Shown here in pieces: positions 1 to 64,000 of a DNA stretch of 64,000 nucleotides. How positions within the stretch are numbered: the first letter of the stretch is position 1; every line of letters starts with the position of its first letter. The position numbers were made by a program, and so were the translations under genes. A model generated the notes under the pieces. That model did no database searches, was not told the origin of the DNA, and was given only the letters and a program-made list of their open reading frames with translations. Source of the stretch: an uncultured Atopobiaceae bacterium (GTDB lineage Bacteria; Actinomycetota; Coriobacteriia; Coriobacteriales; Atopobiaceae). The stretch lies in the NCBI GenBank assembly GCA_944320975.1, contig CALUJM010000009.1, forward strand, positions 18,484 through 82,483. Reading direction: 5' to 3'.

Positions 1-1
1 G

Positions 2-322
2 CAGACCACCTGGCACGTCGTACTCAAGAGCGCCCTGCCCTCGCTCATGACGGCCGTCATCCTGGGTATGACCCGCGCCTTCGGCGAGACGCTCGCCGTC
101 CAGATGGTCATCGGCGGCGTCGAGCGTTCGATGCCCATGGGTCTTCTCGACCCCGCCTCCACGCTCACGGCGGCGCTCACGGCCGGCCTCTCCAACGCGG
201 TCTCCGGCTCGGTCTACTACCACGCGCTGTGGTCGCTCGGCCTGATCCTGCTCGCGATGTCGCTCATCTTCATCTTGATCATCCACCTCATCGGAAGGAA
301 GGGGGCGAAGGCCAATGGCTAG
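2..322 (+). CDS. pstC: Phosphate ABC transporter permease PstC, C-terminal fragment (5' end outside window)
   Basis: The frame is open from the window edge. The translation ...LKSALPSLMTAVILGMTRAFGETLAVQMVIGG... matches the conserved permease loop and last TM helices of PstC. It is followed by pstA/pstB/phoU, and its stop overlaps the pstA start. Confidence 0.85.
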   Translation, partial: QTTWHVVLKSALPSLMTAVILGMTRAFGETLAVQMVIGGVERSMPMGLLDPASTLTAALTAGLSNAVSGSVYYHALWSLGLILLAMSLIFILIIHLIGRKGAKANG

Positions 323-1244
323 CGAGAAGAACGGGCGCTCCGTCGCCCTCGACGCGCACGTTCGCCGCATCGACAGCCAGGACAAGGTCGCGACCGGCGT
401 CCTCACCGTCATCGTGGGCCTGGTCATGCTGCTCGTCGTGGCCATCATCGCCTACATCCTCGTCCGCGGCGCGGGCCGCGCGCTCACGCCGGGGTTCCTC
501 ACCAACCCCTACAACGACGAGGCCGTCCCCGGCATCCTCTACCAGCTGTGGGACTCGTTCTACATGCTGCTCGTGACGCTTATCATCTCGGTGCCCATCT
601 CGCTGGGCGCGGCGATCTTCCTCGTTGAGTACGCGCCCGACAACTGGGTCACCTCCGCGGCCAAGACGGCCATCGAGACGCTCTCCTCGCTCCCGTCGAT
701 CGTCGTGGGCATGTTCGGCTCGCTCTTCTTCGTGGTGACGCTCGGCTGGGGCATCTCGATTCTCGCCGGCGCGTGTGCGCTCACGATGTTCAACATCCCC
801 ATCCTGGTGCGCACCATCCAGCAGGCGCTCGAGGACGTTCCCCGCAGCCAGCGCGACGCCGCGCTCGCCATGGGCCTCACGCGCTGGGAGACCACGATCA
901 ACGTGCTGCTCCCGGCCGCCATGCCCGCCATCGTGACCGGCATCGTGCTCTCCGCCGGCCGCGTCTTCGGCGAGGCCGCCGCGCTCATCTTCACCGCCGG
1001 CTCCGCTCCTGCGCGCCTCAACTTCGCGTCGGTGAACTTCCTGAGCCCCACCAACCCCTTCAACATCTTCCGTCCGGCCTGCTCGCTCGCCGTCTACATC
1101 TGGCGACTCACCTCCGAGCCCACGGCCGGCTCCACGGAGATTGTCTGGGGCACGGCGACCGTCCTTCTCGCCTGCGTGCTCCTGTTCAACGTGCTTGCCC
1201 GCCTGCTCGGCAAGCTCCTCTCGAGGAGGCTGACCGCAGAATGA
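315..1244 (+). CDS. pstA: Phosphate ABC transporter permease PstA
   Basis: 309-aa multi-TM ORF with a MetI-type permease core (ALAMGLTRWETTINVLLPAAMPAIVTGIVL). It sits between pstC and pstB. Confidence 0.9.
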   Translation: MASEKNGRSVALDAHVRRIDSQDKVATGVLTVIVGLVMLLVVAIIAYILVRGAGRALTPGFLTNPYNDEAVPGILYQLWDSFYMLLVTLIISVPISLGAAIFLVEYAPDNWVTSAAKTAIETLSSLPSIVVGMFGSLFFVVTLGWGISILAGACALTMFNIPILVRTIQQALEDVPRSQRDAALAMGLTRWETTINVLLPAAMPAIVTGIVLSAGRVFGEAAALIFTAGSAPARLNFASVNFLSPTNPFNIFRPACSLAVYIWRLTSEPTAGSTEIVWGTATVLLACVLLFNVLARLLGKLLSRRLTAE

Positions 1245-2041
1245 CAGACGCCACCACCCCGCAGGCGACGCCCGCCGAGGGCTCCCTGCTCACCACGCGC
1301 GACGTGACGGTCACCTACGACCTCACGCACGAGGCGCTGCACAAGACCTCGCTCACCTTTGAGAAGGGCCAGGTCACCGCCCTCATCGGTCCGTCCGGTT
1401 GCGGCAAGTCCACGTTCCTGCGCTGCCTCAACCTCATGAACCGCGAGATCCCCCGGTGCTCGATCGGCGGCGAGATCTTCTACCACGGGCACGACATCAA
1501 CACGCCCAAGGAGAACCTCTTCGAGCTGCGCAAGTCCATCGGGATGGTCTTCCAGCAGCCCACGCCCTTCCGCAAGTCCATCCGCGAGAACATCCTCTTT
1601 GCCCCCAAAAAGCACGGTCGCGTGAAGACGCGCGAGGAGGAGGACGAGCTCGTGGAGACGTCGCTCAAGCAGGCGGCGCTCTGGGACGAGGTCAAGGACA
1701 AGCTCAAGCAGTCCGCGCACGCGCTCTCGGGCGGCCAGCAGCAGCGTCTGTGCATCGCGCGCACGCTTGCGATGAAGCCCGACGTGGTGCTCTTCGACGA
1801 GCCGTGCTCCGCGCTCGACCCCATCTCCACCTTTGCCATCGAGGAGACCATCCGCGACATCGCCTCGACCGGCATCTGCGAGATCATCGTCACGCACAAC
1901 ATGGAGCAGGCCACCCGCGTCTCCGACCGCACCGCGTTTTTCTACGTGGGCGACATGGTGGAGACCGGCACCACGCAGCAGATTTTCCGCGATCCGCACG
2001 ACCAGCGCCTGATCGACTACCTGACGGGCCGCTTCGGTTAA
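1241..2041 (+). CDS. pstB: Phosphate ABC transporter ATP-binding protein PstB (copy 1)
   Basis: ATG at 1241 overlaps the pstA stop (ATGA). Walker A is GPSGCGKST, the signature is LSGGQQQRL, and Walker B is VVLFDEP. The long upstream part of track ORF 773..2041 is out of context. Confidence 0.9.
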   Translation: MTDATTPQATPAEGSLLTTRDVTVTYDLTHEALHKTSLTFEKGQVTALIGPSGCGKSTFLRCLNLMNREIPRCSIGGEIFYHGHDINTPKENLFELRKSIGMVFQQPTPFRKSIRENILFAPKKHGRVKTREEEDELVETSLKQAALWDEVKDKLKQSAHALSGGQQQRLCIARTLAMKPDVVLFDEPCSALDPISTFAIEETIRDIASTGICEIIVTHNMEQATRVSDRTAFFYVGDMVETGTTQQIFRDPHDQRLIDYLTGRFG

Positions 2042-2053
2042 AGGGGAGGGACA

Positions 2054-2848
2054 TTGGACACTACGATCATCGACGACTCCCACCGCAGCATCGCCGGGGC
2101 CGAGACGGCCATCACCATCCGCGACTTCGACCTGTGGTACGGGGACTTCCAGGCTCTCAAGAAGGTCAATCTTGAGATTCCGCGCAACCGCGCGACGGCC
2201 TTCATCGGCCCTTCCGGCTGCGGCAAGTCCACGCTGCTGCGCACGTTCAACCGCATGTGCGACTTCGTGGAGTCCGTGCGCACCGAGGGCACGATCGAGT
2301 TCGACGGCAAGGACATCTTCAAAATGGACGCCAACGCCCTGCGCGTGTACGTGGGCATGGTCTTCCAGCACCCCAACCCCTTCCCGATGAGCATCCGCGA
2401 GAACATCCTCTACGGGCCCAAGCGCATGCGTCGCATCTCCAAGTCCGAGGGCGACGAGATCTGCGAGCGCTGCCTCACTCGCGCCGCGCTCTGGGACGAG
2501 GTCAAGGACGACCTCAACAAGAGCGGCCTGGGGCTCTCCGGCGGCCAGCAGCAGCGACTCTGCATCGCGCGCGCCCTTGCCACCGACCCCGAGATCCTGC
2601 TCATGGACGAGCCCACCTCGGCCCTCGACCCCATCTCCACGAGCATGGTCGAGCAGCTCATGTGCGAGCTCGCCGAGGACCACACCGTCGTCGTCGTGAC
2701 CCACAACATGCAGCAGGCCACGCGTGTGGCCGACAAGACCGCCTTCTTCTACCTGGGCGAGCTCGTCGAGGAGGGCCCCACGCGCGAGCTCTTCGGCAAC
2801 CCCAGGCAGAAGCGCACGCAAGAGTACCTATCCGGGAGGTTCAGCTAA
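2054..2848 (+). CDS. pstB: Phosphate ABC transporter ATP-binding protein PstB (copy 2)
   Basis: 264-aa ORF with Walker [19 protein letters not shown] and ILLMDEP. It is a tandem paralogue of the preceding gene. Confidence 0.9.
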
Positions 2849-3543
2849 TGGTCATCAGCACCCGCACCAAGTTCACCGACCAGCTCAACGACGTCGAGGG
2901 CTACATCAGGCGCTTCGGCGAGAAGACCGTGTCCGACATCCGCGCAGCGGGCCTCGCCGCCCGTGGCGACAAGGGGGCGGCCGAGGGCGTCATGGACGGC
3001 CGCAAGGCGGAGGATCGCCTGCGCTCGGCCATCGAGAACACCTGCCTCGACATCATGCTGCTCCAGCAGCCGCTCATCGGAGTGGACCTGCGCTTCGTCT
3101 CGGGCGCCTTCCGCATGGTGAGCGACCTCTCTCACATCGACTCCATGACGCGTGACGCGGTCTTTCTCACCGAGGAGATCCCCGAGAAGGCTTCGGCCAA
3201 GATCGAGGCCGAGATCTCGCGGATGAGCGAGGGTGCTGCGGACATGGTCCAGAAGGCCGTCGACGCCTTCTGCGCCTCTGACGTCGAGGGCGCGCAGCAG
3301 GTCATGGAGGCCGACGCCGCCATCAACGCGCTGTACGTCGAGGTCGAGGAGAAGCTCGTCGCCCTCATCCGCGACGGCAAGTCCTCCGCGCAGTACCTGC
3401 CGGAGCTCCTCATGGTGGCCAAGTACTTCGAGCGCATCGGCGACCTCGCCAAGCGCATCGCCGCGTGGGCGATCTTTCGCGTGACCGGGGAGCACACCAT
3501 CGCCGAGAAGGAGAGCCAGCGACAGGCGCCTGCGGCGGAGTAG
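2848..3543 (+). CDS. phoU: Phosphate signalling regulator PhoU
   Basis: ATG 2848 overlaps the pstB stop (TAATG). The protein has a two-repeat PhoU architecture ending in ...AKYFERIGDLAKRIAAWAIF. Confidence 0.9.
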   Translation: MVISTRTKFTDQLNDVEGYIRRFGEKTVSDIRAAGLAARGDKGAAEGVMDGRKAEDRLRSAIENTCLDIMLLQQPLIGVDLRFVSGAFRMVSDLSHIDSMTRDAVFLTEEIPEKASAKIEAEISRMSEGAADMVQKAVDAFCASDVEGAQQVMEADAAINALYVEVEEKLVALIRDGKSSAQYLPELLMVAKYFERIGDLAKRIAAWAIFRVTGEHTIAEKESQRQAPAAE

Positions 3544-3584
3544 GGTACAGTAGGGTAGGTATCGAGTATCGGGAAGGAACAGCG

Positions 3585-4265
3585 GTGGTCTACTACGTAG
3601 AGGACGACAAGAACATCCGAGAGCTGACGGTCTACGCCCTCGGCCAGGGCGGCATCGAGGCGCGCGGCTGCGCCGACGACGCCGAGTTCCGTCGTGCCTG
3701 CGCCGAGCGCACCCCCGACGCCGTCCTTCTCGACATCATGCTGCCGGATGCGGACGGGCTGGAGATCCTTGCCCGCCTGCGCCGCACCCCCGGGCTCTCC
3801 CACGTCCCCGTCATGATGCTCACCGCCAAGGATACCGAGCTCGACACCGTCAAGGCGCTCGACTCCGGGGCGGACGACTACCTCTCGAAGCCCTTCGGCA
3901 TGATGGAGATGGTGAGCCGCACGCGCGCGCTGCTGCGTCGCTCCGGCCGCGAGACCGCCGTCCAGGAGAAGCCCGCCTCCCTGGTCTCCGGCGACGTGAC
4001 CCTGTGGCCTGACCGCCGCGAGGTCACCGCCGGGGACCGGGAGGTCCAGCTCACGATGCGCGAGTTCGACCTCCTGGAGTTCCTCATGCGCTCGCCGGGC
4101 GTCGTCTTCTCGCGCGAGACGCTGCTCCAGCGCGTCTGGGGCTGGGACTTCGACGGCGGCTCCCGCACCGTCGACGTGCACGTGCAGCAGATCCGAGCCA
4201 AGCTCGGCGACTCGTCGGACCTTATCGAGACCGTGCGCGGCGTCGGTTATCGCGTCCGCGGATAG
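3585..4265 (+). CDS. OmpR/PhoB-family response regulator
   Basis: GTG 3585 is preceded by GGGAAGGA. It has a receiver domain (VYYVEDD...LLDIMLPDADG...MLTAKD) and a winged-helix C-terminus (RTVDVHVQQIRAKL...TVRGVGYRV). Confidence 0.85.
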   Translation: MVYYVEDDKNIRELTVYALGQGGIEARGCADDAEFRRACAERTPDAVLLDIMLPDADGLEILARLRRTPGLSHVPVMMLTAKDTELDTVKALDSGADDYLSKPFGMMEMVSRTRALLRRSGRETAVQEKPASLVSGDVTLWPDRREVTAGDREVQLTMREFDLLEFLMRSPGVVFSRETLLQRVWGWDFDGGSRTVDVHVQQIRAKLGDSSDLIETVRGVGYRVRG

Positions 4266-4269
4266 GTGC

Positions 4270-4378
4270 GTGTGACAATTAGGACTGGTGCGACAATTGG
4301 GACAGGTTGAATTGTCACATAGGTACGATGTGACAATTCAACCTGTCCCAATTGTCGCACCAGTCCTAATTGTCACAC
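4270..4378. repeat. Family A palindrome, copy A1: perfect 50-bp arms, 9-nt loop, between response-regulator and kinase genes
   Basis: GTGTGACAATTAGGACTGGTGCGACAATTGGGACAGGTTGAATTGTCACA, loop TAGGTACGA, then the exact reverse complement. I verified the arms base by base. Confidence 0.95.
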
Positions 4379-4388
4379 CGAGAGGGGG

Positions 4389-5786
4389 ATGTCCATGACC
4401 AGGCAGCCCGGGCGCAAGGGCTCGCTCTCGCACAGGATGTTCGTGGCGTTCGTCGTGGCGTGCGCCAGCGTGGCCGTCGTGGTTACCACGGCGGCCTCCC
4501 TGCTCTATCAGTCCGCCTTCCTCGTCGACGAGCACGAGCAGCTCGCCGCCGAGTGCCGGACCCTCGCGTCGCTTCTCGACCAGACCGACGATGATGCGGC
4601 GGTCCTCTCGGCGCTCGAGCTCGGCGACATCCGCGCGACGCTCATCGACCCCGACGGCTCGGTCACCTTTGACTCGCAGGCCGACGCCGGCACGCTGGAG
4701 AACCACGGCGACCGCCCCGAGGTGGTCGCCGCCTTCGAGACGGGCTCCGGCGCCTCCGAGCGCGCGAGCGACACCGTTGGCTACACCAGCCTCTACGAGG
4801 CTGAGCGCCTCGAGTCGGGCCAAGTCATGCGCCTGTCCGTCGACCGCGCCGGCGTCCTGGCGTTCCTCTTCCAGGACCTCGTCCTTCTCGTCCTGCTCGC
4901 CGTGGTCCTGGTGGCCGCGAGCTGGGTGATCTCGCGCCGGCTCTCGCGGCGCTTCGTGCAGCCGATCCTCGAGATCGATCCGTCCTCCGGCGACGGGGTG
5001 GCGCCCTACGTGGAGCTCGACCCCCTCGTCACGCGCCTGAACGAGCAGCACGAGGAGCTCCTTCACCGCATGCGCGCGGTCCAGGACGCCGCCGACCTGC
5101 GCCGCGAGTTCACGGCAAACGTGACGCACGAGCTCAAGACGCCCATCGCGTCCATACAGGGCGCGGCAGAGCTCATACGCGACGGCATCGCCAAGAAGAA
5201 GGACGTCCCCGAGTTCGCCGGGCGCATCTACGATGACGCGCGACGCCTCTCGGACCTGGTGAGCGACATCCTCACCCTCTCCAAGCTCGACGACTCCGAG
5301 CGCAACGGCGACCAGGAGCTCTTCGAGCCCTCCGAGACCGTCGACCTGCTCTCGGTGGCGCGCGACGTGACCGACCGCCTGGGGCCCAAGGCGCGCAAGG
5401 TCGGCGTCGGCGTGAGCGTGGGCGGCGTTTCGTGCCCCGTGCGCGGCAACGCGCGCCTGATCGACGAGCTCGTGACCAACCTCTGCGACAACGCCATCCG
5501 CTACAACCGCGTGGGCGGCAAGGTCTACGTCTGGGCGCTTCCCGTGGACGGGCGCCCGGCGCTGCGCGTGAGCGACACGGGCATCGGCATCCCCGCCGAG
5601 GCCCAGCCCAAGGTCTTCGAGCGCTTCTACCGCGTGGACAAGGGGCGGAGCCGCGACATGGGCGGGACGGGCCTGGGCCTTGCCATCGTCAAGCACGCGG
5701 CCGCCTATCACGACGCGGAGATCAAGCTCGAGAGCGAGATCGGCAAGGGCACCACGATCACCGTGCTGTTCCCGTCGGCGGCGTGA
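4389..5786 (+). CDS. Sensor histidine kinase (PhoR/SenX3-like partner of the preceding regulator)
   Basis: Contains two TM segments, an H-box (FTANVTHELKTPIASI), an N-box (CDNAIRYN) and G-boxes (DTGIGIP, GGTGLGLAIVKH). Confidence 0.85.
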   Translation: MSMTRQPGRKGSLSHRMFVAFVVACASVAVVVTTAASLLYQSAFLVDEHEQLAAECRTLASLLDQTDDDAAVLSALELGDIRATLIDPDGSVTFDSQADAGTLENHGDRPEVVAAFETGSGASERASDTVGYTSLYEAERLESGQVMRLSVDRAGVLAFLFQDLVLLVLLAVVLVAASWVISRRLSRRFVQPILEIDPSSGDGVAPYVELDPLVTRLNEQHEELLHRMRAVQDAADLRREFTANVTHELKTPIASIQGAAELIRDGIAKKKDVPEFAGRIYDDARRLSDLVSDILTLSKLDDSERNGDQELFEPSETVDLLSVARDVTDRLGPKARKVGVGVSVGGVSCPVRGNARLIDELVTNLCDNAIRYNRVGGKVYVWALPVDGRPALRVSDTGIGIPAEAQPKVFERFYRVDKGRSRDMGGTGLGLAIVKHAAAYHDAEIKLESEIGKGTTITVLFPSAA

Positions 5787-5874
5787 GCGCCTGACGCCGC
5801 GTCCTTCTTAAGAAAACCTGTCAGGTTTCGCCCCTTCGTGCGTATCGTAGGTAGAGACGACGAGGGGAGGGGAC

Positions 5875-6381
5875 ATGCGCGCGAAGAAGCAGGCGGTGAG
5901 GTTGGTCAATGACTACGCCGACCTCATCCTGCGCCTCTCCTACACCTATCTGGGGTCGACTGCCGACGCCGAGGACGTTTGCCAGGAGGTCCTCCTCAAG
6001 CTGCTGGGTCGCGCCGAGGGCTTCGAGGGCCCCGAGCACGAGCGCGCCTGGGTGGTGCGCGTGACGGCCAACCACTGCAAGGACCTGCTGCGCCGCCGCG
6101 CCGCGCGGCCGACCGTCGCGCTCGACGAGGCGCCGGAGCCTGCAGCGCCCGAAACCGTCGATGCTCGCGGGCGCGCCGAGCTCGTCCTGCGCGCCGTCAT
6201 GCGCCTCCCTCTCGAGTACCGGGAGGCCATCTTCCTGCGCTACTACGAGAACTACTCCGTTCGTGACATCGCCCGGGCGTGCGGCTGCGGCGAGGACGCG
6301 GCCGCCGCGCGCCTGAGCCGCGGCCGCGCAAAGCTGAAGGTGCTGCTCAAGGAGGCTGGTTACGATGAAGAAGACCTTTGA
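5875..6381 (+). CDS. ECF-type RNA polymerase sigma-70 family factor
   Basis: 168 aa. It has region 2 (DAEDVCQEVLLKLL...ERAWVVRVTANHCKDLLRRR) and region 4 (LEYREAIFLRYYENYSVRDIARACGCGEDAAAARLSRGRAKL). Confidence 0.85.
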   Translation: MRAKKQAVRLVNDYADLILRLSYTYLGSTADAEDVCQEVLLKLLGRAEGFEGPEHERAWVVRVTANHCKDLLRRRAARPTVALDEAPEPAAPETVDARGRAELVLRAVMRLPLEYREAIFLRYYENYSVRDIARACGCGEDAAAARLSRGRAKLKVLLKEAGYDEEDL

Positions 6382-7405
6382 CGCGTATCGGGAGGGCCTC
6401 GACGCCCTGTCCTTCTCGCCTGCCGAGAAGAACGAGCTGGTCAAGGAGCTGGTTTCCGCGGCTTCGCCGCGCCGGCACCCGTGGACGGCGCGCGCTGCGG
6501 CGGCGGCCGGCATCGCGGTCGTGCTGGGCGCGGGCGCGGTCACCGCCTACGCCACGGGCGCGCTCGGGGCGGCGGCGGAGTTCCTCCAGGACGTCTTTGG
6601 GATGCGGGACGAGCAGGTCGAGGACGTGTCGCGCATGGCCGGCGTCGCCGGCTCGTCGGCGACCGACGGCGGGGTCACGGTCTCCGTCTCCGCCGTGATC
6701 GGCGACGACACGTTCTACGCCGTCGTCTACACGCTAGACCCGGAGGACCCCGCGCTCTTCGACGGCGTCGAGCGCTTCGAGGACGGGAAGGTCGGTCTGG
6801 CGCTGGGGCCCGAGGGGTCGTTCTTCCCGCTCGTCTCCGACAGCGATTCCGGCAGCGCGAGCGCCTACTTCTACGACGCCGACCCCGAGGATCCCGCCCT
6901 GCAGCTCGTGCAGCTGTGCTGGGCCCAGACGGAGGGGGGGCTCGCCGGCCAGACGGCCCACGTGACCCTGCATGACCTCTATGGGTGGGGCGACGAGGGG
7001 CGCTCGGCGGAGCCGATCGCCGCGGGGACCTGGGAGCTCGACGTGCCCCTCGAGTACGAGGACACCTCCGTTGAGCTGGCGAGCGGACTCGAGACGACCT
7101 TCAACGGCTGCGACGTGACGATCGGTCGACTGACGCTCTCCGCGATCGGCGTCCACGTTGAGTACACGCTCTCGGGCGAGCCGCTCGAGGTCAGCCGACA
7201 GGGCTGGGAGTTCAACATTCCGGTCGTGGTTACGCTCAAGGACGGCCCCTCCATCGACGCCACGTGGTCCGGTGGCTCTGGCGAGACGCTCGAGGCGGGC
7301 GGGACGGCTCGGATGAACAAGGGCATGGGCTTCGACCGCATCATCGACGTCGAGGACGTCGCGAGCGTGCGCGTGGGCGACCTCTGGATCGAGCCGGGCG
7401 CGTAG
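6365..7405 (+). CDS. Putative anti-sigma factor (single-pass membrane protein, DUF4179-like)
   Basis: Overlaps the sigma gene by 17 nt. It has a short cytoplasmic N-terminus, one TM helix (AAAAAGIAVVLGAGAVTAYA) and a large extracytoplasmic domain. Confidence 0.6.
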   Translation: MKKTFDAYREGLDALSFSPAEKNELVKELVSAASPRRHPWTARAAAAAGIAVVLGAGAVTAYATGALGAAAEFLQDVFGMRDEQVEDVSRMAGVAGSSATDGGVTVSVSAVIGDDTFYAVVYTLDPEDPALFDGVERFEDGKVGLALGPEGSFFPLVSDSDSGSASAYFYDADPEDPALQLVQLCWAQTEGGLAGQTAHVTLHDLYGWGDEGRSAEPIAAGTWELDVPLEYEDTSVELASGLETTFNGCDVTIGRLTLSAIGVHVEYTLSGEPLEVSRQGWEFNIPVVVTLKDGPSIDATWSGGSGETLEAGGTARMNKGMGFDRIIDVEDVASVRVGDLWIEPGA

Positions 7406-7479
7406 GCGTCTTCTGAGAGCCCCTTCCGCGCGGCGGCCCCGGCGACTCGGGGCCGCCGCTTTGCGTGGTGGGCAAGGAA

Positions 7480-7553
7480 GCGCCGAGTAAGAGTTTCTTG
7501 CAAGAAAAGGTCCGAAATGCGGGCACTTCTCGCAAATAACTCTTACTCGGCGC
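7480..7553. repeat. Family D MITE-like hairpin element, copy D1
   Basis: 14-bp terminal inverted repeats GCGCCGAGTAAGAG / CTCTTACTCGGCGC. The inner inverted repeat is TTGCAAGAAAAG / CACTTCTCGCAA. About 80 percent identical to D2 by eye. Confidence 0.9.
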
Positions 7554-7588
7554 GATCGTGCGTGAAAACGAGAAGAACGCGCGGCGCG

Positions 7589-9079
7589 CTACAGTTCCAG
7601 CTCCCAGAGGTTTGACCAGCCGGGCAGCGGCAGCCCCGGGTAGGGGAGCCAGACCGGGCGGTGACGCGTGAGGCCGCGGCTGGCGTAGAGCGCGTTCGCC
7701 GGCACGTTGGCGACGTTCGTGTTGAGGCGCACGACCTTGGCGTCGAGCTCGCGGGCGGCAAGGGCGCCGGCGCAGATGAGCGCATCGGCGACGCGACGCC
7801 CGCGTGCGGCGGGGTCGACGGCCAGCAGGTGCCAGCACGCCACGGTCTTCTTGGCGCGTCGCTTCCAGCTGGGGCCGCCGAGGCCGGAGCCGTGCCCGGG
7901 GGCGCGGCCGTTGCCCATGTCGGCATTGCGGTCCACCGCTACCGCGCCGAGAAGGGCGGCGTCGTCCGCGGGCCGGCCGTCGCGCACCGCGCCCGACTCG
8001 AATGCGCCCCAGTACGCGCCGGCCGCCAGGAGCTCGCGCGCCATGCCGACGGGCGGCCAGACGTCCTGGACCCAGCCGGACGTCCCGGGTTCGGCGTCCA
8101 CGCGGCGGTAGAGCTCATCGAGCTTCTCGGCCCAGAGGCCCGAGACGGGGATGCGGCAGACGGCGAGGTCGCCGGGCAGCTCAGCCCCACGGCGCCCGTG
8201 ACGGCGATCGTTTCTCGCCACGCAGGCGAGCAGCTCGCGCGCCACGGCGGCAGGTGCCATCTTGGGGAGGTTGTGGTCGACGCCGGGCTCCACGACCTTG
8301 ACCGCCCTGGGGATGGCGGCGACGATCCTATCGGTCTCCTCGGGAAGGATCTCGTCAAACTCGCCGACCATGACGGTGACGGGGCACGAGATGCCCGCGA
8401 GCGACGCGGCGTCGATCTGCGGGTTGTCCACCATCAGCTGCAGGAGCTCGGCGATGCGGGCGGACTCGGCGGGGGAGGGCACGGGCGTGCCGTCCTCGAG
8501 CTCGGCGCCCTCGTGGCCCTCCTCGGCCCAGCGCCGGTTCTCGGCGGCGGCGAAGGCCATCCAGTCAGTGTCCTCCTTCGGCAGGCCCGCGGGTGTGAGG
8601 TTGGCCCCGAGCGCCGTGAGGGAGAGCACGTGCGCGCCCCAGTCGCGGGCGAGGAGAAGACCCAGGATGCCGCCGTCGGAGAAGCCGAGCACGTGGACCT
8701 GCGGAACGCCCAGGCGCGCGCAGACCTCGACGGCGTCGTCGGCCATGAGCTCGTAGGAGAGCGGGGCGGTGCCGCGCGAGGAGGCGCCCTGGGCGCGGGA
8801 GTCCACGGCTATGACGGAGCGGCCGCTTGCGCACACGGCGTCGATGACGGGGCCGAAGATGCCGTGCTCCTCGCCGTTGCCGTGGAGCATGAGCACGGGC
8901 GGCACCGTGAGGTCGATGCCGTAGGGCGTGCCGGGCTCGTCCGTCACGCCGGCGGGCGCATATGTCCAGGCAACGATGGAGGCGCCGTCCGGCATCGGGC
9001 ACTCGACGCGCGCCGCGAGCGGCGTCTGCGGCAGCGCGTAGGGTCTTGGGACGTGTACGGGCGGGAACTCGACAGGCAT
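7589..9079 (-). CDS. Fusion protein: N-terminal alpha/beta hydrolase + C-terminal GNAT acetyltransferase-like domain
   Basis: The N-terminus has the oxyanion region LMLHGNGEEHG and the nucleophile elbow GFSDGG. The C-terminus has a GNAT motif-A-like segment (LLAVDPAARGRRVADALICAG...NALYASRGL). Confidence 0.7.
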   Translation of the reverse strand: MPVEFPPVHVPRPYALPQTPLAARVECPMPDGASIVAWTYAPAGVTDEPGTPYGIDLTVPPVLMLHGNGEEHGIFGPVIDAVCASGRSVIAVDSRAQGASSRGTAPLSYELMADDAVEVCARLGVPQVHVLGFSDGGILGLLLARDWGAHVLSLTALGANLTPAGLPKEDTDWMAFAAAENRRWAEEGHEGAELEDGTPVPSPAESARIAELLQLMVDNPQIDAASLAGISCPVTVMVGEFDEILPEETDRIVAAIPRAVKVVEPGVDHNLPKMAPAAVARELLACVARNDRRHGRRGAELPGDLAVCRIPVSGLWAEKLDELYRRVDAEPGTSGWVQDVWPPVGMARELLAAGAYWGAFESGAVRDGRPADDAALLGAVAVDRNADMGNGRAPGHGSGLGGPSWKRRAKKTVACWHLLAVDPAARGRRVADALICAGALAARELDAKVVRLNTNVANVPANALYASRGLTRHRPVWLPYPGLPLPGWSNLWELEL

Positions 9080-9179
9080 GGCGGATCTCCATCCTCGGGG
9101 TGGCGGGCGTCTCCATCATACCCGCGCGTCGGATGCGCATGCGCGACTCGTGACGGCCGGGCAGGACATCAAACCCTCC

Positions 9180-9201
9180 GACCCAAATCCGGATTTGGGT
9201 C
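9180..9201. repeat. Family B short palindrome (GACCCAAATCC|GGATTTGGGTC), copy B1
   Basis: A perfect 22-nt palindrome. Confidence 0.9.
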
Positions 9202-9292
9202 CGCCGCCGTGGGGGCCGCTGGGGCTGATCGTTTTTATCGATGAACAACTTAGCCCTGGAGTTGACCTCGCAGCCAAGACGCGCTGCGCTGA

Positions 9293-9387
9293 CCGAGAAG
9301 TGCCCACCACTTCGGACCCAAATCTGGATTTGGGTCCGCCCAGAACCCAAATCCTGATTTGAGTCCGAAGCCGAGGGCACTTCTCGG
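9293..9387. repeat. Composite palindromic block: family B copies B2 (9313-38) and degenerate B3 (9342-67), bracketed by the 12-bp inverted repeat CGAGAAGTGCCC / GGGCACTTCTCG
   Basis: CGGACCCAAATCTGGATTTGGGTCCG followed by AGAACCCAAATCCTGATTTGAGTCCG. The outer inverted repeat lies at 9294-9305 / 9375-9386. Confidence 0.85.
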
Positions 9388-9477
9388 CTTGCGGGGCGCC
9401 GCCGGACCGGGGGATAGCCCGCAAGGTTAAGTTCATAACCAAGGGGACGCAACGTCTTCGGTGGCCCCTGCCGGCGC

Positions 9478-9501
9478 GGACCCAAATCCGGATTTGCGTC
9501 C
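9478..9501. repeat. Family B short palindrome, copy B4
   Basis: GGACCCAAATCCGGATTTGCGTCC (1 mismatch). Confidence 0.85.
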
Positions 9502-9558
9502 CGGGCAGGGACATTTCTCGGTTGCCAGGTGCTTCCTTCTGCTATGCAAAACCTCGTT

Positions 9559-9770
9559 TGTGTGCAAACGGGTCGTCGTCGTTCTTCTCGCCCTGTCATT
9601 TCGCACGCATTTGCCGATTGTGTGCAACAGCTTTTATGTCTGAGGGCTCCCCACATAAAACATGTTGCCCACAACCGAGAAGAACATGCGGGTTCGGGAC
9701 GATGTGCGACCGATAGGGGCCCTGCGCCGCCGCAAACCGCCTTCGGGCATCAAAGTTGTTGCACACAATC
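9559..9770. repeat. Family G block G1: three TGTGTGCAA boxes, including a perfect 13-nt inverted repeat GATTGTGTGCAAC (9616-28) / GTTGCACACAATC (9758-70)
   Basis: The boxes lie at 9559-69, 9616-28 (forward) and 9758-70 (reverse), inside a 755-bp gene-free region. Confidence 0.8.
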
Positions 9771-9834
9771 GCCCCGCAGGATTACGGGCCTGCGGGGCGA
9801 CTGAGTCTGGGGCCGGGTCTGGGCTCGGGGCGAG

Positions 9835-11859
9835 CTACTTCCTTACCTGCGACGGGTGCTTCTCGAAGAAGTCAAAGCGCGGGGGCAGGGGAACGATCTT
9901 GTGCTGCTCGGGCGTCTCCCCGCAGGCCGCGGCAAGCTCGATTACGCCGTCGAAGGCGTGCTCCCACGAGAAGAACAGCTCGGGCGAGAAGTTCAGGTGC
10001 TCGCAGATCTTCTCGCACCCAAACGGAACGGCCGGGTGCATGAGCAGCGCGGTCGCGCGCAGCGCCACGAAGGCGTCGGCAAGCGCCTGCTCGTAGGCGG
10101 CGTCGTCGCCCTTGGCGGCCTTGGAGGCGTCGTCCCAGCGCTTGTTGGCGGCGCGGGCGTACTCCTCGGCCACTCCGAGCGCGCCGTGGGCGTCGAACTC
10201 GTAGGCCCGGCGCTCGAACGCGAGCACTGCCTCGCGCGCGGCCTCCACTGCCTCGGCGGCGGGGACGACGGCGGGAAGGTGCGCGTTGCAGACGTTGGCG
10301 GCGCCGTAGAAGCACGAGCGCGCCAGACGGTTGAAGATGTTGGTCAGGAAGGCGCTCTCCTTGAGGGCGGGGTCGACCACGCGCGGGTCGTCGCGGACGA
10401 GCACGTCCTCGCCCGTCTTCTTGTCCTTATGGGAGACCGAGGTGTCGAAGGCCTTGGGGTTGAACGATACCGCCTTCTGGTCGAGGCCCAGGGACAGCCA
10501 GTGCGCGCGCAGCTGCTCGGGCGTGTAGGCGTCAAGCAGCTCCGCGGCCATCGGAGGGGCGATCTTGCCCGAGCTCGAGGCCTTCTTGTTCATGAACAGG
10601 ATGTGGTAGTTGGCCACGGGGACGTCCTGGGTGAGGCCCCAGCCGAGCGCCTCCCACAGGGCCGGCTGCGCCACGCAGTAGAAGTAGATGTTGTCCTGGC
10701 CGATGAACTGGTAGACGCGGGCGTCCTCGGAGCACCACCAGTCGTGCCAGTCGCGGCTGGAGTAGCGACCCTCCGGCGCCAGCGACAGTGCCGTCTGCGT
10801 GAACGAGATCGGCGCCCAGAGGCTCTCGGGCCACACCCACACGGTCAGGCCCTCGGAGCCCTCGAGGTCGGGGGCGGGCACGCCCCACGCGATGTTGCCG
10901 GTGATGCGCAGCGGAAGCAGGCACTTGCCGGTGCGGAAGCGCACGCCGGCGGCGTCGAGCACCTCGCGCGCCTCGTCGCGGGCCTCCCAGCCGGAGAAGG
11001 TGAGCGAGAAGGACTGCTGGCCCTTCTCGGCCTCCGCGAGCGTGTGCTCGGGGAGCTTGTCTGCCACGGCGTCGTAGGCCTCGCGGAACTTGGTCTGGAC
11101 GTAGATCACGGGGTCGACGAGGCTCTCGCGCACGGTCTTGGTGACGACGGCGCGCACCTGCGGGTCGAGGTCCCACTCGTCCATCAGGCGCTCGAGCTCC
11201 TCGCGGAAGGCGGGCAGGTCGAAGTACCAGTTGTCGACCGGGCGCAGCTCGGGCGTGGTGCCGGTGAGCTGGGAGACGGGCGCGATGAGCTCCTCGGGGT
11301 CGAACTGGTGGCCGAGGTCGCACTCGTCGGCGTAGGCCTTCTCGGACTTGCAGCCGCGCACGGGGCAGCGGCCCTGGACCTGGCGGCCGTTGAGGAAGGT
11401 GCCGGCCTCCACGTCAAAGAACTGGCGCGTGGTGCGGCGGTGCAGGTAGCCGCGCTCGTGGAGGCGGCGGATCAGCTCGTCGGAGAGCTTGGCGTGGACG
11501 TCGCGCGCGGGCTCGAGGCCGGAGCCCCCGAAGAGGTCGAGCGAGATCCCGTAGGCGTCGAGCGCCGCCTTCTGGGCGTCATGGTTGACGCGCACGTAGT
11601 CCTCGATCGTGCCGTCGTAGCCCTCGCCCTCGACCTTCTTGCGGAAGCCCTCGGCGATGGGGGAGCCGTAGCAGTCCGTGCCGGAGACGAAGAGCACGTT
11701 CTCGCTCCCGATGCGGTCGCGCAGGAAGCGCGCGAAGAAGTCGGCGGGGACGAAGACGCCTCCGATATGGCCGAAGTGCAGGTTCTTGTTGCCGTAGGGC
11801 ATGCCGCCGGTGATGACTGCGCGGCGGGGGAAGCTCGGGCGAGAGGAGGTCTCGGGCAT
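9835..11859 (-). CDS. metG: Methionine--tRNA ligase
   Basis: ATG at 11859 is preceded by GAAGGAG. A HIGH-like motif (NLHFGHIGG) and class-I MetRS-like sequence run throughout. The upstream 185 codons of track ORF 9835..12414 are non-genic read-through. Confidence 0.9.
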   Translation of the reverse strand: MPETSSRPSFPRRAVITGGMPYGNKNLHFGHIGGVFVPADFFARFLRDRIGSENVLFVSGTDCYGSPIAEGFRKKVEGEGYDGTIEDYVRVNHDAQKAALDAYGISLDLFGGSGLEPARDVHAKLSDELIRRLHERGYLHRRTTRQFFDVEAGTFLNGRQVQGRCPVRGCKSEKAYADECDLGHQFDPEELIAPVSQLTGTTPELRPVDNWYFDLPAFREELERLMDEWDLDPQVRAVVTKTVRESLVDPVIYVQTKFREAYDAVADKLPEHTLAEAEKGQQSFSLTFSGWEARDEAREVLDAAGVRFRTGKCLLPLRITGNIAWGVPAPDLEGSEGLTVWVWPESLWAPISFTQTALSLAPEGRYSSRDWHDWWCSEDARVYQFIGQDNIYFYCVAQPALWEALGWGLTQDVPVANYHILFMNKKASSSGKIAPPMAAELLDAYTPEQLRAHWLSLGLDQKAVSFNPKAFDTSVSHKDKKTGEDVLVRDDPRVVDPALKESAFLTNIFNRLARSCFYGAANVCNAHLPAVVPAAEAVEAAREAVLAFERRAYEFDAHGALGVAEEYARAANKRWDDASKAAKGDDAAYEQALADAFVALRATALLMHPAVPFGCEKICEHLNFSPELFFSWEHAFDGVIELAAACGETPEQHKIVPLPPRFDFFEKHPSQVRK

Positions 11860-11910
11860 GGGTGCTCCTTCGTGTCTGGGTACAGCCCTCCCATTCTCGC
11901 ACTTCTTACG

Positions 11911-12474
11911 ATGGGGTACCATGACCACATGCAAAAGATAGCCTCGCTGGATATTCTGACCGACAAGAACCTGCAGCAGCGGGTGATGCGCCTGTCGCTC
12001 GTCATCGCGGGCGCGACGGCGGCGGCGACCGCGCTCGTCTTCGCGCTCGGCGCGGGCGAGCGGGTCGGCGTGTGGTGGTGGGTCGCGCTCGCGCTCGGCG
12101 CCGTCGTGCCGCTGCCCGTCCATGAGCTCGTCCACGGCGCGGCCTTCAAGCTGCTCTGCCCGGGGTGCCGCGTGAGCTTTGGCTTTCAGGACGCCTTCCT
12201 CTACACCAGGACCGACGACGCGCTCGCGACGCTCGGTCGCATGGTCGCCGTGCTGCTCGCGCCCGCCGCGCTCGTGACCGCCGGCATCCTCGCGGTCTTT
12301 CTTGCCGCCGGCCTCCCCGTGCTCGCCGTTCTCCTCTCCGGACTGCATCTCGCCGGCTGCGCCGGTGACATCACGATGGCCGTCGCCGCCCTTCGCGAGC
12401 CCCACTGCACGCACGTGCGCGACACCGAGACCGGCATCGACCTGCTCTGCGACAGCGAAGGGGACCCGCGATGA
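11911..12474 (+). CDS. DUF3267-like membrane protein with HExxH-type motif (putative zincin peptidase)
   Basis: Several TM helices and the motif VHELVHGAAFK. The start is uncertain (ATG 11911 or 11929). The stop overlaps the queH start (ATGA). Confidence 0.6.
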   Translation: MGYHDHMQKIASLDILTDKNLQQRVMRLSLVIAGATAAATALVFALGAGERVGVWWWVALALGAVVPLPVHELVHGAAFKLLCPGCRVSFGFQDAFLYTRTDDALATLGRMVAVLLAPAALVTAGILAVFLAAGLPVLAVLLSGLHLAGCAGDITMAVAALREPHCTHVRDTETGIDLLCDSEGDPR

Positions 12475-13076
12475 CGCCGCTGCTTCTTCACGCGTGCTGC
12501 GGGCCGTGCTCGCTCGAGCCGGTGCGGCTGCTGCGCGCGGAGGGCTATGAGCCCACGATCTGCTGGACCAATCCCAACATCCAGCCGCTCTCCGAATGGC
12601 AGCGCCGCCTGGACACGCTGTGTGCCTGGGCGGACGAGGTCGCCCACGTAGACGTGATCGTCGCGGGCGACGACCGCGACGCCTGGGAGCGCGCCGCCGC
12701 CCCCGCCGGCTTCGACCGCGAGCGTCGCTGCCGTGCCTGCTACGCGCTGCGGCTCGCCGAGGCGTGCCGCGTCGGGCGCGAGCGCGGCTTCGAGTACGTG
12801 TCCACGACGCTCGTGGTCTCGCCGTATCAGCTCTTCGACGCGTGCGGGGAGATCCTTGCCGCGGTGGCCCCGCGCTTCGGTCTCACGCCCGTGTGGCGCG
12901 ACTTCCGGCCGCACTATCCCGAGGCCACGCGCGAGTCCCGTGAGCTCGGCATGTATCGCCAGAACTACTGCGGGTGCCGCTTCTCCGCGGCGGAGGCGGC
13001 CATCGAGCGCCATGAGGCCCGCGACGCCCGCAAGGCCGCCAAGGCCGCCGCACGTATGTCGCGGATTCGCACCTGA
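12471..13076 (+). CDS. queH: Epoxyqueuosine reductase QueH (DUF208 family)
   Basis: Carries the family-defining Cys motifs: N-terminal LLHACCGPCS, CRACYALRL, and C-terminal YRQNYCGCRFS. Confidence 0.8.
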   Translation: MTPLLLHACCGPCSLEPVRLLRAEGYEPTICWTNPNIQPLSEWQRRLDTLCAWADEVAHVDVIVAGDDRDAWERAAAPAGFDRERRCRACYALRLAEACRVGRERGFEYVSTTLVVSPYQLFDACGEILAAVAPRFGLTPVWRDFRPHYPEATRESRELGMYRQNYCGCRFSAAEAAIERHEARDARKAAKAAARMSRIRT

Positions 13077-13290
13077 CGTCTTGAGAGGTGCGGCTACGCG
13101 ACGGTTCTTCTCGCCAGACCGTCGTCTGCCCGCACATCAACGGGACCGGTGCGGCAACGCGACACTTTCGTCGCCCAAAGCGTCGCGGATTCGCACCCCA
13201 ACGTGAGAGGTGCGGCTACGCGACGGTTCTTCTCGCCAGACCGTCGTCTGCCCGCACATCAACGGGACCGGTGCGGTAACGCGACACCTT
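13058..13290 (+). repeat. Family F array F1: about 122-124-bp direct repeat x2 (= four ~61-nt GGTGCGG...CCGCAC hairpin units)
   Basis: The unit GTCGCGGATTCGCACC..GAGAGGTGCGGCTACGCGACGGTTCTTCTCGCCAGACCGTCGTCTGCCCGCACATCAACGGGACCGGTGCGG(C/T)AACGCGACAC occurs twice. Copy 1 includes the last 6 codons and the stop of queH. Confidence 0.9.
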
Positions 13291-13422
13291 CGGTCCCCGG
13301 GCCGCCGCCCCGTGTTGTAAGGATTTGGCAAGCGCGCCCGCTCGTTCTTCTCGCCCGGCGTCCCATGGGCTACCGTGAGGGGGCCGCAATCACCCCGAGA
13401 GACGAGAAGGACGGTGGTAAAG

Positions 13423-14394
13423 ATGATCGAGTGCCTGCTTACCGGTGCCAACGGAACTGTCGAGAGAGTGGAGGCCCCGTGTCCGGGGTGCTGGGTCAAC
13501 GCCGTGGCCCCGTCCGAGGAGGAACGCGCCTGGCTCGAGACCGAGGTCGGCGTGCTGCCTGAGTTCGTCCTCTCTGCCCTCGACGAGGAGGAGACCTCCC
13601 GCGTCGATTACGACGAGGACGCGCGCCAGATCTTCGTCATCGTGGACTATCCTGTGGTCGACGAGGACGGCACCGTGCGCGCCTCGCTGCCGCTGCAATA
13701 CGACACCATGCCCCTCACCATGGTGTTCCTGCCAGAGAAGAGCCTCTTCGTCACCATCAGCACGCGGGAGAACGAGGTCGTCGCCGACCTGCGCGACGGT
13801 CGCGTGCGCGGCGTCGACACGCGCTACCGCACGCGCTTCCTTCTGCAGACGCTGCTGCACATCAGCCAGCTCTACCTCGTCTACCTGCGCCGCATCGACC
13901 GCATCTCGTCCCACACCGAGGCGCGCCTCCACGCGTCGGTGCGAAACGAGGAGCTCATCCAGATGCTCAACCTCGAGAAGTCCCTCGTGTACTTCTCGAC
14001 CTCGCTCAAGGCGGACGAGGTGACGCTCAACAAGATCGCCCAGGGCCGCATCATCCCGCTCTACGAGGACGACCAGGACCTGCTCGAGGACGTGCTCGTC
14101 GAGGTCCACCAGGCCATCGAGATGGCCAACATCTACTCCAACACGCTCTCCGGCACCATGGACGCCTTCGCGAGCATCATCTCCAACAACCTCAACATCG
14201 TGATGAAGGTGCTCTCCGTCATCACCATCGTCATGGCGATCCCCAACATCGTCTTCGGCTTCTACGGCATGAACGTGGACCTGCCCTTCGACGGCGTGCC
14301 GCTACTCGACAACTGGGCCTTCCCGCTGCTGCTTGCCGCCGTGGGCTGCCTGGTCGCGGCCCTCATCTTCAAGCGCAAGGGCATGTGGCACTAG
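13423..14394 (+). CDS. corA: CorA-family magnesium/cobalt transporter
   Basis: The GMN signature (FGFYGMNVDLP) lies between two C-terminal TM helices. ATG 13423 follows GAAGGACGGTGG. Confidence 0.85.
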   Translation: MIECLLTGANGTVERVEAPCPGCWVNAVAPSEEERAWLETEVGVLPEFVLSALDEEETSRVDYDEDARQIFVIVDYPVVDEDGTVRASLPLQYDTMPLTMVFLPEKSLFVTISTRENEVVADLRDGRVRGVDTRYRTRFLLQTLLHISQLYLVYLRRIDRISSHTEARLHASVRNEELIQMLNLEKSLVYFSTSLKADEVTLNKIAQGRIIPLYEDDQDLLEDVLVEVHQAIEMANIYSNTLSGTMDAFASIISNNLNIVMKVLSVITIVMAIPNIVFGFYGMNVDLPFDGVPLLDNWAFPLLLAAVGCLVAALIFKRKGMWH

Positions 14395-14499
14395 GCGAGA
14401 AGAACCTCGGGTCGCCCGCGCCAGGGGCTGAGCCCGTGGGAGACGCGCCGGCCGGCCGGTGGTATCGTAGTGCGCTGGAAATCTGCCGAAAGGACTCTC

Positions 14500-15666
14500 A
14501 TGCGCACCGACGACTTTGACTACCCGCTGCCCGACGAGCTCATCGCCCAGGCGCCCGCGGAGCCTCGCGATTCGTGCCGGCTCCTCGTGCTGCATCGCGA
14601 GGACGGGTCGGTCGAGCATCGGCGTTTCACCGACGTCATCGACTACCTCGAGCCCGGGGACCTGCTCGTTGCCAACCGCACGCGCGTGATGCCGGCGCGG
14701 CTCGTGGGGCGCAAGCGCGGGACGGGCGGCGTGTGCGAGACTCTGCTGCTCAAGCGCCGCGAGGACGTCGACCCGCTCGGCGGCGTCTGGGAGTGCCTGG
14801 TCAACCCGGGAAAGCGCCTGCGTCAGCCGGGTACCGTCATCGAGTACCGCGCGGGCGGGCTCCATGCGCCGGAGTCGGCGCCGGTCGTGCTCACGGGCGA
14901 GATCGTGGACTTCGTCGAGGGCAGCAAGGGCGGCCGCCTCGTGCGCTTTGCCCCGGCGGGGGAGGGCGAGGGCGGCGCGCCCCGCACGCTCGATGAGGCC
15001 ATCCACGCGGCGGGCCACGTCCCGCTGCCGCCCTACATCACCCAGTACGAGGGCGACCCGGAGAAGTACCAGACCGTCTACGCCATGACCGAGGAGCACT
15101 CCGCCGCGGCGCCCACGGCCGGGCTGCACTTCACGCCCGAGCTCATCGAGCGGATTCGCGAGAAGGGCGTGGGCTGGGCGACGGTCGAGCTCGAGGTGGG
15201 CATCGACACCTTCCGCCTGGTCACTGAGGACGATCCCACCCAGCACGTCATGCACACCGAGCGCTACCACGTGCCCCAGGAGGTCGTCGACGCGGTCCAC
15301 GCCACCAAGGCTGCGGGGCACCGCGTGATAGCGGTGGGGACGACGTCCGTGCGCTCGCTCGAGAGCGCCTGGGAGGCGGGAGCCGCGCCGAGCGAGCCGC
15401 CCGTGGCGGCGCGACGCTTCGAGACCGCCGCCGGCGCCGGCGACATCGTCGCCCGCGAGGACGCGACGACCAACCTCTACCTCATGCCCGGGTCGGACTT
15501 CCACGTGGTCGACGCCATGATCACGAACTTCCACGTGCCCCGCTCGACGCTCATGATGCTCGTCTCGGCCTTCGCCACGCGCGACCAGATCATGGCGGCC
15601 TATTCCGAGGCCATCGAGGAGCGCTACCGCTTCCTCTCCTTCGGCGACGCCATGCTCATCGTGTAG
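14500..15666 (+). CDS. queA: S-adenosylmethionine:tRNA ribosyltransferase-isomerase
   Basis: N-terminus MRTDDFDYPLPDELIAQAPAEPRDSCRLLVL and C-terminus NFHVPRSTLMMLVSAF...YRFLSFGDAMLI are canonical QueA. ATG 14500 follows AAAGGA. Confidence 0.9.
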   Translation: MRTDDFDYPLPDELIAQAPAEPRDSCRLLVLHREDGSVEHRRFTDVIDYLEPGDLLVANRTRVMPARLVGRKRGTGGVCETLLLKRREDVDPLGGVWECLVNPGKRLRQPGTVIEYRAGGLHAPESAPVVLTGEIVDFVEGSKGGRLVRFAPAGEGEGGAPRTLDEAIHAAGHVPLPPYITQYEGDPEKYQTVYAMTEEHSAAAPTAGLHFTPELIERIREKGVGWATVELEVGIDTFRLVTEDDPTQHVMHTERYHVPQEVVDAVHATKAAGHRVIAVGTTSVRSLESAWEAGAAPSEPPVAARRFETAAGAGDIVAREDATTNLYLMPGSDFHVVDAMITNFHVPRSTLMMLVSAFATRDQIMAAYSEAIEERYRFLSFGDAMLIV

Positions 15667-15702
15667 GGCGCCGAGCCCCGCCGCCAGTTCTTCTCGCCGC
15701 GC

Positions 15703-15803
15703 CCAAACGTCACAGCTAGTGGTACGTACCACTAGCTGTGAATTTAGAACGCATAGTAAGGGATAAATATATTTTTTTGAGTTACACTACCTGTGATGTT
15801 TGG
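15703..15803. repeat. Family E AT-rich MITE-like element, copy E1
   Basis: Terminal inverted repeats CCAAACGTCACAGCTAGTG / CACTACCTGTGATGTTTGG. It contains an internal perfect 30-nt palindrome (CACAGCTAGTGGTACGTACCACTAGCTGTG, 15711-40) and an AT-rich interior with a T7 run. Confidence 0.9.
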
Positions 15804-15817
15804 TGCAGGCCCGGCCC

Positions 15818-17035
15818 CTAGCGCGTGGCGATAAGGACGACGATCGCCACGACCAGCGCCACGACGACGAGCGCCGCCGCGAGAAGCGTAAGGCGCGCGC
15901 CGCGCGTCCGGGCGCGCAGGCTCTTCTCGCCCTCTGCGAGCTCCGCGACGACGCCCTTCTGGGCCTGGACCTCGGTGCGCTGCGAGGCGATGCTCGTGCG
16001 CAGACGGGAGGTCTCCTCGGGCGTCGCGTGGACGTCCTCTGCCTCATCGAGCAGGGCCTGGGCCTCGTCGTGGCGCTCCGCCGCCTCGTCATGGGCGGCT
16101 TTGGCCTCGTCCGCCTCGCCGCGAAGGCGCGAGATCTCGTCGGAGAGGTCCTGCTCCTCGTCGCGCGCCCGGGAGAGCTTCTCCTCGTACTCGGACCTGC
16201 GGCGCTCGTGCTCTCGCTTGGCGGCGTCGGCCTCCCGCTGGGCCTCCTCGAGCGACTTCTTCTGGGTCCAGAGGTGGGTCTGCGCCGCCTCGACCGCCGT
16301 CTGCGCGTCGCGGGTCACGGAATCGACCTCGGCCTTCGCCGCCTCGACGCGCGCCAGCTCGGTCGCGATCTCGTTTTGGAGCTGCGAGATGGTTCCCGCG
16401 CCCGCCCGCGCCTCCTGGGCGCGCCGCAGCTCGTCCTGGACCTTGCGGAGCCGGCCCTGCGCGGAGTCGATCGCGCGGTTCACGGACGCGATGGACTGCT
16501 CGCGCTGCTCGGCGGCCTCCTTCGCCTGGCCCTCGGCCGAGCGGACCGCGCGCTTCGCCTCCGAGACGCCGCGCGCCGCCTCCTCGGACCGCCCGCGCGC
16601 CGTCTCCGCCATGCGCTTGAAGGGGCGGAGCTCCTGCTCGTGGTCCGACTTCATCTGCTCGAGGCGCTTCTCGAGCGCGGAGAGCTGGCCCTCGAGCTTC
16701 TCGACGGCCTTGCGTTGGCGCTCGATCTCGGCGGAGGCCTCCGTGACGACGGAGGTCTGCTCGGCGACGATGTCGTCATAGCCCGCCTCGACCTCTTCGC
16801 GCCGCGCGAGGGCCGCTTCGTCCGCCTCGAGCCGGTCGCGCATCTCGCGCAGCGCCGCCTTCGCCGAGGAGTGCCTGCGCGAGGCGTCACGGACGTCGCG
16901 CACCGCGGACACGCCGCTTCTGAGCCTCTCTGCGGCCTTGCGGGCGGCCCCGCGCGTCATCGCGAGGGCCTTGTCGCCCTGCTCGGGGAGCCCCGTGCCC
17001 GGGGTCTTTCCCGTGGCGTCTCCGTGCTCTTCCAT
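15818..17035 (-). CDS. Coiled-coil protein with C-terminal membrane anchor (function unknown)
   Basis: About 405 aa with Ala/Glu/Arg-rich heptad-like sequence. It ends in a hydrophobic tail (LTLLAAALVVVALVVAIVVLIA). The start is taken at MEEHGD; the track ORF starts 28 codons upstream at TTG. Confidence 0.6.
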   Translation of the reverse strand: MEEHGDATGKTPGTGLPEQGDKALAMTRGAARKAAERLRSGVSAVRDVRDASRRHSSAKAALREMRDRLEADEAALARREEVEAGYDDIVAEQTSVVTEASAEIERQRKAVEKLEGQLSALEKRLEQMKSDHEQELRPFKRMAETARGRSEEAARGVSEAKRAVRSAEGQAKEAAEQREQSIASVNRAIDSAQGRLRKVQDELRRAQEARAGAGTISQLQNEIATELARVEAAKAEVDSVTRDAQTAVEAAQTHLWTQKKSLEEAQREADAAKREHERRRSEYEEKLSRARDEEQDLSDEISRLRGEADEAKAAHDEAAERHDEAQALLDEAEDVHATPEETSRLRTSIASQRTEVQAQKGVVAELAEGEKSLRARTRGARLTLLAAALVVVALVVAIVVLIATR

Positions 17036-17265
17036 GGCGTGCTCCCTTCGCAGCGGGCCGATCGTGGCGATCCATCGCATACTGTTCCATTGTGCCCCAT
17101 CTACCGCGCACCCCGTCAAAACAATCCGCTCATCCCCTCACTTTGTAACCTTGGCAGACAATGCCCGCCCAATCGACGAGACGTTTGCTAAGATGTGTCC
17201 TGTGTTTTCGGGGGTATCACAGATAGTCCCCGTTCGTTGGGAAATCTGGAAAGGGAGTTCACAGC

Positions 17266-17538
17266 ATGGTTTCTAAGCAGACGAGCATCATCAACGCCAC
17301 CGGTCTTCACGCGCGTCCCGCGTCCGTCTTCGTGACCGAGGCCAAGAAGTATCAGTGCAACGTCACCATCAAGAACGTCGACAAGGACTCTGCTCCTGTC
17401 AACGCCAAGTCCATCATGATGATTCTCGCCGCCGGCCTCGGCACCGGCACCAAGGTCGAGGTCGCGTGCGACGGCGCTGACGAGCAGGAGGCCCTCGACG
17501 CCCTCATCGCCCTCATCGACTCCGGCTTCGGCGAGTAG
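17266..17538 (+). CDS. ptsH: Phosphocarrier protein HPr
   Basis: 90 aa, with the His-15 region (NATGLHARPAS) and the Ser-46 region (VNAKSIMMIL). Confidence 0.9.
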   Translation: MVSKQTSIINATGLHARPASVFVTEAKKYQCNVTIKNVDKDSAPVNAKSIMMILAAGLGTGTKVEVACDGADEQEALDALIALIDSGFGE

Positions 17539-17570
17539 TCAAGGGCGATACCCATCCTTTCTCGATGGCT

Positions 17571-17606
17571 CGGCCCGGCGTCCCAGCGGCGCCGGGCCGA
17601 TTTTTG
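17571..17606 (+). terminator. Rho-independent terminator after ptsH
   Basis: The stem CGGCCCGGCG (17571-80) / CGCCGGGCCG (17590-99) is followed by TTTTT (17601-05). Confidence 0.75.
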
Positions 17607-17755
17607 TGTAGGATGGGTCATTGTTTCGACCATGGGGCTGGCGAGAAGGACGACGAGGTCCGCCGCGAGTTCTCGCCGCGCTCCCTGCGGCAAGCTGTTT
17701 GAGCGCCGGACCTCGCCGTCCTTCTCGCCAGCCTTCCACGCGAGCGGAGGAAACC

Positions 17756-18895
17756 GTGGATACCAGCCTCTTCACCTACGACATCGTCGCCGAGGACCCG
17801 ACGACGCACGCGCGCGCCGGCGTCCTGCACACCCCGCACGGCGACGTTCCCACGCCCATCTTCATGCCGGTGGGGACCAAGGCCACGGTGAAGGGGATCC
17901 TTCCCTCGACGCTCGAGCAGCTCGGCACCAAGATCCTGCTCGCCAACACCTACCACCTCTCCATGCGTCCCGGGGCGGACCTCGTCGCCGAGATGGGCGG
18001 CCTGCACGACTTCATGGGCTGGCACGGCCCCATCCTCACGGACTCCGGCGGCTTCCAGGTCTTCTCGCACGAGGAGTTCTTCAAGCTCTCCCGCGACGGC
18101 GTGCGCTTCCGCGCCGTGGACTACGACGGCCGCTGGGTCACCTGGACGCCCGAGGAGAACATGGCCATCGCCCAGAAGCTCGGCGCCGACATCGTGATGC
18201 AGCTCGACCAGTGCGTGGGCTATCCGGCCCCTCGCTCTAAGGTCGAGCGCTCCGTCGAGCTCTCGAGCCTGTGGGCAGAGCGCTGCTATCGCGCCCATAC
18301 CCGACCCGACCAGGCGCTCTTTGGAATCGTGCAGGGCGGGATGCACCTCGACCTGCGCCTTCGCTCCCTGCGCCACCTCGAGGAGATCGGCGACTTCCCG
18401 GGCTACGGCATCGGAGGCTACTCGGTGGGGGAGGACCACGAGACCATGTTCGAGACGCTCGCCCCGCTGGCGAGCGAGCACATGCCGCGCAGCAAGCCCC
18501 GCTACCTCATGGGCGTGGGCAATCCCACCACGCTCGTGCGCGCTGTCGCCTGCGGCGTCGACATGTTCGACTGCGTGCTGCCCACGCGAACGGCGCGCAC
18601 CGGCTCCGCCTTCTCGAGCGAGGGCCGCCTCAACTTCCGCCATGCCCGCTTCGCCCACGACCACGGTCCGCTCGACCCGGCCTGCTCCTGCCCCACCTGC
18701 ACCGGCGGCTTCACGCGCGCCTACCTGCACCACCTTGTGCGCCAGAAGGAGATGCTCGGCTCGATCCTGATCTCGCAGCACAACATCTTCTACCTGCTCG
18801 ACCTCATGCGCCGCGCGCGCGAGGCCGTTGCAGCCGGCGCCTACGCGAGCTTCCTCGACGACTGGATGGCCTCGCCCGCCGCGCGGGACTGGTAG
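17756..18895 (+). CDS. tgt: Queuine tRNA-ribosyltransferase (tRNA-guanine transglycosylase)
   Basis: GTG 17756 follows GGAGG. The sequence VLHTPHGDVPTPIFMPVGT...LLANTYHL...TDSGGFQV...CSCPTC (zinc site) is canonical Tgt. Confidence 0.9.
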   Translation: MDTSLFTYDIVAEDPTTHARAGVLHTPHGDVPTPIFMPVGTKATVKGILPSTLEQLGTKILLANTYHLSMRPGADLVAEMGGLHDFMGWHGPILTDSGGFQVFSHEEFFKLSRDGVRFRAVDYDGRWVTWTPEENMAIAQKLGADIVMQLDQCVGYPAPRSKVERSVELSSLWAERCYRAHTRPDQALFGIVQGGMHLDLRLRSLRHLEEIGDFPGYGIGGYSVGEDHETMFETLAPLASEHMPRSKPRYLMGVGNPTTLVRAVACGVDMFDCVLPTRTARTGSAFSSEGRLNFRHARFAHDHGPLDPACSCPTCTGGFTRAYLHHLVRQKEMLGSILISQHNIFYLLDLMRRAREAVAAGAYASFLDDWMASPAARDW

Positions 18896-18938
18896 CGCCG
18901 GGCCGGCCCTGCGCTGCCGGCGGCGAGCCGGTCTTGCT

Positions 18939-19010
18939 CGCCGAGTAAGAGTTTCTTGCGAGAAGGACGTCAAATCCGAGGCGCTTCTCGCACATTTCTC
19001 TTACTCGGCG
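18939..19010. repeat. Family D MITE-like hairpin element, copy D2
   Basis: CGCCGAGTAAGAGTTTCTTGCGAGAAGG...GCTTCTCGCACATTTCTCTTACTCGGCG. It lies between tgt and recJ. Confidence 0.9.
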
Positions 19011-19184
19011 CGGGCGGTCGGCGGCTCGGCGCGTTGTCGGCGGCGAAACCGGGGCCCTTCTCGCATGGGGTATCATGGAGTCGATCAAATTCGGCGCCCG
19101 GCGCCCTCCGAGAAGAGGCTCATCATGAACATGACGCAGCGAGAAGAGCGCGCGGCTCGCGGCCGCGCGGGGAGTGAGCGCTAG

Positions 19185-22100
19185 ATGGCGGGGCTCTCCG
19201 ACAGTCGTCTCTGGTCGGTCCTGCCGCACGACCCGGTCGCCGAGAGGAGGCTCGCGGCAGAGCTCGGCCTGCCGCCCGTCGTGGCGCGCGTTCTGTCCGC
19301 CCGCGGCATCACGGATGTCCGGGAGGCGCGCGCCTTCCTCTCTCCGTCCCTCGAGCGCGACTGGGTCGACCCCCTGTGCATCCCGGGGATGGCCGATGCC
19401 GTCGAGCGCGTGGGTCGGGCCCTCGACGACCACGAGACCATCGCCGTCTTCGGCGACTTCGACGTCGACGGCATGAGCTCGACCTGCCTGCTCACGCTCG
19501 CCCTTCGACGCATGGGCGCCGAGGTCCACCCCTTCATCCCGCGGCGCTTCGGCGAGGGCTACGGCCTCTCCCGCGAGGCGCTCGCCCGCGTGCGCGAGAC
19601 CTGCGAGCCCGACCTCGTGGTGACCGTGGACAACGGCATCGCCGCGGCGCGCGAGGTGGCGTGGCTCAAGGAGCAGGGGGTCGATGTGGTGGTGACCGAC
19701 CACCACGAGCCTGCCGACCTCGTGCCCGTGGGCGTGCCCGTGACCGACCCCAAGCTCGCTCGCGACTGCCCGTCGCGCGAGCTGGCGGGCGTGGGCGTGG
19801 CCCTCAAGCTCGTGTGCGAGCTCGGCGGGCGGCGGGGGATGCCGGAGCTCTGGCGCGAGTTCCTCGACGTCGCCGCGCTCGGGACGCTTTCCGACATGAT
19901 GCAGCTCACGGGCGAGAACCGCGCGCTGGTCGCGGAGGGTATCTCCTTGATGCGGCGCTCGGCGCGCCCCGGCCTGGTGGCGCTCGCCGCGACGGCGGGG
20001 CTCGACCTCTCCCAGGCGAGCGCCGACTCCCTGCCCTTCTCGATCATCCCGCGGCTCAACGCCGCCGGTCGCATGGACTCCACCGACGTGGGCCTTGAGC
20101 TGCTCCTCACCGACGACGTCTCGGATGCCACGATCCTTGCCGGTCGCCTCGAGGCGATCAACGCCGAGCGGAAGGAGACCGAGGCCGCCCTGGCCGAGGC
20201 CGCCCTCGCCGAGGCGGAGCGCACCTATCGCGGGGAACGCGCCGTCGTCGTCGGCGGACGGGGCTGGCACGAGGGCGTCAAGGGCATCGTGGCATCCCGC
20301 CTGGTGAGCCGCTACCACGTCCCTTCCATCGTCTTCACCATCGCCGAGGACGGCGTCGCCCGCGGGTCGGGCCGCTCCGTCGGCTCCGTCGACCTCTTCC
20401 ACGCCGTCGAGCAGTGCTCGGACGTACTGGTGCGCTTCGGTGGCCACGCCGGCGCCGTGGGCGTCACCTGCGAGGCTTCGCGCATCGACGAGTTCCGCGA
20501 GCGTCTCGGCGGGGTGCTCGACGCGCTGCCCGCCGAGCAGTTCGACGACGTCGGCGAGGTGACGGCCGTCTGCGCGCTGGGGGAGCTCACCGTGGAGTCG
20601 CTCGACGCGCTCGAGATGCTCCAGCCCTTCGGGCAGGGCAACAAGAAGCCCCTGCTCGCAGCCTGCGGCGTGAGCATGCGCAACCGCGCCCTCGTGGGCG
20701 CCGACGGGTCGCACCTGCGCTTCGTCGCGACCGACGGCGCGAGCTCGGTCTCGGCCATCATGTTCCGCGTCCCGGACCCCGCCCGCGCGGCATCGTGGGA
20801 CGGCGTGTGCGACCTCGTGTTCGAGGCTGTCAACGAGACCTGGCAGGGTAGGACCAAGCCCAAGCTCATGGTGAAGGACATCCTCCTGCGCGACGGCGCG
20901 GGGGAAGGGGGCGGCGCCCGGCCGGGCCCCGAGGCGCCGGGAGCGCCCTCGGGCGACGAGGCGCCCGCACGCGGCTCGCGCGACGAGCTCTCCCGCCTCG
21001 ACGCGCCCGCTCTCGACGCGGCGCTGCTGCGCCTGCTCATCGGCGACGGCAGCCTGCTTCCCGCGCAGGCCGCCGCGCTCGACCTGCTGTCCCGCGGGCG
21101 CTCGTGCCTCGCCGTCATGGCGACGGGCCGGGGCAAGTCGCTCGTCTTCCACCTCCACGCCGCCCGCGAGGCCATCGCGCGCGGGCGAGCCAGCGTCTTC
21201 GTCTACCCGCTGAGGGCCCTTGTCGCCGACCAGGCGTTCCACCTGCGCGAGACGCTCTCCCGGGCGGGGCTGGGCGTCGAGGTCCTCACCGGCGAGACGT
21301 CGAGCGCCGAGCGCGACCGCATCTTCGCCGGCCTCGCCTCGGGGTCGGTCGACGTCGTCCTCACCACGCCCGAGTTCCTCGCCATCCACCGTGTGCGTTT
21401 CGCGGAGTCCGGCAGGATCGGCTTCCTCGTGGTCGACGAGGCCCATCACGCCGGGCTCGCCGCACCCGGCGCGCGCGACGCCTACCTCGAGCTACCGTCG
21501 ATTCTCGCCGACTTGGGTCGCCCCGTCGCCCTGGCCGTCACCGCGACGGCCGCCCCGGAGGTCGCCCACTCGATCTGCGGGCTGCTCTCCATCGACGAGG
21601 GCGACGTCGTCGTGGACGAGTCCGTGCGCGGCAACCTCGTCCTCGACGACCTTCGTTCATCCGGGGACCGGGACGCGGCCCTCGCATCGATCGTCGCGCG
21701 CGGCGAGAAGTGCGTGGTCTACGTGCCCTCCCGCGACCGAGCGGTCTCGCTCGTGCGCATGCTGCGCCATCGCGTGCCCGAGCTCGCCGCCCGCGTCTCG
21801 TACTATCACGCCGGGCTCTCCCGTGAGACGCGCCTCAGGGTCGAGCGCGCCTTCCGCGGGGACGAGCTCTCCTGCATCGTCTCCACGAGTGCCTTCGGCG
21901 AGGGTGTCAACCTCCCGGGCATCCGCCACGTGGTGCTCTACGGCCTACCGCTCGGCCAGGTCGAGTTCAACCAGATGAGCGGCAGGGCGGGCCGCGACGG
22001 GGCGCCGGCCACCGTTCACCTGCTCTTCGGTTCCGAGGACGTCCGCTCAGGCGAGGTCATCCTCGGATCTGCCGCCCCCGCCCGAGACGACCTCGTCTGC

Positions 22101-22490
22101 CTCTACCGCACCCTCGGCGCGCTCTTCCGCTCCGGCGGCCCGATCTCGCTCGACGACGAGGCCATCGCCGCCGCGTCCCGCGAGCGCGACCCGCTGACCG
22201 CACTCGACGCCCGGGAGGTGTCCTGCGGCCTCTCGATCTTCTCGGAGCTCGGATTCTGCGCGGTGACGGGCTGGGGAGAGGGGAGGCGCGTCCGCATGGC
22301 GAGCGCCCCCGCCCGCATGGAGCTCACCCAGTCGGCCTGCTATCTGGAGGGGCTGAGGCTCCAGCGCGCGTTCGCGGAGTTCTGCCGCTGGGCGCTCGAC
22401 GCGCCGCCGGACGTTCTTCTCGCCCGCGTGAACCGCCCCATCACGCCCAACTTCGGTATCATCGTCTCGGAGGGGAGTGAGGGGCTATGA
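19185..22490 (+). CDS. recJ: Fusion protein: RecJ-type ssDNA exonuclease (DHH/DHHA1) + C-terminal RecQ-like SF2 helicase
   Basis: Residues ~1-560 are RecJ-like (AVFGDFDVDGMSS, VVTVDNGI, VVVTDHH, GGHAGAVG). Residues ~600-1101 carry helicase motifs I (MATGRGKS), II (VVDEAHH), III (TATA) and VI (QMSGRAGRDG). Confidence 0.85.
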   Translation: MAGLSDSRLWSVLPHDPVAERRLAAELGLPPVVARVLSARGITDVREARAFLSPSLERDWVDPLCIPGMADAVERVGRALDDHETIAVFGDFDVDGMSSTCLLTLALRRMGAEVHPFIPRRFGEGYGLSREALARVRETCEPDLVVTVDNGIAAAREVAWLKEQGVDVVVTDHHEPADLVPVGVPVTDPKLARDCPSRELAGVGVALKLVCELGGRRGMPELWREFLDVAALGTLSDMMQLTGENRALVAEGISLMRRSARPGLVALAATAGLDLSQASADSLPFSIIPRLNAAGRMDSTDVGLELLLTDDVSDATILAGRLEAINAERKETEAALAEAALAEAERTYRGERAVVVGGRGWHEGVKGIVASRLVSRYHVPSIVFTIAEDGVARGSGRSVGSVDLFHAVEQCSDVLVRFGGHAGAVGVTCEASRIDEFRERLGGVLDALPAEQFDDVGEVTAVCALGELTVESLDALEMLQPFGQGNKKPLLAACGVSMRNRALVGADGSHLRFVATDGASSVSAIMFRVPDPARAASWDGVCDLVFEAVNETWQGRTKPKLMVKDILLRDGAGEGGGARPGPEAPGAPSGDEAPARGSRDELSRLDAPALDAALLRLLIGDGSLLPAQAAALDLLSRGRSCLAVMATGRGKSLVFHLHAAREAIARGRASVFVYPLRALVADQAFHLRETLSRAGLGVEVLTGETSSAERDRIFAGLASGSVDVVLTTPEFLAIHRVRFAESGRIGFLVVDEAHHAGLAAPGARDAYLELPSILADLGRPVALAVTATAAPEVAHSICGLLSIDEGDVVVDESVRGNLVLDDLRSSGDRDAALASIVARGEKCVVYVPSRDRAVSLVRMLRHRVPELAARVSYYHAGLSRETRLRVERAFRGDELSCIVSTSAFGEGVNLPGIRHVVLYGLPLGQVEFNQMSGRAGRDGAPATVHLLFGSEDVRSGEVILGSAAPARDDLVCLYRTLGALFRSGGPISLDDEAIAAASRERDPLTALDAREVSCGLSIFSELGFCAVTGWGEGRRVRMASAPARMELTQSACYLEGLRLQRAFAEFCRWALDAPPDVLLARVNRPITPNFGIIVSEGSEGL

Positions 22491-24883
22491 GCGACAACGT
22501 GACCAAGCACGAGAAGGCTGCGGAGGCTGCACCGACGCAGACGGCTCCCGTCGCGCCGGCCAAGCCCAAGAAGAGCGTGCCCGGCGCCGCGAACTACCGC
22601 CTGCTTCAGGCGGCCTGCGAGGCGTATCTGGACGAGGAGGGGTGCGAGAAGGTCGAGCGCGCGTACCGCTTTGCCGCGGACTACCACCGCGACCAGCGCC
22701 GTCGCTCCGGAGAGCCCTACATCAACCATCCCGTCGAGGTGGCCCTCATCCTGGCGCACGACCTGCGCATGGACGAGGACACCATCTGCGCCGCCCTTCT
22801 GCATGATACGGTCGAGGACACGCCCGCCACGCTCGGCGAGCTCACGGACCTCTTTGGCGAGACGGTGACCGACCTCGTGGACGGCGTGACCAAGCTCACC
22901 TCCATCCAGGTCTCCTCCATGGACGCCAAGCAGGCGTGGAACCTGCGCAAGATGTTCCTCGCCATGAGCCGCGACATCCGCGTGGTCATCATCAAGCTGG
23001 CCGACCGCCTGCACAACATGCGCACGCTCGCGGCGCTGCCGCCCGACCGGCGCCAGTTCAAGGCGCGCGAGACCATGGACGTGTACGCCCCGCTCGCCGA
23101 CCGCCTGGGCATCTCGTCGGTCAAGTGGGAGCTCGAGGACCTCGCCTTCTTCTGGCTCGAGCCCGAGGAGTACCAGCGGGTCGCCCGCATGGTCCAGGAC
23201 TCCCGCGCGCAGCGCGAGGACGACACCGAGGCGGCCATCAAGACGCTCGACGACGAGCTCAAGGCGGCAGGGCTCAAGAACTACCAGATCACCGGGCGTC
23301 CCAAGCACCTCTGGAGCATCTACCAGAAGATGACGCGCAAGGGCCGCGAGTTCTCCGACATCTACGACCTCATCGCCCTGCGCGTGATCACCCAGACGGT
23401 GGGGGACTGCTACTCGGCGCTCGGCGCCGTGCACTCGCTGTGGAACCCCATGCCCGGGCGCTTCAAGGACTACATCGCCACGCCCAAGGCAAACCTCTAC
23501 CAGAGCCTGCACACGACGGTCGTGGGCCCCGACGGCAAGCCCATCGAGATCCAGATCCGCACCGCGGAGATGCACGAGGCCTCCGAGTACGGCATCGCCG
23601 CGCACTGGCTCTACAAGAAGGAGGGCAACTCCCGCGGCCGCATGAGCGCCGAGGACCGCGCCATCGACTCCACGATCAACTGGATCCGCAAGACGCTTGA
23701 CTGGGCCACCGAGGACGACATCGACGACCCGCACGAGTTCCTCGACAACCTGCGCGTGGACCTCTTCGAGCACGAGATCTTCGTCTTCACGCCCAAGGGC
23801 GAGGTAATGAGCCTGAGGCGAGATGCGACGCCGCTCGACTTCGCCTACGCGGTCCACACCGAGGTGGGCAACCACTGCGTCGGGGCAAAGGTCAACGGCG
23901 CCGTGGTGCCGCTGTCCTACACGCTTAGCATGGGTGACCGCGTGGAGATCCTCACCAACAAGAACGCCAAGCCCAGCCGCGACTGGATGAGCCTGGTCGT
24001 GATGCCGTCCACGCGCGCCAAGATCCGCAAGTTCTTCTCGACCCAGAACCGCAACGACGACGCCGAGGCGGGTCGAACCGAGCTGGCCCACGAGCTGCGC
24101 AAGCGCGGCTACGGCATCTCGACCAAGCGCACGGTCAAGGCGATCGCGCGCGTGTGCGAGTCCTTCGAGCTGCGCTCGCCGGACGACCTGTTCGCGGGCG
24201 TCCACACCGGCAAGGTCTCGCTCAAGCAGGCCGCCAACCGCATCGAGGAGATCCTCGAGGAGGGCTCGCCCGAGCAGCTCGCGGCGGCCGCCGCCGAGGC
24301 GGAGCGCCGCGCCGAGCACGAGCGCGCCATGGCGTCGGGCACGCCGGTCATGAAGTCCTACGCGCTCACGCAGGCCGCGCGCGGCAAGCGCAAGCGCAGC
24401 AACTGCGGCGTGGTGGTCAAGGGCGACCCCGACCTTCTCGTCCACCTCGCGCACTGCTGCAACCCCGTCGCCGGCGACGAGATCGTGGGCTTTATCACCC
24501 GCGGCAGGGGCGTCTCGGTGCACCGCGCCAACTGCCCCAACGTCACCGACCTGATGCGCAACCCCGACCGCATGATCGAGGTCGCCTGGGACACCTCGGG
24601 CGCCACGGAGTTTCGCGTGGAGATCGTCGTCGAGGCCACCGACCGCATGGGCCTGCTCAAGGACATCACCGTGGCCATCGGCGACGCCGGCGCCAACATC
24701 CTCTCGGCCGCCACGCAGACGAGCGCCCAGGGCGTCGCGCGCCTGCGCTTCCTCGTGGCGATCTCCGACGCGAGCCTGCTCGACGTCCTGCTCTCCGCCG
24801 TGAGCCGCGTGCCCTCGGTCTACGACGCGCGCCGCATCATGCCCGGCGAGGGAGCGAACCAGATGAAGCAGCGCGTGCGATGA
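22487..24883 (+). CDS. rel: Bifunctional (p)ppGpp synthetase/hydrolase, RelA/SpoT family
   Basis: 798 aa with an HD domain (HPVEVALIL...LLHDTVEDT), a synthetase domain (GRPKHLWSIYQKM...DLIALRVI), TGS (FVFTPKGEV) and a C-terminal ACT-like domain. Confidence 0.9.
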   Translation: MSDNVTKHEKAAEAAPTQTAPVAPAKPKKSVPGAANYRLLQAACEAYLDEEGCEKVERAYRFAADYHRDQRRRSGEPYINHPVEVALILAHDLRMDEDTICAALLHDTVEDTPATLGELTDLFGETVTDLVDGVTKLTSIQVSSMDAKQAWNLRKMFLAMSRDIRVVIIKLADRLHNMRTLAALPPDRRQFKARETMDVYAPLADRLGISSVKWELEDLAFFWLEPEEYQRVARMVQDSRAQREDDTEAAIKTLDDELKAAGLKNYQITGRPKHLWSIYQKMTRKGREFSDIYDLIALRVITQTVGDCYSALGAVHSLWNPMPGRFKDYIATPKANLYQSLHTTVVGPDGKPIEIQIRTAEMHEASEYGIAAHWLYKKEGNSRGRMSAEDRAIDSTINWIRKTLDWATEDDIDDPHEFLDNLRVDLFEHEIFVFTPKGEVMSLRRDATPLDFAYAVHTEVGNHCVGAKVNGAVVPLSYTLSMGDRVEILTNKNAKPSRDWMSLVVMPSTRAKIRKFFSTQNRNDDAEAGRTELAHELRKRGYGISTKRTVKAIARVCESFELRSPDDLFAGVHTGKVSLKQAANRIEEILEEGSPEQLAAAAAEAERRAEHERAMASGTPVMKSYALTQAARGKRKRSNCGVVVKGDPDLLVHLAHCCNPVAGDEIVGFITRGRGVSVHRANCPNVTDLMRNPDRMIEVAWDTSGATEFRVEIVVEATDRMGLLKDITVAIGDAGANILSAATQTSAQGVARLRFLVAISDASLLDVLLSAVSRVPSVYDARRIMPGEGANQMKQRVR

Positions 24884-24924
24884 CGTGATGTTTGGGGCGG
24901 CGCGACCCGTGCGGGCGCATCGTC

Positions 24925-25027
24925 CCAAACGTCACAGGTAGTGGTTACTACCACATCTTGCGCGTTAAACGATTGGTCTATTGGGTTGTTTTTTTTTTGA
25001 GTTCACACTACCTGTGACGTTTCTGGG
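24925..25027. repeat. Family E AT-rich MITE-like element, copy E2
   Basis: Terminal inverted repeats CCAAACGTCACAGGTAGTG / CACTACCTGTGACGTTT, and an interior with a T10 run. A solo right-end-like fragment (GTGATGTTTGGGG) lies at 24886-97, just after the rel stop. Confidence 0.9.
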
Positions 25028-25029
25028 CG

Positions 25030-25677
25030 ATGGGAGGCCTCATGGCCGAGAAGAGAGACGAGCTGCGGCGGTTCACGGTGACGCCGCTCCAGACCAACTG
25101 CTACGCCTATGTGAGCGCGGGGGAGTGCCTGGTGGTGGACCCGGGCGGCTCGGGCGCCGCGGTGGCGGAGCACCTTTCTGATGTGCGCGTGACCTGCGTC
25201 GCGGCGACGCACGGCCATGGCGACCACGTCGGCGGCGTCGCGGCGCTCTGCCGCGCGACCGGTGCCCCCTTTGCGATCCATGCTGCCGACGCCGAGCTCG
25301 CGCGCCACGCGGGCGAGATGAGCGAGGTGGGCCGCAGCTACGACGAGAACGCCCCGGCGGCGGACCGCCTGCTCGCAGAGGGCGATGTCATCGAGGTGGG
25401 CACGGCCACCTTCACCGTGATGGAGACGCCGGGCCACACGCCCGGTGGCATCGTGCTCGTGGGCGGGGGCAGCGCTGAGGGCCTTGCCTTCGTGGGCGAC
25501 ACGCTCTTTCCCGGAAGCCACGGTCGCACGGACCTCACCGGCGGCGACGAGCGCGCCATCCTGAACTCGCTTCGCCGCATGGCGGCGGAGATCGCGCCCG
25601 AGACGATGCTGCTGTGCGGCCACGGCCCTGCCACGTCTATGGCCGTCGAGCTCGCAAGAAACCCGTTCCTGAGGTAG
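25030..25677 (+). CDS. MBL-fold metallo-hydrolase (glyoxalase II-like)
   Basis: HxHxDH motif (ATHGHGDHVGG), plus TPGHTPGG and GDTLF...GRTDL. The start could alternatively be ATG 25042. Confidence 0.8.
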   Translation: MGGLMAEKRDELRRFTVTPLQTNCYAYVSAGECLVVDPGGSGAAVAEHLSDVRVTCVAATHGHGDHVGGVAALCRATGAPFAIHAADAELARHAGEMSEVGRSYDENAPAADRLLAEGDVIEVGTATFTVMETPGHTPGGIVLVGGGSAEGLAFVGDTLFPGSHGRTDLTGGDERAILNSLRRMAAEIAPETMLLCGHGPATSMAVELARNPFLR

Positions 25678-25797
25678 GCGGTCTGGGGCGCGCGTCCTTC
25701 TCGTCAGGGGCGCCGCACTTCTCCTTATCTGCCAAGAGAGCGCCCGCACTCGATGAGCGGGCGTCGAATCTCGCTTGGATTGAGGGGGGGAAGGAGC

Positions 25798-25882
25798 TGG
25801 TGCCCGAGGCGGGGCTCGAACCCGCACGAGTTGCCTCAACGGTTTTTGAGACCGTCGCGTCTGCCAATTCCGCCACTCGGGC
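25798..25882 (-). tRNA. tRNA-Leu (anticodon CAA), CCA encoded
   Basis: The reverse complement is GCCCGAGTGGCGGAATTGGCAGACGCGACGGTCTCAAAAACCGTTGAGGCAACTCGTGCGGGTTCGAGCCCCGCCTCGGGCACCA. It has a 7-bp acceptor stem, anticodon loop CTCAAAA, a long variable arm and a GGTTCGAGC T-loop. Confidence 0.95.
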
Positions 25883-25921
25883 CCTTCCGTCACGCGTCCA
25901 CGCGCGACGCGGCGAGAAGAA

Positions 25922-26452
25922 CTATACCAGACCGTCGTCCTTCCCGTTCTCGTCTTGCCCGAGCGTCTCGAGGTACGCGATGGCGTCAGCTAGGCCGAGC
26001 GCCGCGACGGGGGCATGCTTGAGCAGCTGCTCGTCGCTGGTCACAAGAAGGTCGGCGTGAGAGCGCTCGGCCGCTGCGAGCACGAGGTTGTCCTCGTAGT
26101 CCGCGTGAAGGCGCTTTCTCTTGCAGGCAATCCACACGTCCGAGACGTCGCAGCCCACCGCCGTGGCAATCTGCGTCATGTTGTCCAGGCATCCCCAGGC
26201 CATCTCAGTTGCAGCGGCAGCCTGCTCGTGAGTGAGCCTGCCGCCGCACCGCCTTCTCGTCCATGCCTTGAAGTCAGACGAGATGAGATAGAAAAGGTCC
26301 TTTGAGGTCGGGATGGCGTAGAGGAGGTCTGCCCCAGCTTGCGCCGCGAGTTCTACGAGGCCGACGGCGTCGGCATGCCCCTCACGCGCGCTCGAGTAGT
26401 AGTCAACCCAGATGTTGGTGTCGAGAAGAACCTTGAGGGTGCCCGCGCTCAT
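25922..26452 (-). CDS. PIN-domain ribonuclease toxin (VapC-like)
   Basis: N-terminal VLLDTNIWVDY, conserved acidic residues, and a C-terminal LLVTSDEQLL motif. It lies 1 nt downstream of an antitoxin-like gene. Confidence 0.75.
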   Translation of the reverse strand: MSAGTLKVLLDTNIWVDYYSSAREGHADAVGLVELAAQAGADLLYAIPTSKDLFYLISSDFKAWTRRRCGGRLTHEQAAAATEMAWGCLDNMTQIATAVGCDVSDVWIACKRKRLHADYEDNLVLAAAERSHADLLVTSDEQLLKHAPVAALGLADAIAYLETLGQDENGKDDGLV

Positions 26453-26453
26453 G

Positions 26454-26840
26454 TCAGCGCCCCCAATCGAAGTCGGGGAACTGCTCGCGGTAGGCGAGCT
26501 GCCTTAGCTCCTCATAGGAGATGTCGAGGTGCTCGTGCGGGGCCGGTGGCGTGACTCCCTGCGCCAGAAGGGCCTTGTTCATGATGCCCGCCCCCTCCCG
26601 AACAAGCTGGAGGCGGCGCCTTGTCCTGTCATCAAGCGCGCGCTCCCTCTCTGCGTGCTCTTCGGGGAAAAGGGTCTCGTGCAGCTTTTCGGGCTTGTCG
26701 GCCAGGCGTGACGCAAGGCTCCAGAGCGCGCGAACCGCTTGCGTGGGAGTAAGCCCCGCAGCTGCCATCGCCGCGTCCCCGGAGCGTTTGAGCTCCGCGT
26801 CTATGCGCGCGTTGACCTGTGAGGTAATGGCAGTCGACAT
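26454..26840 (-). CDS. Type II antitoxin, RelB/DinJ-like N-terminus
   Basis: 128 aa. The N-terminus (ITSQVNARIDAELKRSGDAAMAAAGLTPTQAVRALW) resembles a RelB/DinJ ribbon-helix-helix. Its stop abuts the PIN gene start. Confidence 0.65.
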   Translation of the reverse strand: MSTAITSQVNARIDAELKRSGDAAMAAAGLTPTQAVRALWSLASRLADKPEKLHETLFPEEHAERERALDDRTRRRLQLVREGAGIMNKALLAQGVTPPAPHEHLDISYEELRQLAYREQFPDFDWGR

Positions 26841-26993
26841 AGTGTTCCTCCTTTGATTGAGTTTACCCCACGCAGGTGAAGACGTAAAGCACGTAAAGCA
26901 GCTTAGATTCGGGCGGTTGAACGGAGTGTATTACTGTCCCGCCGACGGGGTATGATGGGCATGGAACGACAAGCCTCAGAGAAAGGAACTGCC

Positions 26994-27512
26994 ATGGCAC
27001 TTTCCGCCGAAGTCACCGCCGTCCTCAACGAGCAGATCAACAAGGAGATGTACTCCGCCTACCTCTACCTCACCTTTGCCGATTACTACGACGACCGCGG
27101 CCTCAAGGGCTTTGCCAACTGGTACGAGATCCAGGCCAAGGAGGAGATGGACCACGCCCTGGCCATCCGCCGCTACCTGCTCGATAACGACTTCCGCCCT
27201 GCGATGGAGGCCATCGCCAAGCCCGACAAGACCTTCGAGAGCGACCTCGCGCCGCTGGAGGCCGGCCTCGAGCACGAGGAGTACGTCACGAGCCTCATCC
27301 ATCACTGCTACGAGGTCGCTCATGCCGCCCACGATGTCCGCACGATGAAGTTCCTGGACTGGTTCGTGGAGGAGCAGGGCGAGGAGGAGACCAACGCCCG
27401 CGACATGATCACCAACATGAAGCTCTTCGGTTGCGACCCCAAGGGGCTCTACGACCTCGATCGCGAGTACCAGGCGCGCACCTACGTGCAGTCCGCCTCC
27501 CTCAAGCTCTAG
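26994..27512 (+). CDS. ftn: Ferritin (non-haem, FtnA-like)
   Basis: Ferroxidase-centre residues occur in LNEQINKEMYSAYLYL...EEMDHA...EHEEYV...EEQGEEE. ATG 26994 follows GAGAAAGGAA. Confidence 0.85.
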   Translation: MALSAEVTAVLNEQINKEMYSAYLYLTFADYYDDRGLKGFANWYEIQAKEEMDHALAIRRYLLDNDFRPAMEAIAKPDKTFESDLAPLEAGLEHEEYVTSLIHHCYEVAHAAHDVRTMKFLDWFVEEQGEEETNARDMITNMKLFGCDPKGLYDLDREYQARTYVQSASLKL

Positions 27513-27537
27513 CTGTCAAAAGGGGACGTGACGGGCT

Positions 27538-27582
27538 GTGACAATTAGGGCAGGTGACAATTTAACCTGTCCTAATTGTCAC
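27538..27582. repeat. Family A palindrome, copy A2 (short form)
   Basis: GTGACAATTAGGGCAGGT, loop GACAATTTA, then ACCTGTCCTAATTGTCAC (1 mismatch). It lies after the ferritin gene. Confidence 0.85.
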
Positions 27583-27635
27583 GCCCCAACTGTCACGCCC
27601 GCCGCTTGTGGAGATAATCTGGCGAGAAAAACCCG

Positions 27636-27664
27636 TTGCCGCGGCGCCATCCGCGTGCTATTCT
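27636..27664 (+). promoter_or_regulatory. Candidate sigma-70-type promoter of the infC-rpmI-rplT operon
   Basis: TTGCCG (27636-41), a 17-nt spacer, then TATTCT (27659-64), about 190 nt upstream of infC. Confidence 0.4.
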
Positions 27665-27779
27665 CGTCAAGTGTGCTTTTGCGAAGTGGGATCGAAAGCG
27701 GGTCCCCACCTACACGGCGCCTCACGGCTGCTGTCTGGTCAGACAACGTATGCTCTTCTCGCCTTCGGGCGAGCGATGT

Positions 27780-27817
27780 CTCCCGGACGCCGCTGCTTGG
27801 TGTCGGGAGCTTTTTTG
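27780..27817 (+). terminator. Leader attenuator terminator upstream of infC (L20-leader-like arrangement)
   Basis: The stem CTCCCGGAC / GTCGGGAG (one bulge) is followed by TTTTTT (27811-16), 38 nt before the infC start. It is preceded by the small hairpins GTCTGgtCAGAC and CTCGCCttcgGGCGAG. Confidence 0.55.
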
Positions 27818-27854
27818 TGGCGCAAGCCGCAGATGTGAGAGGAAGGGGTTCGAC

Positions 27855-28430
27855 ATAGCCAGGAACGATGGTCCTCGCATCAACGAGGAGATTACGTCCC
27901 GCACGTGCCGTCTGATTGGCATCGACGGCTCCCAGATGGGTCTGTTCGGCGTTCGCGACGCGCTTCGCATCGCCCGCGACCAGGGCCTCGATCTCGTCGA
28001 GATCGCCCCCAACGCGGAGCCGCCCGTCTGCAAGATGCTCGACTACCGCAAGTTCAAGTACGAGCAGGACCGCAAGGCCAAGGCCGCCCGCAAGAACCAG
28101 GCCAGGGTCGAGGTCAAGGAGATGAAGTTCCGTCCCAAGATCGACGTGGGCGACTACGAGACCAAGAAGGGTCACGTCATCCGCTTCCTCAAGAAGGGCG
28201 CTCGCGTCAAGATCACGATCATGTTCCGCGGTCGTGAGATGGCGCATCCGGAGCAGGGGCGCATGGTGCTCGATCGCCTTGCCGAGGACCTGAAGGACGT
28301 CGCGACCGTCGAGCAGAAGCCCCTCATGGAGGGTCGCAACATGCACATGACCATCGTCCCGATCAAGGGCGCCTTTGACGAGAAGCCCAAGACCGAAGAC
28401 GAGAATGTCACTACGGAGAAGGAGAACTAG
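27855..28430 (+). CDS. infC: Translation initiation factor IF-3
   Basis: Canonical IF-3 sequence ([21 protein letters not shown]...[24 protein letters not shown]...). No ATG/GTG/TTG lies at the conserved N-terminus. An in-frame ATA at 27855 follows GAGGAAGGGG, consistent with the unusual infC start codons known in bacteria. Confidence 0.85.
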
Positions 28431-28431
28431 C

Positions 28432-28629
28432 ATGCCCAAGATGAAGACGCACAAGGGTACGGCAAAGCGCTTCCGCCGCACCGGCTCTGGCAAGATCATG
28501 CGCGCCAAGGCGTTCAAGAGCCACATCCTCACCAAGAAGTCGCCCAAGCGCATCCGCGGCTTCCGCCAGGAGACCGTCATCTCTCCTGCCGACGTCAAGA
28601 CCGTCTCCCAGCGTATGGGTTCCAACTAG
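28432..28629 (+). CDS. rpmI: 50S ribosomal protein L35
   Basis: [37 protein letters not shown]... The ATG is 1 nt after the infC stop. Confidence 0.95.
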
Positions 28630-28677
28630 GCGCGCGAGCGTCCCGAGAAGTACTTTCCAACGAGGAGTTGATTAGAT

Positions 28678-29037
28678 ATGGCACGAGTCAAGCGCGCCGT
28701 CGCCGGCCGTAAGAAGCGTCAGACGCTCGTCGAGCGCACCAAGGGTTACTACGGAGTCCGCTCCCGCACCTTCCGCGGCATGAAGGAGCAGGCTCAGCAC
28801 TCCGGTCAGTACGCCTACCGCGATCGTCGCAACAAGAAGCGCGACTTCCGCGCCCTGTGGATCCAGCGTATCAACGCCGCTGCCCGCATGAACGGCCTCT
28901 CCTACAGCCAGTTCATGCACGGTCTCAAGCTCGCCGGCGTCGAGCTTGACCGCAAGGTCCTCGCCGAGATCGCCTACAGCGACGAGGCCACCTTCGCCGA
29001 CATCGCCGAGGTCGCCAAGAAGGCCCTCGCGGAGTAG
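28678..29037 (+). CDS. rplT: 50S ribosomal protein L20
   Basis: [33 protein letters not shown]...; 119 aa. Confidence 0.95.
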
Positions 29038-29067
29038 GTGACAAAGGGACATTCCCTTCGCCGCATC

Positions 29068-29100
29068 GCGCCCCGGGTTACGACCCGGGGCGCATTTTGT
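29068..29100 (+). terminator. Rho-independent terminator after rplT
   Basis: The 11-bp stem GCGCCCCGGGT (29068-78) / ACCCGGGGCGC (29083-93) has loop TACG and is followed by ATTTTGT. Confidence 0.85.
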
Positions 29101-29239
29101 CTAGGTCATATGCCGTTTACCACCAAATTGGTGCCGTCTACGAAAGACATGACGACGATTGCTTAAACTCTGGCTACACGGGAACAAAGACTATGACGTC
29201 GGCAATCGTCGCTACCCACAAAGCGACCGACAGAGGAGG

Positions 29240-29488
29240 CGAGTCCAGTGAACAGCGATCAGATAGCGGGGTTTGGACCCGCCTTCCGCGCGACCGAGAC
29301 CCTGTAGCTTCGGGCGAGCGCACTCGCCAACGTCTTCCGACGCGTTGTTCGGATTGGGTCGTTGACAGAAGCTGCGGAGCGGGTCCAGACATTGAATCGC
29401 TAGCTGTCCTACATACACCGCAGAGGCACGGGCGATTCCAGAGTTTAGATGAGGCGGGGCGGCGCAATGGGGCGCCGCCCCTGTTTTA
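29240..29488 (+). ncRNA. Candidate structured non-coding RNA of unknown family (5' end undefined), ending in an intrinsic terminator
   Basis: Three nested long-range helices: 29254-59/29396-401, 29271-82/29379-90 and 29302-11/29368-77. The latter two contain G-U pairs possible only in a plus-strand transcript. They enclose the local hairpins GGCGAGcgcaCTCGCC and CGTCttccGACG. A terminator lies at 29456-88. No plausible CDS is present. Confidence 0.4.
29456..29488 (+). terminator. Rho-independent terminator closing the candidate ncRNA region
   Basis: The stem GGGGCGGCGC (29456-65) / GCGCCGCCCC (29472-81) has loop AATGGG and is followed by TGTTTT. Confidence 0.75.
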
Positions 29489-29556
29489 TGCGTGACGCCG
29501 CTATGCCATGGTAGGGCCCGGTACCGCGGGGGTGGCGGCACCGGGCCAGATCATGT

Positions 29557-29580
29557 GTCGAGAAGAACGTTCTTCTCGAC
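29557..29580 (-). terminator. Perfect 24-nt palindrome immediately after the CAP-domain gene stop (possible terminator hairpin; made of two copies of the dispersed GAGAAGAAC motif)
   Basis: GTCGAGAAGAAC|GTTCTTCTCGAC lies 2 nt from the stop codon at 29583-85. There is no clear U-run on the minus strand. Confidence 0.45.
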
Positions 29581-29582
29581 GC

Positions 29583-30983
29583 TTACTTACATCCGTACCA
29601 GCCTATGCCCTCGTCCTTCCATCCGAGGGAGACGAGCATGTCGCGCTCGCCGGCGTTAGCCGTGTAGTTGTGGGTGCCCGTGACGGCGTTGGGATTGTAC
29701 TGGCGGTAGAGGGGCATGCCGTCCGAGCCAGCAGAATACCAGCCGATTCCCTCGCCGGTCCAGCCGAGGCTCACAAGCCAGTCGTACTCGTCCTTGTCCA
29801 TCGTGTAGTGGTGGTCGCCACCGACGACATGCGAGTTGTAGAGGCGGTAGACGGGGTCTCCGGTGACCGGTGCGACCCAGCCCGCGCCTTCGTTCTTCCA
29901 TCCGAGCGAGATGAGGTTCGCGCGCTCGTCGGAGTTGCTGGTGTAGAAGTGCTCCCCGGTGTTGGGGTTGTAGAGGCGCCACATGATCTGCGTCTGTCCC
30001 GGGATGGCCTCCGGCAGGTCGACCGAGCCTCCGCCCGGGTTGGCGGCGCTTCCGCCGCTCACCACGAAAGCGCGGGTCCACGTGTGGCCGCCCTGAGAGG
30101 TGGCGGTCACCGTCGCGGTTCCATTCGAGACTGCGGTGACGACGCCGTGTTCACTCACCGTGGCAACGTTCTCGTTCGAGGACTTCCATGTGTAGAAGTC
30201 AGGGTCGGCAGGGCAGAAGACGTAGTCCCAGCCGGGATTGGGGATCCCGACGCGCAGCTCGTAGGTGTCTCCCGCGGAGAGGGAGACGGTGTCCTCCTGG
30301 GCCTGGTTGAGGTTGAATCCGGATTGGGAGAGGGGAACCGTTGCGTAGCTGAAGCCGATCGTCGCCTGCCCGTAGACGGACCCCGACTGAACGGTGCCCG
30401 TTGCCGCGCCCCGCCCGAAGAGCTGGGTCCAATATGTGACGCCGCCCACGGTGAAGCAACCGACGCCGATCGAGTTCCAGGAACCCATGATGTTGGACCT
30501 GTGCCCCGGGCTGTTCATCCACTGGCTCATCGTCGCCGCGGGCGTGCTGGAGCCTGCGGCGATGTTCTCACCGGATGCCTTGCCGGAGATGGTGAAGCAG
30601 CTGGAGCCGTCGGGGCGGGTATGGCTGAAGTTGAGGGCGCACTCGGCGGAGCGAACCATTGCGGCCTCTGTCAGGTCCTCGTCCATGGAGAGGGGGCTCA
30701 GGCCCTGTGCCGCGCGCTCCTGGTTGACGAGGTCGACGATCTGCCGTGCATAGTCGTAGTTGAGGAGCCCCGTCATGCCCGTGACGTCGTCGACGGATGC
30801 CATCAGATCGATGCTGTCTTGATCTTGGCGGACGGCGGCGTCGATTGAGGGCGCCGTCAGGGCCGATGCCTCGCGGGGATACGCCGTGAAGGAGAGAAGC
30901 ACGGCGAAGAGCGCTGTCGCGAGCAGGCTTGCCGTCGCGCGCCGTCCTGCGGTCGGCATTGTCTTTCTGTTAGACATGGGCAC
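29583..30983 (-). CDS. Secreted multidomain protein: signal peptide + CAP/SCP (YkwD-like) domain + Ig-like (Big_2-like) domain + three C-terminal ~45-aa repeats
   Basis: Signal peptide (ATASLLATALFAVLLSFTAYPREASA). CAP motifs (VNQERAAQGLSPL...HTRPDGS...GENIA...WMNSPGHRSNI). Ig-like segment (VATVSEHGVVTAVSNGTATVTATS). Three repeats of the type YRLYNPNTGEHFYT..E...L.SLGW..EG.GW. Confidence 0.8.
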   Translation of the reverse strand: MPMSNRKTMPTAGRRATASLLATALFAVLLSFTAYPREASALTAPSIDAAVRQDQDSIDLMASVDDVTGMTGLLNYDYARQIVDLVNQERAAQGLSPLSMDEDLTEAAMVRSAECALNFSHTRPDGSSCFTISGKASGENIAAGSSTPAATMSQWMNSPGHRSNIMGSWNSIGVGCFTVGGVTYWTQLFGRGAATGTVQSGSVYGQATIGFSYATVPLSQSGFNLNQAQEDTVSLSAGDTYELRVGIPNPGWDYVFCPADPDFYTWKSSNENVATVSEHGVVTAVSNGTATVTATSQGGHTWTRAFVVSGGSAANPGGGSVDLPEAIPGQTQIMWRLYNPNTGEHFYTSNSDERANLISLGWKNEGAGWVAPVTGDPVYRLYNSHVVGGDHHYTMDKDEYDWLVSLGWTGEGIGWYSAGSDGMPLYRQYNPNAVTGTHNYTANAGERDMLVSLGWKDEGIGWYGCK

Positions 30984-31200
30984 ACCCTTCTTCTGGGCGG
31001 CGGCCGGAACCGCCGCGTTGGGTCGTTAGGCGTAGTATAGGCGCGCTGACCGGCGAATTCTTTGCGCAAATCCCGAAGCTTCCGCCTGCGGCGATACTGT
31101 TGGGCGGGCGGTATAAGGAGACGCGGCTGCCAGGGGCGTCAAACGAAGGACCCGGCACCGCAGGGGGCGGCACCGGGTCCACATCAAACTTTTGTGTGAA

Positions 31201-31217
31201 TTGGGGACTGTCCCCAA
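31201..31217. repeat. Family H hairpin (TTGGGGAC-T-GTCCCCAA) just downstream of the ilvC stop
   Basis: A perfect 8-bp-arm palindrome, 11 nt from the ilvC stop codon. Confidence 0.85.
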
Positions 31218-31227
31218 CTAACAGACG

Positions 31228-32223
31228 CTACTTCTTAATCCAGCTGAACATGGAGCGGATCTTCTCGCCGGTCTTCTCGATGGGGTGGGAGTTGATGGCC
31301 TCGCGCTGCTCGAGGAGCCACTTGTGGCCGTTGTTGCAGTCGTCGACGAACTCCTGCGCGAAGCTGCCGTCCTGGATGCGGGCCAGGATGCGCTTCATCG
31401 CCTCGCGGGACTCGGCATTGATGACCTGCGGGCCGGCGTAGTACTCGCCGTACTCGGCGGTGTTGGAGATCGAGTAGTTCATGAAGTGGATGCCGGACTC
31501 GTACATGAGGTCGACGATCATCTTCATCTCGTGGTAGACCTCGAAGTAGGCCAGCTCCTCGGGGTAGCCCGCCTCGGTCAGGGTCTCGAAGCCGGCCTTG
31601 ACCAGCTCGACGAGGCCGCCGCAGAGCACGGCCTGCTCGCCGAAGAGGTCTTCCTCGGTCTCCTCCTTGAAGGTGGCCTTGATGATGCCGGAGCGGGCGC
31701 CGCCGACGCCCCAGCAGTAGGAGAGCGCGATGTCCCAGGCGTCGCCGGTGGCGTCCTGCGCCACGCACGCGAGGTCGGGCACGCCGGAGCCCTCGGTGTA
31801 CTGACGGCGGACGATGTGGCCCGGGCCCTTGGGCGCGCACATGATGACGTTGACGTCCTCGGGCGCCTTGATGTAGCCGTAGTGGATGTTGAAGCCGTGT
31901 GCGAAGGCGAGGGTGTCGCCGGCCTTGAGGTGGTCCTTGACGTGCTCCTCGTAGACCTTGGGCTGGATCTCGTCGGGGACGAGCATCATGATGACGTCGG
32001 CCTCCTCCGCCGCGTCGTCCATGCTCATGACCTTGAGGCCGGCCTCCTGCGCCGCCTGGGCGGACTTGGAGCCCTCGCGCAGGCCAACGCGGACGTCCAC
32101 GCCGGAGTCCATGAGGTTGAGCGCGTGGGCGTGGCCCTGGGAGCCGTAGCCGATGATGGCGACCTTCTTGCCCAGGATCACCTCGGGGTTGACGTCGTTC
32201 TCGTAGTAGATGGTGACGGCCAT
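31228..32223 (-). CDS. ilvC: Ketol-acid reductoisomerase
   Basis: [11 protein letters not shown]...[17 protein letters not shown]... is canonical class I KARI. ATG 32223 follows TAAGGAGAAAAGC. Confidence 0.95.
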
Positions 32224-32299
32224 GCTTTTCTCCTTAGTCTTGCCGTTCGTTGCTATGCTCATCCGCCGAGAAGGACGGCGGGTGGTGCCGGGTGGGGCA

Positions 32300-32336
32300 A
32301 ATGATTCAAAAGGGGACTGTCCCCAATTGAATCATT
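32300..32336. repeat. Family H hairpin spanning the ilvN stop / ilvN-ilvC spacer
   Basis: AATGATTCAAAAGGGGAC-T-GTCCCCAATTGAATCATT (2 internal mismatches). It has the same GGGGACTGTCCCC core as 31201-17. Confidence 0.85.
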
Positions 32337-32820
32337 GCTCGTGTGCGCCGCGGGCCATGGCGATCTTGCCCGTGCGCGTGAGCTGCTTGATGCCGTAGCC
32401 GCGGAAGAGGTCCTCCATCGCGTCGAGCTTGCTCGCGGTGCCGGTGGCCTCGATTGTGAGCGAGTTCTTGCCCACGTCGACGACCTTGGCGCGGAAGACG
32501 TTGGCAATCTCGATGACCTCGTGGCGGCGCTCCGGGGATGCCTGCACCTTGAAGAGGACGAGCTCGCGCTCGACGGCCTCCTCGTAGGTGAGGTCTGAGA
32601 TCTTGTAGACCGAGACGAGCTTGTGGAGCTGCTTGGTGATCTGCTCGAAGCCTACCTCGTCTGCCTCAACGATGATGGTCATGCGCGAGAGGCTCTCGTC
32701 CTCCGTGGGGGCGACGGTGAGCGACTCGATGTTGAAGCCTCGGCGGCTGATGAGGCCCGTGACGCGGGAGAGCACGCCCGGCTTGTTCTCAACGAGAACG
32801 GAGAGCAGGTAGTTCATCAC
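32332..32820 (-). CDS. ilvN: Acetolactate synthase small (regulatory) subunit
   Basis: 162 aa with an ACT domain (LSVLVENKPGVLSRVTGLISRRGFNIESLTV). Overlaps the ilvB stop. Confidence 0.9.
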   Translation of the reverse strand: MMNYLLSVLVENKPGVLSRVTGLISRRGFNIESLTVAPTEDESLSRMTIIVEADEVGFEQITKQLHKLVSVYKISDLTYEEAVERELVLFKVQASPERRHEVIEIANVFRAKVVDVGKNSLTIEATGTASKLDAMEDLFRGYGIKQLTRTGKIAMARGAHEQ

Positions 32821-34691
32821 TCATCAACTCCTTCGTGGGACGGGCGCGGGCGTCCGGCCTCGCCGAAGCCCTTCTCGGTCACGCGGACGCCGCCGAGGGT
32901 CACGTCGAGCGCGCCGATGATGTCGTCGATCGGGGCGCCGGGGGCGACCATCGGGTAGACGGTCTGCGCGGCCGGGATGACCACGTCGAGCAGGTACGGG
33001 CCGTCGGCGGCGAGCATCTCGTCGAGCGCGGCGTCGACCTCGTCGGGATGCGAGATGCGGGCGGCCTGCCAGCCGTAGGCGTCGGCGAGCTTGACGAAGT
33101 CGGGGTTGTCCGCGAGCTCGGTGAACGAGAAGCGGTCGTTGTAGAAGAGGTGCTGCCACTGGTGGACCATGCCGAGGGCGCGGTTGTCGATGATGACCAC
33201 CTTGACGTTCACGCCGTTGATCTTGGCGGTGGCCATCTCCTGGCTGTTCATCTGGAACGAGCCGTCGCCGGCGATGCAGACGACCTGCTCGTCAGGGCAG
33301 CCGATCTTGGCGCCGATGGCGGCGGGGAAGCCGAAGCCCATCGTGCCGAGGCCGCCCGAGGAGATGAAGGTGCGCGCGTGCTCGCGGTGGATGTTCTGCA
33401 GCGCCCACATCTGGTGCTGGCCGACCTCGGTGGTGACGATGGAGGCGTGCGGGTCGAGCTTGTCGGAGAGCGTCTCGAGAAGGACCTCGGGGGCGATCTT
33501 GTCGGGGTAGTCCGCGAAGTCGGAGGTGTAGAACGGCCAGCGCTCGCGCCAGCTGAACACCTCGTCGCGCCAGGCCTCTGCGACCGGCGCGGCGCCCATC
33601 TTCTCGAGGCGCTCGTTGATCGCGGCGAGGACCACCTTGACGTCGCCCACGATGGGCACGGCGGGGTTCACGATCTTGCCGATCTCGGCCGGGTCGATGT
33701 CGATGTGGATGATCTTGGCGTGCGGGGCGAACTCCGACACCTTGCCGGTCACGCGGTCCGAGAAGCGCGCGCCGCAGGCGATGATGAGGTCGGACTCCGT
33801 TACGGCCATGTTGGCGTACTTGGAGCCGTGCATGCCCACGGGGCCGAGGTTGAGCGGGTTGGAGCAGGGGATGGCGGCCTTGCCCATGAGCGTGGTGACC
33901 ACCGGGATCTGCATGCGCTCGGCGAGCTCCACGAGCTCGGGGCAGGCGTGGGAGGCGACGATGCCGCCGCCGGCCATGATGAGCGGGCGCTTGGCCTCGG
34001 AGATGAGCTGCGCCGCCTGCTTGACCTGCTTGGCGTTGCCCTTGTAGGTGGGACGGTAGCTCGGGATGTTGACGGTGTCGGGATAGTGGAAGACCATCTC
34101 CGAGCCGGAGAGGTCGCTCGGGATGTCGATGAGCACGGGTCCCGGGCGGCCGGTCGAGGCGATGTAGAACGCCTCGCGGAAGGTGCGCGTGAGGTCGTCG
34201 GTTGACTGGAGCAGGAAGCTGTGCTTGACGATGGGCATGGTGATGCCCACGATGTCGGACTCCTGGAAGGCGTCCGTGCCGATGACGCCGCGCGTGACCT
34301 GGCCCGTGATGACGACCATGGGCACGGAGTCCATGTAGGCGGTGGCGATGCCGGTGACGGTGTTGGTGGCGCCGGGGCCCGACGTCACGAGGACCACGCC
34401 GACCTTGCCCGTGGCGCGCGCGTAGCCGTCGGCCATGTGCGTGGCGCCCTGCTCGTGGCGGGCGAGGACGTGATGGATCTTCTTGGAGTCGTAGAGCGCG
34501 TCGTAGATCTTGATGGCCTGGCCGCCGGGGTAGCCGAAGATGGTGTCCACGCCCTCGGCCTCGAGGCTGGCGATGATGGCCTGCGCCCCGGTCATGGTCT
34601 TGCCCTCGTGCTCGGTGCGGCTGCCCGGGCCGAACGGGCGCCCCTCGATGGCGCGCTGGCGCCGGGCGATCTTCTCCTCGGTGGTGATCAT
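32817..34691 (-). CDS. ilvB: Acetolactate synthase large (catalytic) subunit
   Basis: 624 aa. A ThDP enzyme with the GDG motif ([13 protein letters not shown]) and an AHAS-like N-terminus ([23 protein letters not shown]). Confidence 0.9.
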
Positions 34692-36352
34692 GACAGGTAT
34701 GCCCCCTTATCTGCGCTCGTGACCAGCTTTGCGTAGCGGGAGAGGACTCCCGTGGTGTACTTGGGTGCGGGCGGCTCCCACTGGGCGCGCCGCGCGGCGA
34801 GCTCGTCGGCGCTCACGCGCAGCTCGAGCGTGCCCGCCTGGATGTCGATGTCGATGACGTCGCCCTCGCGCACGAGCGCGATCGGGCCGCCGGCGGCCGC
34901 CTCGGGGGAGACGTGGCCGATGCACGGGCCCTTGGAGGCGCCGGAGAAGCGCCCGTCGGTGATGAGGGCCACGGAGCTCGCGAGCCCCATGCCGCAGATG
35001 GCCGAGGTCGGCGTGAGCATCTCGCGCATGCCGGGGCCGCCCGCCGGGCCCTCGTAGCGGATGACGACGACGTCGCCCGGGCTGATCTCGCCGCCGAAGA
35101 TGGCCTTGCAGGCCGCCTCCTCGGAGTCGAAGACGCGCGCGGGGCCGGAGTGGCGCCACATGCCCGGGTCGACGGCGCTCTTCTTGACGACGCCGCAGTC
35201 CGGCGCGAGGCTGCCGCGCATGACCTTGAGGCCGCCGTCGGGGGAGTAGGCGTTGTCGACGGAGCGGACGACCTCGCCGTCCACGGGCGGGCAGGCGTCG
35301 ACCCACTCGGCCATGGTGCCGTGGCAGGTGAGGGCGGTAAGGTCGAGGTGCCCGGTGCGGCCGAGCTCGCCGATGATGGCGGAGACGCCGCCGACATCGT
35401 TGAGATCCTGGATGTGCAGCGGGCCCGCGGGGGCGATGCGCACGATGTTGGGGGTCTCGGCGCTCGCGCGGTCCCAGTCGTCCATCGTGACGGGGCAGCC
35501 GGCGGCCTGCGCGATTGCGGTGAGGTGGAGCATGGTGTTGGTGGAGCCGCCGAAGGCCATGTCGAGCACAATGCCGTTGTGGATGGCCGCCGAGGTGAGG
35601 ATCTGGCGCGCGGTGAGGTTCTTCTCGACCAGCTCCATGACCTTCATGCCGGCCTGCTTGGCGAGGCGGATGCGCTCGGAGTAGACGGCCGGCACGGTGC
35701 CGTTGCCGGGAAGGGCGATGCCCAGGGCCTCGGCGAGGCAGCAGATGGAGTTGGCGGTGAACATGCCCGAGCAGCTGCCGCAGGTGGGGCAGGCCGTCCC
35801 CTCGAGCCAGTGGCACTCCTCCTCGGTCATGGTGCCGGCGGTGACCTGGCCCACGGCGTCGAAGAGGGAGTTGAGGTCGGTCTGGGAGCCGTCGCGTCCG
35901 CGGCCGGCGAGCATGGGGCCGCCGGAGACGAGGACGGTCGGGATGTCCAGGCGAGCCGCGGCGATGAGCATGCCGGGGACAATCTTGTCGCAGGAGGGGA
36001 TGAGGACCATCGCGTCGAACTGGTGGCCCTGGACCGCGCACTCCACGGAGTCCGCGATGACCTCGCGGCTCGTGAGGCTGTAGTGCATGCCCTCGTGGTT
36101 CATGGCGATGCCGTCGCACACGCCGATGGTGTTGACCTGCAGCGGGGTGCCGCCGGCCATACGGACGCCGGCTTTGACGGCGTCGGCGATCTGCTGGAGG
36201 TGGAGGTGCCCGGGGATGACCTCGTTCTGGGCGGAGATGACGGCCACGAGCGGGCGGTCGAGCTCCTCGTCGGTGAGGCCGTCGGCCTTGAGGAGGCTCC
36301 GGTGCGGCGCGCGCGCCAGGCCTCGCTTGATCATGTCGCTTCTCAGCTGCAT
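34688..36352 (-). CDS. ilvD: Dihydroxy-acid dehydratase
   Basis: 554 aa with the IlvD/Edd signatures [11 protein letters not shown] and [10 protein letters not shown]-like ([14 protein letters not shown]). Confidence 0.95.
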
Positions 36353-36600
36353 GCTGTCCTCGCTTTCTCTTGTCAGGTGCGAGAAATGCGAGGTGCAGCC
36401 TCGAAGCCGTCACGGTGGCCGCCGGCACGCGGTACTTCTCGGCGCGTCGGCGGGGTTGTCCCGGCGGCCGCGCGGAGGTTCTCGCGAGCTGCTCGAGGGA
36501 GTCTTCGGAGCCGTCCGGCGCGGGTTCTCACGCTGCCCGCTCGCTGTGGGACGGATGCGGCCCGTACTGGCCCTGTCATCGCATTTGCTCGTGGCTCGTT
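36353..36600 (-). promoter_or_regulatory. Candidate T-box-like leader of the ilvD-ilvB-ilvN-ilvC operon
   Basis: On the minus strand, a Stem-I-like module spans 36490-36583. It reads TGCGATGA(7 nt)AGTA...CCGTCC-cacAGCGA-GCGGG-cagcGTGAGAA-CCCGC-gcc-GGACGG...GAAGACTCCCTCGAGCA (K-turn halves, AGTA box, AGVGA bulge, distal loop, specifier-like loop). An AGTACCGCG match to part of the T-box sequence lies at 36428-36. The UGGN bulge is not evident. Confidence 0.4.
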
Positions 36601-36660
36601 ACTCTACGCGCGCCGTGTTTCCGGGGCGTAATCGCCCGCGAACGGCAACGTTTCGCCTCC

Positions 36661-36786
36661 GAGCGGTGAGACGGTGGGGACCCAAGTGACCCAAATGGGG
36701 ACAGGATACTTTTGGGACATCTGCTCGGATGTCCCAAAAGTATCCTGTCCCCATTTGGGTCACTTGGGTCACACTGTCTCACCGCT
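36661..36786. repeat. Long palindromic element (family C, left flank of the Y1 transposase)
   Basis: Outer stem GAGCGGTGAGAC / GTCTCACCGCTC. Inner arms are GACCCAAGTGACCCAAATGGGGACAGGATACTTTTGGGACATC and its complement, around loop TGCTCG. Confidence 0.9.
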
Positions 36787-36847
36787 CGACGTGTACGCCC
36801 TTCCCTCTTTTGGGTATCAGGAAAGGACCGGGGGGAGAGGAGGCGGC

Positions 36848-37588
36848 ATGCGTACGGCGCGGGCGATTTCTAAAAGCGGGTACTATCACGTCATCCTGCG
36901 GGGCGACGGCAAGCGGCAAATCTTCGAGGATGACTTCGACAGGAGGGCGTTTCTCGGCCTCGTGGAGAGCTGCCTCGTCGCTCGCGGGGTCGACGTTGTC
37001 GCCTGGTGCCTCATGAGCAACCACGTGCATCTTGTGGTCTGCGACACTGAGGAGAACCTGAGCGAGGCCGTCGGCTCGCTCGCCATGCGCTACGCGCGGC
37101 GCTTCAACGCGCGGACCGGTCACGTCGGGCACGTATTTCAAGAGCGGTTCAAAAGCTCTCCCATCGAGAGCGACGCATATCTTCTCGAGGCTGTCCGCTA
37201 TGTTCACAACAACCCTGAGAAGAGCGGCATCTGCCGTGCCGAGGAGTACCCCTGGAGCAGCTACTCGGAATATGTCGCGGGTCCAAAGATCTGTGATACG
37301 GAAGTCATTCTTGACATGCTTGGCGGGGTGGAAGGCTTCAAGGAGTTCTGCTCCGCTGCGCCCTCGACTATCTATAGGTTCACGGGTCATGTGAGGATTC
37401 CCGACGACGAGATGGGGGAAGTGGCGAGGTCTGCGCTCGGAGACGTCTCCGTTTACGACGTGAGGGCGCTCCCGGCGGGCGAGAGAAACGAGAAGCTTCG
37501 CGCTCTTCGCGAATGCGGGCTCTCTGTCCGTCAAATTGAGCGGCTTACGGGGATTGGGGCCAAGACCATCACGCGAGCGACAACGTGA
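36848..37588 (+). CDS. IS200-like Y1 (HUH) tyrosine transposase, REP-associated (RAYT-like), with C-terminal HTH-like tail
   Basis: HUH motif in CLMSNHVHLVVC. Catalytic Tyr motif in AVRYVHNNPEKSG. N-terminus YYHVILRGDGKRQIFEDD. ATG 36848 follows GAGAGGAGG. The stop TGA lies inside the right hairpin. Confidence 0.85.
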   Translation: MRTARAISKSGYYHVILRGDGKRQIFEDDFDRRAFLGLVESCLVARGVDVVAWCLMSNHVHLVVCDTEENLSEAVGSLAMRYARRFNARTGHVGHVFQERFKSSPIESDAYLLEAVRYVHNNPEKSGICRAEEYPWSSYSEYVAGPKICDTEVILDMLGGVEGFKEFCSAAPSTIYRFTGHVRIPDDEMGEVARSALGDVSVYDVRALPAGERNEKLRALRECGLSVRQIERLTGIGAKTITRATT

Positions 37589-37691
37589 CCCAAATGACCC
37601 AAATGGGGACAGGATACTTTTGGGACATCCGAGCAGATGTCCCAAAAGTATCCTGTCCCCATTTGGGTCCCCATTTGGGTCATTTGGGTCA
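37585..37691. repeat. Long palindromic element (family C, right flank of the Y1 transposase)
   Basis: TGACCCAAATGACCCAAATGGGGACAGGATACTTTTGGGACATC, loop CGAGCA, then the complement with one extra CCCCATTTGGGT unit. Confidence 0.9.
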
Positions 37692-37703
37692 GTCCTCACT
37701 GTC

Positions 37704-38924
37704 TCACAGGGAGGTCTGGACGAGGGTGGGGGAGAAGCCCGCGGCCTCGAGGGCGCCCACGATCTGCGCCTTGTGGTCGCTTCCGAAGGCCTCGATCGTC
37801 ACGCGCAGCTCCACGGCGGCGTTGCGGTTGGTCGAGACGAACTGGTTGTGCTCGAGCTTGATGACGTTGCCGTTCTGCTCCGCGACGGCCTGCGCGACGC
37901 GCACGAGCATGCCGGGGCGGTCGGGCAGCAGCACGCTCACGGTGAAGATACGGTCGCGCATGATCAGCCCGTGCTGCACCACGGAGCTCATCGTGATGAC
38001 GTCCATGTTGCCGCCTGAGAGGATCGAGACCACGCGCTTGTTCTCGGCGGGCAGGTGCTTGAGCGCCGCCACGGTGAGCAGGCCCGAGTTCTCGACAATC
38101 ATCTTGTGGTTCTCGACCATGTCGAGAAACGCAACCACGAGCTCGTCGTCCGGCACGGTCATGACGTCGTCGAGGTTGTCGCGCAGGTACGGGAAGACCC
38201 GGTCGCCCACCTCGAGCACCGCGGTGCCGTCGGCGATGGTGTTGGCGCTCGGCAGCTTCACGGGGGAGCCCGCCTCAAGCGCGGCGGTAAGCGAGGGCGC
38301 GCCCGCCGGCTCAACGCCGATGACTCGGATTTTGGGGTTGTAGAGCTTGGCGAAGGTGGCGACGCCGCACGCGAGGCCGCCGCCGCCCACCGGGACCAGG
38401 ATCGTGTCGACGAGCGGCAGCTCCTGCACGACCTCCATCGCGATCGTCCCCTGGCCCGTGGCGACCGTCGGGTCGTTGAAGGGGTGGATGAAGGTGTACC
38501 CCTCGCGCTCGGCGAGCTCGAGGGCATGGTCGCACGCCTCGTCGTAGACGTCGCCGTGCAGCACGACCTCGGCGCCGTAGTGCTTGGTCCTCTCGACCTT
38601 GATGAGCGGCGTCGTCTCGGGCATGACCACGACCGAGCGCGCGCCGGCGCGGGTGGCGGCAAAGGCGACGCCCTGGGCGTGGTTGCCCGCGCTCGCGGTG
38701 ATGATGCCGCGCCCGAGCTCCTCGGGGGAGAGGGTCGAGATCTTGTAGTAGGCGCCGCGCACCTTGTAGGCCCCGGTGCGCTGGAGGTTCTCGGGCTTGA
38801 GCCAGACGCGGTTCCCCGTCTGGGCCGAGAAGTGCGGGCTCTCCACGAGCTTGGTCTCGAGCGTGACCTCGCGGACCTTCTCGGAGGCCTCCTCAAACGC
38901 CTCGAGCGTGAGCATCTCTGCCAT
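37704..38924 (-). CDS. ilvA: Threonine ammonia-lyase (threonine dehydratase) with C-terminal ACT-like domain
   Basis: PLP-site sequence (ENLQRTGAYKVRGAYYK, ASAGNHAQGVA, GGGGL). ATG 38924 follows GAGGGGGA. The track ORF extends spuriously to 40052 across a tRNA gene. Confidence 0.9.
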   Translation of the reverse strand: MAEMLTLEAFEEASEKVREVTLETKLVESPHFSAQTGNRVWLKPENLQRTGAYKVRGAYYKISTLSPEELGRGIITASAGNHAQGVAFAATRAGARSVVVMPETTPLIKVERTKHYGAEVVLHGDVYDEACDHALELAEREGYTFIHPFNDPTVATGQGTIAMEVVQELPLVDTILVPVGGGGLACGVATFAKLYNPKIRVIGVEPAGAPSLTAALEAGSPVKLPSANTIADGTAVLEVGDRVFPYLRDNLDDVMTVPDDELVVAFLDMVENHKMIVENSGLLTVAALKHLPAENKRVVSILSGGNMDVITMSSVVQHGLIMRDRIFTVSVLLPDRPGMLVRVAQAVAEQNGNVIKLEHNQFVSTNRNAAVELRVTIEAFGSDHKAQIVGALEAAGFSPTLVQTSL

Positions 38925-39038
38925 GACATCCCCCTCATAAAGTAGACGGCGCGTTACGGCCCCGTCACCGGTTTTTCGTTTGCCTATAGTAGACCTGCCG
39001 GGGCGGGGGCGCCGCGGCGCGAGGCGAAGGGGCATCAA

Positions 39039-39872
39039 ATGGAAACCATCGAGAAGAACCGCGCGGCCGGCGCCGCACAGGGGACTCCGCTCTTCCAGAT
39101 TCACGACGCGAGCGTGGTTCGCGGAGGCAAGACCATCCTCCACGTCGCGGACTTCTCGCTTGCCGAGGGCGAGCACGTCGCCCTTCTCGGCCCCAACGGG
39201 GCGGGAAAGTCCACCTTCATCCAGCTCCTCACCCGAGAGGTCTTCCCCCTGTGGCGCGAGGAGCCGCCGGTGCTCTTCCGCGGCCAGGCCCGGCCCCAGC
39301 TCGCCGACATCAAGCGGACCCTCGGAATCGTGAGCTCGACGATGCACGACCAGGTGCGCGTCCACCTGCCGGTCATCGACATCGTGGTGGGCGGCATCTT
39401 TGGCACGCTCGGCGTGCCGCTGCGCGGAAAGGTGGGCGAGAAGGACCGCGCGCTCGCGTTGGACGCCCTTGGCCGCCTCGGCATCGCCGAGCTCGCCGAC
39501 CGCGACGTCATGACGCTCTCCACGGGCCAGGTGCGCCGCGTGCTCGTCGCGCGCGAGCTCGTGCGCGACCCCCAGGTCCTCATCTTCGACGAGCCCTGCA
39601 CCGGGCTCGACCCCCAGGGCATGTACCACGTCCGCCAGACCATGGGCACGCTCGCCGCCGAGGGGCGCTCGGTGGTGCTCGTGACGCACTACCCCGAGGA
39701 CATCATCCCGGAGATCCGCCGCGTCCTTCTCATCAAGGACGCCGAGGTCTTCGCTGACGGTCCCAAGGAGGATCTGCTCACCGGGGAGGTCATGAGCGGG
39801 CTCTTTGACGTCCCGCTCGTGGTGGGGGAGGCCGACGGGTGGTACTCCCTGCGCGGCACGTACGAGGCGTGA
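39039..39872 (+). CDS. ABC transporter ATP-binding protein (orphan ATPase, ModF-like)
   Basis: Walker A GPNGAGKST, signature LSTGQVRR, Walker B VLIFDEP. There is no adjacent permease gene. Confidence 0.8.
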   Translation: METIEKNRAAGAAQGTPLFQIHDASVVRGGKTILHVADFSLAEGEHVALLGPNGAGKSTFIQLLTREVFPLWREEPPVLFRGQARPQLADIKRTLGIVSSTMHDQVRVHLPVIDIVVGGIFGTLGVPLRGKVGEKDRALALDALGRLGIAELADRDVMTLSTGQVRRVLVARELVRDPQVLIFDEPCTGLDPQGMYHVRQTMGTLAAEGRSVVLVTHYPEDIIPEIRRVLLIKDAEVFADGPKEDLLTGEVMSGLFDVPLVVGEADGWYSLRGTYEA

Positions 39873-39927
39873 GTCCGAAGTCATGAGAAAAGCCGCCGGG
39901 CACGGGTCCCGACGGCTTGAACGATCA

Positions 39928-40003
39928 TGGTGGAGACGAGGGGATTCGAACCCCCGGCCTCTGCCTTGCGAAGGCAGCGCTCTCCCAGCTGAGCTACGTC
40001 CCC
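39928..40003 (-). tRNA. tRNA-Ala (anticodon CGC), CCA encoded
   Basis: The reverse complement is GGGGACGTAGCTCAGCTGGGAGAGCGCTGCCTTCGCAAGGCAGAGGCCGGGGGTTCGAATCCCCTCGTCTCCACCA. It has the G3:U70 identity pair and anticodon loop TTCGCAA. Confidence 0.95.
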
Positions 40004-40232
40004 AGGCGCATCGCGCGTTGAGTATTCTGACGGTTTGCCCCGCGGCTGTCAACCAGAATCTTGCACTGCGGGCACTTCGGGCGGCCCCTGCCGACGCCTG
40101 CGGTCCTCACGTCCAGGGCGGCGATGTTCCCAGACTCCGCATCTGCCTCCCGCCACCCGCCACCCATAACCGAGCTTGTGAGTAAACGGCGCGCCTGCGC
40201 ATCGGGACGTCCTTCCCGCGAGGGCAAAGTCG

Positions 40233-40408
40233 AGATTGTGTGCAAACAATTTGATGTAGATTCTGGACCGGGTCGCCTCCGCCTCGTTTTGGGGCGGGAA
40301 AATGCGGACAAAATGTCGAGAAGAACCTGTTGTGTGCAACAAGATTGATGGAAAGGTGGCCAGGCGGGCGGAGGCGAAGGCGGCTATATCAAAGATTTTG
40401 CACACAAC
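40233..40408. repeat. Family G block G2: three TGTGTGCAA boxes, including an 11-nt inverted repeat GTTGTGTGCAA (40329-39) / TTGCACACAAC (40398-408)
   Basis: The boxes lie at 40233-46, 40329-40 (forward) and 40398-408 (reverse). It shares (C/T)ATCAAAG(T/A)T(G/T)TTGCACACAA with G1. It sits inside an 833-bp gene-free region. Confidence 0.8.
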
Positions 40409-40836
40409 TGCGAATCGCAATCGCGCATCGCGGCCCCGCGGTGCGCCGGCGCGAGAAGAACCGGCGGCACAAAGACGCCCCCTGCGGCGAATAATGAACC
40501 CACCTCTCATAAGGTGGGCGTCCCCATCGCGCGTTCCGGCTTCCTCATCAACGGAGGATACCCGTACTGAACACGAGATATCGGACTCCCTCGTAACGCT
40601 TGTCGGTTCACCCAGTTTGACCGCAGGGGGACGACATCACCTACTATAGGGAAGCCGTATGGAGATACCAGTCTTGACTTACGGCCCCTTCTCGGCAAAA
40701 GTGATTCTGTACGTGCGCTTTTTCGCGCTCGCAAGCTCTCGTCCAGCCTCTTTTTCCCCGCCTTCGACCCTCCGGGGGGCCGTTTCGGCTATCATGGCAG
40801 GGCAGCAGGGGCCGGACCGAGCGACGAGGAGGCGAG

Positions 40837-42021
40837 TTGGTACCAAATCTTATTCCGTACCTGTGCCTCTTCTCCGCGGCGCTCGCAGTGAGCCTCCTGG
40901 CGACCCCGCTCGCCCGAAAGATCGCGATCTGGTGCGGAGCGGTCGACTACCCCAACTCCCGGAGGATCAACAAGAAGCCCATTCCCCGCATGGGCGGCAT
41001 AGCCATCTTCCTCGGGATCGTCGCCGCCTTCGTCGTCCAGTACGTCGGCACCATGAACTTCGGGTGGCCGGTCGTCCTCGTGCCGTCCCCCAAGCTCGAC
41101 GTCAACTACGCCATGCTCGTCCTCGCGTTTCTCGTCATCTTCGCCACGGGCCTGCTCGACGACCGCTTCTCGCTCAGCCCGCGCCAGAAGCTCGCGGGCC
41201 AGATCGCCGCCGCCGTCATCGCCGTCGCGGGGGGCCTGGTCATCGGCGACATCTCGAATCCGTTCGAGCCCGGCGGGTTCGTTCACCTCGGTTGGCTGAC
41301 GTACCCGCTCACGGTCGTCTACCTCGTCGCCTACACCAACATCATCAACCTCATCGACGGCCTCGACGGCCTGGCGGCGGGCATCTCCGCGATCGCGAGC
41401 TTCACCATGTTCGTCCTCTCCGTGTGGGCGGGCAGACTCGACGCCGCCGCTCTCTCCATCGCGGTGGCGGGGTCCTCGCTGGGCTTTTTGAGGTACAACT
41501 TCCACCCCGCGTCGATCTTCATGGGGGACTCCGGCGCACTCACGCTCGGCTTCGCCCTCGGCGCGGTGTCGCTGCTCTCGGTGACGCGCTTCGCGGGCCT
41601 CACCACGATCATCGTCCCGCTCGTGATCGCCGCCGTTCCCATCATCGACACGTTCTCCGCCATCGTCCGCCGGATGCGCGGGCACGTGAGCATCAGCCAT
41701 GCCGACCGCGGCCACATCCATCACCGCCTGATCGACGAGGGCTACGACCAGCGCCAGGCGGTGCTGGTCATGTACGCGTGGACCGTGCTGCTCTGCGTTG
41801 GCTCGCTCGTCATGACCCAGGTCGAGACGGTCCCGCGCATCGTCATCTTCTGCCTGCTGCTTGTGGCCTCGATGGCCTTCGCTCGGCACCTGCACCTCTT
41901 CGAGCCCGTCCTTCTCCACCATTACAACCCCAAGACGGGTGCTGACGAGCTCGTCGGCCCGGACGACGAGGCCTTTGAAGAGGAGGCCGAGAAGGTGCAC
42001 CGCCACGGGAAGGGGGCGTAG
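40837..42021 (+). CDS. Glycosyltransferase family 4 polyprenyl-phosphate GlcNAc-1-phosphate transferase (WecA/TagO-like)
   Basis: 394 aa and about 11 TM helices. Motifs: DYPNSRRINKKPIPRMGG, LLDDRFSLSP, NLIDGLDGLAAG, FMGDSG. TTG 40837 follows GAGGAGG. Confidence 0.85.
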   Translation: MVPNLIPYLCLFSAALAVSLLATPLARKIAIWCGAVDYPNSRRINKKPIPRMGGIAIFLGIVAAFVVQYVGTMNFGWPVVLVPSPKLDVNYAMLVLAFLVIFATGLLDDRFSLSPRQKLAGQIAAAVIAVAGGLVIGDISNPFEPGGFVHLGWLTYPLTVVYLVAYTNIINLIDGLDGLAAGISAIASFTMFVLSVWAGRLDAAALSIAVAGSSLGFLRYNFHPASIFMGDSGALTLGFALGAVSLLSVTRFAGLTTIIVPLVIAAVPIIDTFSAIVRRMRGHVSISHADRGHIHHRLIDEGYDQRQAVLVMYAWTVLLCVGSLVMTQVETVPRIVIFCLLLVASMAFARHLHLFEPVLLHHYNPKTGADELVGPDDEAFEEEAEKVHRHGKGA

Positions 42022-42022
42022 C

Positions 42023-42988
42023 GTGGGCGAGAAGGACGTGCTCTCGCCGTCTGCCTACGACGCGTGCTCCCTCTGCCCGCGCCGCTGCGGGGCGCGCCGC
42101 GCCGCCGGCCGCCCGGGTCGCTGCGGTATGACCGCGGAGCTGCGCGTCGCGCGCAGCGCGCTGCACTTCTGGGAGGAGCCGCCCATCTCGGGCGAGACGG
42201 GCTCCGGGGCGATCTTCTTCTCCGGGTGCCCGCTGCGCTGCGTTTTCTGCCAGAACCACGAGATCTCGAGCGGCGGCTTCGGCCTCTCCGTCACGACGGC
42301 GCGCCTCGCCGAGATGATGCTCGAGCTCGAGGCCGCCGGTGCCCTCAACATCAACCTCGTCACGGCGCTGCACTTCGCGCCGCAGGTGCGGGAGGCGGTC
42401 CTTCTCGCCCGCGAGGCGGGGCTTGCCGTCCCCGTCGTGTGCAACACGTCCGGCTACGAGCTCGCAGAGGTCGTCCGCTCCCTCGGCGACGTCGTCGACG
42501 TCTGGCTCACCGACTTCAAGTACGCCGACCCCGCCCTCGCCGGAGAGCTCTCCGGGGCCCCTGACTATCCCGACGTGGCGGCCGCCGCGCTCGAGGAGAT
42601 GGCGGCCTCCGTGCGGCGCGCGGGGGGCCGCGCCGTTGACGACGGCGGCGCCATGCGACGCGGCGTCATCGTGCGCCACCTCGTGCTTCCCGGGCACGTC
42701 GACGACTCCTGCGGCGTGCTCGACCGCGTGTGGGAGCTCGTTGGCAACGATGCGGACCTCTCGCTGATGAACCAGTACACGCCCAACGAGGCATGTCGGC
42801 GCACCGGGGGCGACCTGGCGCGCGGCGTGACCGAGGAGGAGTACGAGCTCGCGCTCTGCCACGCCGACGACCTCGGGTTCGAGCGCATCTGGTGGCAGGA
42901 GGGCGGCACGGTCTCCGAGAGCTTCGTCCCCGCCTTCGACGCCACGGGCGTCGAGGGGCCCGAGCTCGGCGCGTCGGGGCGGCCTTAA
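42023..42988 (+). CDS. Radical SAM protein (PflX/pyruvate formate-lyase activase-related family)
   Basis: A CxxxCxxC-type cluster (FFSGCPLRCVFCQN), preceded by CSLCPRRCGARR...GRCG. GTG 42023. Confidence 0.75.
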   Translation: MGEKDVLSPSAYDACSLCPRRCGARRAAGRPGRCGMTAELRVARSALHFWEEPPISGETGSGAIFFSGCPLRCVFCQNHEISSGGFGLSVTTARLAEMMLELEAAGALNINLVTALHFAPQVREAVLLAREAGLAVPVVCNTSGYELAEVVRSLGDVVDVWLTDFKYADPALAGELSGAPDYPDVAAAALEEMAASVRRAGGRAVDDGGAMRRGVIVRHLVLPGHVDDSCGVLDRVWELVGNDADLSLMNQYTPNEACRRTGGDLARGVTEEEYELALCHADDLGFERIWWQEGGTVSESFVPAFDATGVEGPELGASGRP

Positions 42989-43029
42989 GGGTATACACTG
43001 TTGCCACAACGCCGGACGACGGAGGGCAC

Positions 43030-43341
43030 ATGGCTGAGAGAAACGGTCTCACCGACGAGGAGCGCGCCGAGCTCGAGCAGCTGCGCGCGGAGAAGGCCGC
43101 GCGGGAGCGCGCCGCGCGTGACGCCGCCGAGCGGGCGGAGCTCGAGCACCTGCGCAGGCAGAAGGCCCGCGGCGCCGCGGAGCGCGCCCAGGCCAGGCGC
43201 GACGCCGAGGCCCGCGAGCGCGGCCGCGCCCTCATGGAGCCCGACGAGGACGACCTCAAGATGCCCCTCGGGCAGAAGGTCGTGATTCTCGCCGTGGTCG
43301 GCATCGCCCTGGTCTGGCTCGCCGTCACGGTCCTGGCATAG
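43030..43341 (+). CDS. Small tail-anchored membrane protein with Arg/Glu-rich coiled-coil (unknown function)
   Basis: 103 aa. It has an ERAELEQLRAEKAARERAARDAAERAELEHLRRQKARG repeat-like helix and a C-terminal TM (VVILAVVGIALVWLAVTVLA). GC3 bias is consistent with coding. Confidence 0.5.
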   Translation: MAERNGLTDEERAELEQLRAEKAARERAARDAAERAELEHLRRQKARGAAERAQARRDAEARERGRALMEPDEDDLKMPLGQKVVILAVVGIALVWLAVTVLA

Positions 43342-43350
43342 GAGACTGAC

Positions 43351-44841
43351 ATGTCGCTCACCGATCGCACCAAGCCCGCGGACGTCTCGCTCAACACCGA
43401 CCTCTACGAGCTCACCATGGCCCAGGGCTTCTGGGAGGCGGGCCTCGCCGAGGGCCAGGCCTGCTTCAACGCCTTCTTCCGCGACAACCCCTTCGACGGC
43501 GGGTACGCCGTGTGCTGCGGCACAGGGCAGCTCGCCGACCTCGTGGAGAACTTCGTCTTCGAGGACGATGCCATCGACTACCTCGCGAGCCTCGACGCGC
43601 CCGGCGGCGGCCCCATGTTCAAGCCCGGGTTCCTCGAGTACCTGCGCAACCATCGCCTCGACCTCACCATCCACGCCGTCCCCGAGGGCCAGCTGGTCTT
43701 CGGCCGCGAGCCGATGGTGCGCGTGGAGGGTCCGGTCATCGACTGCCAGCTCATCGAGACCGCCCTGCTCAACCTCGTGAACTTCCAGACGCTCGTGGCC
43801 ACCAAGACCGCGCGCGTGGTCCGCGCCGCCGAGGGGCATCCCGTCTCCGACTTCGGTCTGCGCCGCGCCCAGGGACCCGACGGCGGCCTCGCGGTGGCCC
43901 GAGCCTCCTACATCGCGGGCGCCTCGTCCACGTCCAACGTGCTCGCCGGCAAGATCTACGGCATCCCCGTCTTCGGCACGCACGCGCACTCCTGGGTCAT
44001 GGCGTTCCCGAGCGAGCTCGAGGCCTTCCGCGCCTTCGCCAAGTCCAGCCCCAAGAACTGCGTGCTGCTGCTCGACACCTATGATGTCCACCAGGGCATC
44101 CGCAACGCCATCACCGTTGCCAAGGAGATGGAGGCCGCCGGCGAGCGCCTCTCCGCCGTTCGCCTGGACTCCGGCGACCTTGCGCGCCTCTCCAAGGAGG
44201 CCCGTGCCGCCTTCGACGAGGCCGGCCTTCCCTACGTGAAGGTCTCCGTCTCCAACGACCTCGACGAGTACACCATCCAGTCGCTCTTCGCCCAGGGCGC
44301 GCCCATCGACTCCTTCGGCGTGGGAACCAAGCTCGCCACGTGCGACCCGCAGCCCTCGCTGGGCGGCGTGTACAAGCTCTCTGCCGTGCGTCGCTCCGCG
44401 GACGAGCCCTGGACGCCGGTGATCAAGCTCTCCGAGCAGTCCTACAAGCGCACGGTCCCGGGCGTGCAGCGCGTCCTGCGCTACTACGACCCCGCCGGCC
44501 GCCCGACGGCCGACATGCTCGTCGTCGACGAGGTCGCGCGCCCCGGTGTCGCGCGCAGGATGTTCGACATCCTCGACCCGTACACCACCTACGCGCTCGA
44601 GGGCGAGCCGGAGGAGCTGCTCGTGAAGCTCGTCGAGCACGGCCGGCGCGTCGGCGAGCCCGAGGGGATCGAGGTCGCGCGCGAGCGCTGCAAGGACGCC
44701 CTGATGCGCCTCGACCCCGCGGTCGCCCGCTTCCTCAACCCGCAGACCTATCCCGTGGGCCTCGAGCAGGGCCTCGAGGAGCTCCGCAGCCGCTTGGCGC
44801 GTGAGGAGCTCGAGGAGTCCGGCCGCCCCACGGTGGACTAG
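43351..44841 (+). CDS. pncB: Nicotinate phosphoribosyltransferase
   Basis: 496 aa. The sequence TDLYELTMAQGFW...FGLRRAQGPDG...GTHAHSWVM...LLLDTYD is canonical NAPRTase. Confidence 0.9.
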   Translation: MSLTDRTKPADVSLNTDLYELTMAQGFWEAGLAEGQACFNAFFRDNPFDGGYAVCCGTGQLADLVENFVFEDDAIDYLASLDAPGGGPMFKPGFLEYLRNHRLDLTIHAVPEGQLVFGREPMVRVEGPVIDCQLIETALLNLVNFQTLVATKTARVVRAAEGHPVSDFGLRRAQGPDGGLAVARASYIAGASSTSNVLAGKIYGIPVFGTHAHSWVMAFPSELEAFRAFAKSSPKNCVLLLDTYDVHQGIRNAITVAKEMEAAGERLSAVRLDSGDLARLSKEARAAFDEAGLPYVKVSVSNDLDEYTIQSLFAQGAPIDSFGVGTKLATCDPQPSLGGVYKLSAVRRSADEPWTPVIKLSEQSYKRTVPGVQRVLRYYDPAGRPTADMLVVDEVARPGVARRMFDILDPYTTYALEGEPEELLVKLVEHGRRVGEPEGIEVARERCKDALMRLDPAVARFLNPQTYPVGLEQGLEELRSRLAREELEESGRPTVD

Positions 44842-44892
44842 ACCTGCCGGCCCAGCGTCCTTCTCGGCAAACCCGGATCCAGTGCTGTGTTC

Positions 44893-44925
44893 GCCGCGGA
44901 CCCAAATCCGCATTTGGGTCCGCGG
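44893..44925. repeat. Family B palindrome, copy B5 (15-bp stem, loop CCGC)
   Basis: GCCGCGGACCCAAAT-CCGC-ATTTGGGTCCGCGGC. Confidence 0.9.
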
Positions 44926-45028
44926 CGGCAGTGGCTTTCGAGGTTGCTAATTCGTTTAGATTACGGACTTAATTTTGCGGACTGTCCTCAGGTCCAGGGG
45001 CGCCTCGCTAGCCGAGAAATGACCTCGA

Positions 45029-45060
45029 CTCCGGACCCAAATCCGCATTTGGGTCCGGAG
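45029..45060. repeat. Family B palindrome, copy B6 (14-bp stem, loop CCGC)
   Basis: CTCCGGACCCAAAT-CCGC-ATTTGGGTCCGGAG. Confidence 0.9.
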
Positions 45061-45167
45061 CAGCGGGCACTTCTCGTCAAGCGGGGCGTTCCTCAGCCGA
45101 GAGGTTAACCCCGGGTTCAAGTTCTTCATCGACAAGAACGTTTGGGCCCAACGGCCGCCACGGTACG

Positions 45168-45221
45168 GGACCCAAATCCGGATTTGGGTCCGCCGAGAAC
45201 GCAAATGAGGATTTGGGTCCC
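45168..45221. repeat. Family B palindromes, copies B7 (45168-91) and degenerate B8 (45195-221)
   Basis: GGACCCAAATCCGGATTTGGGTCC followed by GAGAACGCAAATGAGGATTTGGGTCCC. This is the same intact-plus-degenerate doublet layout seen at 9313-9367. Confidence 0.85.
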
Positions 45222-45303
45222 GGGCTGGGGAGGCCATCTGTGCCGCCGCGGCTCTGTTACACTCAACAGGTTGCCAACAATGACTACCCACGGGGGAGAC
45301 ACA

Positions 45304-47148
45304 ATGCCCGAGAAGATCGAGGAGCTCGTACACGCCGCCATCGCCGCCGCCCAGCAGTCCGGGGATCTCCCCGAGTTCGAGGTGGGCGAGCTCGGCTTCG
45401 AGCGCCCGGCCGACTCGGCCAACGGCGACTGGAGCTCCACGGTGGCGCTGCGCTCCGCGAAGCTCGCGCACCGCTCGCCGCGCCAGATCGCCGACGCCAT
45501 CGTCTCCCACCTGCCGTCCGACCCCTCTGTCGACCGCGTCGAGGTCGCCGGCCCCGGCTTCATCAACTTCTATCTCGCCACCGCCTCCGCCAACGAGGTC
45601 TTCCGCACCGTGCGCGAGCAGGGACGCGACTATGCCCGTTCGCAGGCGGGCGCCGGCACCAAGGTGCAGGTTGAGTTTGTCTCGGCCAACCCCGTGGGGC
45701 CGCTGCACATCGGGCACGGCCGCTGGGCCGCCTTGGGCGACTCGCTCTGCCGCGTGCTCGAGCACGCCGGCTACGAGGTCGAGCGCGAGTACTACATCAA
45801 CGACCACGGCTCTCAGATGGACGTCTTCGGGCGCTCCGTCTCCATGCGCTACCGGCAGCTCCTCGAAGCGATGGCCCAGGGCGAGAAGGACCTCGATGCG
45901 GCGCGCGCCGCCCTTCTCGCCGACCGCGAGGCCTATGTCGCCGACGAGGACGACTCCGCCCCCGAGACCCACCCGCTCACCGACGCCTTCAACCGGGCCC
46001 TCGGCGGCAACGCGTACGGCGGCGACTACATCGTGGACATCGCCTGCCGCTTCGTCCGCGAGGATGGCGAGCGCTGGGCGGATGCCCCCGAGGAAGAGCG
46101 CATGGCGGAGTTCCGCGAGCGCGGCTACCGCTGGATGCTCGACTCCATCCGCGAGACCTGCCACGAGGCCCGCTGCGACTTCGACGTCTGGTTCTCCGAG
46201 CGCAGCCTCTACGTGAAGGACGAGTCCGGCACCTCCGCCGTCGACCGCGCCCTCTCGGCCCTCGACGAGATGGGCCACCTCTATCGCGACGAGGCGGGCG
46301 CCCTGTGGTTCCGCTCCACGACCTTCGGGGACGACAAGGACCGCGTGCTCATCAAGACCAACGGCGAGTACACCTACTTCGCCTCCGACGTCGCCTACCA
46401 CTGGAACAAGTTCCAGCGCGTCGACCACGTGATCGACATCTGGGGCGCCGACCACCACGGCTACATCCAGCGCGTGCAGTCCGCGTGCGAGGCGCTCGGC
46501 TACCCCACGCAGTTCGAGGTCCTTCTCGGCCAGCTGGTGAACCTCCTGCGCGACGGCAACCCCGTGCGCATGTCCAAGCGCAAGGGCACGATGGTCACCT
46601 TCGACGAGCTCCTCGCCGAGGTGGGCGCCGATGCCACGCGCTACACGCTCATCTCCAAGTCGTCCAACCAGATGATCGACTTCGACATCGAGCGCGTGAA
46701 GAAGCAGGACAACACCAACCCCGTCTACTACGTCCAGTACGCGCATGCGCGCATCTGCTCGATCCTGCGCCGCGGTGCCGACGTCACGCTCGAGGAGGCC
46801 GCCGCTCTGGGGATGGACGAGGTCGCGCGCCGCGCCGTGGGGGAGGGCTATGACCTCGGTCTGCTCTCCGACCCCGCCGAGGCCGCGCTCGCCCGCAAGC
46901 TCTCCGAGCTCCCCGGCCTGGTCGAGAGCTGCGCCCGCGACCGCGCGCCCTTCCGCCTCACGCACTACGCCGAGGAGCTCGCGGCTGAGTTCCACTCGTT
47001 CTACGCCGCGTGCCAGGTGCTTCCCGGCAAGGGGCGCCCGATCGACGCCGCGCTCTCGCACGCGCGCCTCGCCGCGGTGGATGCGACGCGGCGCGTGCTC
47101 GCCCTCACGCTCGAGCTGATCGGCGTGAGCGCCCCGCAGAGCATGTGA
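45304..47148 (+). CDS. argS: Arginine--tRNA ligase
   Basis: HIGH motif (SANPVGPLHIGHGR), an MSKRKG (KMSKS-like) motif, and a DALR anticodon-binding C-terminus. ATG 45304 follows GGGGGAGA. Confidence 0.9.
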   Translation: MPEKIEELVHAAIAAAQQSGDLPEFEVGELGFERPADSANGDWSSTVALRSAKLAHRSPRQIADAIVSHLPSDPSVDRVEVAGPGFINFYLATASANEVFRTVREQGRDYARSQAGAGTKVQVEFVSANPVGPLHIGHGRWAALGDSLCRVLEHAGYEVEREYYINDHGSQMDVFGRSVSMRYRQLLEAMAQGEKDLDAARAALLADREAYVADEDDSAPETHPLTDAFNRALGGNAYGGDYIVDIACRFVREDGERWADAPEEERMAEFRERGYRWMLDSIRETCHEARCDFDVWFSERSLYVKDESGTSAVDRALSALDEMGHLYRDEAGALWFRSTTFGDDKDRVLIKTNGEYTYFASDVAYHWNKFQRVDHVIDIWGADHHGYIQRVQSACEALGYPTQFEVLLGQLVNLLRDGNPVRMSKRKGTMVTFDELLAEVGADATRYTLISKSSNQMIDFDIERVKKQDNTNPVYYVQYAHARICSILRRGADVTLEEAAALGMDEVARRAVGEGYDLGLLSDPAEAALARKLSELPGLVESCARDRAPFRLTHYAEELAAEFHSFYAACQVLPGKGRPIDAALSHARLAAVDATRRVLALTLELIGVSAPQSM

Positions 47149-47269
47149 TCGCTTCGCGAAAAATGTCGAAAAGAAAAACTTCGTATACGATTGCGGGCCA
47201 CGTATCCTGACTTGACCGTATGATGGAGCGTGTACGAACCGCGCGTCAGAGATCGGGAGGCATCGGAGC

Positions 47270-47965
47270 GTGGACCTCAGGGAATACATGTCCGTCAGGA
47301 GGGCATACAACATCGTCAGGCAGTCCGTCGAGCCCGCCGAGCGCCTGACGTTTGAGGAGTTCGCGATCTTGTGCCGCCTCGACTTCGCCGGAACGCCGAT
47401 GAAGACCTCCGCGATCGCCGAGTACCAGGGCGCCCTGAGGCCCACCATGACGCACCGCACCAACCACCTCGCGAGCCTGGGGCTGATCGAGCGGGCCGAG
47501 GGCGAGAACGACCGCAGAAACGTCGTCTGCTCCATATCCGACGCGGGCAGGGAGCGCGCCGCCGAGCTCGCCGAGCTCACGCGGACGCAGATCCCCTCTG
47601 GCCGGTCGCTCTCGAGGACCTCGGCGGATCGCATCAGGAAGTACGTCGACGCCATGGGCTCGTTCTTCTGCAAGGCCGGGGACCTCGTCCTTCTCGGCCT
47701 GCTCTCCGCGGAGGGGGAGGCCCTCTCCATCATGAAGCTCGTCGACCAGCTCGGTCTTCTTCAGCCGACGGTCTCCATGTCGGTCTCGTCCCTCGTCGAG
47801 GAGGGCCTCGTCACGCGCTTCCAGGACGCCTCCAGCGCGAGGACCTCGAGCGTCTCGCTCACCGAGAAGGGCGAGGCCGCGGCGCGCGAGCTCTCCGAGC
47901 GGATCGAGTCCATCATCGTCCGCCGCAAGCTGCGCGGGTCGCGTAAGGCTGCAGATCAGGACTAG
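47270..47965 (+). CDS. Transcriptional regulator with two tandem MarR-like winged-helix domains
   Basis: Two copies of the pattern (...SAIAEYQGALRPTMTHRTNHLASLGLIERAEGENDRRNV... and ...MKLVDQLGLLQPTVSMSVSSLVEEGLVTRFQDASSARTS...). Confidence 0.7.
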   Translation: MDLREYMSVRRAYNIVRQSVEPAERLTFEEFAILCRLDFAGTPMKTSAIAEYQGALRPTMTHRTNHLASLGLIERAEGENDRRNVVCSISDAGRERAAELAELTRTQIPSGRSLSRTSADRIRKYVDAMGSFFCKAGDLVLLGLLSAEGEALSIMKLVDQLGLLQPTVSMSVSSLVEEGLVTRFQDASSARTSSVSLTEKGEAAARELSERIESIIVRRKLRGSRKAADQD

Positions 47966-47986
47966 ATGCGCCTCGTCGCGGGGTTG

Positions 47987-47995
47987 TGCTATAAT
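47987..47995 (+). promoter_or_regulatory. Extended -10 promoter element (TGcTATAAT) upstream of rho
   Basis: TGCTATAAT lies at 47987-95, about 140 nt upstream of the rho ATG. It sits in a locally AT-rich stretch. The long 5' leader is compatible with known Rho autoregulation. Confidence 0.5.
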
Positions 47996-48133
47996 TTTTA
48001 AAGCATGCGCTCATGAGTCGCAGCTGAGAGAGCTGCGATGGCTCGCATGACTTCATCTCACGGATATTGGGCATTGCCCCGCGACCGCTCGTCGGCTCAT
48101 GTGCCGAGCGGGCATCATAAGAGAGGTTGACAT

Positions 48134-50053
48134 ATGTCGGAAGCCGAGACGCCCGTTTCCGGGACCGCCCCTGCAGACTCCGGGTCCGTCATTCCCGAGG
48201 AGGCGCCCGCCAAGCCTCGTCGCCGCCGTCGCACCAAGGCGGAGATGGAGGCCGCGCGCGCCGCCGAGGCTGCCGCCAAGGCCGCCGCCGAGGCTGCCGG
48301 GGAGCCCTGGCCGCCCAAGCGCCGCCGCGGCCGGCCGCGCAAGGCCGATGCCGCCGAGCTGGCCGATGCCCAGGTGCAGCCCGCTGCCGACGCGCAGCCG
48401 GCAGACGCCCCCAAGTCCGAGGCAGACGCCGTGCCGCAGCCCAAGCGCCGCCGCGGCCGCCCGCGCAAGTCGGAGACGGCAGACGCAGCCGTCGCCCCGG
48501 CGCAGGGAGAGTCGGCTCCCGAGGCGGCCCCCGCCCCGGACACCGCGCCCGCCGTCGATGCCCCCGACCAGGCCCCCGCCCCCGCCGGAGACCAGCGCGA
48601 GCAGCAGCCCGCCAAGGACGAGGCCCCCAAGCAGGGCCGCAAGCGCCGCCACTCCAATGGCGCCGAGCACGCCGGCGCGAAGGGCCCCAACGACGCGTCC
48701 TCCCAGGATCGCAGGAAGAACGGACAGGGGCAGGGGCAGGGCAGAAGGCGCAATCGTCGTCAGCAGGAGGCGGCCGAGCCCTCGCTCTCGCGTGACGAGC
48801 TGCTCGCCATGAAGGTTGCGGAGCTTCGCTCCAAGGCGGCCGAGCTCGGCGTCGACTACGTCGGCGTCCGCAAGTCCGAGCTCGTCGACGCCGTCTACGA
48901 GGCCGCCGCCCGTGCCGAGGGCTTCCGTCCCGTCGAGGGCATCCTCGAGATCGGCAATGAGGGCTACGGCTGGGTCCGCACCGGCAACTACATGGAGGGC
49001 GACGACGATGCCTTCGTCCACCAACAGCTCATTCGCTCCCTCGGGCTTCGCCCCGGGGACCGCGTCGCCGGCACGGTCGGTCCGGGCCGCGCCAACAGCA
49101 AGTACCCGCCGCTCCAGAAGGTGACGTCGGTCAACGGAGGCGCTCCCGAGAACCTCAAGGCGCGCCCGCGCTTCCGCGACCTCACGCCCGTCTACCCCAA
49201 CGAGCGCCTCGTCATGGAGTGCGGCAAGGACTCGATCACCGGCCGCGCGATCGACCTGGTGTCGCCCATCGGCAAGGGCCAGCGAGGGCTCATCGTCTCG
49301 CCGCCCAAGGCCGGCAAGACCACCGTGCTCAAGAAGATCTGCCAGTCCATCGCCGCCAACAACCCCGAGGTGCACCTGTTCTGCCTGCTCGTGGACGAGC
49401 GTCCGGAGGAGGTCACGGACATGGAGCGCTCCATTCGCGGCGAGGTCGTGGCGTCGACCTTCGACATGCCCGCCGAGAACCACACGCGCGTCTCGGAGCT
49501 CGTCATCGAGCACGCCAAGCGTCTTGTCGAGATGGGCGAGGACGTCGTCGTCGTGCTCGACTCGATCACGCGCCTCGCGCGCGCCTACAACCTCGCCCAG
49601 CCCGCGAGCGGGCGCATCCTCTCCGGCGGCGTCGACTCCGCGGCGCTCTACCCGCCCAAGAAGTTCCTCGGCGCCGCCCGCAACATCGAGAACGGCGGCT
49701 CGCTCACGATCATCGCCTCCGCTCTCGTGGACACGGGCTCCAAGATGGACGAGGTGATCTTCGAGGAGTTCAAGGGAACGGGCAACATGGAGCTCAAGCT
49801 CGACCGGGACCTCGCCGACAAGCGCATCTTCCCCGCCATCGACCCGGTGGCGTCCGGCACGCGCAACGAGGACCTGCTCATCTCGCCCGAGTACCAGCCG
49901 CTCGTCTGGGGCATTCGCCGCATCCTCGCCAACATGAACAACGTCGAGCGCGCCGCCAACGCGCTCGTCCGCGGCCTCAAGGAGACCGACTCCAACAGCG
50001 AGTTCCTCATCAAGAGCGCCAAGAAGGCGGCCCAGTCCGGCTACATCGCGTAG
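48134..50053 (+). CDS. rho: Transcription termination factor Rho with ~215-aa Arg/Ala/Pro-rich N-terminal extension
   Basis: The C-terminal 420 aa are canonical Rho (Rho_N LAMKVAELRSKAAELGV, RNA-binding, Walker A PPKAGKT, VVLDSITRLARAYN). The N-terminal extension is low-complexity with two KRRRGRPRK motifs. Confidence 0.9.
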   Translation: MSEAETPVSGTAPADSGSVIPEEAPAKPRRRRRTKAEMEAARAAEAAAKAAAEAAGEPWPPKRRRGRPRKADAAELADAQVQPAADAQPADAPKSEADAVPQPKRRRGRPRKSETADAAVAPAQGESAPEAAPAPDTAPAVDAPDQAPAPAGDQREQQPAKDEAPKQGRKRRHSNGAEHAGAKGPNDASSQDRRKNGQGQGQGRRRNRRQQEAAEPSLSRDELLAMKVAELRSKAAELGVDYVGVRKSELVDAVYEAAARAEGFRPVEGILEIGNEGYGWVRTGNYMEGDDDAFVHQQLIRSLGLRPGDRVAGTVGPGRANSKYPPLQKVTSVNGGAPENLKARPRFRDLTPVYPNERLVMECGKDSITGRAIDLVSPIGKGQRGLIVSPPKAGKTTVLKKICQSIAANNPEVHLFCLLVDERPEEVTDMERSIRGEVVASTFDMPAENHTRVSELVIEHAKRLVEMGEDVVVVLDSITRLARAYNLAQPASGRILSGGVDSAALYPPKKFLGAARNIENGGSLTIIASALVDTGSKMDEVIFEEFKGTGNMELKLDRDLADKRIFPAIDPVASGTRNEDLLISPEYQPLVWGIRRILANMNNVERAANALVRGLKETDSNSEFLIKSAKKAAQSGYIA

Positions 50054-50322
50054 CGGGTACCGACCGCGGAGTTCGAGACTCCCGTCGCTTCATGCGGCGG
50101 GCGTCTTCTTGCATGCGGCCTCATGTGCTCGCAGGGCCTCAATCGCAGTTCGCGCCCTTGCGCAGGCGCCGGTCAAAAGGTTATATTCTTATGGGTCGCA
50201 CTGCGGCCTGTCACGGTACACGAAGATGAAACGCAGCCCAAACCGTTGACGTCGGCCCGCCTGAGGCGGTGCCAGGTTTGAAGCTCGTCTCGTCTTCCCA
50301 TTTTGGGAGGAGCGAGAAGCAC

Positions 50323-51558
50323 ATGGGCGTGAGAAGGAACTCCGCCGTCTATGCCGGACTCATCGGCACGATTGCGCTCGGCGCGCCACTGCCCGCCGTC
50401 GCCCTTTCTGCCCGCGAGGTCGTCGACGCGTTCGACGCCGCCTTCGCGTCACCTTCGCTCGCTTTTGCCGTCGGCCTTGCCGGGGGAGCCCTCATCACCG
50501 GCGCCATCGCCGGTACCGCCGCGCTCGTCGCTCGCCGCCGTCGCGCCCGCGTCGAGGAGACGCCCCTCGAGAGCACGGCAACCGATCTCCCCGTCGTCGA
50601 GGCCCCTGCGCTCATTCCGCTCGAGCACCCTGCCAACGACCTCTCGACCCCGGCGCCCAAGGCGCCGCGGCACATGCGCGCGGAGGCGCCCGTCCCCGAG
50701 CAGGCTCCCGTCGAGGCCCCGGCCGCCGTCGAGCCGCAGCATCATGGCCCGAGCCACGCCGCGACCGACTACGAGGACATCGCCGAGAACTACGTCGGCC
50801 GCATGACCTTCCGCAGCCGCATGGCCCGTCGGGCAGAGGGCGTCGCCGCGACGCTTCGCGACCGCCTCGGCGCCAACATGATGGACGGCGTCCCGGTCAT
50901 CGAGCGCGCGGACGGCTCTGTCGGCGACGTGGGGACGTCGTGGTGGAAGCAGGCGGTGGGGGAGCAGTCGATCATCTCCGACGCCGGCTTTGCCGCCGAT
51001 GACGTCGAGCTCGCCATCCCCTCCGACTTCACCGACCCGGGTGCGCGACTGTTCGGCTCCGCTCCGCTCCCCGTCCTCGTCCCCAACAGCTCGGGCGACA
51101 TCTCGATGCGCGTCGCGCAGATCGACGAGGGTGCCTATCCGGAGCGCCGCACGGTCGAGGACCTCGACCGTGAGGACGAGTGGGACCTTGCGCTGCGCTC
51201 CCTCGACGAGCGCATCGCCGCTGACGCCGCCGCGCAGCCCCCCGCTCCGTTCGTCGACCTCGTCGGCGGCGAGGACTCCCTCGACGAGCCGGACAACCTC
51301 GAGCTCCAGACGTCTTTCATCCCGTTCAGGACGCCCGCCGGCCATCCCGAGGTCGTCGACACGGAGTCCTACGTCGACTACCTGATCGAGGACGAGCTCT
51401 CTCGCAACTCCTCCAAGGCCGTCCGCCGCCACTCCCGCCGCTTCCTGCGCGTCCTGGAGGGCGGCACCCAGTCGAGCCCGCGCCTCTCCGACACGTCGTC
51501 AAGCCGTCCCATCTACATCCCCAAGCACTTCGCCATGCCTCAGGCGGCTGAGGCGTGA
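50323..51558 (+). CDS. Membrane-anchored hypothetical protein (two N-terminal hydrophobic segments, acidic C-terminal region)
   Basis: ATG 50323 follows GGGAGGAG. GC3-rich frame. The stop overlaps the downstream VanZ-like gene (ATGA-type overlap, GTGA). Confidence 0.55.
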   Translation: MGVRRNSAVYAGLIGTIALGAPLPAVALSAREVVDAFDAAFASPSLAFAVGLAGGALITGAIAGTAALVARRRRARVEETPLESTATDLPVVEAPALIPLEHPANDLSTPAPKAPRHMRAEAPVPEQAPVEAPAAVEPQHHGPSHAATDYEDIAENYVGRMTFRSRMARRAEGVAATLRDRLGANMMDGVPVIERADGSVGDVGTSWWKQAVGEQSIISDAGFAADDVELAIPSDFTDPGARLFGSAPLPVLVPNSSGDISMRVAQIDEGAYPERRTVEDLDREDEWDLALRSLDERIAADAAAQPPAPFVDLVGGEDSLDEPDNLELQTSFIPFRTPAGHPEVVDTESYVDYLIEDELSRNSSKAVRRHSRRFLRVLEGGTQSSPRLSDTSSSRPIYIPKHFAMPQAAEA

Positions 51559-52010
51559 CGGGCGAGAACAGCCACGACTCGGCGCGACGGTCTGCACGCT
51601 GGGCCGTCGCGTTTGCGTGCTGGGTGGCGTTCGTCTGGTGCCACTCCCTCGTCCAGGGCCCTCAGTCCTCGCTCGAGAGCGGGCTTGTCGTCACGCTCGT
51701 ACGCCCCGTCTTCGAGATGCTCGGCGTCCATGACGCAGACCTCATGTCGCTTCTCGTCCGCAAGGCCGCGCACTTCTCGGAGTACGCGGTGCTCGGCGTG
51801 CTTGCACGCGGCCTGTTCTCGACGCTGCGTTCCGAGAAGGGAGTGCGGCCGTTTCCGGCGGCGCTGCTCGTCGCCCTCGTGCCGATCGTCGACGAGTGCA
51901 TCCAGCTCTTCGTCCCCGGGCGTTCAGGACAGCTGACGGACGTCCTTCTCGATCTCTCCGGCGTCGTTGCGGGCGCCCTGCTCGCACATCTCGTCGCGCG
52001 TGACGATTAG
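51555..52010 (+). CDS. VanZ-family membrane protein
   Basis: 151 aa with 4 TM helices and a typical VanZ core (RKAAHFSEYAVLGVL...DECIQLFVPGRSGQLTDVLLD). The last codons and the stop lie inside palindromic repeat A3. Confidence 0.75.
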   Translation: MTGENSHDSARRSARWAVAFACWVAFVWCHSLVQGPQSSLESGLVVTLVRPVFEMLGVHDADLMSLLVRKAAHFSEYAVLGVLARGLFSTLRSEKGVRPFPAALLVALVPIVDECIQLFVPGRSGQLTDVLLDLSGVVAGALLAHLVARDD

Positions 52011-52068
52011 GACAGGTTGGATTGTCACGCGCTCTCGGTGTGACAATCCAACCTGTCCTAATCGTCAC
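52000..52068. repeat. Family A palindrome, copy A3: perfect 29-bp arms
   Basis: GTGACGATTAGGACAGGTTGGATTGTCAC, an 11-nt loop, then GTGACAATCCAACCTGTCCTAATCGTCAC. The left arm contains the VanZ stop codon. Confidence 0.95.
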
Positions 52069-52206
52069 ATTCCAGATTGTTTCAGACTTGTTAGAAGCGT
52101 CACGTCTCGGTTAACAAACCCTCCCCATCGCCAATAACTGTCCGGCGTCGGGCGTACGGTAGCCCCACGCTTTAGGCTTCACTCGAAGCGACGGGAGGAG
52201 AAAGAC

Positions 52207-53412
52207 ATGTTTGAGAACGTTTCTAGGCGCAACTTCCTGCAGGTCTCCGCGGCGGGCGTGGCTCTGCTCGGCCTTGCGGGCTGCAACGGCAGCAACTACT
52301 CCGCCGGCGGCAGCGAGGGCGGCTCCGGCTCCATCAAGGTCGGTATCATGGGCCCGCACACCGGCGACAACTCGTCCTACGGCCTGGCCTGCCTGAACGG
52401 CGCCCAGCTCTACTTCAAGCAGCTCAACGAGGACGGCGGCGTCAACGGCAAGCAGATCGAGCCGGTCGTCTATGACGAGAAGGGCGACGCCACCGAGGCC
52501 GTCAACGCCTACAACCGCCTCGTCCAGGAGGACGGCGTTACCGGCATCGTCGGCGACGTCACCACCGGCCCGACCATCGCCGTGGCCCAGGCCTCCGTTG
52601 CCGACAACATGCCCTGCGTGACCCCCTCCGCCACCGCGGCAGACGTCGTCACCTACGGCTCCAACTACTTCCGCGCCTGCGTGACCGACCCGGAGCAGGG
52701 CCGCGTCATGGCGAACTTCGCCTCCGAGCAGGGCTACAAGAACGTGGCCACGCTCTACCTCTCCGGCTCCGACTACTCCGAGGGCGTCAACGCCGCCTTC
52801 TGCGAGGAGGCCGAGGCCCTGGGCATCACGATCACCTCTCAGCAGTCCTACGCCGAGGGCGACGTCGACTTCAAGGCCCAGCTCACCAACATCATCGCCA
52901 CCAACCCCGACGCCATCCTCGTCCCCAACTACTACCAGGACGACGGCATGATCGTGAACCAGGCGCGCACCCAGGGCTATGACAAGGTCTTCCTCGGCGT
53001 CGACGGCTGGTCCGGCATCTACGGCGGCTCCGAGAACTACGCCGAGGCGGCCAACCTCCACGACTGCTACTACTGCTGCGCCTTCAGCTCCTCCAACGAG
53101 TCCGAGACCGCGACCGCGTTCGTCGAGGCCTACGAGGCCGAGTACGGCGAGGCGCCGACGAACTTCTGCGCCCTGGGCTACGATGCCGCCATGGTGCTCG
53201 CGAACGGCCTTGCCGCCGCTGAGGAGGCCGGCCTCGAGCCCGGCTCCGAGGATTACAAGCAGGCCGTGATCGACGGCATCGCCTCCGGCACCGTCGAGGG
53301 CGTCACGGGCTCCATCTCCTACGAGGGCACCGGCGACCCGATCAAGTCCTCGCTCATCATCACCTTCGCCGAGGATGGTACCGAGGAGACCTTCGAGGTC
53401 CTCGAGGCCTAG
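52207..53412 (+). CDS. Branched-chain amino-acid ABC transporter substrate-binding lipoprotein (LivJ/K-like)
   Basis: Lipobox (LLGLAGCNG) and a periplasmic-binding type I fold (IKVGIMGPHTGDNSSYG...). Followed by livHMGF-like genes. Confidence 0.85.
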   Translation: MFENVSRRNFLQVSAAGVALLGLAGCNGSNYSAGGSEGGSGSIKVGIMGPHTGDNSSYGLACLNGAQLYFKQLNEDGGVNGKQIEPVVYDEKGDATEAVNAYNRLVQEDGVTGIVGDVTTGPTIAVAQASVADNMPCVTPSATAADVVTYGSNYFRACVTDPEQGRVMANFASEQGYKNVATLYLSGSDYSEGVNAAFCEEAEALGITITSQQSYAEGDVDFKAQLTNIIATNPDAILVPNYYQDDGMIVNQARTQGYDKVFLGVDGWSGIYGGSENYAEAANLHDCYYCCAFSSSNESETATAFVEAYEAEYGEAPTNFCALGYDAAMVLANGLAAAEEAGLEPGSEDYKQAVIDGIASGTVEGVTGSISYEGTGDPIKSSLIITFAEDGTEETFEVLEA

Positions 53413-53438
53413 TCGCGCGTTCTTCTCGCCTCGACTTC

Positions 53439-53470
53439 GGGGCATCGGGTGCGCCCGATGCCCCTCTTTG
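53439..53470 (+). terminator. Intra-operon hairpin/terminator between the binding-protein gene and livH
   Basis: The stem GGGGCATCGGG (53439-49) / CCCGATGCCCC (53454-64) has loop TGCG and is followed by TCTTTG. Confidence 0.6.
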
Positions 53471-53512
53471 CTAGGGCGCGGTTTCCGCGCGATCCCTGAG
53501 AGGAGTTCTCCC

Positions 53513-54385
53513 TTGTTCTTCACGCAGGTGCTCAACGGCCTGCAGCTCGGCAGCATCTACGCGCTCGTGGCCCTGGGCTACACGATGGTGTACGGCATCA
53601 TCTTGCTGCTCAACTTCGCCCACGGCGACATCATCATGGTGGGCGCGTACGTGTCGTGGCTGGTCATGGCCCAGCTGGGGCTTCACCCCGTGCTCGCGAT
53701 CATCCTATCGGTCGCGGCGTGCACGCTCATGGGCGTGCTCATCGACAAGGTGGCCTACGCGCCGCTGAGAAACGCGCCGAGGCTCTCGATCCTCATCACG
53801 GCCATCGGCGTCTCGTACTTCCTCGAGAACGGCGCGCAGCTCGTCTTTGGCGCCGACGCCAAGGTGGTCCCCGCCTACACGGACATCCAGACCATCCAGC
53901 TCGGCGGCCTGGCGCTGTCGTTCCCCTCGGTGCTCACCGTCCTGGTGACCATCGTGGCGACGGTCGCCCTCACGATCGTGGTCCAGAAGACAAAGCTCGG
54001 CAAGGCCATGCGCGCCGTGTCCGAGGACATGGGCGCCGCCCGCCTCATGGGCATCAACGTCAACACCACGATCTCGTTCACCTTCGCCGTCGGCTCGGCG
54101 CTCGCCGGAATCGGCGCGGTGCTCTACGCCATGGCCTACACCCAGGCCAACCCGACCATGGGCATGATGCTCGGCACCAAGGCCTTCGTCGCGGCGGTCC
54201 TGGGCGGCATCGGCTCGATCCCGGGCGCCGTCGTGGGCGGCCTGCTCGTAGGCTTCGCCGAGGTCATCGTCACGGCGCTCAACCTCTCCGTGTGGAAGGA
54301 CGCCGTGGTCTTCCTCCTGCTCATCATCGTCCTCGTGGTGCGGCCCACCGGCATCTTCGGCCGCACGATGAACGAGAAGGTCTAG
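53513..54385 (+). CDS. livH: Branched-chain amino-acid ABC transporter permease (LivH-like)
   Basis: TTG 53513 follows GAGAGGAG. The N-terminus FTQVLNGLQLGSIYALVALGYTMVYG is canonical LivH. Confidence 0.85.
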   Translation: MFFTQVLNGLQLGSIYALVALGYTMVYGIILLLNFAHGDIIMVGAYVSWLVMAQLGLHPVLAIILSVAACTLMGVLIDKVAYAPLRNAPRLSILITAIGVSYFLENGAQLVFGADAKVVPAYTDIQTIQLGGLALSFPSVLTVLVTIVATVALTIVVQKTKLGKAMRAVSEDMGAARLMGINVNTTISFTFAVGSALAGIGAVLYAMAYTQANPTMGMMLGTKAFVAAVLGGIGSIPGAVVGGLLVGFAEVIVTALNLSVWKDAVVFLLLIIVLVVRPTGIFGRTMNEKV

Positions 54386-54396
54386 GGGGTGCGAAC

Positions 54397-55554
54397 ATGG
54401 AAGAAGAGGTCATGACCGAGAAGCGCCCCATCATCTCCGCCGGCGGCGGCCCGCGCCTCGAGGGAGCCGCGCGCAAGACGCTCCCGATGCCCGTGCGCTA
54501 CGCCATCAACGCCGTGGTCGTTCTCGTCCTTCTCGTCCTGGGCGAGCTCATGATCGACGGCGGCGTGGTCAACCGCTACCAGTCCACGGTGCTCGAGCAG
54601 GTGGGCATCTACATCATCCTGGCAGTCTCGCTCAACATCGCCACGGGCTACCTGGGCCAGCTGCCGCTCGGCCACGCCGGCTTCATGTCGATGGGCGCGT
54701 ACGGCTGCTCGATCTTCATCATCCGCATGAGCGAGGCCCTCGGCGTCGGCGCGCGCGACTTCGTGACCGGCACGCCGCTCGCCCTTGCGCTCGTGCTCGG
54801 CGGCCTGGTCGTCGGCGGCATCTGCGCCTCTATCGCCGGCATCATCATCGGCATTCCGGCACTGCGCCTCAAGGGCGACTACCTCGCCATCATCACGCTC
54901 GCCTTCGCCGAGATCATCCGCGTCGTCATGCTCAACATCGACGACGTGGTGGGCTTCGACCTCACCGGCGGCGCCGCGGGCCTCACCGGCATCCCCGGCT
55001 ACTCGAGCTTCCTGCTGGTCTTTGGCTGCGTCGCGGTGGTGTGCTTCCTCACCCACACGATGATGAAGTCCCGTCACGGCCGCGCCATCCTCGCCATCCG
55101 CGACAACGAGATCGCGGCCGAGGCCACCGGCGTCAACACCACCTACTACAAGACGCTCGCCTTCGTGGTCTCCGCGTTCTTCGCGGGCGTCGCAGGCGGC
55201 CTCTATGCCGGGTGCGTCGGCGTTCTCCAGCCTGCCGTCTTCGGCTTCATGAAGTCCATCGAGATCCTCGTCATGGTGGTTCTCGGCGGCATGGGATCGA
55301 TGCTCGGCTCGGCGCTCTCCGCCACCGTCCTCACGATCCTGCCCGAGGCGCTGCGCGCGTTCTCCGAGTACCGCATGATCGCCTACGCCATCGTCCTCAT
55401 CCTTGTTATGATCTTCCGTCCCCAGGGTCTTCTCGGCTCCTATGACTTCTCGCTCTCCCGCATCATCGAGCGCGTCATGAACCGCGACTTCCCGTGGGCG
55501 CGCCGCGCCGAGAAGGGCGACGAGGCCGCAAAGGAGGTGGGCGCCGATGCCTAG
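54397..55554 (+). CDS. livM: Branched-chain amino-acid ABC transporter permease (LivM-like)
   Basis: ATG 54397. The core LNIATGYLGQLPLGHAGFMSMGAY is typical of LivM. Confidence 0.85.
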   Translation: MEEEVMTEKRPIISAGGGPRLEGAARKTLPMPVRYAINAVVVLVLLVLGELMIDGGVVNRYQSTVLEQVGIYIILAVSLNIATGYLGQLPLGHAGFMSMGAYGCSIFIIRMSEALGVGARDFVTGTPLALALVLGGLVVGGICASIAGIIIGIPALRLKGDYLAIITLAFAEIIRVVMLNIDDVVGFDLTGGAAGLTGIPGYSSFLLVFGCVAVVCFLTHTMMKSRHGRAILAIRDNEIAAEATGVNTTYYKTLAFVVSAFFAGVAGGLYAGCVGVLQPAVFGFMKSIEILVMVVLGGMGSMLGSALSATVLTILPEALRAFSEYRMIAYAIVLILVMIFRPQGLLGSYDFSLSRIIERVMNRDFPWARRAEKGDEAAKEVGADA

Positions 55555-56407
55555 CGAGAAGAGCGCCAAGAAGCGCCGTCCCGTCCTCGTCCAGGTCGAG
55601 ACCCCCAACCTCATCCCCGAGCGCGACCTCGGCACCATCCCGGTGCTGCAGGCCGAGCACCTGGGCATCGACTTCGGCGGACTCACCGCCGTGGACGACT
55701 TCAACATCGCGATGGGCCGCACGGAGATCTCCGGCCTGATCGGCCCCAACGGCGCCGGCAAGACCACGATCTTCAACCTGTTGACCAACGTGTACCGCCC
55801 CACGCGCGGCACCGTGCTCATCGACGGCTACGACACGGCCGGCAAGTCCGTCGCCGAGGTCAACCGCATGGGCATCGCCCGCACGTTCCAGAACATCCGC
55901 CTCTTCTCCAAGATGACGGTCGAGGAGAACGTGCTCGTGGGCTTCGGCAACACCATGAAGACGCACCTGATCAGCGACATGCTGCGCCTCCCCGGCCACT
56001 GGAAGCAGGAGGCCGAGTTCCACGACCGCGCGCTCGAGCTTCTCGACATCTTCGACATGCGCAAGTTCGCGGACACGCAGGCGGGCAACCTCCCGTACGG
56101 CGCCCAGCGCCGCCTCGAGATCCTGCGCGCGCTGGCCACCGGCCCCAAGGTGCTGCTGCTCGACGAGCCCGCCGCCGGCATGAACCCGGCCGAGACCGAG
56201 GAGCTGATGGAGAACATCCAGAAGATCCGCGACGAGCTCCAGATCGCCATCCTGCTCATCGAGCACGACATGTCGCTCGTCATGGGCGTCTGCGAGGTCG
56301 TCGGCGTGCTCGACTACGGCAAGATCATCGCCAAGGGAACCCCCGAGCAGATCCAGAACGACCCGCGCGTCATCGAGGCCTATCTCGGCAAGCAGGAGGT
56401 GAAGTAG
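55547..56407 (+). CDS. livG: Branched-chain amino-acid ABC transporter ATP-binding protein (LivG-like)
   Basis: Walker A GPNGAGKTT, signature LPYGAQRRLEI, Walker B LLLDEPAAG, and a C-terminal BCA_ABC_TP_C-like tail. Confidence 0.9.
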   Translation: MPSEKSAKKRRPVLVQVETPNLIPERDLGTIPVLQAEHLGIDFGGLTAVDDFNIAMGRTEISGLIGPNGAGKTTIFNLLTNVYRPTRGTVLIDGYDTAGKSVAEVNRMGIARTFQNIRLFSKMTVEENVLVGFGNTMKTHLISDMLRLPGHWKQEAEFHDRALELLDIFDMRKFADTQAGNLPYGAQRRLEILRALATGPKVLLLDEPAAGMNPAETEELMENIQKIRDELQIAILLIEHDMSLVMGVCEVVGVLDYGKIIAKGTPEQIQNDPRVIEAYLGKQEVK

Positions 56408-56408
56408 C

Positions 56409-57116
56409 ATGGCACTTCTCTCCGTCAAGGACCTGCACGTCTCCTATGGCGCCATCAAGGCGGTCCGCGGCATCTCGTTTGACATCAACGAGGGCGAGAT
56501 CGTCACGCTGATCGGCGCCAACGGCGCCGGCAAGTCCACGACGCTCAACACCGTGGCGGGGCTGATCAAGCCCGAGAGCGGCTCGATCGAGCTCGAGGGG
56601 CAGTCCATCGTCGGGCTGCACGCCCACAAGGTCGTCCAGCGCGGGCTCGCCCTGTGCCCCGAGGGAAGGCGCGTGTTCACGCAGATGAGCGTCGCCGAGA
56701 ACCTCGAGATGGGCGGCTACACCCGCTCCGACGCCGAGAACAAGGAGACGCTCGAGAAGGTCTACGCGCACTTCCCGCGCCTCAAGGAGCGCCGCGGCCA
56801 GGTTGCCGGCACGCTCTCCGGCGGCGAGCAGCAGATGCTCGCTATGGGGCGCGCACTCATGAGCAAGCCGCGCCTGCTCATGCTCGACGAGCCGTCGATG
56901 GGCCTCGCGCCGATCCTGGTGCAGGAGATCTTCGACATCGTCAAGCAGCTCAACGCCGCGGGCACCACGATTCTTCTCGTGGAGCAGAACGCCAACATGG
57001 CGCTTTCCGTTGCCGATCGCGCCTACGTGCTGGAGATCGGCACCATCAAGAAGACCGGCACCGGCGCCGAGCTTCTCGTGGACGACGACGTCCGCAAGGC
57101 CTACCTCGGCGGGTAG
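56409..57116 (+). CDS. livF: Branched-chain amino-acid ABC transporter ATP-binding protein (LivF-like)
   Basis: Walker A GANGAGKST, signature LSGGEQQML, Walker B LLMLDEPS. Confidence 0.9.
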   Translation: MALLSVKDLHVSYGAIKAVRGISFDINEGEIVTLIGANGAGKSTTLNTVAGLIKPESGSIELEGQSIVGLHAHKVVQRGLALCPEGRRVFTQMSVAENLEMGGYTRSDAENKETLEKVYAHFPRLKERRGQVAGTLSGGEQQMLAMGRALMSKPRLLMLDEPSMGLAPILVQEIFDIVKQLNAAGTTILLVEQNANMALSVADRAYVLEIGTIKKTGTGAELLVDDDVRKAYLGG

Positions 57117-57227
57117 GGGAGCGCTCCGCGGGGCGCCATCACATCGTGTACCTGGGCGGCGGCATGCCGTCGCCCTCGTCTCAGGCGGCGGGCCACCCTC
57201 CCGGGCCCGCCGCCTCTCTTGTCTCGA

Positions 57228-57410
57228 TTTGAGGTGCGGGAGATGGACGTTTTCAAGGCGCAGGCCGTCCATCTCCCGCACCTTAACGGTTGGGGTGCGG
57301 GAGATGGACGGCCTGGGAGGGAAAAGTGTCGCGCAGCCGCACCTTTCCCCTTGAGGTGCGGAAACTGGACGATTTGATGGGGAAAAACGTCGCGCGGCCG
57401 CACCTCAACG
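57228..57410 (+). repeat. Family F array F2: three tandem ~61-nt hairpin units
   Basis: The units begin (G)AGGTGCGG and end CCGCACCT(C/T)AACGG. Unit 1 has a perfect 17-bp stem GGTGCGGGAGATGGACG / CGTCCATCTCCCGCACC. Confidence 0.9.
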
Positions 57411-57426
57411 GGCGAGAAGAACCTTG

Positions 57427-58308
57427 CTAGTGCACCTCTACGGTGGTGCCCAGGGTGTTGGCGGGCAGGGCCTGCAGCCAGAAGCCGGGGCGCGCGGCCC
57501 TCAGCGCGCCGGCCACACGCGCGGCAGCCTCGTCCCCGTCGGCGACGGCGAGCATCGTGGACCCCGAGCCCGAGATCATGTACGCGCACGCACCCGCCGC
57601 GAAGGCGGCCTCGCGCAGCGCGTCGTAGTCGGGGATGAGCTTCGCGCGGTAGGGCTCATGGAGCCTGTCGTGGCAGGCCGCACCGAGCAGCCCGGCGTCG
57701 CCGAGCTCGAGCGCGCGCACCACGGCGACGCAGCGGCCCATCTGCCACACGGCCGTCTCGCGCGACACCTCGGTCGGCAGCACCCGGCGCGCCTCGGCGG
57801 TCCTCACCTCGTAGGGGGGCGCCACGGCAACAAAGCGCAGGTTGTCGGCGACGTCCATGCGCGTCGACGTGGTCTGGCCACCCTCGTCGACAAACGAGCT
57901 CACCAGGCCGCCGAGAAGCGCGGGGGCGACGTTGTCGGGATGCCCCTCGATGGCCACGGCGAGCTCGAGGGCCCGGGCGCGGTCGAAGCCGTCCGGCGAG
58001 AGCGCCATGGCGGCACCGATCCCGGCGATGACGCACGCCGAGCTCGAGCCCAGGCCGCCCGAGAGCGGGATGGGGGAGAGAATTGTGATGTGGAGCGGCT
58101 GCGCCTGCGTGCCGAGGCGCGCGCACGCGTCGAGGTAGCTCTGCCACACGAGGTTGTCCTCGCCGCGGAAGCGCTGCTCGCACCCCTCGATCTCAAGGCG
58201 ATCGGAGGGCGTCATGAGGAAGGTCGCCGTGAGGTCGAGCGCGATGCCCAGACAGTCAAAGCCCACGCCCACGTTGGCGCTCGTCGCCGGCACGCGGACG
58301 ATGACCAT
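57427..58308 (-). CDS. thrB: Homoserine kinase
   Basis: MVIVRVPATSANVGVGFDCLG... and the GHMP motif (PLSGGLGSSSA). The track ORF extends upstream spuriously to 58710. Confidence 0.9.
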   Translation of the reverse strand: MVIVRVPATSANVGVGFDCLGIALDLTATFLMTPSDRLEIEGCEQRFRGEDNLVWQSYLDACARLGTQAQPLHITILSPIPLSGGLGSSSACVIAGIGAAMALSPDGFDRARALELAVAIEGHPDNVAPALLGGLVSSFVDEGGQTTSTRMDVADNLRFVAVAPPYEVRTAEARRVLPTEVSRETAVWQMGRCVAVVRALELGDAGLLGAACHDRLHEPYRAKLIPDYDALREAAFAAGACAYMISGSGSTMLAVADGDEAAARVAGALRAARPGFWLQALPANTLGTTVEVH

Positions 58309-58334
58309 GGGCCGCTCGCGGCCGTCGGCCCCTA

Positions 58335-59819
58335 TCACAGGAACACCCGCGCGCAGGCGGACTCCACGAAGGCGCCCATGCGCTCGCGGTCGCAGACGTC
58401 GTCGTGAAGCACGTCGCCTGCGCGCAGGCCGGAGAGCTGCGGCGGCGCCACGGTGGAGGTGCGCTGCTCGAGGGCGTCCATGCACGCGAAGTCGTTCATG
58501 CCGTCCGCGGCGACGCCGAGGGCGCCGAGCACGTCGGAGCAGAACTTGTAGGGGCTCGCGGTGGAGAGGCACACGCGCTCGGTGCCGTCCGACGGCACCT
58601 CGTCGAGGACGTGCTTGGCGACCGCGGTGTGCGGGTCGATAAGGACGTCGAGCTCGCGCCAGGTGTCGAGGATGGTCCGGCGCGTGTCCTCGTCGGTGGC
58701 GCTGCCGCACGAGAAGAGCGAGCGGATTTCGTCCATCACGCGGTCGGGCACGGTGTAGACGCCCTTCTCGGCAAGCTCCGCCATGAGGGACGAGACGAGC
58801 TCGCAGTCGCCGTCGGAGGCGAAATAGAGCAGGCGCTCAAGGTTGGAGGACACGAGGATGTCCATCGAGGGCGAGATGGTCTTGTGGAAGTCGCGGCGGC
58901 GGTCGTAGGTGCCGGTGGTGAGGAAGTCCGTGAGGACGTCGTTGGCGTTTGAGGCCACGACGAGGCGGCGGACGGGCAGGCCGAGCCTCTTGGCGTAATA
59001 GCCCGCGAGCACGTCGCCGAAGTTGCCGGTGGGCACGCAGAAGGTGACCTCGTCGCCCATCTTGATGGCGTCGCGGCGCACGAGCTGGGCATAGGAGTCA
59101 AAGTAGTAGGTGACCTGCGGGGCGAGGCGGCCGACGTTGATGGAGTTCGCGCTCGAGAGGACAACGTCGCGCGCGGCGAGGCGCTCTGCGAGGGCGCGGT
59201 CGGCGAAGATGCGCTTGACCTCGCCCTGGCAGTCGTCGAAGGTGCCGCGCACGGCGCACACAGCGACGTTGCCGCCGAGCTGCGTCACCATCTGGAGCCG
59301 CTGGATGTCGGACACCTTGCCGTGCGGGTAGAAGACCGTGACGCCGGTGCCCTCCACGCCCGCGAAGCCGTCGAGGGCGGCCTTGCCGGTGTCGCCGGAG
59401 GTGGCCGTGACGATCATGATCTTGCGGCCGTCACCGGCTCGTGCGACGCTCATGAGCTGCGGTAGCATCTGCAGGGCGACGTCCTTGAAGGCGCAGGTGG
59501 GCCCGTGGTAGAGCTCGAGCAGCCAGTCTGTGCCGAGCGGGGTCACGGGGCAGACGGCCTCTGTGTCCCACTGAGCGCCGTAGGCGGCGCCGACGCAGGA
59601 GGCGAGCTCGTCGGCCGTGTAGTCGGGCAGGAGCGTGCCGAGGACGAGGCGCGCGGTGTCATGGAAGCCCTGTGCGCACACGGTCGCGAGGTCCAGGGTC
59701 TTCTCGCCGAGCCCGTCGCTCACGTAGAGGCCGCCGTCCGGTGCGATGCCGGTGAGAATTGCTTGCTTGCTTGTTACGGAATCATCCGCCGAGCGCGTGC
59801 TGTGGTAGAACGTGGTCAC
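58335..59819 (-). CDS. thrC: Threonine synthase
   Basis: GTG 59819 follows AAGGAG. The N-terminus TTFYHSTRS and the PLP-lysine region (HGPTCAFKDVALQ) are canonical long-form ThrC. Confidence 0.9.
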   Translation of the reverse strand: MTTFYHSTRSADDSVTSKQAILTGIAPDGGLYVSDGLGEKTLDLATVCAQGFHDTARLVLGTLLPDYTADELASCVGAAYGAQWDTEAVCPVTPLGTDWLLELYHGPTCAFKDVALQMLPQLMSVARAGDGRKIMIVTATSGDTGKAALDGFAGVEGTGVTVFYPHGKVSDIQRLQMVTQLGGNVAVCAVRGTFDDCQGEVKRIFADRALAERLAARDVVLSSANSINVGRLAPQVTYYFDSYAQLVRRDAIKMGDEVTFCVPTGNFGDVLAGYYAKRLGLPVRRLVVASNANDVLTDFLTTGTYDRRRDFHKTISPSMDILVSSNLERLLYFASDGDCELVSSLMAELAEKGVYTVPDRVMDEIRSLFSCGSATDEDTRRTILDTWRELDVLIDPHTAVAKHVLDEVPSDGTERVCLSTASPYKFCSDVLGALGVAADGMNDFACMDALEQRTSTVAPPQLSGLRAGDVLHDDVCDRERMGAFVESACARVFL

Positions 59820-59929
59820 GGTTGCTCCTTGCGTCCGGAACAAGGGCCTGGGCCCTCCTGACGCAAGTATCATAAGCCGAGGTCGCCTCCTCGCGGCCGC
59901 CTGACACATACTCGAAAGATTGGACGCAC

Positions 59930-61051
59930 ATGAAGATCGCCCTTCTCGGCTACGGCACGGTCGGCCGCGGCGTGGACGAGATCATCTCCTCGCGCGTGCC
60001 TCAGGTGGAGGTCGCCCGGATCCTCGAGCTGCCCGACCGCATCACGGACGCCCGCATGACCGCGAGCTTTGACGACATCGTGGCCGACCCCGAGGTCGAG
60101 CTCGTCGTCGAGTGCATGGGGGGCGTCGAGCCCGCGCGCACCTACATCATGTCCGCGCTGCAGGCCGGCAAGCACGTGGTCACCTCCAACAAGGCCGTCG
60201 TCGCCGCGCACTTCGCCGAGTTCGCGGCCGCGGCGCAGATGGCGGGCGTGGGCCTCTACATCGAGGCGTCGGTCGGCGGCGGCATCCCCTGGATCGCCGG
60301 CATCGAGAAGGCGCGCCGCGTCGACGAGGTCACCTCGTTCATGGGCATCATGAACGGCACCACTAACTACATCGTCGACGCCATGCGCCGCGACGGCGCG
60401 GACTTCGGCGCCGTTCTCGCCCGCGCCCAGGAGCTCGGCTACGCGGAGCGCGACCCCTCGGCCGACGTCGACGGCATCGACGTCCTCAACAAGACCATTA
60501 TCACGGCCTCCGTGGCCTTTGACGTCGCGTGCGAGAAGAACCTCCCCGCGTCGGGCATCCGCAACCTGCGCCTCGCAGACCTCGAGCTCTTCTCCACGCG
60601 CGGCCGCACGGTGAAGCTCCTCGGCCGCGGCGTCTCGCGGGACGGCCGCTACGCCGCCGCCGTCGAGCCGGTTGCCGTGCCCGCGGAGTCGCTCGAGGCG
60701 AACGTCCCCTCCAACTTCAACCTCGTGACGCTCGACGCCACGACGGTGGGGGAGCTCAAGTTCTACGGACAGGGCGCGGGAAGCCTGCCCACCGGCAACG
60801 CCATCGTCCAGGACGTGCTCGACTGCGCCACGGGCGCCCGCCGGCCCGCCTACGACTTCTCGCGCGGCCTGGCGTACGACCCGTCGCTCCTGCGCTCCGA
60901 CTACGTCTACCGCACCTCCGCCGCCATCGGCGGGGAGCCGTACGCGCCGGGCGCCGTGCTGGTCTGCGACCTCACGTCCGAGGCCGCGCGCGCCCTTCTC
61001 GCCGAGGCGCTCGAGTCCGACCCGTCCACGTTCATGGCCGCCCTGAGCTAG
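59930..61051 (+). CDS. hom: Homoserine dehydrogenase
   Basis: The sequence MKIALLGYGTVGRGV...VTSNKAVVA...GIMNGTTNYI...ERDPSADVDGIDV is canonical. No C-terminal ACT domain is evident. Confidence 0.9.
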   Translation: MKIALLGYGTVGRGVDEIISSRVPQVEVARILELPDRITDARMTASFDDIVADPEVELVVECMGGVEPARTYIMSALQAGKHVVTSNKAVVAAHFAEFAAAAQMAGVGLYIEASVGGGIPWIAGIEKARRVDEVTSFMGIMNGTTNYIVDAMRRDGADFGAVLARAQELGYAERDPSADVDGIDVLNKTIITASVAFDVACEKNLPASGIRNLRLADLELFSTRGRTVKLLGRGVSRDGRYAAAVEPVAVPAESLEANVPSNFNLVTLDATTVGELKFYGQGAGSLPTGNAIVQDVLDCATGARRPAYDFSRGLAYDPSLLRSDYVYRTSAAIGGEPYAPGAVLVCDLTSEAARALLAEALESDPSTFMAALS

Positions 61052-61060
61052 CGTCGATCG

Positions 61061-61142
61061 CGCGTGACAATTAGGACAGGTTCCATTGTCACGCGCGGCG
61101 CGCAGCGCCCGTGACAATGGAACCTGTCCTAATTGTCACGCG
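61061..61142. repeat. Family A palindrome, copy A4: perfect 29-bp arms (32 with flanks)
   Basis: cgcGTGACAATTAGGACAGGTTCCATTGTCAC, an 18-nt GC loop, then GTGACAATGGAACCTGTCCTAATTGTCACgcg. It lies between hom and ask. Confidence 0.95.
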
Positions 61143-61179
61143 CGGAACCTCTCACCCCAGGAAGACAAGGATTTCTCGC

Positions 61180-62511
61180 ATGATCAAGATCGCAAAGTTC
61201 GGCGGCTCTTCCGTCGCGTCCGCCGAGCAGTTCCGCAAGGTCAAGGCCATCGTCGAGGCCGACCCCGACCGCCGCTTCGTCGTGGTGTCCGCGGCGGGCA
61301 AGCGCTTCTCGGCCGACAACAAGATCACCGATCTGCTGCTTCTCGTGAACGCGCACATCCAGTACCACGTCGACTGCACGTCGCTTCTCGCCGACATCGA
61401 GCAGCGCTTCGTCGAGATCGCCGAGGAGCTGGGCCTCAAGTGGCCGGTGCGCGAGAAGTTCGAGCTGTTCGCCAAGAACATCAAGAAGCACTCCCCCGAG
61501 TACATCGTCGCCCGCGGCGAGTGGTTCACCGCCCACCTCATGGCCGAGTACCTCGGCATGCCCTTCGTCGACGCGGCTGACGTCGTGGTGTTTCACCACA
61601 ACGGCGAGGTCGACATGGAGCGCACGGCCGCGCGCCTCAAGGACGTCATGGTGCGCCAGGGCTCGTTCGTCCTGCCCGGCTTCTACGGGGCGACCGTGGA
61701 CGGGCAGATCAAGCTCTTCCAGCGCGGCGGCGGCGACATCACGGGCGCCATCCTCGCTCGCTGCATCGACGCCGGGCTCTACGAGAACTGGACCGACGTC
61801 TCGGGCTTCCTCTCGGCAGACCCGCGCATCGTCGAGAACCCGCGCTCCATCCGCCGCATCACCTTCGACGAGATGCGCGAGCTCTCCTACATGGGCGCCT
61901 CGGTCCTGCAGGAGGAGGCCATCTTCCCCGTGCGCGAGGTCAACATCCCCATCCAGATCAAGAACACCAACCGCCCGCAGGACGAGGGCACGATCATCCG
62001 CGAGAAGGCGCGCCTCGGCGAGGACGAGCACCTCATCACCGGCATCGCCGGCAAGCGCGACTTCATCTCGGTGCACGTGAAGAAGGCGCACATGTCCGGC
62101 GAGGTCGGGTTTGTGCGCAAGGCGCTCTCGGTCTTCGAGCGCTACGGCATCTCCGTGGAGCACATCCCCACGGGCGTGGACTCGTTCTCCGTGGTGGTCA
62201 ACGGCGCCGACGTGCGCGACTCCATCTACTCCATCGTGACGGACATCCGCCGCGAGCTCGAGCCCGACGACATCACGATGGTCGACAAGCTCGCGCTGAT
62301 CTCCGTCGTCGGCCGCAACATGTCCAAGCGCTCCGGCACCTCCGGCAAGATCTTCGGGGCGCTCGGCGAGGCGGGCGTCAACATCCGCATGATCACGCAG
62401 AGCTCGCAGGAGATCTCGATCATCATGGGTGTCAACAACGACGACTTCGAGCGCGCCATCCAAGTGATCTACAACCGCTTTGTCCGCGACGAGATGGTCA
62501 CCGCCAGCTGA
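61180..62511 (+). CDS. lysC: Aspartate kinase
   Basis: MIKIAKFGGSSVASAEQ..., an amino-acid kinase fold, and C-terminal ACT domains (ALISVVGRNM...INIRMITQSSQEISI). Confidence 0.9.
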   Translation: MIKIAKFGGSSVASAEQFRKVKAIVEADPDRRFVVVSAAGKRFSADNKITDLLLLVNAHIQYHVDCTSLLADIEQRFVEIAEELGLKWPVREKFELFAKNIKKHSPEYIVARGEWFTAHLMAEYLGMPFVDAADVVVFHHNGEVDMERTAARLKDVMVRQGSFVLPGFYGATVDGQIKLFQRGGGDITGAILARCIDAGLYENWTDVSGFLSADPRIVENPRSIRRITFDEMRELSYMGASVLQEEAIFPVREVNIPIQIKNTNRPQDEGTIIREKARLGEDEHLITGIAGKRDFISVHVKKAHMSGEVGFVRKALSVFERYGISVEHIPTGVDSFSVVVNGADVRDSIYSIVTDIRRELEPDDITMVDKLALISVVGRNMSKRSGTSGKIFGALGEAGVNIRMITQSSQEISIIMGVNNDDFERAIQVIYNRFVRDEMVTAS

Positions 62512-62536
62512 TGAAAAGGAACTGTCCCTTTTCATC
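62510..62536. repeat. Family H-like hairpin in the ask-asd spacer
   Basis: GATGAAAAGG-AACTGTC-CCTTTTCATC, overlapping the ask stop codon. Confidence 0.7.
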
Positions 62537-62558
62537 ATCCGACAGAAAGGAAACGCCA

Positions 62559-63575
62559 ATGAGCGAGAAGAACGTAGCCATCCTCGGCGCCACCGGCGTC
62601 GTGGGCCAGCAGATGCTCCAGTGCCTCGAGGAGCGCGACTTCCCCGTCTCGAGCCTCGTCCCGCTCGCGAGCGAGCGCTCCGTCGCCGCCGGCCGCACCG
62701 TTACCTTCCGCGGCGAGGAGGTCCCCGTGCGCCTCGCCGAGCCGGACGCCTTCGAGGGCGTCGATATCGTCCTCGGCGCCGCCGACGACGCCACGGCCCG
62801 CGCCCTGCTGCCCGAGGCCGTCCGCCGCGGCGCCGTGTGCGTGGACAACTCGCACGCCTTCCGCCTCGAGCCCGACGTGCCGCTCGTGGTGCCCGAGGTC
62901 AACGCCGGTGACATCGCCTCCCATAACGGCATCATCGCCAACCCCAACTGCGCCACGATCATCGGCCTCGTGCCGGTGTGGCCGCTCCACCAGGCCGCGG
63001 GCCTCACGCGCCTCGTCGTGTCCACCTACCAGGCCGCCTCGGGCGCGGGCCTTCCCGGCCTGCTCGAGCTCGAGCGCGAGATCCGCTGCGTCGCCGCCGG
63101 CGAGGAGGTGGGGGAGAGCAAGCCCTTCCAGTATCAGCTCGCGGAGAACCTCATCCCGCAGATCGGCGGCTTCAACGAGGTCGGCTACACCTCGGAGGAG
63201 ATGAAGATGCAGAACGAGGGGCGCAAGATCATGCACCTGCCCGAGCTGCGCGTCAACTGCACCTGCGTGCGCGTCCCGGTGGTGCGCTCGCACTCCGAGT
63301 CCATCACCGCCGAGTTCGAGCGCCCGCTCTCGGTCGACGAGGCCCGCGCCCTTCTCGAGGCCGCGCCGGGCGTGAAGGTCGTCGACGACCCGGCCGCGAG
63401 CCGCTATCCCATGCCGCTCGAGACCTCCGACCAGGACCTCGTGTGGGTGGGCCGCCTGAGGCGCGACCTCTCGGCCCCGGACGGCGTGAGCTCGCTCACG
63501 TTCTGGTGCTGCGGCGACCAGATCCGCAAGGGCGCGGCGACCAACGCAGTCCAGATCGCGGAGTACCTGGTGTAG
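62559..63575 (+). CDS. asd: Aspartate-semialdehyde dehydrogenase
   Basis: MSEKNVAILGATGVVGQ, the active-site sequence IIANPNCATI, and SGAG...RVPVVRSHS. Confidence 0.9.
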   Translation: MSEKNVAILGATGVVGQQMLQCLEERDFPVSSLVPLASERSVAAGRTVTFRGEEVPVRLAEPDAFEGVDIVLGAADDATARALLPEAVRRGAVCVDNSHAFRLEPDVPLVVPEVNAGDIASHNGIIANPNCATIIGLVPVWPLHQAAGLTRLVVSTYQAASGAGLPGLLELEREIRCVAAGEEVGESKPFQYQLAENLIPQIGGFNEVGYTSEEMKMQNEGRKIMHLPELRVNCTCVRVPVVRSHSESITAEFERPLSVDEARALLEAAPGVKVVDDPAASRYPMPLETSDQDLVWVGRLRRDLSAPDGVSSLTFWCCGDQIRKGAATNAVQIAEYLV

Positions 63576-63612
63576 GGCGCGCGGGAAGGACGCGGTTGCC
63601 GATAAGGACGAC

Positions 63613-63650
63613 GCGGGGGCCGAGGTTCTTCTCGGCCCCCGCGCTCTTTT
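63613..63650 (+). terminator. Rho-independent terminator after asd
   Basis: The 12-bp stem GCGGGGGCCGAG / CTCGGCCCCCGC has loop GTTCTT and is followed by GCTCTTTT. The loop plus the 3' arm spell the dispersed GTTCTTCTCGG motif. Confidence 0.8.
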
Positions 63651-63755
63651 GCTCGCCGCCTTGTTCGCTCCGCGGCCTGAGTGGGAAAATTCTTTGAAGT
63701 AACTCCCGCGCTTTCGTCGAGTGGGCGGCGATTCCGCAGGTGAATTCTCAATTGA

Positions 63756-63803
63756 CTGCTTGAGTGGGCAGCGATAGTTCAAGATGTTTGCCCACTCAAG
63801 CAG
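63756..63803. repeat. Hairpin with perfect 15-bp stem in the asd / M42-peptidase convergent spacer
   Basis: CTGCTTGAGTGGGCA (63756-70), an 18-nt loop, then TGCCCACTCAAGCAG (63789-803). A third partial copy (GAGTGGGCGG) lies at about 63717. Confidence 0.8.
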
Positions 63804-63833
63804 GGGGTCGCGCATGGCCGATAAGAACGCGCG

Positions 63834-64000
63834 CTAGAGGCTCGCCAGCACCTCGCCGGTCATCCGCTCCGCGACCGCCGCGGCGATCTGCGCCGCCGCG
63901 CGCACGTCATCGAGGCGGCAGACCGAGGTCCCCGCGTGGATGTAGCGGCACGGGACGCCCGCCACCACGCTCGGGACGTCCAGCTGGTGGATGATGCCGC
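63834..64000 (-). CDS. M42-family metallopeptidase (FrvX/endoglucanase-like), C-terminal fragment; gene continues beyond window
   Basis: The minus-strand translation ...GIIHQLDVPSVVAGVPCRYIHAGTSVCRLDDVRAAAQIAAAVAERMTGEVLASL* resembles the M42 C-terminus (IPxRYxH motif). Confidence 0.55.
   Translation of the reverse strand, partial: GIIHQLDVPSVVAGVPCRYIHAGTSVCRLDDVRAAAQIAAAVAERMTGEVLASL

Follow-up and report, generated by a model that had tools for sequence, protein, structure and literature searches.

A perfect palindrome between the regulator and kinase genes of a pst-linked operon as one copy of an abundant, apparently undescribed hairpin-forming repeat family of Olsenella-like gut bacteria

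Described repeat systems and the palindrome of the regulator-kinase spacer

To our knowledge, repeat-transposase systems of the REP/REPIN type are known almost only from Proteobacteria. In these REP/REPIN/BIME-RAYT systems short hairpin monomers occur together with inverted dimers, which fold as long hairpins, and with clusters; hundreds of extragenic copies lie near gene 3' ends, and the accompanying Y1/HUH genes are single-copy, vertically inherited, located at fixed sites and flanked by inverted repeats (10.1101/2021.07.10.451892; PMC6006769). The repeats and genes described below are alike in these respects. According to published surveys, association with REPINs is limited to two RAYT groups (10.1101/2021.07.10.451892), and HTH-bearing Y1 proteins of subclass 2.1 are reported to lack REPs in their vicinity (PMC6006769). 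A likeness also exists with the TIR repeats of TIRtrons/TIRYT (Di Nocera et al., 2013; PMC3733652), where a RAYT-like gene is bounded by inverted repeats with the GGGGWSAS motif, represented here by GGGGACAG, and where the flanking repeats belong to a dispersed family of monomers, dimers and clusters, an arrangement that we found here as well. The published TIR repeat families are moderately abundant, and Atopobiaceae names are absent from the main text of the paper that describes them (PMC3733652).

MITEs such as Correia, RUP and ERIC are similar to our repeats in being small, non-autonomous, intergenic, hairpin-forming upon transcription and able to alter the expression of their neighbors. 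As for the location, Mycobacterium tuberculosis provides a parallel with the MIRU repeats of its senX3-regX3 spacer, i.e., dispersed repeats within a phosphate-responsive two-component operon of an actinobacterium. MIRUs, in contrast, are non-palindromic: they consist of direct repeats in tandem, carry short coupled reading frames and are not known to be linked to a Y1 transposase. Both MIRUs and the element studied here are intercistronic repeats of a phosphate two-component operon, whereas only the latter is a palindrome.

The element in question, further referred to as element A, lies at positions 4270-4378 of a 64,000-nt stretch of DNA from an uncultured Atopobiaceae bacterium (the window; contig CALUJM010000009.1), and its host is a chicken-gut bacterium. 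An earlier note on this DNA had described a perfect palindrome with 50-bp arms. The palindrome is indeed perfect and 109 nt long, but its arms (4270-4320 and 4328-4378; 100% complementarity) measure 51 nt each and enclose a non-palindromic 7-nt centre, AGGTACG (4321-4327). The very stable hairpin expected from such arms is borne out by comparison with shuffled sequences: the minimum free energy is -102.9 kcal/mol as RNA (z = -15.2; none of 200 shuffles as stable) and -64.6 kcal/mol as DNA (z = -20.9; shuffles nowhere near). A single arm can fold on itself, as had been proposed, albeit weakly (-10.1 kcal/mol as DNA). We also recovered the previously noticed sub-repeats, which take the form of two 18-nt direct units per arm, with GTGACAATT/AATTGTCAC at the start and end of the arm. 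The whole element has the form >><<, in which a canonical 69-nt dimer composed of a monomer, a loop and an inverted monomer (4290-4358), alignable with 36 other copies, is enclosed by one mirrored 18-nt unit per side. The left outer unit, GTGTGACAATTAGGACTG, spans 4270-4287 and is mirrored at 4361-4378 by the right one, CAGTCCTAATTGTCACAC, which is missing from the 95%-identical chromosome OZ006999.1. At the Rfam gathering score, tRNAs alone pass in the window and element A has no match; its sub-threshold matches to eukaryotic miRNA hairpin models, obtained on both strands, are a generic artefact of long hairpins, and an Rfam search of element A in E-value mode gave nothing meaningful.

The gene context confirms a pst-linked two-component operon with the order pstC-pstA-pstB-pstB-phoU-RR-[element A]-HK. 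Two tandem pstB-type ATPase genes (1244-2041 and 2054-2848) follow pstA, and phoU (2848-3543) precedes the regulator gene; a simple longest-ORF reading overlooks the first pstB and phoU. The OmpR/PhoB-type response regulator is encoded on the forward strand at 3585-4265, with a GTG start after GGAAGGAA and a TAG stop at 4263-4265. The hairpin begins at the fifth base after this stop, with 4 nt in between. A putative purine-rich ribosome-binding stretch, GAGAGGGGG (4380-4388, forward strand), begins 1 nt (4379) past the 3' foot of the hairpin and is followed by the PhoR/PnpS-like histidine kinase gene (4395-5786, forward strand), whose ATG at 4395 aligns with the start used in relatives. An in-frame ATG at 4389, the kinase start used in the earlier note, is the alternative; the 10 nt given there as the spacing before the kinase start hold for ATG 4389, while the distance from the end of the hairpin to ATG 4395 is 16 nt.

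Filled and empty alleles of the regulator-kinase site

Comparison of the spacer among relatives, a check suggested in the earlier note, revealed that the element is no universal part of this junction. Besides the window, the site is filled in two genomes. In OZ006999.1 (L072), it holds the canonical 69-nt dimer, whose loop is identical to that in the window, and a partial left outer unit, but no right one, and two arm positions differ from the window, each change being mirrored on the opposite arm. In the Olsenella MAG SI.B29, where DNA of the kinase region is about 74-77% identical, we found a degenerate 79-nt copy. In turn, the site is empty in a human-gut contig (L095) from a closer-than-genus relative (regulator DNA 87% and kinase protein 79% identical to those of the window), which reads TAG-19 nt-ATG with AGGAGG within the 19 nt. 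More distant relatives have an 11-nt or overlapping regulator-kinase junction, and further empty junctions were detected in low-depth contigs of two other samples. Since some genomes carry a copy at this site and others do not, element A is an insertion between the two cistrons, just as the earlier note had proposed. The junction into which it was inserted was ancestrally tight and probably coupled in translation. No target-site duplications were found when filled and empty sites were compared. One pair of filled and empty sites was also seen for a monomer of the same repeat family.

The site also varies among strains. An allele with a 14-nt outer unit is present in DNA runs, and two metatranscriptomes contain a collapsed allele of about 32 nt, in which position 4280 is joined to 4365. 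The latter joint is absent from the four DNA runs examined, and the collapsed form may represent either a real strain allele or a reverse-transcriptase skip. As judged from these sequences, element A appears to be inherited within a subclade, with its length apparently still changing. Such length variation with near-identical flanks argues against a strict need for the 109-nt form.

A dispersed palindromic repeat family of Atopobiaceae

We found that element A is not specific to this particular operon but is one copy of a dispersed family, further referred to as family 1, which fills many other spacers. In the window, GTGACAATT occurs nine times versus 0.1 expected, at four intergenic loci, and three family-1 copies are present besides element A. 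These are the short element B (27533-27587, with its GTGACAATT matches in 27538-27582) between a ferritin gene and infC, the canonical 69-nt element D (52000-52068) and element C (61059-61144) between hom and the aspartate kinase gene (lysC). Element D gives a VanZ-like gene its last codons and stop; the gene ends with ...ARDD-TAG within the element (51999-52010), so that coding sequence is derived from the repeat unit. Element B is exactly inverted in situ with respect to OZ006999.1 (L005 3949-3996), with unchanged flanks, which is a case of an imperfect palindrome flipped between its terminal repeats.

A public scan of one genome per species with GTGACAATTRGGRCWGGT as a query, which gave at least 94 stretches, revealed at least 80 family-1 copies in Atopobiaceae genomes, in Olsenella and Thermophilibacter. 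Among the matches listed, all multi-copy ones are from Atopobiaceae, with several Olsenella species, Thermophilibacter mediterraneus and, above all, OZ006999.1 as their sources. The latter is a complete MAG chromosome of 2.77 Mb, about 95% identical to the window over the overlapping stretches, and it carries at least 45 elements in 37 sampled 8-kb tiles located from 16 kb to 2.75 Mb. At least 82 elements were counted across the window and the Atopobiaceae tiles. The high copy number is also reflected in DNA metagenomes holding the organism, where the depth of inner-arm k-mers is 10-16 times that of the flanks. Element A had no match in plasmid, phage and viral-contig collections, and our literature searches turned up no paper describing repeats of this kind from Olsenella or Atopobiaceae. 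Element A thus belongs to a hairpin-forming repeat family that is abundant in Olsenella-like gut bacteria and apparently undescribed.

The family-1 monomer is 29 nt long and reads GTGACAATT-AGGACAGGTTr-AATTGTCAC. Free monomers also occur, yet the commonest form is the 69-nt inverted dimer with a variable loop of 8-11 nt (43 of the 82 elements counted); other forms include mirrored multi-unit (>><<, >>><<<) and asymmetric (>><, ><<) ones. When 37 dimers were aligned, 98.7% of the cells in the 31 arm pairs were paired, and changes on both sides were seen in 9 of the 31 pairs, values matched by none of 500 shuffles. Such family-wide pairing and covariation indicate that perfect complementarity is a property of the family and not of element A on its own. 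Identical loop sequences are present at unrelated loci in both orientations, which implies that whole elements are copied in a copy-and-paste manner. In about 40% of copies the palindrome extends into the flanks; some of these extensions are remnants of older units starting with GTGAC, others are copy-specific, and a few resemble A-tract/GC-stem/T-tract terminators (copies L033 and L014). We infer that the extended flanks reflect a preference for existing hairpin tips as insertion sites, with central deletions occurring later.

Family 1 is almost entirely intergenic (63 of the 64 copies with classifiable neighbors). The intergenic copies lie between tandem (47), convergent (14) and, in two cases, divergent genes, with a background of 221, 48 and 45, respectively. 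About half of the copies overlap the upstream stop codon or sit within 15 nt of it, and often the element makes up nearly the entire spacer between two co-directional genes. The regulator-kinase gap is, therefore, a typical niche for family 1. The preference for gene 3' ends and convergent gaps, together with the 9-bp inverted repeat spaced by 11 nt in each arm, which would suit a dimeric binder, and the terminator-like flanks of L033 and L014, could also be expected of an immobile host-function site, be it a binding site of a nucleoid or regulatory protein, a bidirectional terminator or an uptake-type signal spread by recombination. We regard this as quite unlikely, because identical loops at unrelated loci and the filled and empty orthologous sites speak for the copying of whole elements, many copies reside within operons, where termination would be harmful, and just 2 of the 63 intergenic copies are found in divergent promoter regions, unlike what is expected of an operator.

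Several other repeats were observed in the course of this survey. Hybrid nested elements with family-1 cores are present in OZ006999.1 (L032 7321-7473 and L079 413-610); their outer units come from other families (GTGACCCAAATAGGGACAGG; GTGACAGTTGGGGCGG) and they comprise up to five mirrored layers, 198 nt in total. In the Olsenella MAG SI.B29 (L038 6523-7421), two inverted family-1 monomers surround a lower-GC insert of about 0.8 kb, which is bounded by direct repeats of about 45 nt and contains a nucleotidyltransferase substrate-binding (HEPN-like) gene (Pfam NTase_sub_bind, 114 bits). Another dispersed short palindrome, GGACCCAAATCCGGATTTGGGTCC, is clustered in two long intergenic regions of the window (9181-9203, 9314-9337 and 9479-9502; 44898-44921, 45034-45057 and 45168-45191), and two further palindromic repeats lie at 32300-32336 and 57229-57344. 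One of these two, AATGATTCAAAAGGGGAC/GTCCCCAATTGAATCATT, resembles the repeat flanking a second transposase paralog (see below), while the other is a repeated GGTGCGGGAGATGGACG hairpin.

A Y1/HUH transposase as the candidate mobiliser

Apart from the repeats, the window encodes on its forward strand a Y1/HUH tyrosine transposase of the REP-associated type (36848-37588), which we consider a candidate mobiliser. IS200 and E. coli RAYT sequences served as bait only, and the matches were verified with Pfam, NCBIfam and a PDB profile. The protein passes the Pfam Y1_Tnp cut-off of 23 with 50.5 bits (52.5 for a second protein tested). The best NCBIfam model was REP_Tyr_transpos, with 63.0 and 66.6 bits, below its curated cut-off of 80. 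In an alignment of 19 sequences the HUH histidines and the tyrosine in RY(I/V)HxNP are invariant, and the only PDB match of the resulting profile was E. coli TnpA-REP (4ER8); a single-sequence PDB search with the transposase gave no match. The Y1 proteins are of about 246-252 aa and possess a C-terminal tail with a weak HTH match. Their homologs number hundreds to thousands, the listed ones being from Coriobacteriia where the organism is named, and some are called RayT by JGI. Most public contigs carrying these Y1 genes (P0001-P0240) are about 0.9-1.3 kb in size, which suggests that assembly is interrupted by the repeats flanking the gene on either side.

The ortholog of the Y1 gene is found at the same ilvD-gene-PALP position in Thermophilibacter and Candidatus Olsenella avicola, and a paralog occupies the ABC-gene-NAD synthase position in several genomes; such fixed chromosomal positions fit vertical inheritance. 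Terminal inverted repeats bound the Y1 genes in the window and at L057, L175, L180 and L189. In the window, the gene is located between two nested palindromes, a left one (36660-36788), whose 43-nt perfect arms are enclosed by an outer pair of the GTGAGAC type, and a right one (37586-37691) with a loop inverted relative to the left. They belong to family 2, GTGACCCAAATGGGGACAGGATACTTTTGGGACATC, which is related to family 1. The transposase stop TGA (37586-37588) falls within the GTGAC of the flanking repeat. The dispersed palindrome GGACCCAAATCCGGATTTGGGTCC resembles the outer feet of family 2 (GACCCAAAT...ATTTGGGTC) joined without the centre. In Thermophilibacter, the ortholog lies between inverted monomers GTGAGACGTTGGGGACAGGTTCATTTGTCTCA, which have 18 consecutive bases, GGGACAGGTTCATTTGTC, in common with family-1 variants. 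The flanks of a third paralog and its orthologs consist of GTGACAGTGGGGACAGAGCG plus GTGACAAAGCCTCCGACCCCTTGTCAC, and units of this type are found as outer layers of family-1 elements. GTGAC/GGGGACAG repeats of other kinds also flank Y1 paralogs. Overall, GGGGACAG, which fits the GGGGWSAS motif (PMC3733652), is present in the repeats flanking all three Y1 paralogs and their orthologs, whereas family 1 itself has (A/G)GGACAG, one base short of this motif.

The repeats flanking the clade's three Y1 paralogs are thus related to family 1, yet distinct from it, and none of the three, in a genome that was partly sampled, is flanked by canonical family-1 GTGACAATTAGGACAGG units. As a consequence, the link between the enzyme and the family is one that we infer from sequence: a Y1 enzyme probably mobilises family 1. 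Its mobility as such is suggested by the filled and empty sites and the shared loops.

With respect to the described systems, the 29-nt monomer corresponds to a REP, i.e., an imperfectly palindromic unit of 20-40 nt with many extragenic copies, and family 1 forms inverted doublets that fold as one hairpin, as REPINs do. However, the foot of REPs is GT[AG]G or CGTC (PMC6006769; PMC3733652), while all family-1 copies have GTGA(C). The Y1 proteins found here do not reach the cut-off of the curated RAYT model, are longer and have the HTH-like tail. Moreover, the described REP/REPIN-RAYT hosts are nearly all Proteobacteria, whereas the host of family 1 is a Gram-positive member of Coriobacteriia, and the mirrored multi-layer growth of family 1 is unlike REP/REPIN.

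A MITE that descends from a DDE-type insertion sequence and relies on the transposase of that element would likewise account for the terminal inverted repeats, the small size, the many copies and the intergenic niche, as well as for the roughly 0.8-kb cassette between two inverted monomers in L038. MITEs such as Correia, RUP and ERIC have target-site duplications or known DDE parents, and neither was seen for family 1: filled sites differ from empty ones by no target-site duplication, the flanks being often inverted repeats instead, and no transposase gene or parent IS with these ends was found in the window or the 94 tiles. Free monomers, mirrored layers and Y1 genes with related repeats also fit the REP/TIR-repeat pattern better, and we hold a MITE origin to be very improbable. 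Instead, element A is likely a copy of a dispersed, non-autonomous REP/REPIN- or TIR-repeat-like family of Atopobiaceae that is mobilised by Y1/HUH enzymes, with any effect on the operon as a by-product.

Probable origin of element A and its possible effect on the operon

According to the model that we favor, Y1/HUH tyrosine transposases of the REP-associated type would mobilise family 1 on single-stranded DNA. In an ancestor of the clade a copy would have inserted downstream of the regulator stop codon and ahead of the kinase ribosome-binding site, and would have been inherited since, while changing through gain and loss of units. The identity of its arms may be maintained by intrastrand templated correction or selection for pairing, alone or in combination. 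Once transcribed, the copy would form a 51-bp hairpin, with 4 nt between it and the stop and 1 nt between it and the ribosome-binding site, and would break the ancestral tight coupling of regulator and kinase. Possible outcomes are a kinase level lowered relative to the regulator, or a regulator level lowered via ribosome stalling at the stop; any such effect on expression would be a by-product and not the reason for the existence of the element.

An effect of element A on the regulator:kinase ratio is plausible, although its direction is unpredictable from sequence. By analogy with E. coli, where ribosome stalling is caused by REPs that lie no more than 15 nt from a stop codon (Liang et al., 2015, cited in PMC12306157), the hairpin could stall terminating ribosomes on the regulator message. 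It is also plausible that the 51-bp duplex is cleaved by RNase III and that it blocks 3' exonucleases. Transcript data at the locus consist of assembled metatranscriptome contigs. These contigs break in the palindrome, their depth steps inside the regulator gene (about 4106-4133) and not at element A, and the runs labelled RNA have a flat, DNA-like depth at the locus.

The hairpin fits precisely into the gap from the stop codon to the ribosome-binding site, which might suggest, along the lines of the earlier note, a dedicated regulatory device of the pst-linked operon (an attenuator, RNase III site or 3' stabiliser) under selection for a given regulator:kinase ratio. The occupancy of the site in at least three diverged genomes, where arm pairing is preserved by compensatory changes, and the stalling of ribosomes by E. 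coli REPs near stop codons, as referred to in PMC12306157, could be read in the same manner. Yet the same element fills many unrelated spacers, and its arm pairing is family-wide; strains with near-identical flanks carry alleles of differing length, and a 19-nt spacer suffices in close relatives. Also, the idea of an intrinsic terminator found no support, as the stem is followed by CCGAGAGGGGG and no terminator-like site or U-tract is present in 3400-6000, nor did a promoter scan detect a promoter-like site in the region of element A. The steps in contig depth lie elsewhere than at element A. We thus consider a purpose-built device unlikely.

Returning to the Y1-mobilised repeat family, a fuller scenario, which we put forward tentatively and with some doubt, is that family-1 elements constitute a large, undescribed, vertically inherited REPIN-like population of Atopobiaceae, which would be driven by HTH-bearing Y1 enzymes, a class reported to lack REPs, grow by mirrored layering, insert preferentially at hairpin tips, both of terminators and of older copies, and routinely fill gaps between stop codons and ribosome-binding sites, with some copies, such as element A, co-opted for setting cistron ratios.

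With these results, the idea of a unique, purpose-built regulatory palindrome gives way to that of a repeat-family copy, in a Gram-positive gut lineage. Several related families of repeats occur there, together with several Y1 paralogs that occupy conserved positions on the chromosome, and filled, empty, inverted and length-variant alleles are present in natural populations. This lineage would offer a second, independent setting for studying how such elements move and persist, and what a 50-bp hairpin does within an operon, for which the natural alleles at the regulator-kinase site (109 nt, 69 nt, collapsed and empty) make up a ready-made allelic series.

Follow-up and report, generated by a model that had tools for sequence, protein, structure and literature searches.

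A candidate structured RNA gene carrying a short open reading frame downstream of rplT in Atopobiaceae

Dual-function small RNAs such as SgrS/SgrT, RNAIII/hld, and SR1/SR1P encode a peptide that is both conserved and active, and their ORF and base-pairing domain are largely separate. Leader-peptide attenuators include trpL, ilvL, and pheM, the last of which lies just downstream of rplT in Escherichia coli. The tmRNA combines a tRNA-like domain, made up of acceptor and T-arm, with a tag frame that has neither SD sequence nor AUG and encodes a tag of the ...ALAA type. Sponge RNAs of the CsrB/RsmZ kind present many GGA motifs in hairpin loops that bind CsrA/RsmA, and 6S RNA is a decoy of the expression machinery. 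Type I toxin-antitoxin systems combine a hydrophobic membrane peptide with an overlapping antisense RNA. CreT, the toxin RNA of the CRISPR-associated CreTA modules, combines strong initiation signals and a downstream stem-loop with a very short ORF that contains two consecutive rare codons; its peptide is irrelevant, and the gene is adjacent to creA and cas genes (PMC8501985).

The locus described here occupies the spacer between rplT and a CAP-domain gene in a 64-kb stretch of DNA from an uncultured Atopobiaceae bacterium, referred to below as the window. Its parts follow one another in the order promoter-like block, leader, H1, ribosome-binding site (RBS), small ORF (sORF), three-way junction, variable hairpin, RBS-like repeat, and terminator, and their coordinates are given in Table 1. 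Judged by its conservation and covariation, the element is very probably a stand-alone plus-strand RNA gene of an undescribed family. The best explanation overall, which we hold with about as much doubt as confidence, is that of a new RNA gene that putatively acts in trans and whose conformation would be coupled to translation of the sORF.

Table 1. Features of the element and its flanks, numbered from the first nucleotide of the window
Feature	Position	Strand	Sequence or description
rplT terminator	29068-29093	+	Terminator scan
LuxR/GerE regulator gene remnant (tandem, membrane)	29113-29166	+	Last ~54 nt; stop TAA 29164-66
Promoter-like block	29134-29169	+	CCGTCTACG (-35-like), spacer, TGCTTAAACT (-10-like)
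Candidate RNA gene	~29178-29488	+	~310 nt; putative 5' end, 3' end at intrinsic terminator
Probable 5' leader	29178-29207	+	GGGAACAAAG..., A/C-rich; putative transcription start
H1 hairpin	29208-29227	+	GTCGCT/AGCGAC, 8-nt loop
Ribosome-binding region, unit 1	29236-29248	+	GGAGG 29236-40 overlapping GGCGAGTCCAG 29238-48, abutting the start codon
sORF	29249-29308	+	GTG + 18 codons + TAG; peptide MNSDQIAGFGPAFRATETL
P2 5' strand	29271-29282	+	GTTTGGACCCGC, within the ORF
P2a 5' strand	29286-29289	+	CCGC, pairs with GCGG 29374-77
P3 5' strand	29298-29302	+	GACCC, pairs with GGGTC 29356-60; stop codon directly after
P4 hairpin	29313-29328	+	GGCGAG-CGCA-CTCGCC
P5 hairpin	29336-29353	+	TCCGA...TCGGA, loop variable
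P3 3' strand	29356-29360	+	GGGTC
P2a + P2 3' strands	29374-29390	+	Includes GGAGCGGGTCCAG 29376-88
H4 variable hairpin	29394-29438	+	GAATCGCT...GGCGATTC; 3' arm within unit 3
Unit 3	29431-29441	+	GGCGATTCCAG, internal repeat of unit 1; GGGUGAUUCCAAAGUACAG in most relatives
Intrinsic terminator	29456-29488	+	10 G-C pairs (29456-65/29472-81), 6-nt loop, TGTTTT
CAP-domain gene	29583-30983	convergent with element	Next gene in the window

A preliminary description of the window had proposed a novel structured RNA in this spacer, which it noted to be less GC-rich than its surroundings, as is indeed the case (56–60% compared with 67.8% window-wide). It could not match the spacer to tmRNA, RNase P, SRP, 6S, or common riboswitch consensus sequences, and no known family matched in our comparisons either. 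The Rfam comparison that it suggested returned only two tRNAs in the window at the gathering threshold, both elsewhere, and nothing matching at the element; the Rfam 15 families tested against included 6S, tmRNA, RNase P, SRP, riboswitches, raiA, ROOL, and the L20 leader. With the threshold relaxed to E<=10, the best sub-threshold matches within 28950–29650 were terminator look-alikes scoring at most 20 bits, and ARAGORN detected no tRNA or tmRNA in 28900–29700. At the Olsenella and clostridial homologue loci, the only Rfam matches were to 6S and tRNA, at other positions. No prior description was found in the papers searched, and the element may be an unnamed entry in the large catalogues of microbiome RNA or smORF candidates.

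Conservation of the element begins at ~29134, at the promoter-like block, and the RNA itself probably starts near 29178, so that the start of 29240 chosen in the preliminary description truncates it. The block is the putative promoter of the RNA gene, and its presumed -35-like and -10-like hexamers read TTGnCG and TGnnTAAR in the relatives. In an alignment of 34 upstream regions, the block of Olsenella-type genomes immediately follows the rplT terminator, and that of Thermophilibacter lies within the LuxR 3' end. The usual final T is missing from the -10-like element, and a simple sigma-70 scan of the region called no promoter. The leader is conserved in Atopobiaceae as GGGRAnAnAA..AACAAAG, and a clostridial homologue (L145) has a canonical TTGACA-17-TAATAT promoter followed by GGGAAACAACAAAAA, as well as its own terminator. 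At the opposite end, the strong plus-strand terminator reported earlier was recovered, with its stem at 29456–29481 followed by a T-tract. A hairpin and T-run close the element in all 55 homologues; the Thermophilibacter clade has one unchanging terminator sequence, and the Olsenella clade has different but likewise complementary stems in its place.

The minimum free energy fold of the element gave z-scores of -2.9 for the plus strand and -2.3 for the minus strand relative to shuffled sequences. As this only modestly beats the shuffles, folding alone is insufficient to establish an RNA, and it is conservation together with covariation that does so. Across 55 homologues, 95.3% of cells were paired and 17 of the 32 pairs showed changes on both sides (144 cells); none of 500 shuffles matched the pairing and covariation values of the element, and slid controls were 32–42% paired. 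The alignment used for covariation (A8) was fitted to the model, and the same helices were recovered on MAFFT-only alignments. The sequences group in few clades, and the number of independent covariation events is therefore small.

P2, P2a, and P3 close a three-way junction with P4 and P5. P2 is paired in 94–100% of cases and contains an AU<->GC compensatory column among others, and P2a, whose register depends on the clade, shows UA<->CG covariation at one pair and is 71% paired in the MAFFT alignment. P3 (97–99% paired; GC/AU and CG/UA/GC changes) and P5 (92–97% paired; closing pair UA, AU, GC, or CG) each show both-side changes at four of five pairs. P4 is nearly invariant and 100% paired with G-U changes only, and a 17-mer taken from it retrieved four additional family members from metagenomes. 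H1 is likewise 100% paired in 21 sequences, with G-U changes only and zero compensatory changes. H4, the loop of which is variable, formed in 21/21 single folds of the Thermophilibacter clade; unit 3 pairs with an upstream arm in 37/49 homologues, with a different register in the Olsenella clade, and H4 therefore fails as a universal hairpin sequestering unit 3. The P3 flanks were also considered, by eye, as a kink-turn or box C/D-like motif, an idea discarded because the tandem G-A is unconserved.

The five helices and hairpins drawn in the preliminary description can all be formed in the window, but only part of them is conserved. In a MAFFT alignment of 21 relatives, its 12-bp long-range helix (29271-82/29379-90) was paired in 100% of cells, whereas its 6-bp helix (29254-59/29396-401) and its 10-bp helix (29302-11/29368-77) each reached 63%, making two of its three long-range helices specific to this sequence. 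Among its local hairpins, GGCGAG/CTCGCC was paired in 100% and TCCGA/TCGGA is conserved, compared with 67% for CGTC/GACG. The three G-U pairs that it counted on the plus strand are present. Many G-U pairs in the conserved helices, together with the T-tract, point to a plus-strand RNA.

Roughly 44 Atopobiaceae genomes at species level carry the family, among them those of Thermophilibacter, Olsenella, and Paratractidigestivibacter. The element mostly adjoins rplT, and a second copy sometimes lies elsewhere in the genome; no further copy is present in the 64-kb window. The IS elements at two of the loci (L084 and L086) are separate insertions. Identity of the element is 74–99% over 28 loci, compared with ~40–45% between clades for the adjacent LuxR proteins. 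Searches with blastn, nhmmer, and a covariance model gave no homologue in the spacers after rplT of Lancefieldella/Atopobium and Collinsella (L001–L026), and the family appears to be absent or unrecognisable in these genomes and at L111. Viral contigs gave 0 matches to the element, and a phage or mobile origin is not supported.

In Oscillospirales clostridia, ORF-less RNAs of 600–1000 nt share with the Atopobiaceae element a 5' module made up of the leader, the ribosome-binding site, the sORF, and the helix from the ORF to a downstream strand. The 3' half of the clostridial ORF and its co-varying downstream segment fold at -20 to -24 kcal/mol, compared with -14 +/- 3 for shuffles, and the P2-like partner of the ORF also ends in GGCAGGCGAGUGGG. 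These RNAs contain 8–14 repeats of the same RBS-like unit as the Atopobiaceae element, many of which are 3-codon mini-ORFs. The A-type units all consist of AUG, two codons, and a stop, with three different stop codons used, and the B-type units are without a start codon. From one lineage to another, the number of units expands freely. The clostridial gene lies beside 6S RNA and the Atopobiaceae gene beside infC-rpmI-rplT.

The preliminary description saw no credible ORF in the spacer, and on this point it has to be revised, because GGAGG at 29236-40 and GTG at 29249 open a frame of 19 codons that runs to TAG at 29306-08 and is conserved in the relatives. The spacer from SD to start is 8 nt, which is optimal. 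The broad homologue set was mostly retrieved with a 19-mer that includes SD and start (GGAGGCGAGTCCARTGAAC; 79 genome hits compared with ~9 expected by our own estimate), making their invariance there a matter of construction; SD, spacer, and start are also invariant in the smaller sets retrieved free of this bias and of the unit 1 motif (~29 sequences). The frame is intact over 16–21 codons in 51/52 unique Atopobiaceae sequences and in 25/25 clostridial ones, and one genome (L101/L154) has a 1-nt frameshift. Start codons are GTG or ATG, and TAA, TAG, and TGA all serve as stops. Indels within the sORF are in frame and comprise whole codons, as in the 3-nt deletion of the Olsenella clade and the N-terminal spacings of 18, 21, or 30 nt in clostridia, whereas indels of 1–2 nt are common in the other loops.

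These observations bear on whether the element is instead a purely noncoding structured sRNA, in which SD, start, and ORF would be RNA motifs (the GNGAGUCCA unit and helix strands) and the frame a by-product, a reading that we regard as fairly unlikely. It would be in keeping with the pN/pS ratio of the sORF, which is ~0.85–1.13 with no frame standing out, with ORF conservation that extends over all three codon positions, and with the recurrence of the unit in unit 3 and in the start-less clostridial B-type units. Open frames of at least 16 codons are moreover not rare in DNA of 68% GC, and in most sequences frame +2 meets no stop for 36 codons. However, in the AT-rich clostridia the other frames close at 0–8 codons and only frame 0 remains open, for 16–20 codons in 25/25 sequences. 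The restriction of indels to multiples of 3, the stop that is always present yet varies among three codons while only GTG and ATG occur as starts in the unbiased sets, the optimal SD spacing, and the AUG + 2 codons + varied stop format of the clostridial A-type units also argue against a by-product. The element is better described as a structured RNA with an sORF interwoven in its conserved helices than as purely noncoding. The core of the original proposal stands, namely a novel structured RNA on the plus strand that is no riboswitch controlling a gene downstream.

The nucleotide conservation of the ORF requires some caution. The 5' strands of the covarying helices P2, P2a, and P3 come from its 3' half, and the RNA motif GGRCC(C)GCC is read as GGA CCC GCC in one phylum and as A GG GCC GCC in the other. 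Part of the ORF conservation is therefore no evidence of translation, because RNA-level constraint is strong there. As pN/pS is close to 1, the peptide itself appears unconstrained. The window peptide MNSDQIAGFGPAFRATETL is hydrophilic and acidic. Across phyla the N-termini are similar (M-N-S/T, an acidic residue, then Q-F), and the C-terminal half is wholly clade-specific, as in FGPADRATEVL, FGPAACTL, NRAAATTV, and NMAAIRYC. No regulatory codon run occurs in any of 77 peptide variants.

Unit 1 has counterparts further downstream in the element. By inspection, GGAGCGGGTCCAG resembles it and was named unit 2, and the pattern GGNGAKTCCAR has two matches in the 64-kb window (29238-48 and 29431-41, the latter being unit 3) compared with 0.61 expected. 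In the Thermophilibacter clade, base pairing takes up most of units 2 and 3. Complementarity of the unit to the 16S 3' tail was considered by eye (GGAGGCGAGUCC compared with GGAGGUGAUCC), and a conserved mismatch and a bulge oppose simple pairing. In the predicted alternative hairpin alt A, GGACCCGCC (29275-83), which overlaps the P2 5' strand, would be able to pair with unit 1. RNAalifold predicts alt A on close relatives, and folds of individual sequences from the two phyla also contain it, with an energy of -22 kcal/mol for the element in the window. As its 5' arm never varies, alt A is without compensatory support, and in the second-copy paralogues the P2-compensated changes weaken it.

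With low-to-moderate confidence, we propose that the RNA works in trans and that its fold and the translation of the sORF are coupled. Codons 9–18 supply the 5' strands of P2, P2a, and P3, and for this reason a translating ribosome would have to open the three-way junction. The ORF segment GGACCCGCC could instead pair with the ribosome-binding region. The resulting hairpin, alt A, can be the first to fold as the RNA is transcribed and would keep ribosomes from initiating for as long as unit 2, the strand further downstream, has not displaced it. Because start, frame, and stop are conserved but amino acids are not, ribosome transit rather than the peptide would be the output. The repeated RBS-like units suggest that the RNA may report on, or titrate, either the translation machinery or some factor with affinity for initiation regions.

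A broader and doubtful proposal is that of a cross-phylum family of mRNA-mimic RNAs acting via the translation machinery, of which the window RNA would be a short form. Such a family would be built of one RBS unit repeated, with one repeat opening the frame of 16–21 codons, the peptide being irrelevant, and many of the clostridial repeats opening AUG-NNN-NNN-stop mini-ORFs. The RNA could then titrate certain tRNAs or ribosomes engaged in initiation, act as a sensor of translational capacity, or give off formyl-tripeptides, and would be for the ribosome what 6S RNA is for RNA polymerase.

It is improbable that the element is an ordinary small-protein gene whose product is the 16–21-aa peptide (MN[ST][ED][ED]...) and whose structure controls its mRNA. 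The strong translation signals, the conserved frame, and some N-terminal likeness across phyla would fit such a gene, but there is no amino-acid-level purifying selection, the C-terminal halves are unrelated between clades, the conserved nucleotides fall in a different codon phase in each phylum, and ~180 nt past the stop are equally conserved and covarying. Only a slim chance is likewise given to a decoy or sponge RNA whose RBS-like units (3 here and 8–14 in clostridia) titrate a protein that binds initiation regions, or 30S, in the manner of CsrB/CsrA, the sORF being one unit that happens to be translated. The internal repeats, with a copy number that varies freely by lineage, and the location beside 6S RNA or infC-rpmI-rplT speak for a sponge, whereas the units do not present GGA in a loop as CsrA sites do, and units 2 and 3 are mostly paired in the Thermophilibacter clade. 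This reading is compatible with the best explanation, that of a trans-acting RNA coupled to sORF translation, and does not exclude it.

The flanking genes differ widely among the homologues. In the window, as the preliminary description had observed, no plus-strand gene follows the element, since the CAP-domain gene is convergent, and the next gene is also convergent at L083, L087–L089, and L092. At L081, L082, and L091 the CAP gene lies downstream on the plus strand, in Olsenella-type genomes ilvD is on the same strand 300–400 nt downstream, and at L118 GatC/A/B-like ORFs follow. For the second copies and the clostridial homologues the neighbours are unrelated and on either strand. It is accordingly very improbable that the element is a cis-acting leader-peptide attenuator or riboswitch for ilvD-ilvB (Olsenella), the CAP gene (some Thermophilibacter), or gatCAB (L118): the layout of short ORF, structure, and terminator fits, as do those co-oriented genes, but the element is not a cis-leader because its neighbours differ in identity and strand, the peptide has no regulatory codon run, and no conserved antiterminator complementary to the 5' arm of the terminator was found by inspection.

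Upstream, a GerE-domain gene of 459–461 aa separates rplT from the element in relatives whose rplT protein is identical, and positions 29113/29134–29166 of the window align with its 3' end; the genome of the window has lost the remainder of this LuxR gene together with its 5' region, and the element is intact despite this deletion. In Thermophilibacter relatives the element starts ~40 nt past the LuxR stop with no intervening terminator, and in Olsenella-type genomes the LuxR gene is absent and the RNA directly follows rplT. That the element is a non-functional leftover, a LuxR 3' UTR stranded by deletion in this strain, would fit the Thermophilibacter arrangement but is extremely improbable, as it is far better conserved than LuxR, covaries, and is contradicted by the LuxR-free occurrences in Olsenella-type genomes, second copies, and clostridia.

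If our reading of a translated, trans-acting RNA is right, the element represents a new and widely conserved RNA gene, found neither in Rfam 15 nor in the papers searched, in two abundant groups of gut bacteria. It would be an unusually clear natural case of a frame kept for translation rather than for its product within a covarying fold, and a testable system for the remodelling of a trans-acting RNA by ribosome traffic, for which isolated strains exist (Olsenella uli DSM 7084 and Thermophilibacter species). The clostridial arrays of 3-codon mini-ORFs would offer a route to asking whether dedicated RNAs buffer or sense the translation apparatus. The locus also suggests that unannotated genes lie in seemingly empty spacers beside the ribosomal-protein operons of Coriobacteriia, and that a protein gene such as LuxR may overlap the putative promoter of a neighbouring RNA gene.

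Among the known systems, the dual-function sRNAs resemble the element in being terminator-ended, structured RNAs of a few hundred nucleotides that stand alone, as the element very probably does, and carry a short frame, which here is putatively translated. In contrast to these, the peptide of the element appears unconstrained and the ORF itself is the 5' strand of conserved helices; no sequence or Rfam relationship to SgrS, RNAIII, or SR1 was found. The element shares with leader-peptide attenuators a short ORF followed by a terminator and, putatively, remodelling of the RNA by translation rather than by its product, and its position after rplT recalls pheM. It differs from them in having no consistently co-oriented operon, regulatory codon run, or conserved antiterminator, in having a three-way junction and repeated units, and in an alternative pairing (alt A compared with P2) that involves the ribosome-binding site, whereas that of attenuators involves the terminator. 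A conserved three-way junction is present, but unlike a riboswitch the element has no consistent downstream gene. The element is unlike a type I toxin-antitoxin system, as its peptide is hydrophilic and acidic and the G-U pairs and T-tract support the plus strand only. With tmRNA it shares a short internal frame in a structured RNA of the housekeeping type, yet it has no tRNA-like domain or ...ALAA-type tag, and its frame has its own GGAGG and GTG or ATG. As in CsrB/RsmZ, there are multiple copies of a motif, here resembling an RBS, in lineage-dependent number; the motif, however, is GNGAGUCCA(N)AUG-like or GNGA(G/U)UCCA rather than a loop GGA, units 2 and 3 lie mostly in stems, and one copy is the start site of a conserved ORF. 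With CreT the element has in common its initiation signals and downstream structure, and the clostridial AUG + 2 codons + stop units look similar. It differs from CreT in its ORF of 19 codons without tandem rare codons, in flanking ORFs and Pfam domains that show no CRISPR/cas context, and in belonging to a chromosomal, housekeeping-like family located beside rplT or 6S.

Sequence comparison identifies the element, with high confidence, as a structured RNA gene that stands alone, belongs to a family not yet described and carries a conserved small ORF (sORF). As the preliminary description had noted, the spacer that contains it is less GC-rich than its surroundings (56–60% G+C compared with 67.8% for the window), and a strong intrinsic terminator follows. 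Many G-U pairs and the T-tract assign the predicted RNA to the plus strand, in agreement with the earlier argument from G-U pairs. A search of the window against Rfam 15 gave no match for the element, whether gathering cut-offs or E ≤ 10 were applied; ARAGORN found no tRNA or tmRNA in the element region, and no further copies were found elsewhere in the 64-kb window. The MFE fold was only modestly better than those of shuffled sequences (z = −2.9 on the plus strand and −2.3 on the minus strand), and folding alone therefore proves little.

A revised structure was defined by RNAalifold on 21 MAFFT-aligned sequences. The helices and hairpins proposed initially can all be drawn where they had been placed, but several are not kept across the relatives: in the MAFFT-only alignment 63% of cells are paired for the 6-bp and likewise for the 10-bp long-range helix and 67% for the CGTC/GACG hairpin, compared with 97% for the revised structure. 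The 12-bp helix (P2) and the GGCGAG/CUCGCC hairpin (P4) are retained in the consensus, as is the terminator.

Features of the element and its boundaries in the window
Feature	Position	Strand	Basis or remark
rplT terminator	stem 29068–29093		bounds spacer on rplT side
sORF	SD GGAGG 29236–40, 8-nt spacer, GTG 29249 to TAG 29306–08	+	by sequence
H1	29208–13 / 29222–27	+	RNAalifold, 21 sequences
P2 (initial 12-bp helix)	29271–82 / 29379–90	+	RNAalifold, 21 sequences
P2a, short extension	29286–89 / 29374–77	+	RNAalifold, 21 sequences
P3, new helix	29298–302 / 29356–60	+	RNAalifold, 21 sequences
P4 hairpin GGCGAG/CUCGCC	29313–28	+	RNAalifold, 21 sequences
P5 hairpin UCCGA/UCGGA	29336–53	+	RNAalifold, 21 sequences
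Intrinsic terminator of RNA	29456–29488	+	terminator scan
CAP-domain gene	29583–30983	−	convergent, bounds spacer on other side

Conservation and covariation in relatives, on which the initial proposal had been made to depend, were both found. When 55 Atopobiaceae homologues were aligned to R1, a covariance model for the core, 95.3% of 1,696 cells were paired and 17 of the 32 pairs had both-side changes (144 cells), in an alignment that is fitted to the model and drawn from few clades. None of 500 shuffles matched the paired fraction and both-side change counts, and sliding the partners by 1–3 columns lowered pairing to 32–42%. The compensatory changes are located in P2, P2a, P3 and P5, whereas P4 is almost invariant.

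The spacer had been described as having no credible ORF, yet a 19-codon, SD-preceded frame encoding MNSDQIAGFGPAFRATETL lies at 29249–29308. Of 52 unique sequences from Atopobiaceae, 51 keep the frame intact, with 16–21 codons; its start is GTG (43) or ATG (9) and its stop TAA, TAG or TGA. The lone frameshift, a 1-nt deletion in one genome, Olsenella uli strain An733 (L101:3303–3599, the same as L154), changes GGACCC to GGCCC and produces a bulge in P2 as well; it could be an error of sequencing or a naturally occurring allele, and L128, a close relative, has the intact sequence. In a purely noncoding sRNA the frame would be incidental, in keeping with a pN/pS of 0.85 and with no reading frame standing out. 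However, the 24 nt from the start codon to P2 are the most variable in sequence yet have no indels in 52 sequences, unlike the other loops of the element, where 1–2-nt indels are frequent, and in the Olsenella clade 3 nt are missing from within the sORF. Most of the distant homologues were retrieved with a 19-mer that itself includes SD and start codon, and invariance of these signals is independent only in the sets obtained via rplT, LuxR, a 26-mer inside the ORF and a P4 17-mer, in all of which (~29 sequences in total) they are intact. A bona fide small-protein gene would also maintain its frame, but where the sORF is conserved, it is so at first, second and third codon positions alike. Because the frame is maintained while pN/pS and the comparison of frames give no coding signal, our reading is that translation, rather than the peptide, is conserved.

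Codons 9–18 of the sORF supply the 5′ side of P2, P2a and P3, so that a translating ribosome must open the junction-closing helices. The ORF segment GGACCCGCC (29275–83) is complementary to the ribosome-binding region GGCGAGUCC (29238–46), and the competing hairpin, alt A, is predicted by RNAalifold on close relatives and in single folds of clostridial sequences; as its 5′ arm is invariant, no compensatory changes back it. The alt A motif codons are GGA CCC GCC (Gly-Pro-Ala) in Atopobiaceae and A GG GCC GCC (Arg-Ala-Ala) in clostridia, and on this comparison the complementary motif is conserved as RNA, not as amino acids. Predicted energies in the window are −22 kcal/mol for alt A and −60 kcal/mol for the full three-way-junction domain. 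During transcription alt A would be the first of the two to form, hiding the start region, and could later be displaced by the downstream strand. With much lower confidence than its identity, we propose that the RNA may act in trans, with its fold coupled to sORF translation via this P2/alt A toggle. GGNGAKTCCAR matches only 29238–48 and 29431–41 in the 64-kb window (0.61 expected), and the P2 3′ strand (GGAGCGGGTCCAG, 29376–88) is, by inspection, a third, more diverged copy of the unit. The repeated units point to a putative contact with the translation apparatus or an initiation-region-binding factor; they would also suit a decoy or sponge RNA, a rival reading that is compatible with the proposed one.

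The 19-mer, GGAGGCGAGTCCARTGAAC, has 79 matches in species-representative genomes compared with ~9 expected by chance (our own estimate), of which ~47 are full-length Atopobiaceae homologues and ~27 more lie in Oscillospirales clostridia (Acutalibacteraceae, Ruminococcus sp. CAG:563 and CAG:488, and others). The clostridial 19-mer opens a 16-, 17- or 20-codon frame (e.g. MNSTEAQLNRAAATTV, MNSADETQFNMAAIRYC) with an N-terminal spacing of 18, 21 or 30 nt; in the remaining two frames a stop comes after 0–8 codons. This frame is the 5′ end of a 600–1000-nt region without longer ORFs, which in clostridial locus L145 begins at a canonical TTGACA-17-TAATAT promoter (by sequence) and ends with a terminator. 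The 3′ half of the frame pairs with a segment ~100 nt downstream whose sequence changes in step with it (−20 to −24 kcal/mol compared with −14 ± 3 for shuffles). The clostridial RNAs contain 8–14 ribosome-binding-site-like units, ~50 nt apart, with the consensus RRAGnGUGAGU-N3-4-AWG (L145:1090–2090 (−), L166, L146, L169, L177); among the units listed, each with an AUG consists of AUG, two codons and a stop (TAA, TAG, TGA), as in AUG UUU UAU UAA, AUG CAC AUU UGA and AUG UAC AUC UAG. The RNA gene is transcribed away from a gene whose ~99-aa product we take by eye to be DUF1292-like and which is followed by 6S RNA. In Oscillospirales it always diverges from this conserved block, made up of the ~99-aa gene, 6S RNA (Rfam RF00013 hits) and a third gene encoding 228 aa (L120:896–1083, L131:6756–6944, L145:2529–2719, L178:888–1078). 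Genes downstream of the RNA vary and lie on either strand.

Neighbors also differ among Atopobiaceae. Olsenella-type genomes have the order rplT terminator, conserved promoter-like block, RNA and, 300–400 nt further on the same strand, ilvD-ilvB. Second, more divergent copies elsewhere in four genomes, with compensated P2 changes (e.g. GUCCGGACCC/GGGUCCGGAC), adjoin an unrelated gene for a 250–280-aa protein. A cis attenuator would control an adjoining gene, for which ilvD-ilvB would be suitably placed, but the inconsistent neighbors disfavor a cis-regulatory role. In L118, a MAG labelled Collinsella sp., the RNA (2804–3149) lies ~260 nt upstream of ORFs (3387–7027) resembling gatC, gatA and gatB by eye; the invariant second sORF codon is Asn (AAC), and the link is possibly coincidence. 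No copy was found in the viral contigs searched, nor at the rplT loci examined in Lancefieldella/Atopobium and Collinsella, L018 and L023 being the only two Collinsella loci extending further downstream. Many Collinsella rplT contigs (L007–L025) end 300–420 nt downstream of rplT, which suggests an assembly-breaking repeat there (rRNA operon, IS or similar).

In contigs encoding an identical rplT protein (Thermophilibacter/Olsenella, family Atopobiaceae), the sequence from 29203 to the terminator is 87–99% identical to the window. A 459–461-aa gene, whose product comprises two transmembrane-plus-GerE (LuxR-type) modules, sits between rplT and the element in these contigs; only its last ~54 nt (29113–29166) remain in the window. 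Comparison of 29094–29166 with L081:3360–4912 and L083:2890–4427 shows this tandem membrane LuxR/GerE regulator gene to be almost wholly deleted here, its remnant joined into a spurious 42-aa ORF (29038–29166) whose end, ...VPSTKDMTTIA, matches the LuxR C terminus. A search with the LuxR protein alignment added 19 loci, in 18 of which the element follows the LuxR stop, with 74–91% identity to the window. A stranded 3′ UTR would fit this position, but Olsenella-type genomes have the RNA with no LuxR gene. Between clades the LuxR proteins are only 40–45% identical, compared with 93–99% for rplT and ilvC proteins on the flanks. Constraint on the element thus far exceeds that on the neighboring LuxR gene, and the trees of the two disagree. 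In Thermophilibacter, the last codons of the LuxR gene, which lies between rplT and the RNA, overlap the promoter-like block, so that the 3′ end of a protein gene overlaps the putative promoter of the RNA gene. This would explain the nucleotide-level conservation of the last ~15 LuxR codons (...VPSAGK..PSAEDSATS; L083:4391–4430, L088:2738–2780, upstream-region alignment) and the retention of 29134–29169 in the window.

The CAP/Big_2/DUF5648 secreted-protein gene, convergent in the window, is co-oriented in the An293 clade (L081/L082:5404+, plus strand; see also L091/L095), with only ~61% protein identity, and is absent in L083/L089/L092, where ilvC is directly next; this spot beside the RNA is a recombination hotspot. 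A perfect 24-nt palindrome (GTCGAGAAGAACGTTCTTCTCGAC, 29557–29580) immediately 3′ of the CAP gene stop and a second, GC-rich hairpin (29524–29550) are probably a minus-strand terminator region opposing the terminator of the RNA. In two metagenomic contigs with an identical rplT protein (L084:2069–3444, L086:1904–3279), an IS element with an HTH_23/HTH_28 ORF and an rve integrase ORF lies between rplT and the LuxR gene. At 27500–28680, no L20 leader (RF00558) or other ribosomal leader was found upstream of infC-rpmI-rplT at Rfam gathering thresholds; infC has a long 5′ region.

No earlier description of the RNA family was found in the literature searched; microbiome RNA/smORF candidate catalogues (PMC8040213, PMC11364881) may hold it unnamed. 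We regard it as a new family, of the type of an sRNA carrying an sORF, with a non-negligible chance that it is something more unusual. By the defining tests of each, it falls outside the leader-peptide attenuators and the CreT toxins, and it would probably differ as a family from the dual-function sRNAs as well. By analogy, the closest functional resemblance would be to dual-function sRNAs and leader-peptide attenuators, and the clostridial mini-ORF units recall the CreT RNA toxins, which work through mini-ORF translation and not through a peptide (PMC8501985).

Follow-up and report, generated by a model that had tools for sequence, protein, structure and literature searches.

Why should two copies of one short sequence stand head to head directly behind a stop codon, and what links them to the many other copies of the same sequence in the surrounding DNA? 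The question is raised by positions 29557-29580 of a 64-kb window (the whole stretch of DNA that was analysed), where GTCGAGAAGAAC|GTTCTTCTCGAC forms a perfect 24-nt palindrome, as the first-pass annotation had recognized. The pair is predicted to fold into a 10-bp stem (region z -8.3). Our data comprise this one window, ~21-kb syntenic loci of relatives, all from one syntenic region, and metagenome loci picked for carrying such a pair.

The window has a GC content of 67.8%. Its housekeeping genes include pst/phoU, an ECF sigma/anti-sigma pair, metG, queH, corA, queA and tgt, together with a recJ-helicase fusion, relA, ilv genes, argS, rho, liv transporter genes and thrB/thrC/hom/lysC/asd. Gene models were our own calls from codon statistics (54 genes, 87% coding) and match the database calls over 4.5-25.3 kb with the exception of metG, which was called too long. 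The QueA protein is 94% identical to those of Atopobiaceae MAGs (L001-L003) and 76-85% identical to those of Olsenella, Enorma and Collinsella. The same species is represented in several metagenomes by contigs (L081-L087) that, at 97-100% identity, are too similar for site turnover to be followed. No competence genes lie within the 64-kb window, and an Rfam search of the window returned two tRNAs only and no family matching the box.

The sequence is strongly over-represented. Exact GGCGAGAAGRAC occurs 18 times in the window against 0.07 expected from dinucleotide shuffles, and with at most one mismatch it occurs 52 times against 1.47. Its core, the 7-mer CTTCTCG/CGAGAAG, numbers 136 copies where a second-order Markov model predicts 24, a 5.7-fold enrichment, and all single-base variants of the core score lower (4-fold at most). 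When all core copies are aligned, a G stands at position -3 in 94% of the intergenic copies and in 76% of the genic ones. The resulting word, G-N-N-CTTCTCG, occurs 110 times in 64 kb versus 5.27 +/- 2.17 in shuffles and spans the whole window with Poisson-like spacing (mean 582 bp, ~1.7 per kb). In intergenic copies the two N positions are T-T and the final G is followed by C-C, giving GTTCTTCTCGCC. This 12-mer box is the unconstrained full-length form of G-N-N-CTTCTCG(-C-C), found where no protein is encoded. Direct reading of the sequence shows that the word is asymmetric and without self-complementarity. Its reverse reading, GAGAAGG, looks like a ribosome-binding site. The literature searched contains no account of the word.

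The copies that had drawn attention lie mostly between genes, and a copy is indeed present at every coordinate listed in the first-pass annotation. The individual sites, including genic ones, are as follows.

29557-29580, no strand assigned: the head-to-head copies, 2 nt past the TAA stop of a YkwD-domain gene (29583-30902, - strand).
15687-15698, + strand: GTTCTTCTCGCC, 20 nt past the queA stop codon and followed by a MITE-like hairpin; the stretch is missing from L001 and L002.
53419-53430, + strand: GTTCTTCTCGCC, 6 nt past the stop of a branched-chain amino-acid binding-protein gene, 5' of a classical terminator hairpin.
57411-57422, - strand: GTTCTTCTCGCC, 4 nt past the stop of a GHMP-kinase (thrB-like) gene, adjoining 61-nt tandem hairpin repeats.
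63625-63636, + strand: GTTCTTCTCGGC, loop and 3' arm of the asd terminator, as had been proposed.
25911-25922, - strand: GTTCTTCTCGCC, its first G shared with the TAG stop of a PIN-toxin gene, upstream of a hairpin and tRNA-Leu.
7567-7578, - strand: GTTCTTCTCG, 10 nt past the stop of a hydrolase-acetyltransferase gene.
13104-13115, + strand: GTTCTTCTCGCC, 27 nt past the queH stop, within the loop of one 61-nt repeat unit.
13226-13237 and 13344-13355: further copies downstream of queH, a duplicate and a third copy, respectively.
14394-14405, - strand: GGCGAGAAGAAC, immediately past the corA TAG stop, in the orientation opposite to most stop-proximal copies.
9581-9592, + strand: box copy in the 755-bp metG/hydrolase spacer, with a partner in opposite orientation at 9674-9685.
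40315-40326, - strand: box copy in a divergent spacer downstream of tRNA-Ala, with a second copy at 40450-40461.
17640-17729, no strand assigned: inverted pair GGCGAGAAGGAC ... GTCCTTCTCGCC at the base of a long hairpin element upstream of tgt.
25694-25705, + strand: GTC variant (GTCCTTCTCGTC), 16 nt past the stop of a metallo-beta-lactamase-fold gene.
44857-44868 and 32265-32276: GTC variants, stop-proximal like that at 25694.
7521-7532 (+ strand), 9375-9386, 45065-45076 and, inverted, 9294-9305: GCA variant GGGCACTTCTCG, inside palindrome arrays and hairpins; this is the related box reported before, present at all four places.
6409-6433, no strand assigned: inverted pair GTCCTTCTCG-cctgc-CGAGAAGAAC within the 5' end of the anti-sigma gene.
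11005-11029, no strand assigned: inverted pair CGAGAAGGAC-tgctg-GCCCTTCTCG inside metG; the whole pair is kept in L001.
22413-22422, + strand: copy inside the recJ-helicase gene, retained by three other species with changing NN (GTT, GAC, GAG).
24031-24040, + strand: copy inside relA/spoT, retained by L001, L002 and L004 (GTT to GTA).

The preference for positions behind stop codons holds in this window, where 10 of 16 intergenic GTTCTTCTCG copies lie at most 60 nt after a stop, a zone that makes up 28% of the non-coding DNA. The description of the motif as almost exclusively intergenic did not survive counting: 7 of 18 12-mers and 10 of 26 strict 10-mers (CGAGAAGAAC) are inside genes. The 16 remaining 10-mers represent a strong intergenic enrichment (P=5e-9), far above that of the core. 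For the core CTTCTCG, 102 of 136 copies are genic and 34 are intergenic, versus 12.4% expected, an approximately 2-fold intergenic enrichment (P=4.5e-5). Overall, ~70% of the word copies are inside genes and ~25-30% are intergenic, and the GAAGGAC variant is also genic in its majority. The in-frame coding copies noted earlier (about 323, 39050 and 62564) are present, and genic copies at 6424, 9967, 22413, 24031, 26422, 35618 and 60532 had been overlooked. Within the window, genic copies accumulate near gene ends (18 and 16 copies in the end deciles versus ~5.5), an enrichment absent in 120 genes of related loci.

Copies this frequent in coding DNA raise the codon-usage artefact (Glu-Lys-Asn/Asp) that had been named as a pitfall; the frequency itself was borne out, and the artefact was not. 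When the proteins were held constant and synonymous codons were shuffled, sense CTTCTCG was expected 12.0 +/- 3.1 times and was observed 52 times (z 12.8), and shuffles of synonymous codons and of codon order together rule the artefact out. For the opposite orientation, 50 sense CGAGAAG copies were observed versus 37.1 expected in synonymous shuffles; here there is hardly any room for more, as GAG-AAG already encodes 59 of 61 Glu-Lys pairs. The choice of rare codons is evident at V-L-L followed by G, written GTYCTTCTC-G in 11 of 12 cases, while CTT makes up 8% of the leucine codons. The coding copies occupy three of the six reading frames, and the G at -3 is significant in all three coding contexts (P=1e-4, 3e-4 and 2e-3).

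A different origin would combine a repeat footprint with a codon-pair effect: the intergenic boxes would derive from mobile or tandem repeats (REP/REPIN, MITEs, 61-nt hairpin arrays) multiplying in the source species, and the coding copies would be an unrelated by-product of CTC-CTC avoidance. We consider this proposal unlikely. The codon pair CTC-CTC is strongly avoided (14 observed versus 65 expected), which speaks for it. As a sole cause, however, this avoidance would favour CTG-CTC, and it does not account for the G that follows in 30 of 35 cases, for the surplus of TTC-TCG and of the reverse reading, or for the -3 G found in three contexts. Nor does it account for the word in genomes of 46% GC or for its persistence at orthologous positions. 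In MAGs of Atopobium sp. with 46% GC, the excess at the synonymous level amounts to 5 versus 0.3 for TTCTCGCC and 10 versus 2.0 for CGAGAAG; a coding excess over codon usage is likewise seen in relatives of 46-70% GC, and it is absent in Enorma, Collinsella and Atopobium oral taxon 810.

As to the repeats themselves, the spacers of the source species are rich in them: palindromes GGACCCAAATCCGGATTTGGGTCC in 135-bp arrays, GTGACAAT...ATTGTCAC hairpins, 61-nt tandem hairpin units and MITE-like inserts. Several word copies ride in such elements, namely 13104 and 13226 in 61-nt units, the GCA variants in the 135-bp palindrome arrays, and 17640/17718 in the stem of the hairpin element. A further point in favour of a repeat footprint is the RAYT-like gene at 36791-37588, which encodes a Y1-transposase with the layout of a REP-associated transposase, and another is that the close relatives L001 and L002 are without most intergenic copies. 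On the other hand, the RAYT-like gene is flanked by a different repeat, GACCCAAATGGGGACAGG... hairpins in which the word is missing, so the word is not the REP of the local RAYT, and most single copies have nothing in common past the 12-mer. The earlier suggestion of a repeat-family footprint thus applies to the copies inside tandem hairpin repeats and palindrome arrays and leaves the remainder unexplained. REP/REPIN sequences with their RAYT share several traits with the word, being often located just past stops, species-specific and associated with hairpins, and the window has the RAYT-like gene with flanking hairpins; in contrast, they are imperfect palindromes of 20-40 nt limited to spacers, and the word is asymmetric and non-palindromic with 102 of 136 core copies genic, which excludes it from the class. 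The literature searched on RAYTs in Actinobacteria held nothing relevant. With regard to a depletion in recently acquired DNA, as expected of uptake signals, the RAYT insert region (36432-38826) contains zero copies of the word, but so do rho and pncB.

The orientation of the copies bears on two further explanations. The word occurs 61 times on the + strand and 49 times on the - strand, without strand skew in any 8-kb bin of the window. A polar motif of chromosome architecture, either KOPS/SRS guiding FtsK/SpoIIIE or Chi, comes to mind since these too are short over-represented words, and B. subtilis SRS GAGAAGGG and lactococcal KOPS GAAGAAG (L. lactis) are similar in sequence (PMC3384302). 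However, such motifs show a leading-strand skew of roughly 80-90% and occur about once per 10-16 kb (PMC3384302); the word is unskewed and ~20 times denser, and GAGAAGGG itself is distributed 7 versus 11 by strand. The missing skew contradicts this reading, which we regard as highly improbable.

The second explanation acts at the RNA level. A transcript GUUCUUCUCGCC past the stop would be bound by Rho or another RNA-binding factor, or paired with an RNA, setting or protecting mRNA 3' ends. In the window, 10-11 stop-proximal copies are sense versus 2-4 antisense, usually followed by a hairpin, and the tract is pyrimidine-rich; on direct sequence reading, GTTCTTCTCG at 13344 can also pair with the ribosome-binding region of corA at 13403. 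Yet the sense orientation is no general rule after stops: in 160 kb of related DNA the counts are 10 versus 12, or 5 versus 7 when the pairs selected by the scan are removed. Nor is the structure constant. In predicted RNA folds, the box lies in the loop (13104, 7569), within the hairpin stem (29559, 63625), unpaired 5' of the hairpin (25913), or unpaired or partly paired in a long-range stem (53419). An intrinsic-terminator or 3'-UTR RNA motif was therefore rejected, as the box has no fixed place relative to a hairpin or U-tract and is not sense-only. Moreover, ~70% of the copies are genic, in both orientations and above codon expectation; in the 160 kb of related high-GC DNA, 92 genic copies are sense and 91 antisense. 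The earlier proposal of a 3'-end RNA element is hence not supported, and we judge it distinctly unlikely. What is read is the double-stranded DNA.

The word was also followed in relatives. The closest species, L001 and L002, are syntenic with the window, with genes 82-89% identical. Their spacers differ or are shorter and are without nearly all intergenic boxes, and their word density is the same as in the window, with the -3 G in 92-97% of copies. Genic window sites are kept at orthologous positions two to three times as often as control patterns: 16 of 25 in L001 (control rate 0.33, P=0.0013), 12 of 24 in L002 (0.30, P=0.03), 6 of 15 in L004 (0.18, P=0.04) and 7 of 12 in L016 (0.18, P=0.002). 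The two N positions are conserved no better than the aligned DNA overall (0.70-0.82 versus 0.76-0.83). For the metG pair at 11005-11029, the first half (CGAGAAGGAC) alone is kept in L002, L004 and L016.

About 160 kb of related loci carry 1-2 words per kb. Loci that we call word-rich (at least 1 per kb) range from 43 to 70% GC and have a common consensus, G-N-t-CTTCTCG-c-C. In Collinsella and Enorma the word is at baseline, and within Atopobiaceae its distribution is patchy among close lineages. A metagenome scan for inverted pairs yielded 120 loci, many of them chance or coding coincidences. Pairs 0-41 nt past stops were found in L163, L174, L177, L184 and L195; these loci were found by the pair scan itself and give no estimate of pair frequency. 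Eight pair-carrying viral contigs without an assigned host are otherwise word-poor; a prophage control via the tRNA-Leu 3' end found no viral contig. Collectively, G-N-N-CTTCTCG(-C-C) is a clade-specific, dense and unskewed word that is maintained in genes and spacers of several Atopobiaceae lineages.

Which known system resembles such a word? LexA, heat-shock-type operators and ECF promoters were considered because the core reads GAAC/GTTC and an ECF sigma gene lies nearby, and were dropped, as most copies are single half-sites inside genes. In cyanobacteria, HIP1 (GCGATCGC) is over-represented across a clade, in coding as well as in non-coding DNA, and kept at orthologous sites. The present word is like HIP1 in both respects; HIP1, however, is a palindrome tied to methyltransferase sites, and a HIP1-type iterated palindrome is excluded by the asymmetry of the word.

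The closest likeness is to DNA uptake sequences, which the first-pass annotation had already suggested; those of Neisseria and Haemophilus are the best-known case of such a pattern. The DUS of Neisseriaceae, read by the ComP receptor, are asymmetric words of 10-12 bp present at roughly 1 per kb in both orientations (PMC3630211, PMC3868556, 10.1101/2025.10.24.684340); like the word, they occur in genes (in preferred frames) and in spacers, form terminators past genes as inverted pairs, and are clade-wide with variants. For DUS and USS, about half of the copies and most inverted pairs are in terminators, and coding copies occupy preferred frames (10.1101/2025.10.24.684340). In the USS of Pasteurellaceae, as here, most copies are genic, fitted in by codon and residue choice, with inverted pairs in terminators (10.1101/2025.10.24.684340). 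The differences are also clear. Unlike the hosts of DUS, the host here is a Gram-positive actinobacterium without known competence; the word has two free internal positions, ~25-30% intergenic copies and a higher density in its 8-position form. USS have a 9-bp core with AT-rich flanks, and experiments have established competence and uptake bias for them. The likeness was strengthened by our analysis because the coding copies are frequent and exceed codon-usage expectation, and because the word is dense, lacks strand skew, occupies genes as well as spacers, is conserved between species and is clade-specific, with inverted pairs after stops.

We therefore tentatively propose, well short of an even chance, that this is a DNA-level recognition word that behaves as uptake signals do and whose inverted pairs act as terminator hairpins. 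Among known systems, uptake signals fit best because of the order of the density, the presence in both orientations, the preferred frames, the clade-specific variants and the inverted pairs in terminators. Fragments carrying the word would be bound preferentially by a DNA receptor on the cell surface, part of a competence apparatus, and homologous recombination of such fragments would spread the word to all sites where a spacer or the protein code allows it. Tolerance would be greatest in spacers just behind stops, which may be the reason for the complete 12-mer seen there, and two inverted copies would yield a hairpin that doubles as a terminator. The density of the 8-position word exceeds that of DUS/USS and counts against an uptake reading. 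The stop-proximal sense bias in the window (~10:2) is not predicted by uptake and is loosely explained by the RBS-like GAGAAGG. The literature searched holds no report of uptake sequences or natural transformation in Coriobacteriia. Transformation of Gram-positive bacteria, as far as it has been studied, is not known to depend on sequence.

The evidence at the DNA level (codon excess, -3 G, orthologous retention, balanced orientation, spread over 43-70% GC) fits equally a word read inside the cell, that is, a site for an abundant chromosomal protein or genome-maintenance system under in-cell selection, as suspected for HIP1. Candidates for such a reader would be a nucleoid protein, a solitary methyltransferase or a repair factor, and the density of 1.7 per kb is nearer to marking sites than to DUS. 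However, a candidate reader was not found, and no nucleoid protein is known to have a strict asymmetric 8-of-10 site at such density. The patchiness among close lineages suits an accessory system over a core chromosome function, and the inverted pairs right past stops are unexplained. An intracellular reader fits almost as well as the uptake signal, and we hold it to be possible, although doubtful.

Words that saturate a genome are rare, and where understood they report a reader acting on the whole chromosome (uptake receptors, FtsK, RecBCD). The presence of the word in Atopobiaceae, conserved over 43-70% GC, predicts a sequence-specific DNA reader in a bacterial group common in gut and mouth. 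A reader inside the cell would make the word a new chromosome-marking system. If the reader is a competence receptor, the word would indicate sequence-selective transformation in a Gram-positive lineage, provide a genetic handle for organisms without tools by its addition to donor DNA, and serve as a self-DNA marker for metagenome binning and for spotting foreign islands. It is conceivable, though we would not call it probable, that the word is a DNA uptake signal, which would be the first outside Proteobacteria; a number of Atopobiaceae from gut and mouth would then be naturally transformable and prefer their own DNA via a putative sequence-specific surface receptor, and the word would mark the gene pool that they share.

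A transposase gene with hairpins on both sides was identified in the window, together with two palindrome arrays that may belong to it.

36791-37588: ORF of 265 aa for a Y1/IS200-like transposase, best NCBIfam match "REP-associated tyrosine transposase" (RAYT)
36679-37669: the transposase ORF with its flanking inverted repeats
9173-9506 and 44892-45225: arrays of the GGACCCAAATCCGGATTTGGGTCC palindrome, with a period of 135 bp

The ORF scores 62.7 bits against the RAYT family, below the cut-off of 80, and the 91-nt inverted repeats on both sides of it each form a perfect hairpin (GACCCAAATGGGGACAGGATACTTTTGGGACATC...). This layout is RAYT/REPIN-like and lies in a Coriobacteriia genome; no link between RAYTs and Actinobacteria was found in the literature searched. 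Because ACCCAAAT is common to the 135-bp arrays and the flanks of the RAYT-like gene, the arrays may represent REPINs, the repeat form associated with such transposases, of this gene. Every array unit contains one GGGCACTTCTCG box, and ATTTGGGT is present in 20 copies against 0.28 expected.

Several other hairpin repeats and inserts were identified.

4270-4378, 27524-27584, 51995-52070 and 61057-61144: third hairpin family, GTGACAATTAGGACAGGTT(G/C)(A/C)ATTGTCAC
13082-13292 and 57229-57411: tandem hairpin units of 61 nt (GAGGTGCGG...CCGCACCTC)
about 7477-7551 and 18937-19013: hairpin present in two copies, CGCCGAGTAAGAGTTTCTTGCGAGAAG...CTTCTCGC...CTCTTACTCGGCG
about 15704-15803 and 24925-25027: ~100-bp AT-rich inserts bounded by inverted CCAAACGTCACAG(C/G)TAGTG ends
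17640-17729: long hairpin element, also in the relatives' loci L001 (about 5040-5140 and 9860-9960) and L002 (about 3950-4030)

The third family consists mostly of perfect or near-perfect inverted pairs directly 3' of genes. The two 61-nt arrays are mutually inverted in orientation, and the 12-mer box under study occupies the loop of every other unit or the array edge. Of the two-copy hairpin, one copy (about 7477-7551) has the anti-sigma gene on one side and the hydrolase-acetyltransferase gene on the other; the second is downstream of tgt. The AT-rich inserts, which resemble MITEs, are missing from the corresponding sites of the syntenic relatives L001 and L002. In the long hairpin element, the loop (..GCGAGTTCTCGCC..AAGCTGTTTGAGCGCCGGA) is conserved in the window, L001 and L002, while the stems vary among copies and species with complementarity preserved. 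The element matched no Rfam family at gathering score; two possible identities are a structured RNA and an old MITE.

Upstream of the magnesium transporter gene corA, GTTCTTCTCG at 13344 is complementary along its full length, with one G-U pair, to CGAGAAGGAC at 13403, which spans the corA ribosome-binding site. The two may form a sequestering helix in the leader (13344-13412).

Further features concern the proteins and codons themselves.

19185-22490: RecJ-type DHH/DHHA1/OB exonuclease and DEAD/Helicase_C helicase in one 1101-aa protein
315-332, 39039-39059 and 62559-62573: three genes with the N-terminus M-x(1-3)-E-K-N, written ...CGAGAAGAAC

The RecJ-helicase fusion is kept in the relatives. 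The EKN tripeptide occurs 6 times against 1.0 expected. By our own gene models, TAG is the most frequent stop codon across the window (roughly 60% of 54 gene calls), an unusual preference at 68% genomic GC. Taking every coding sequence in the window together, Leu-Leu is encoded by the codon pair CTC-CTC 14 times where 65 would be expected, a strong avoidance. The avoidance is strand-specific, since GAG-GAG is common on the sense strand and CTCCTC occurs 23 times in sense and 88 times in antisense; it may stem from selection against anti-Shine-Dalgarno-like CCUCC tracts in mRNA.
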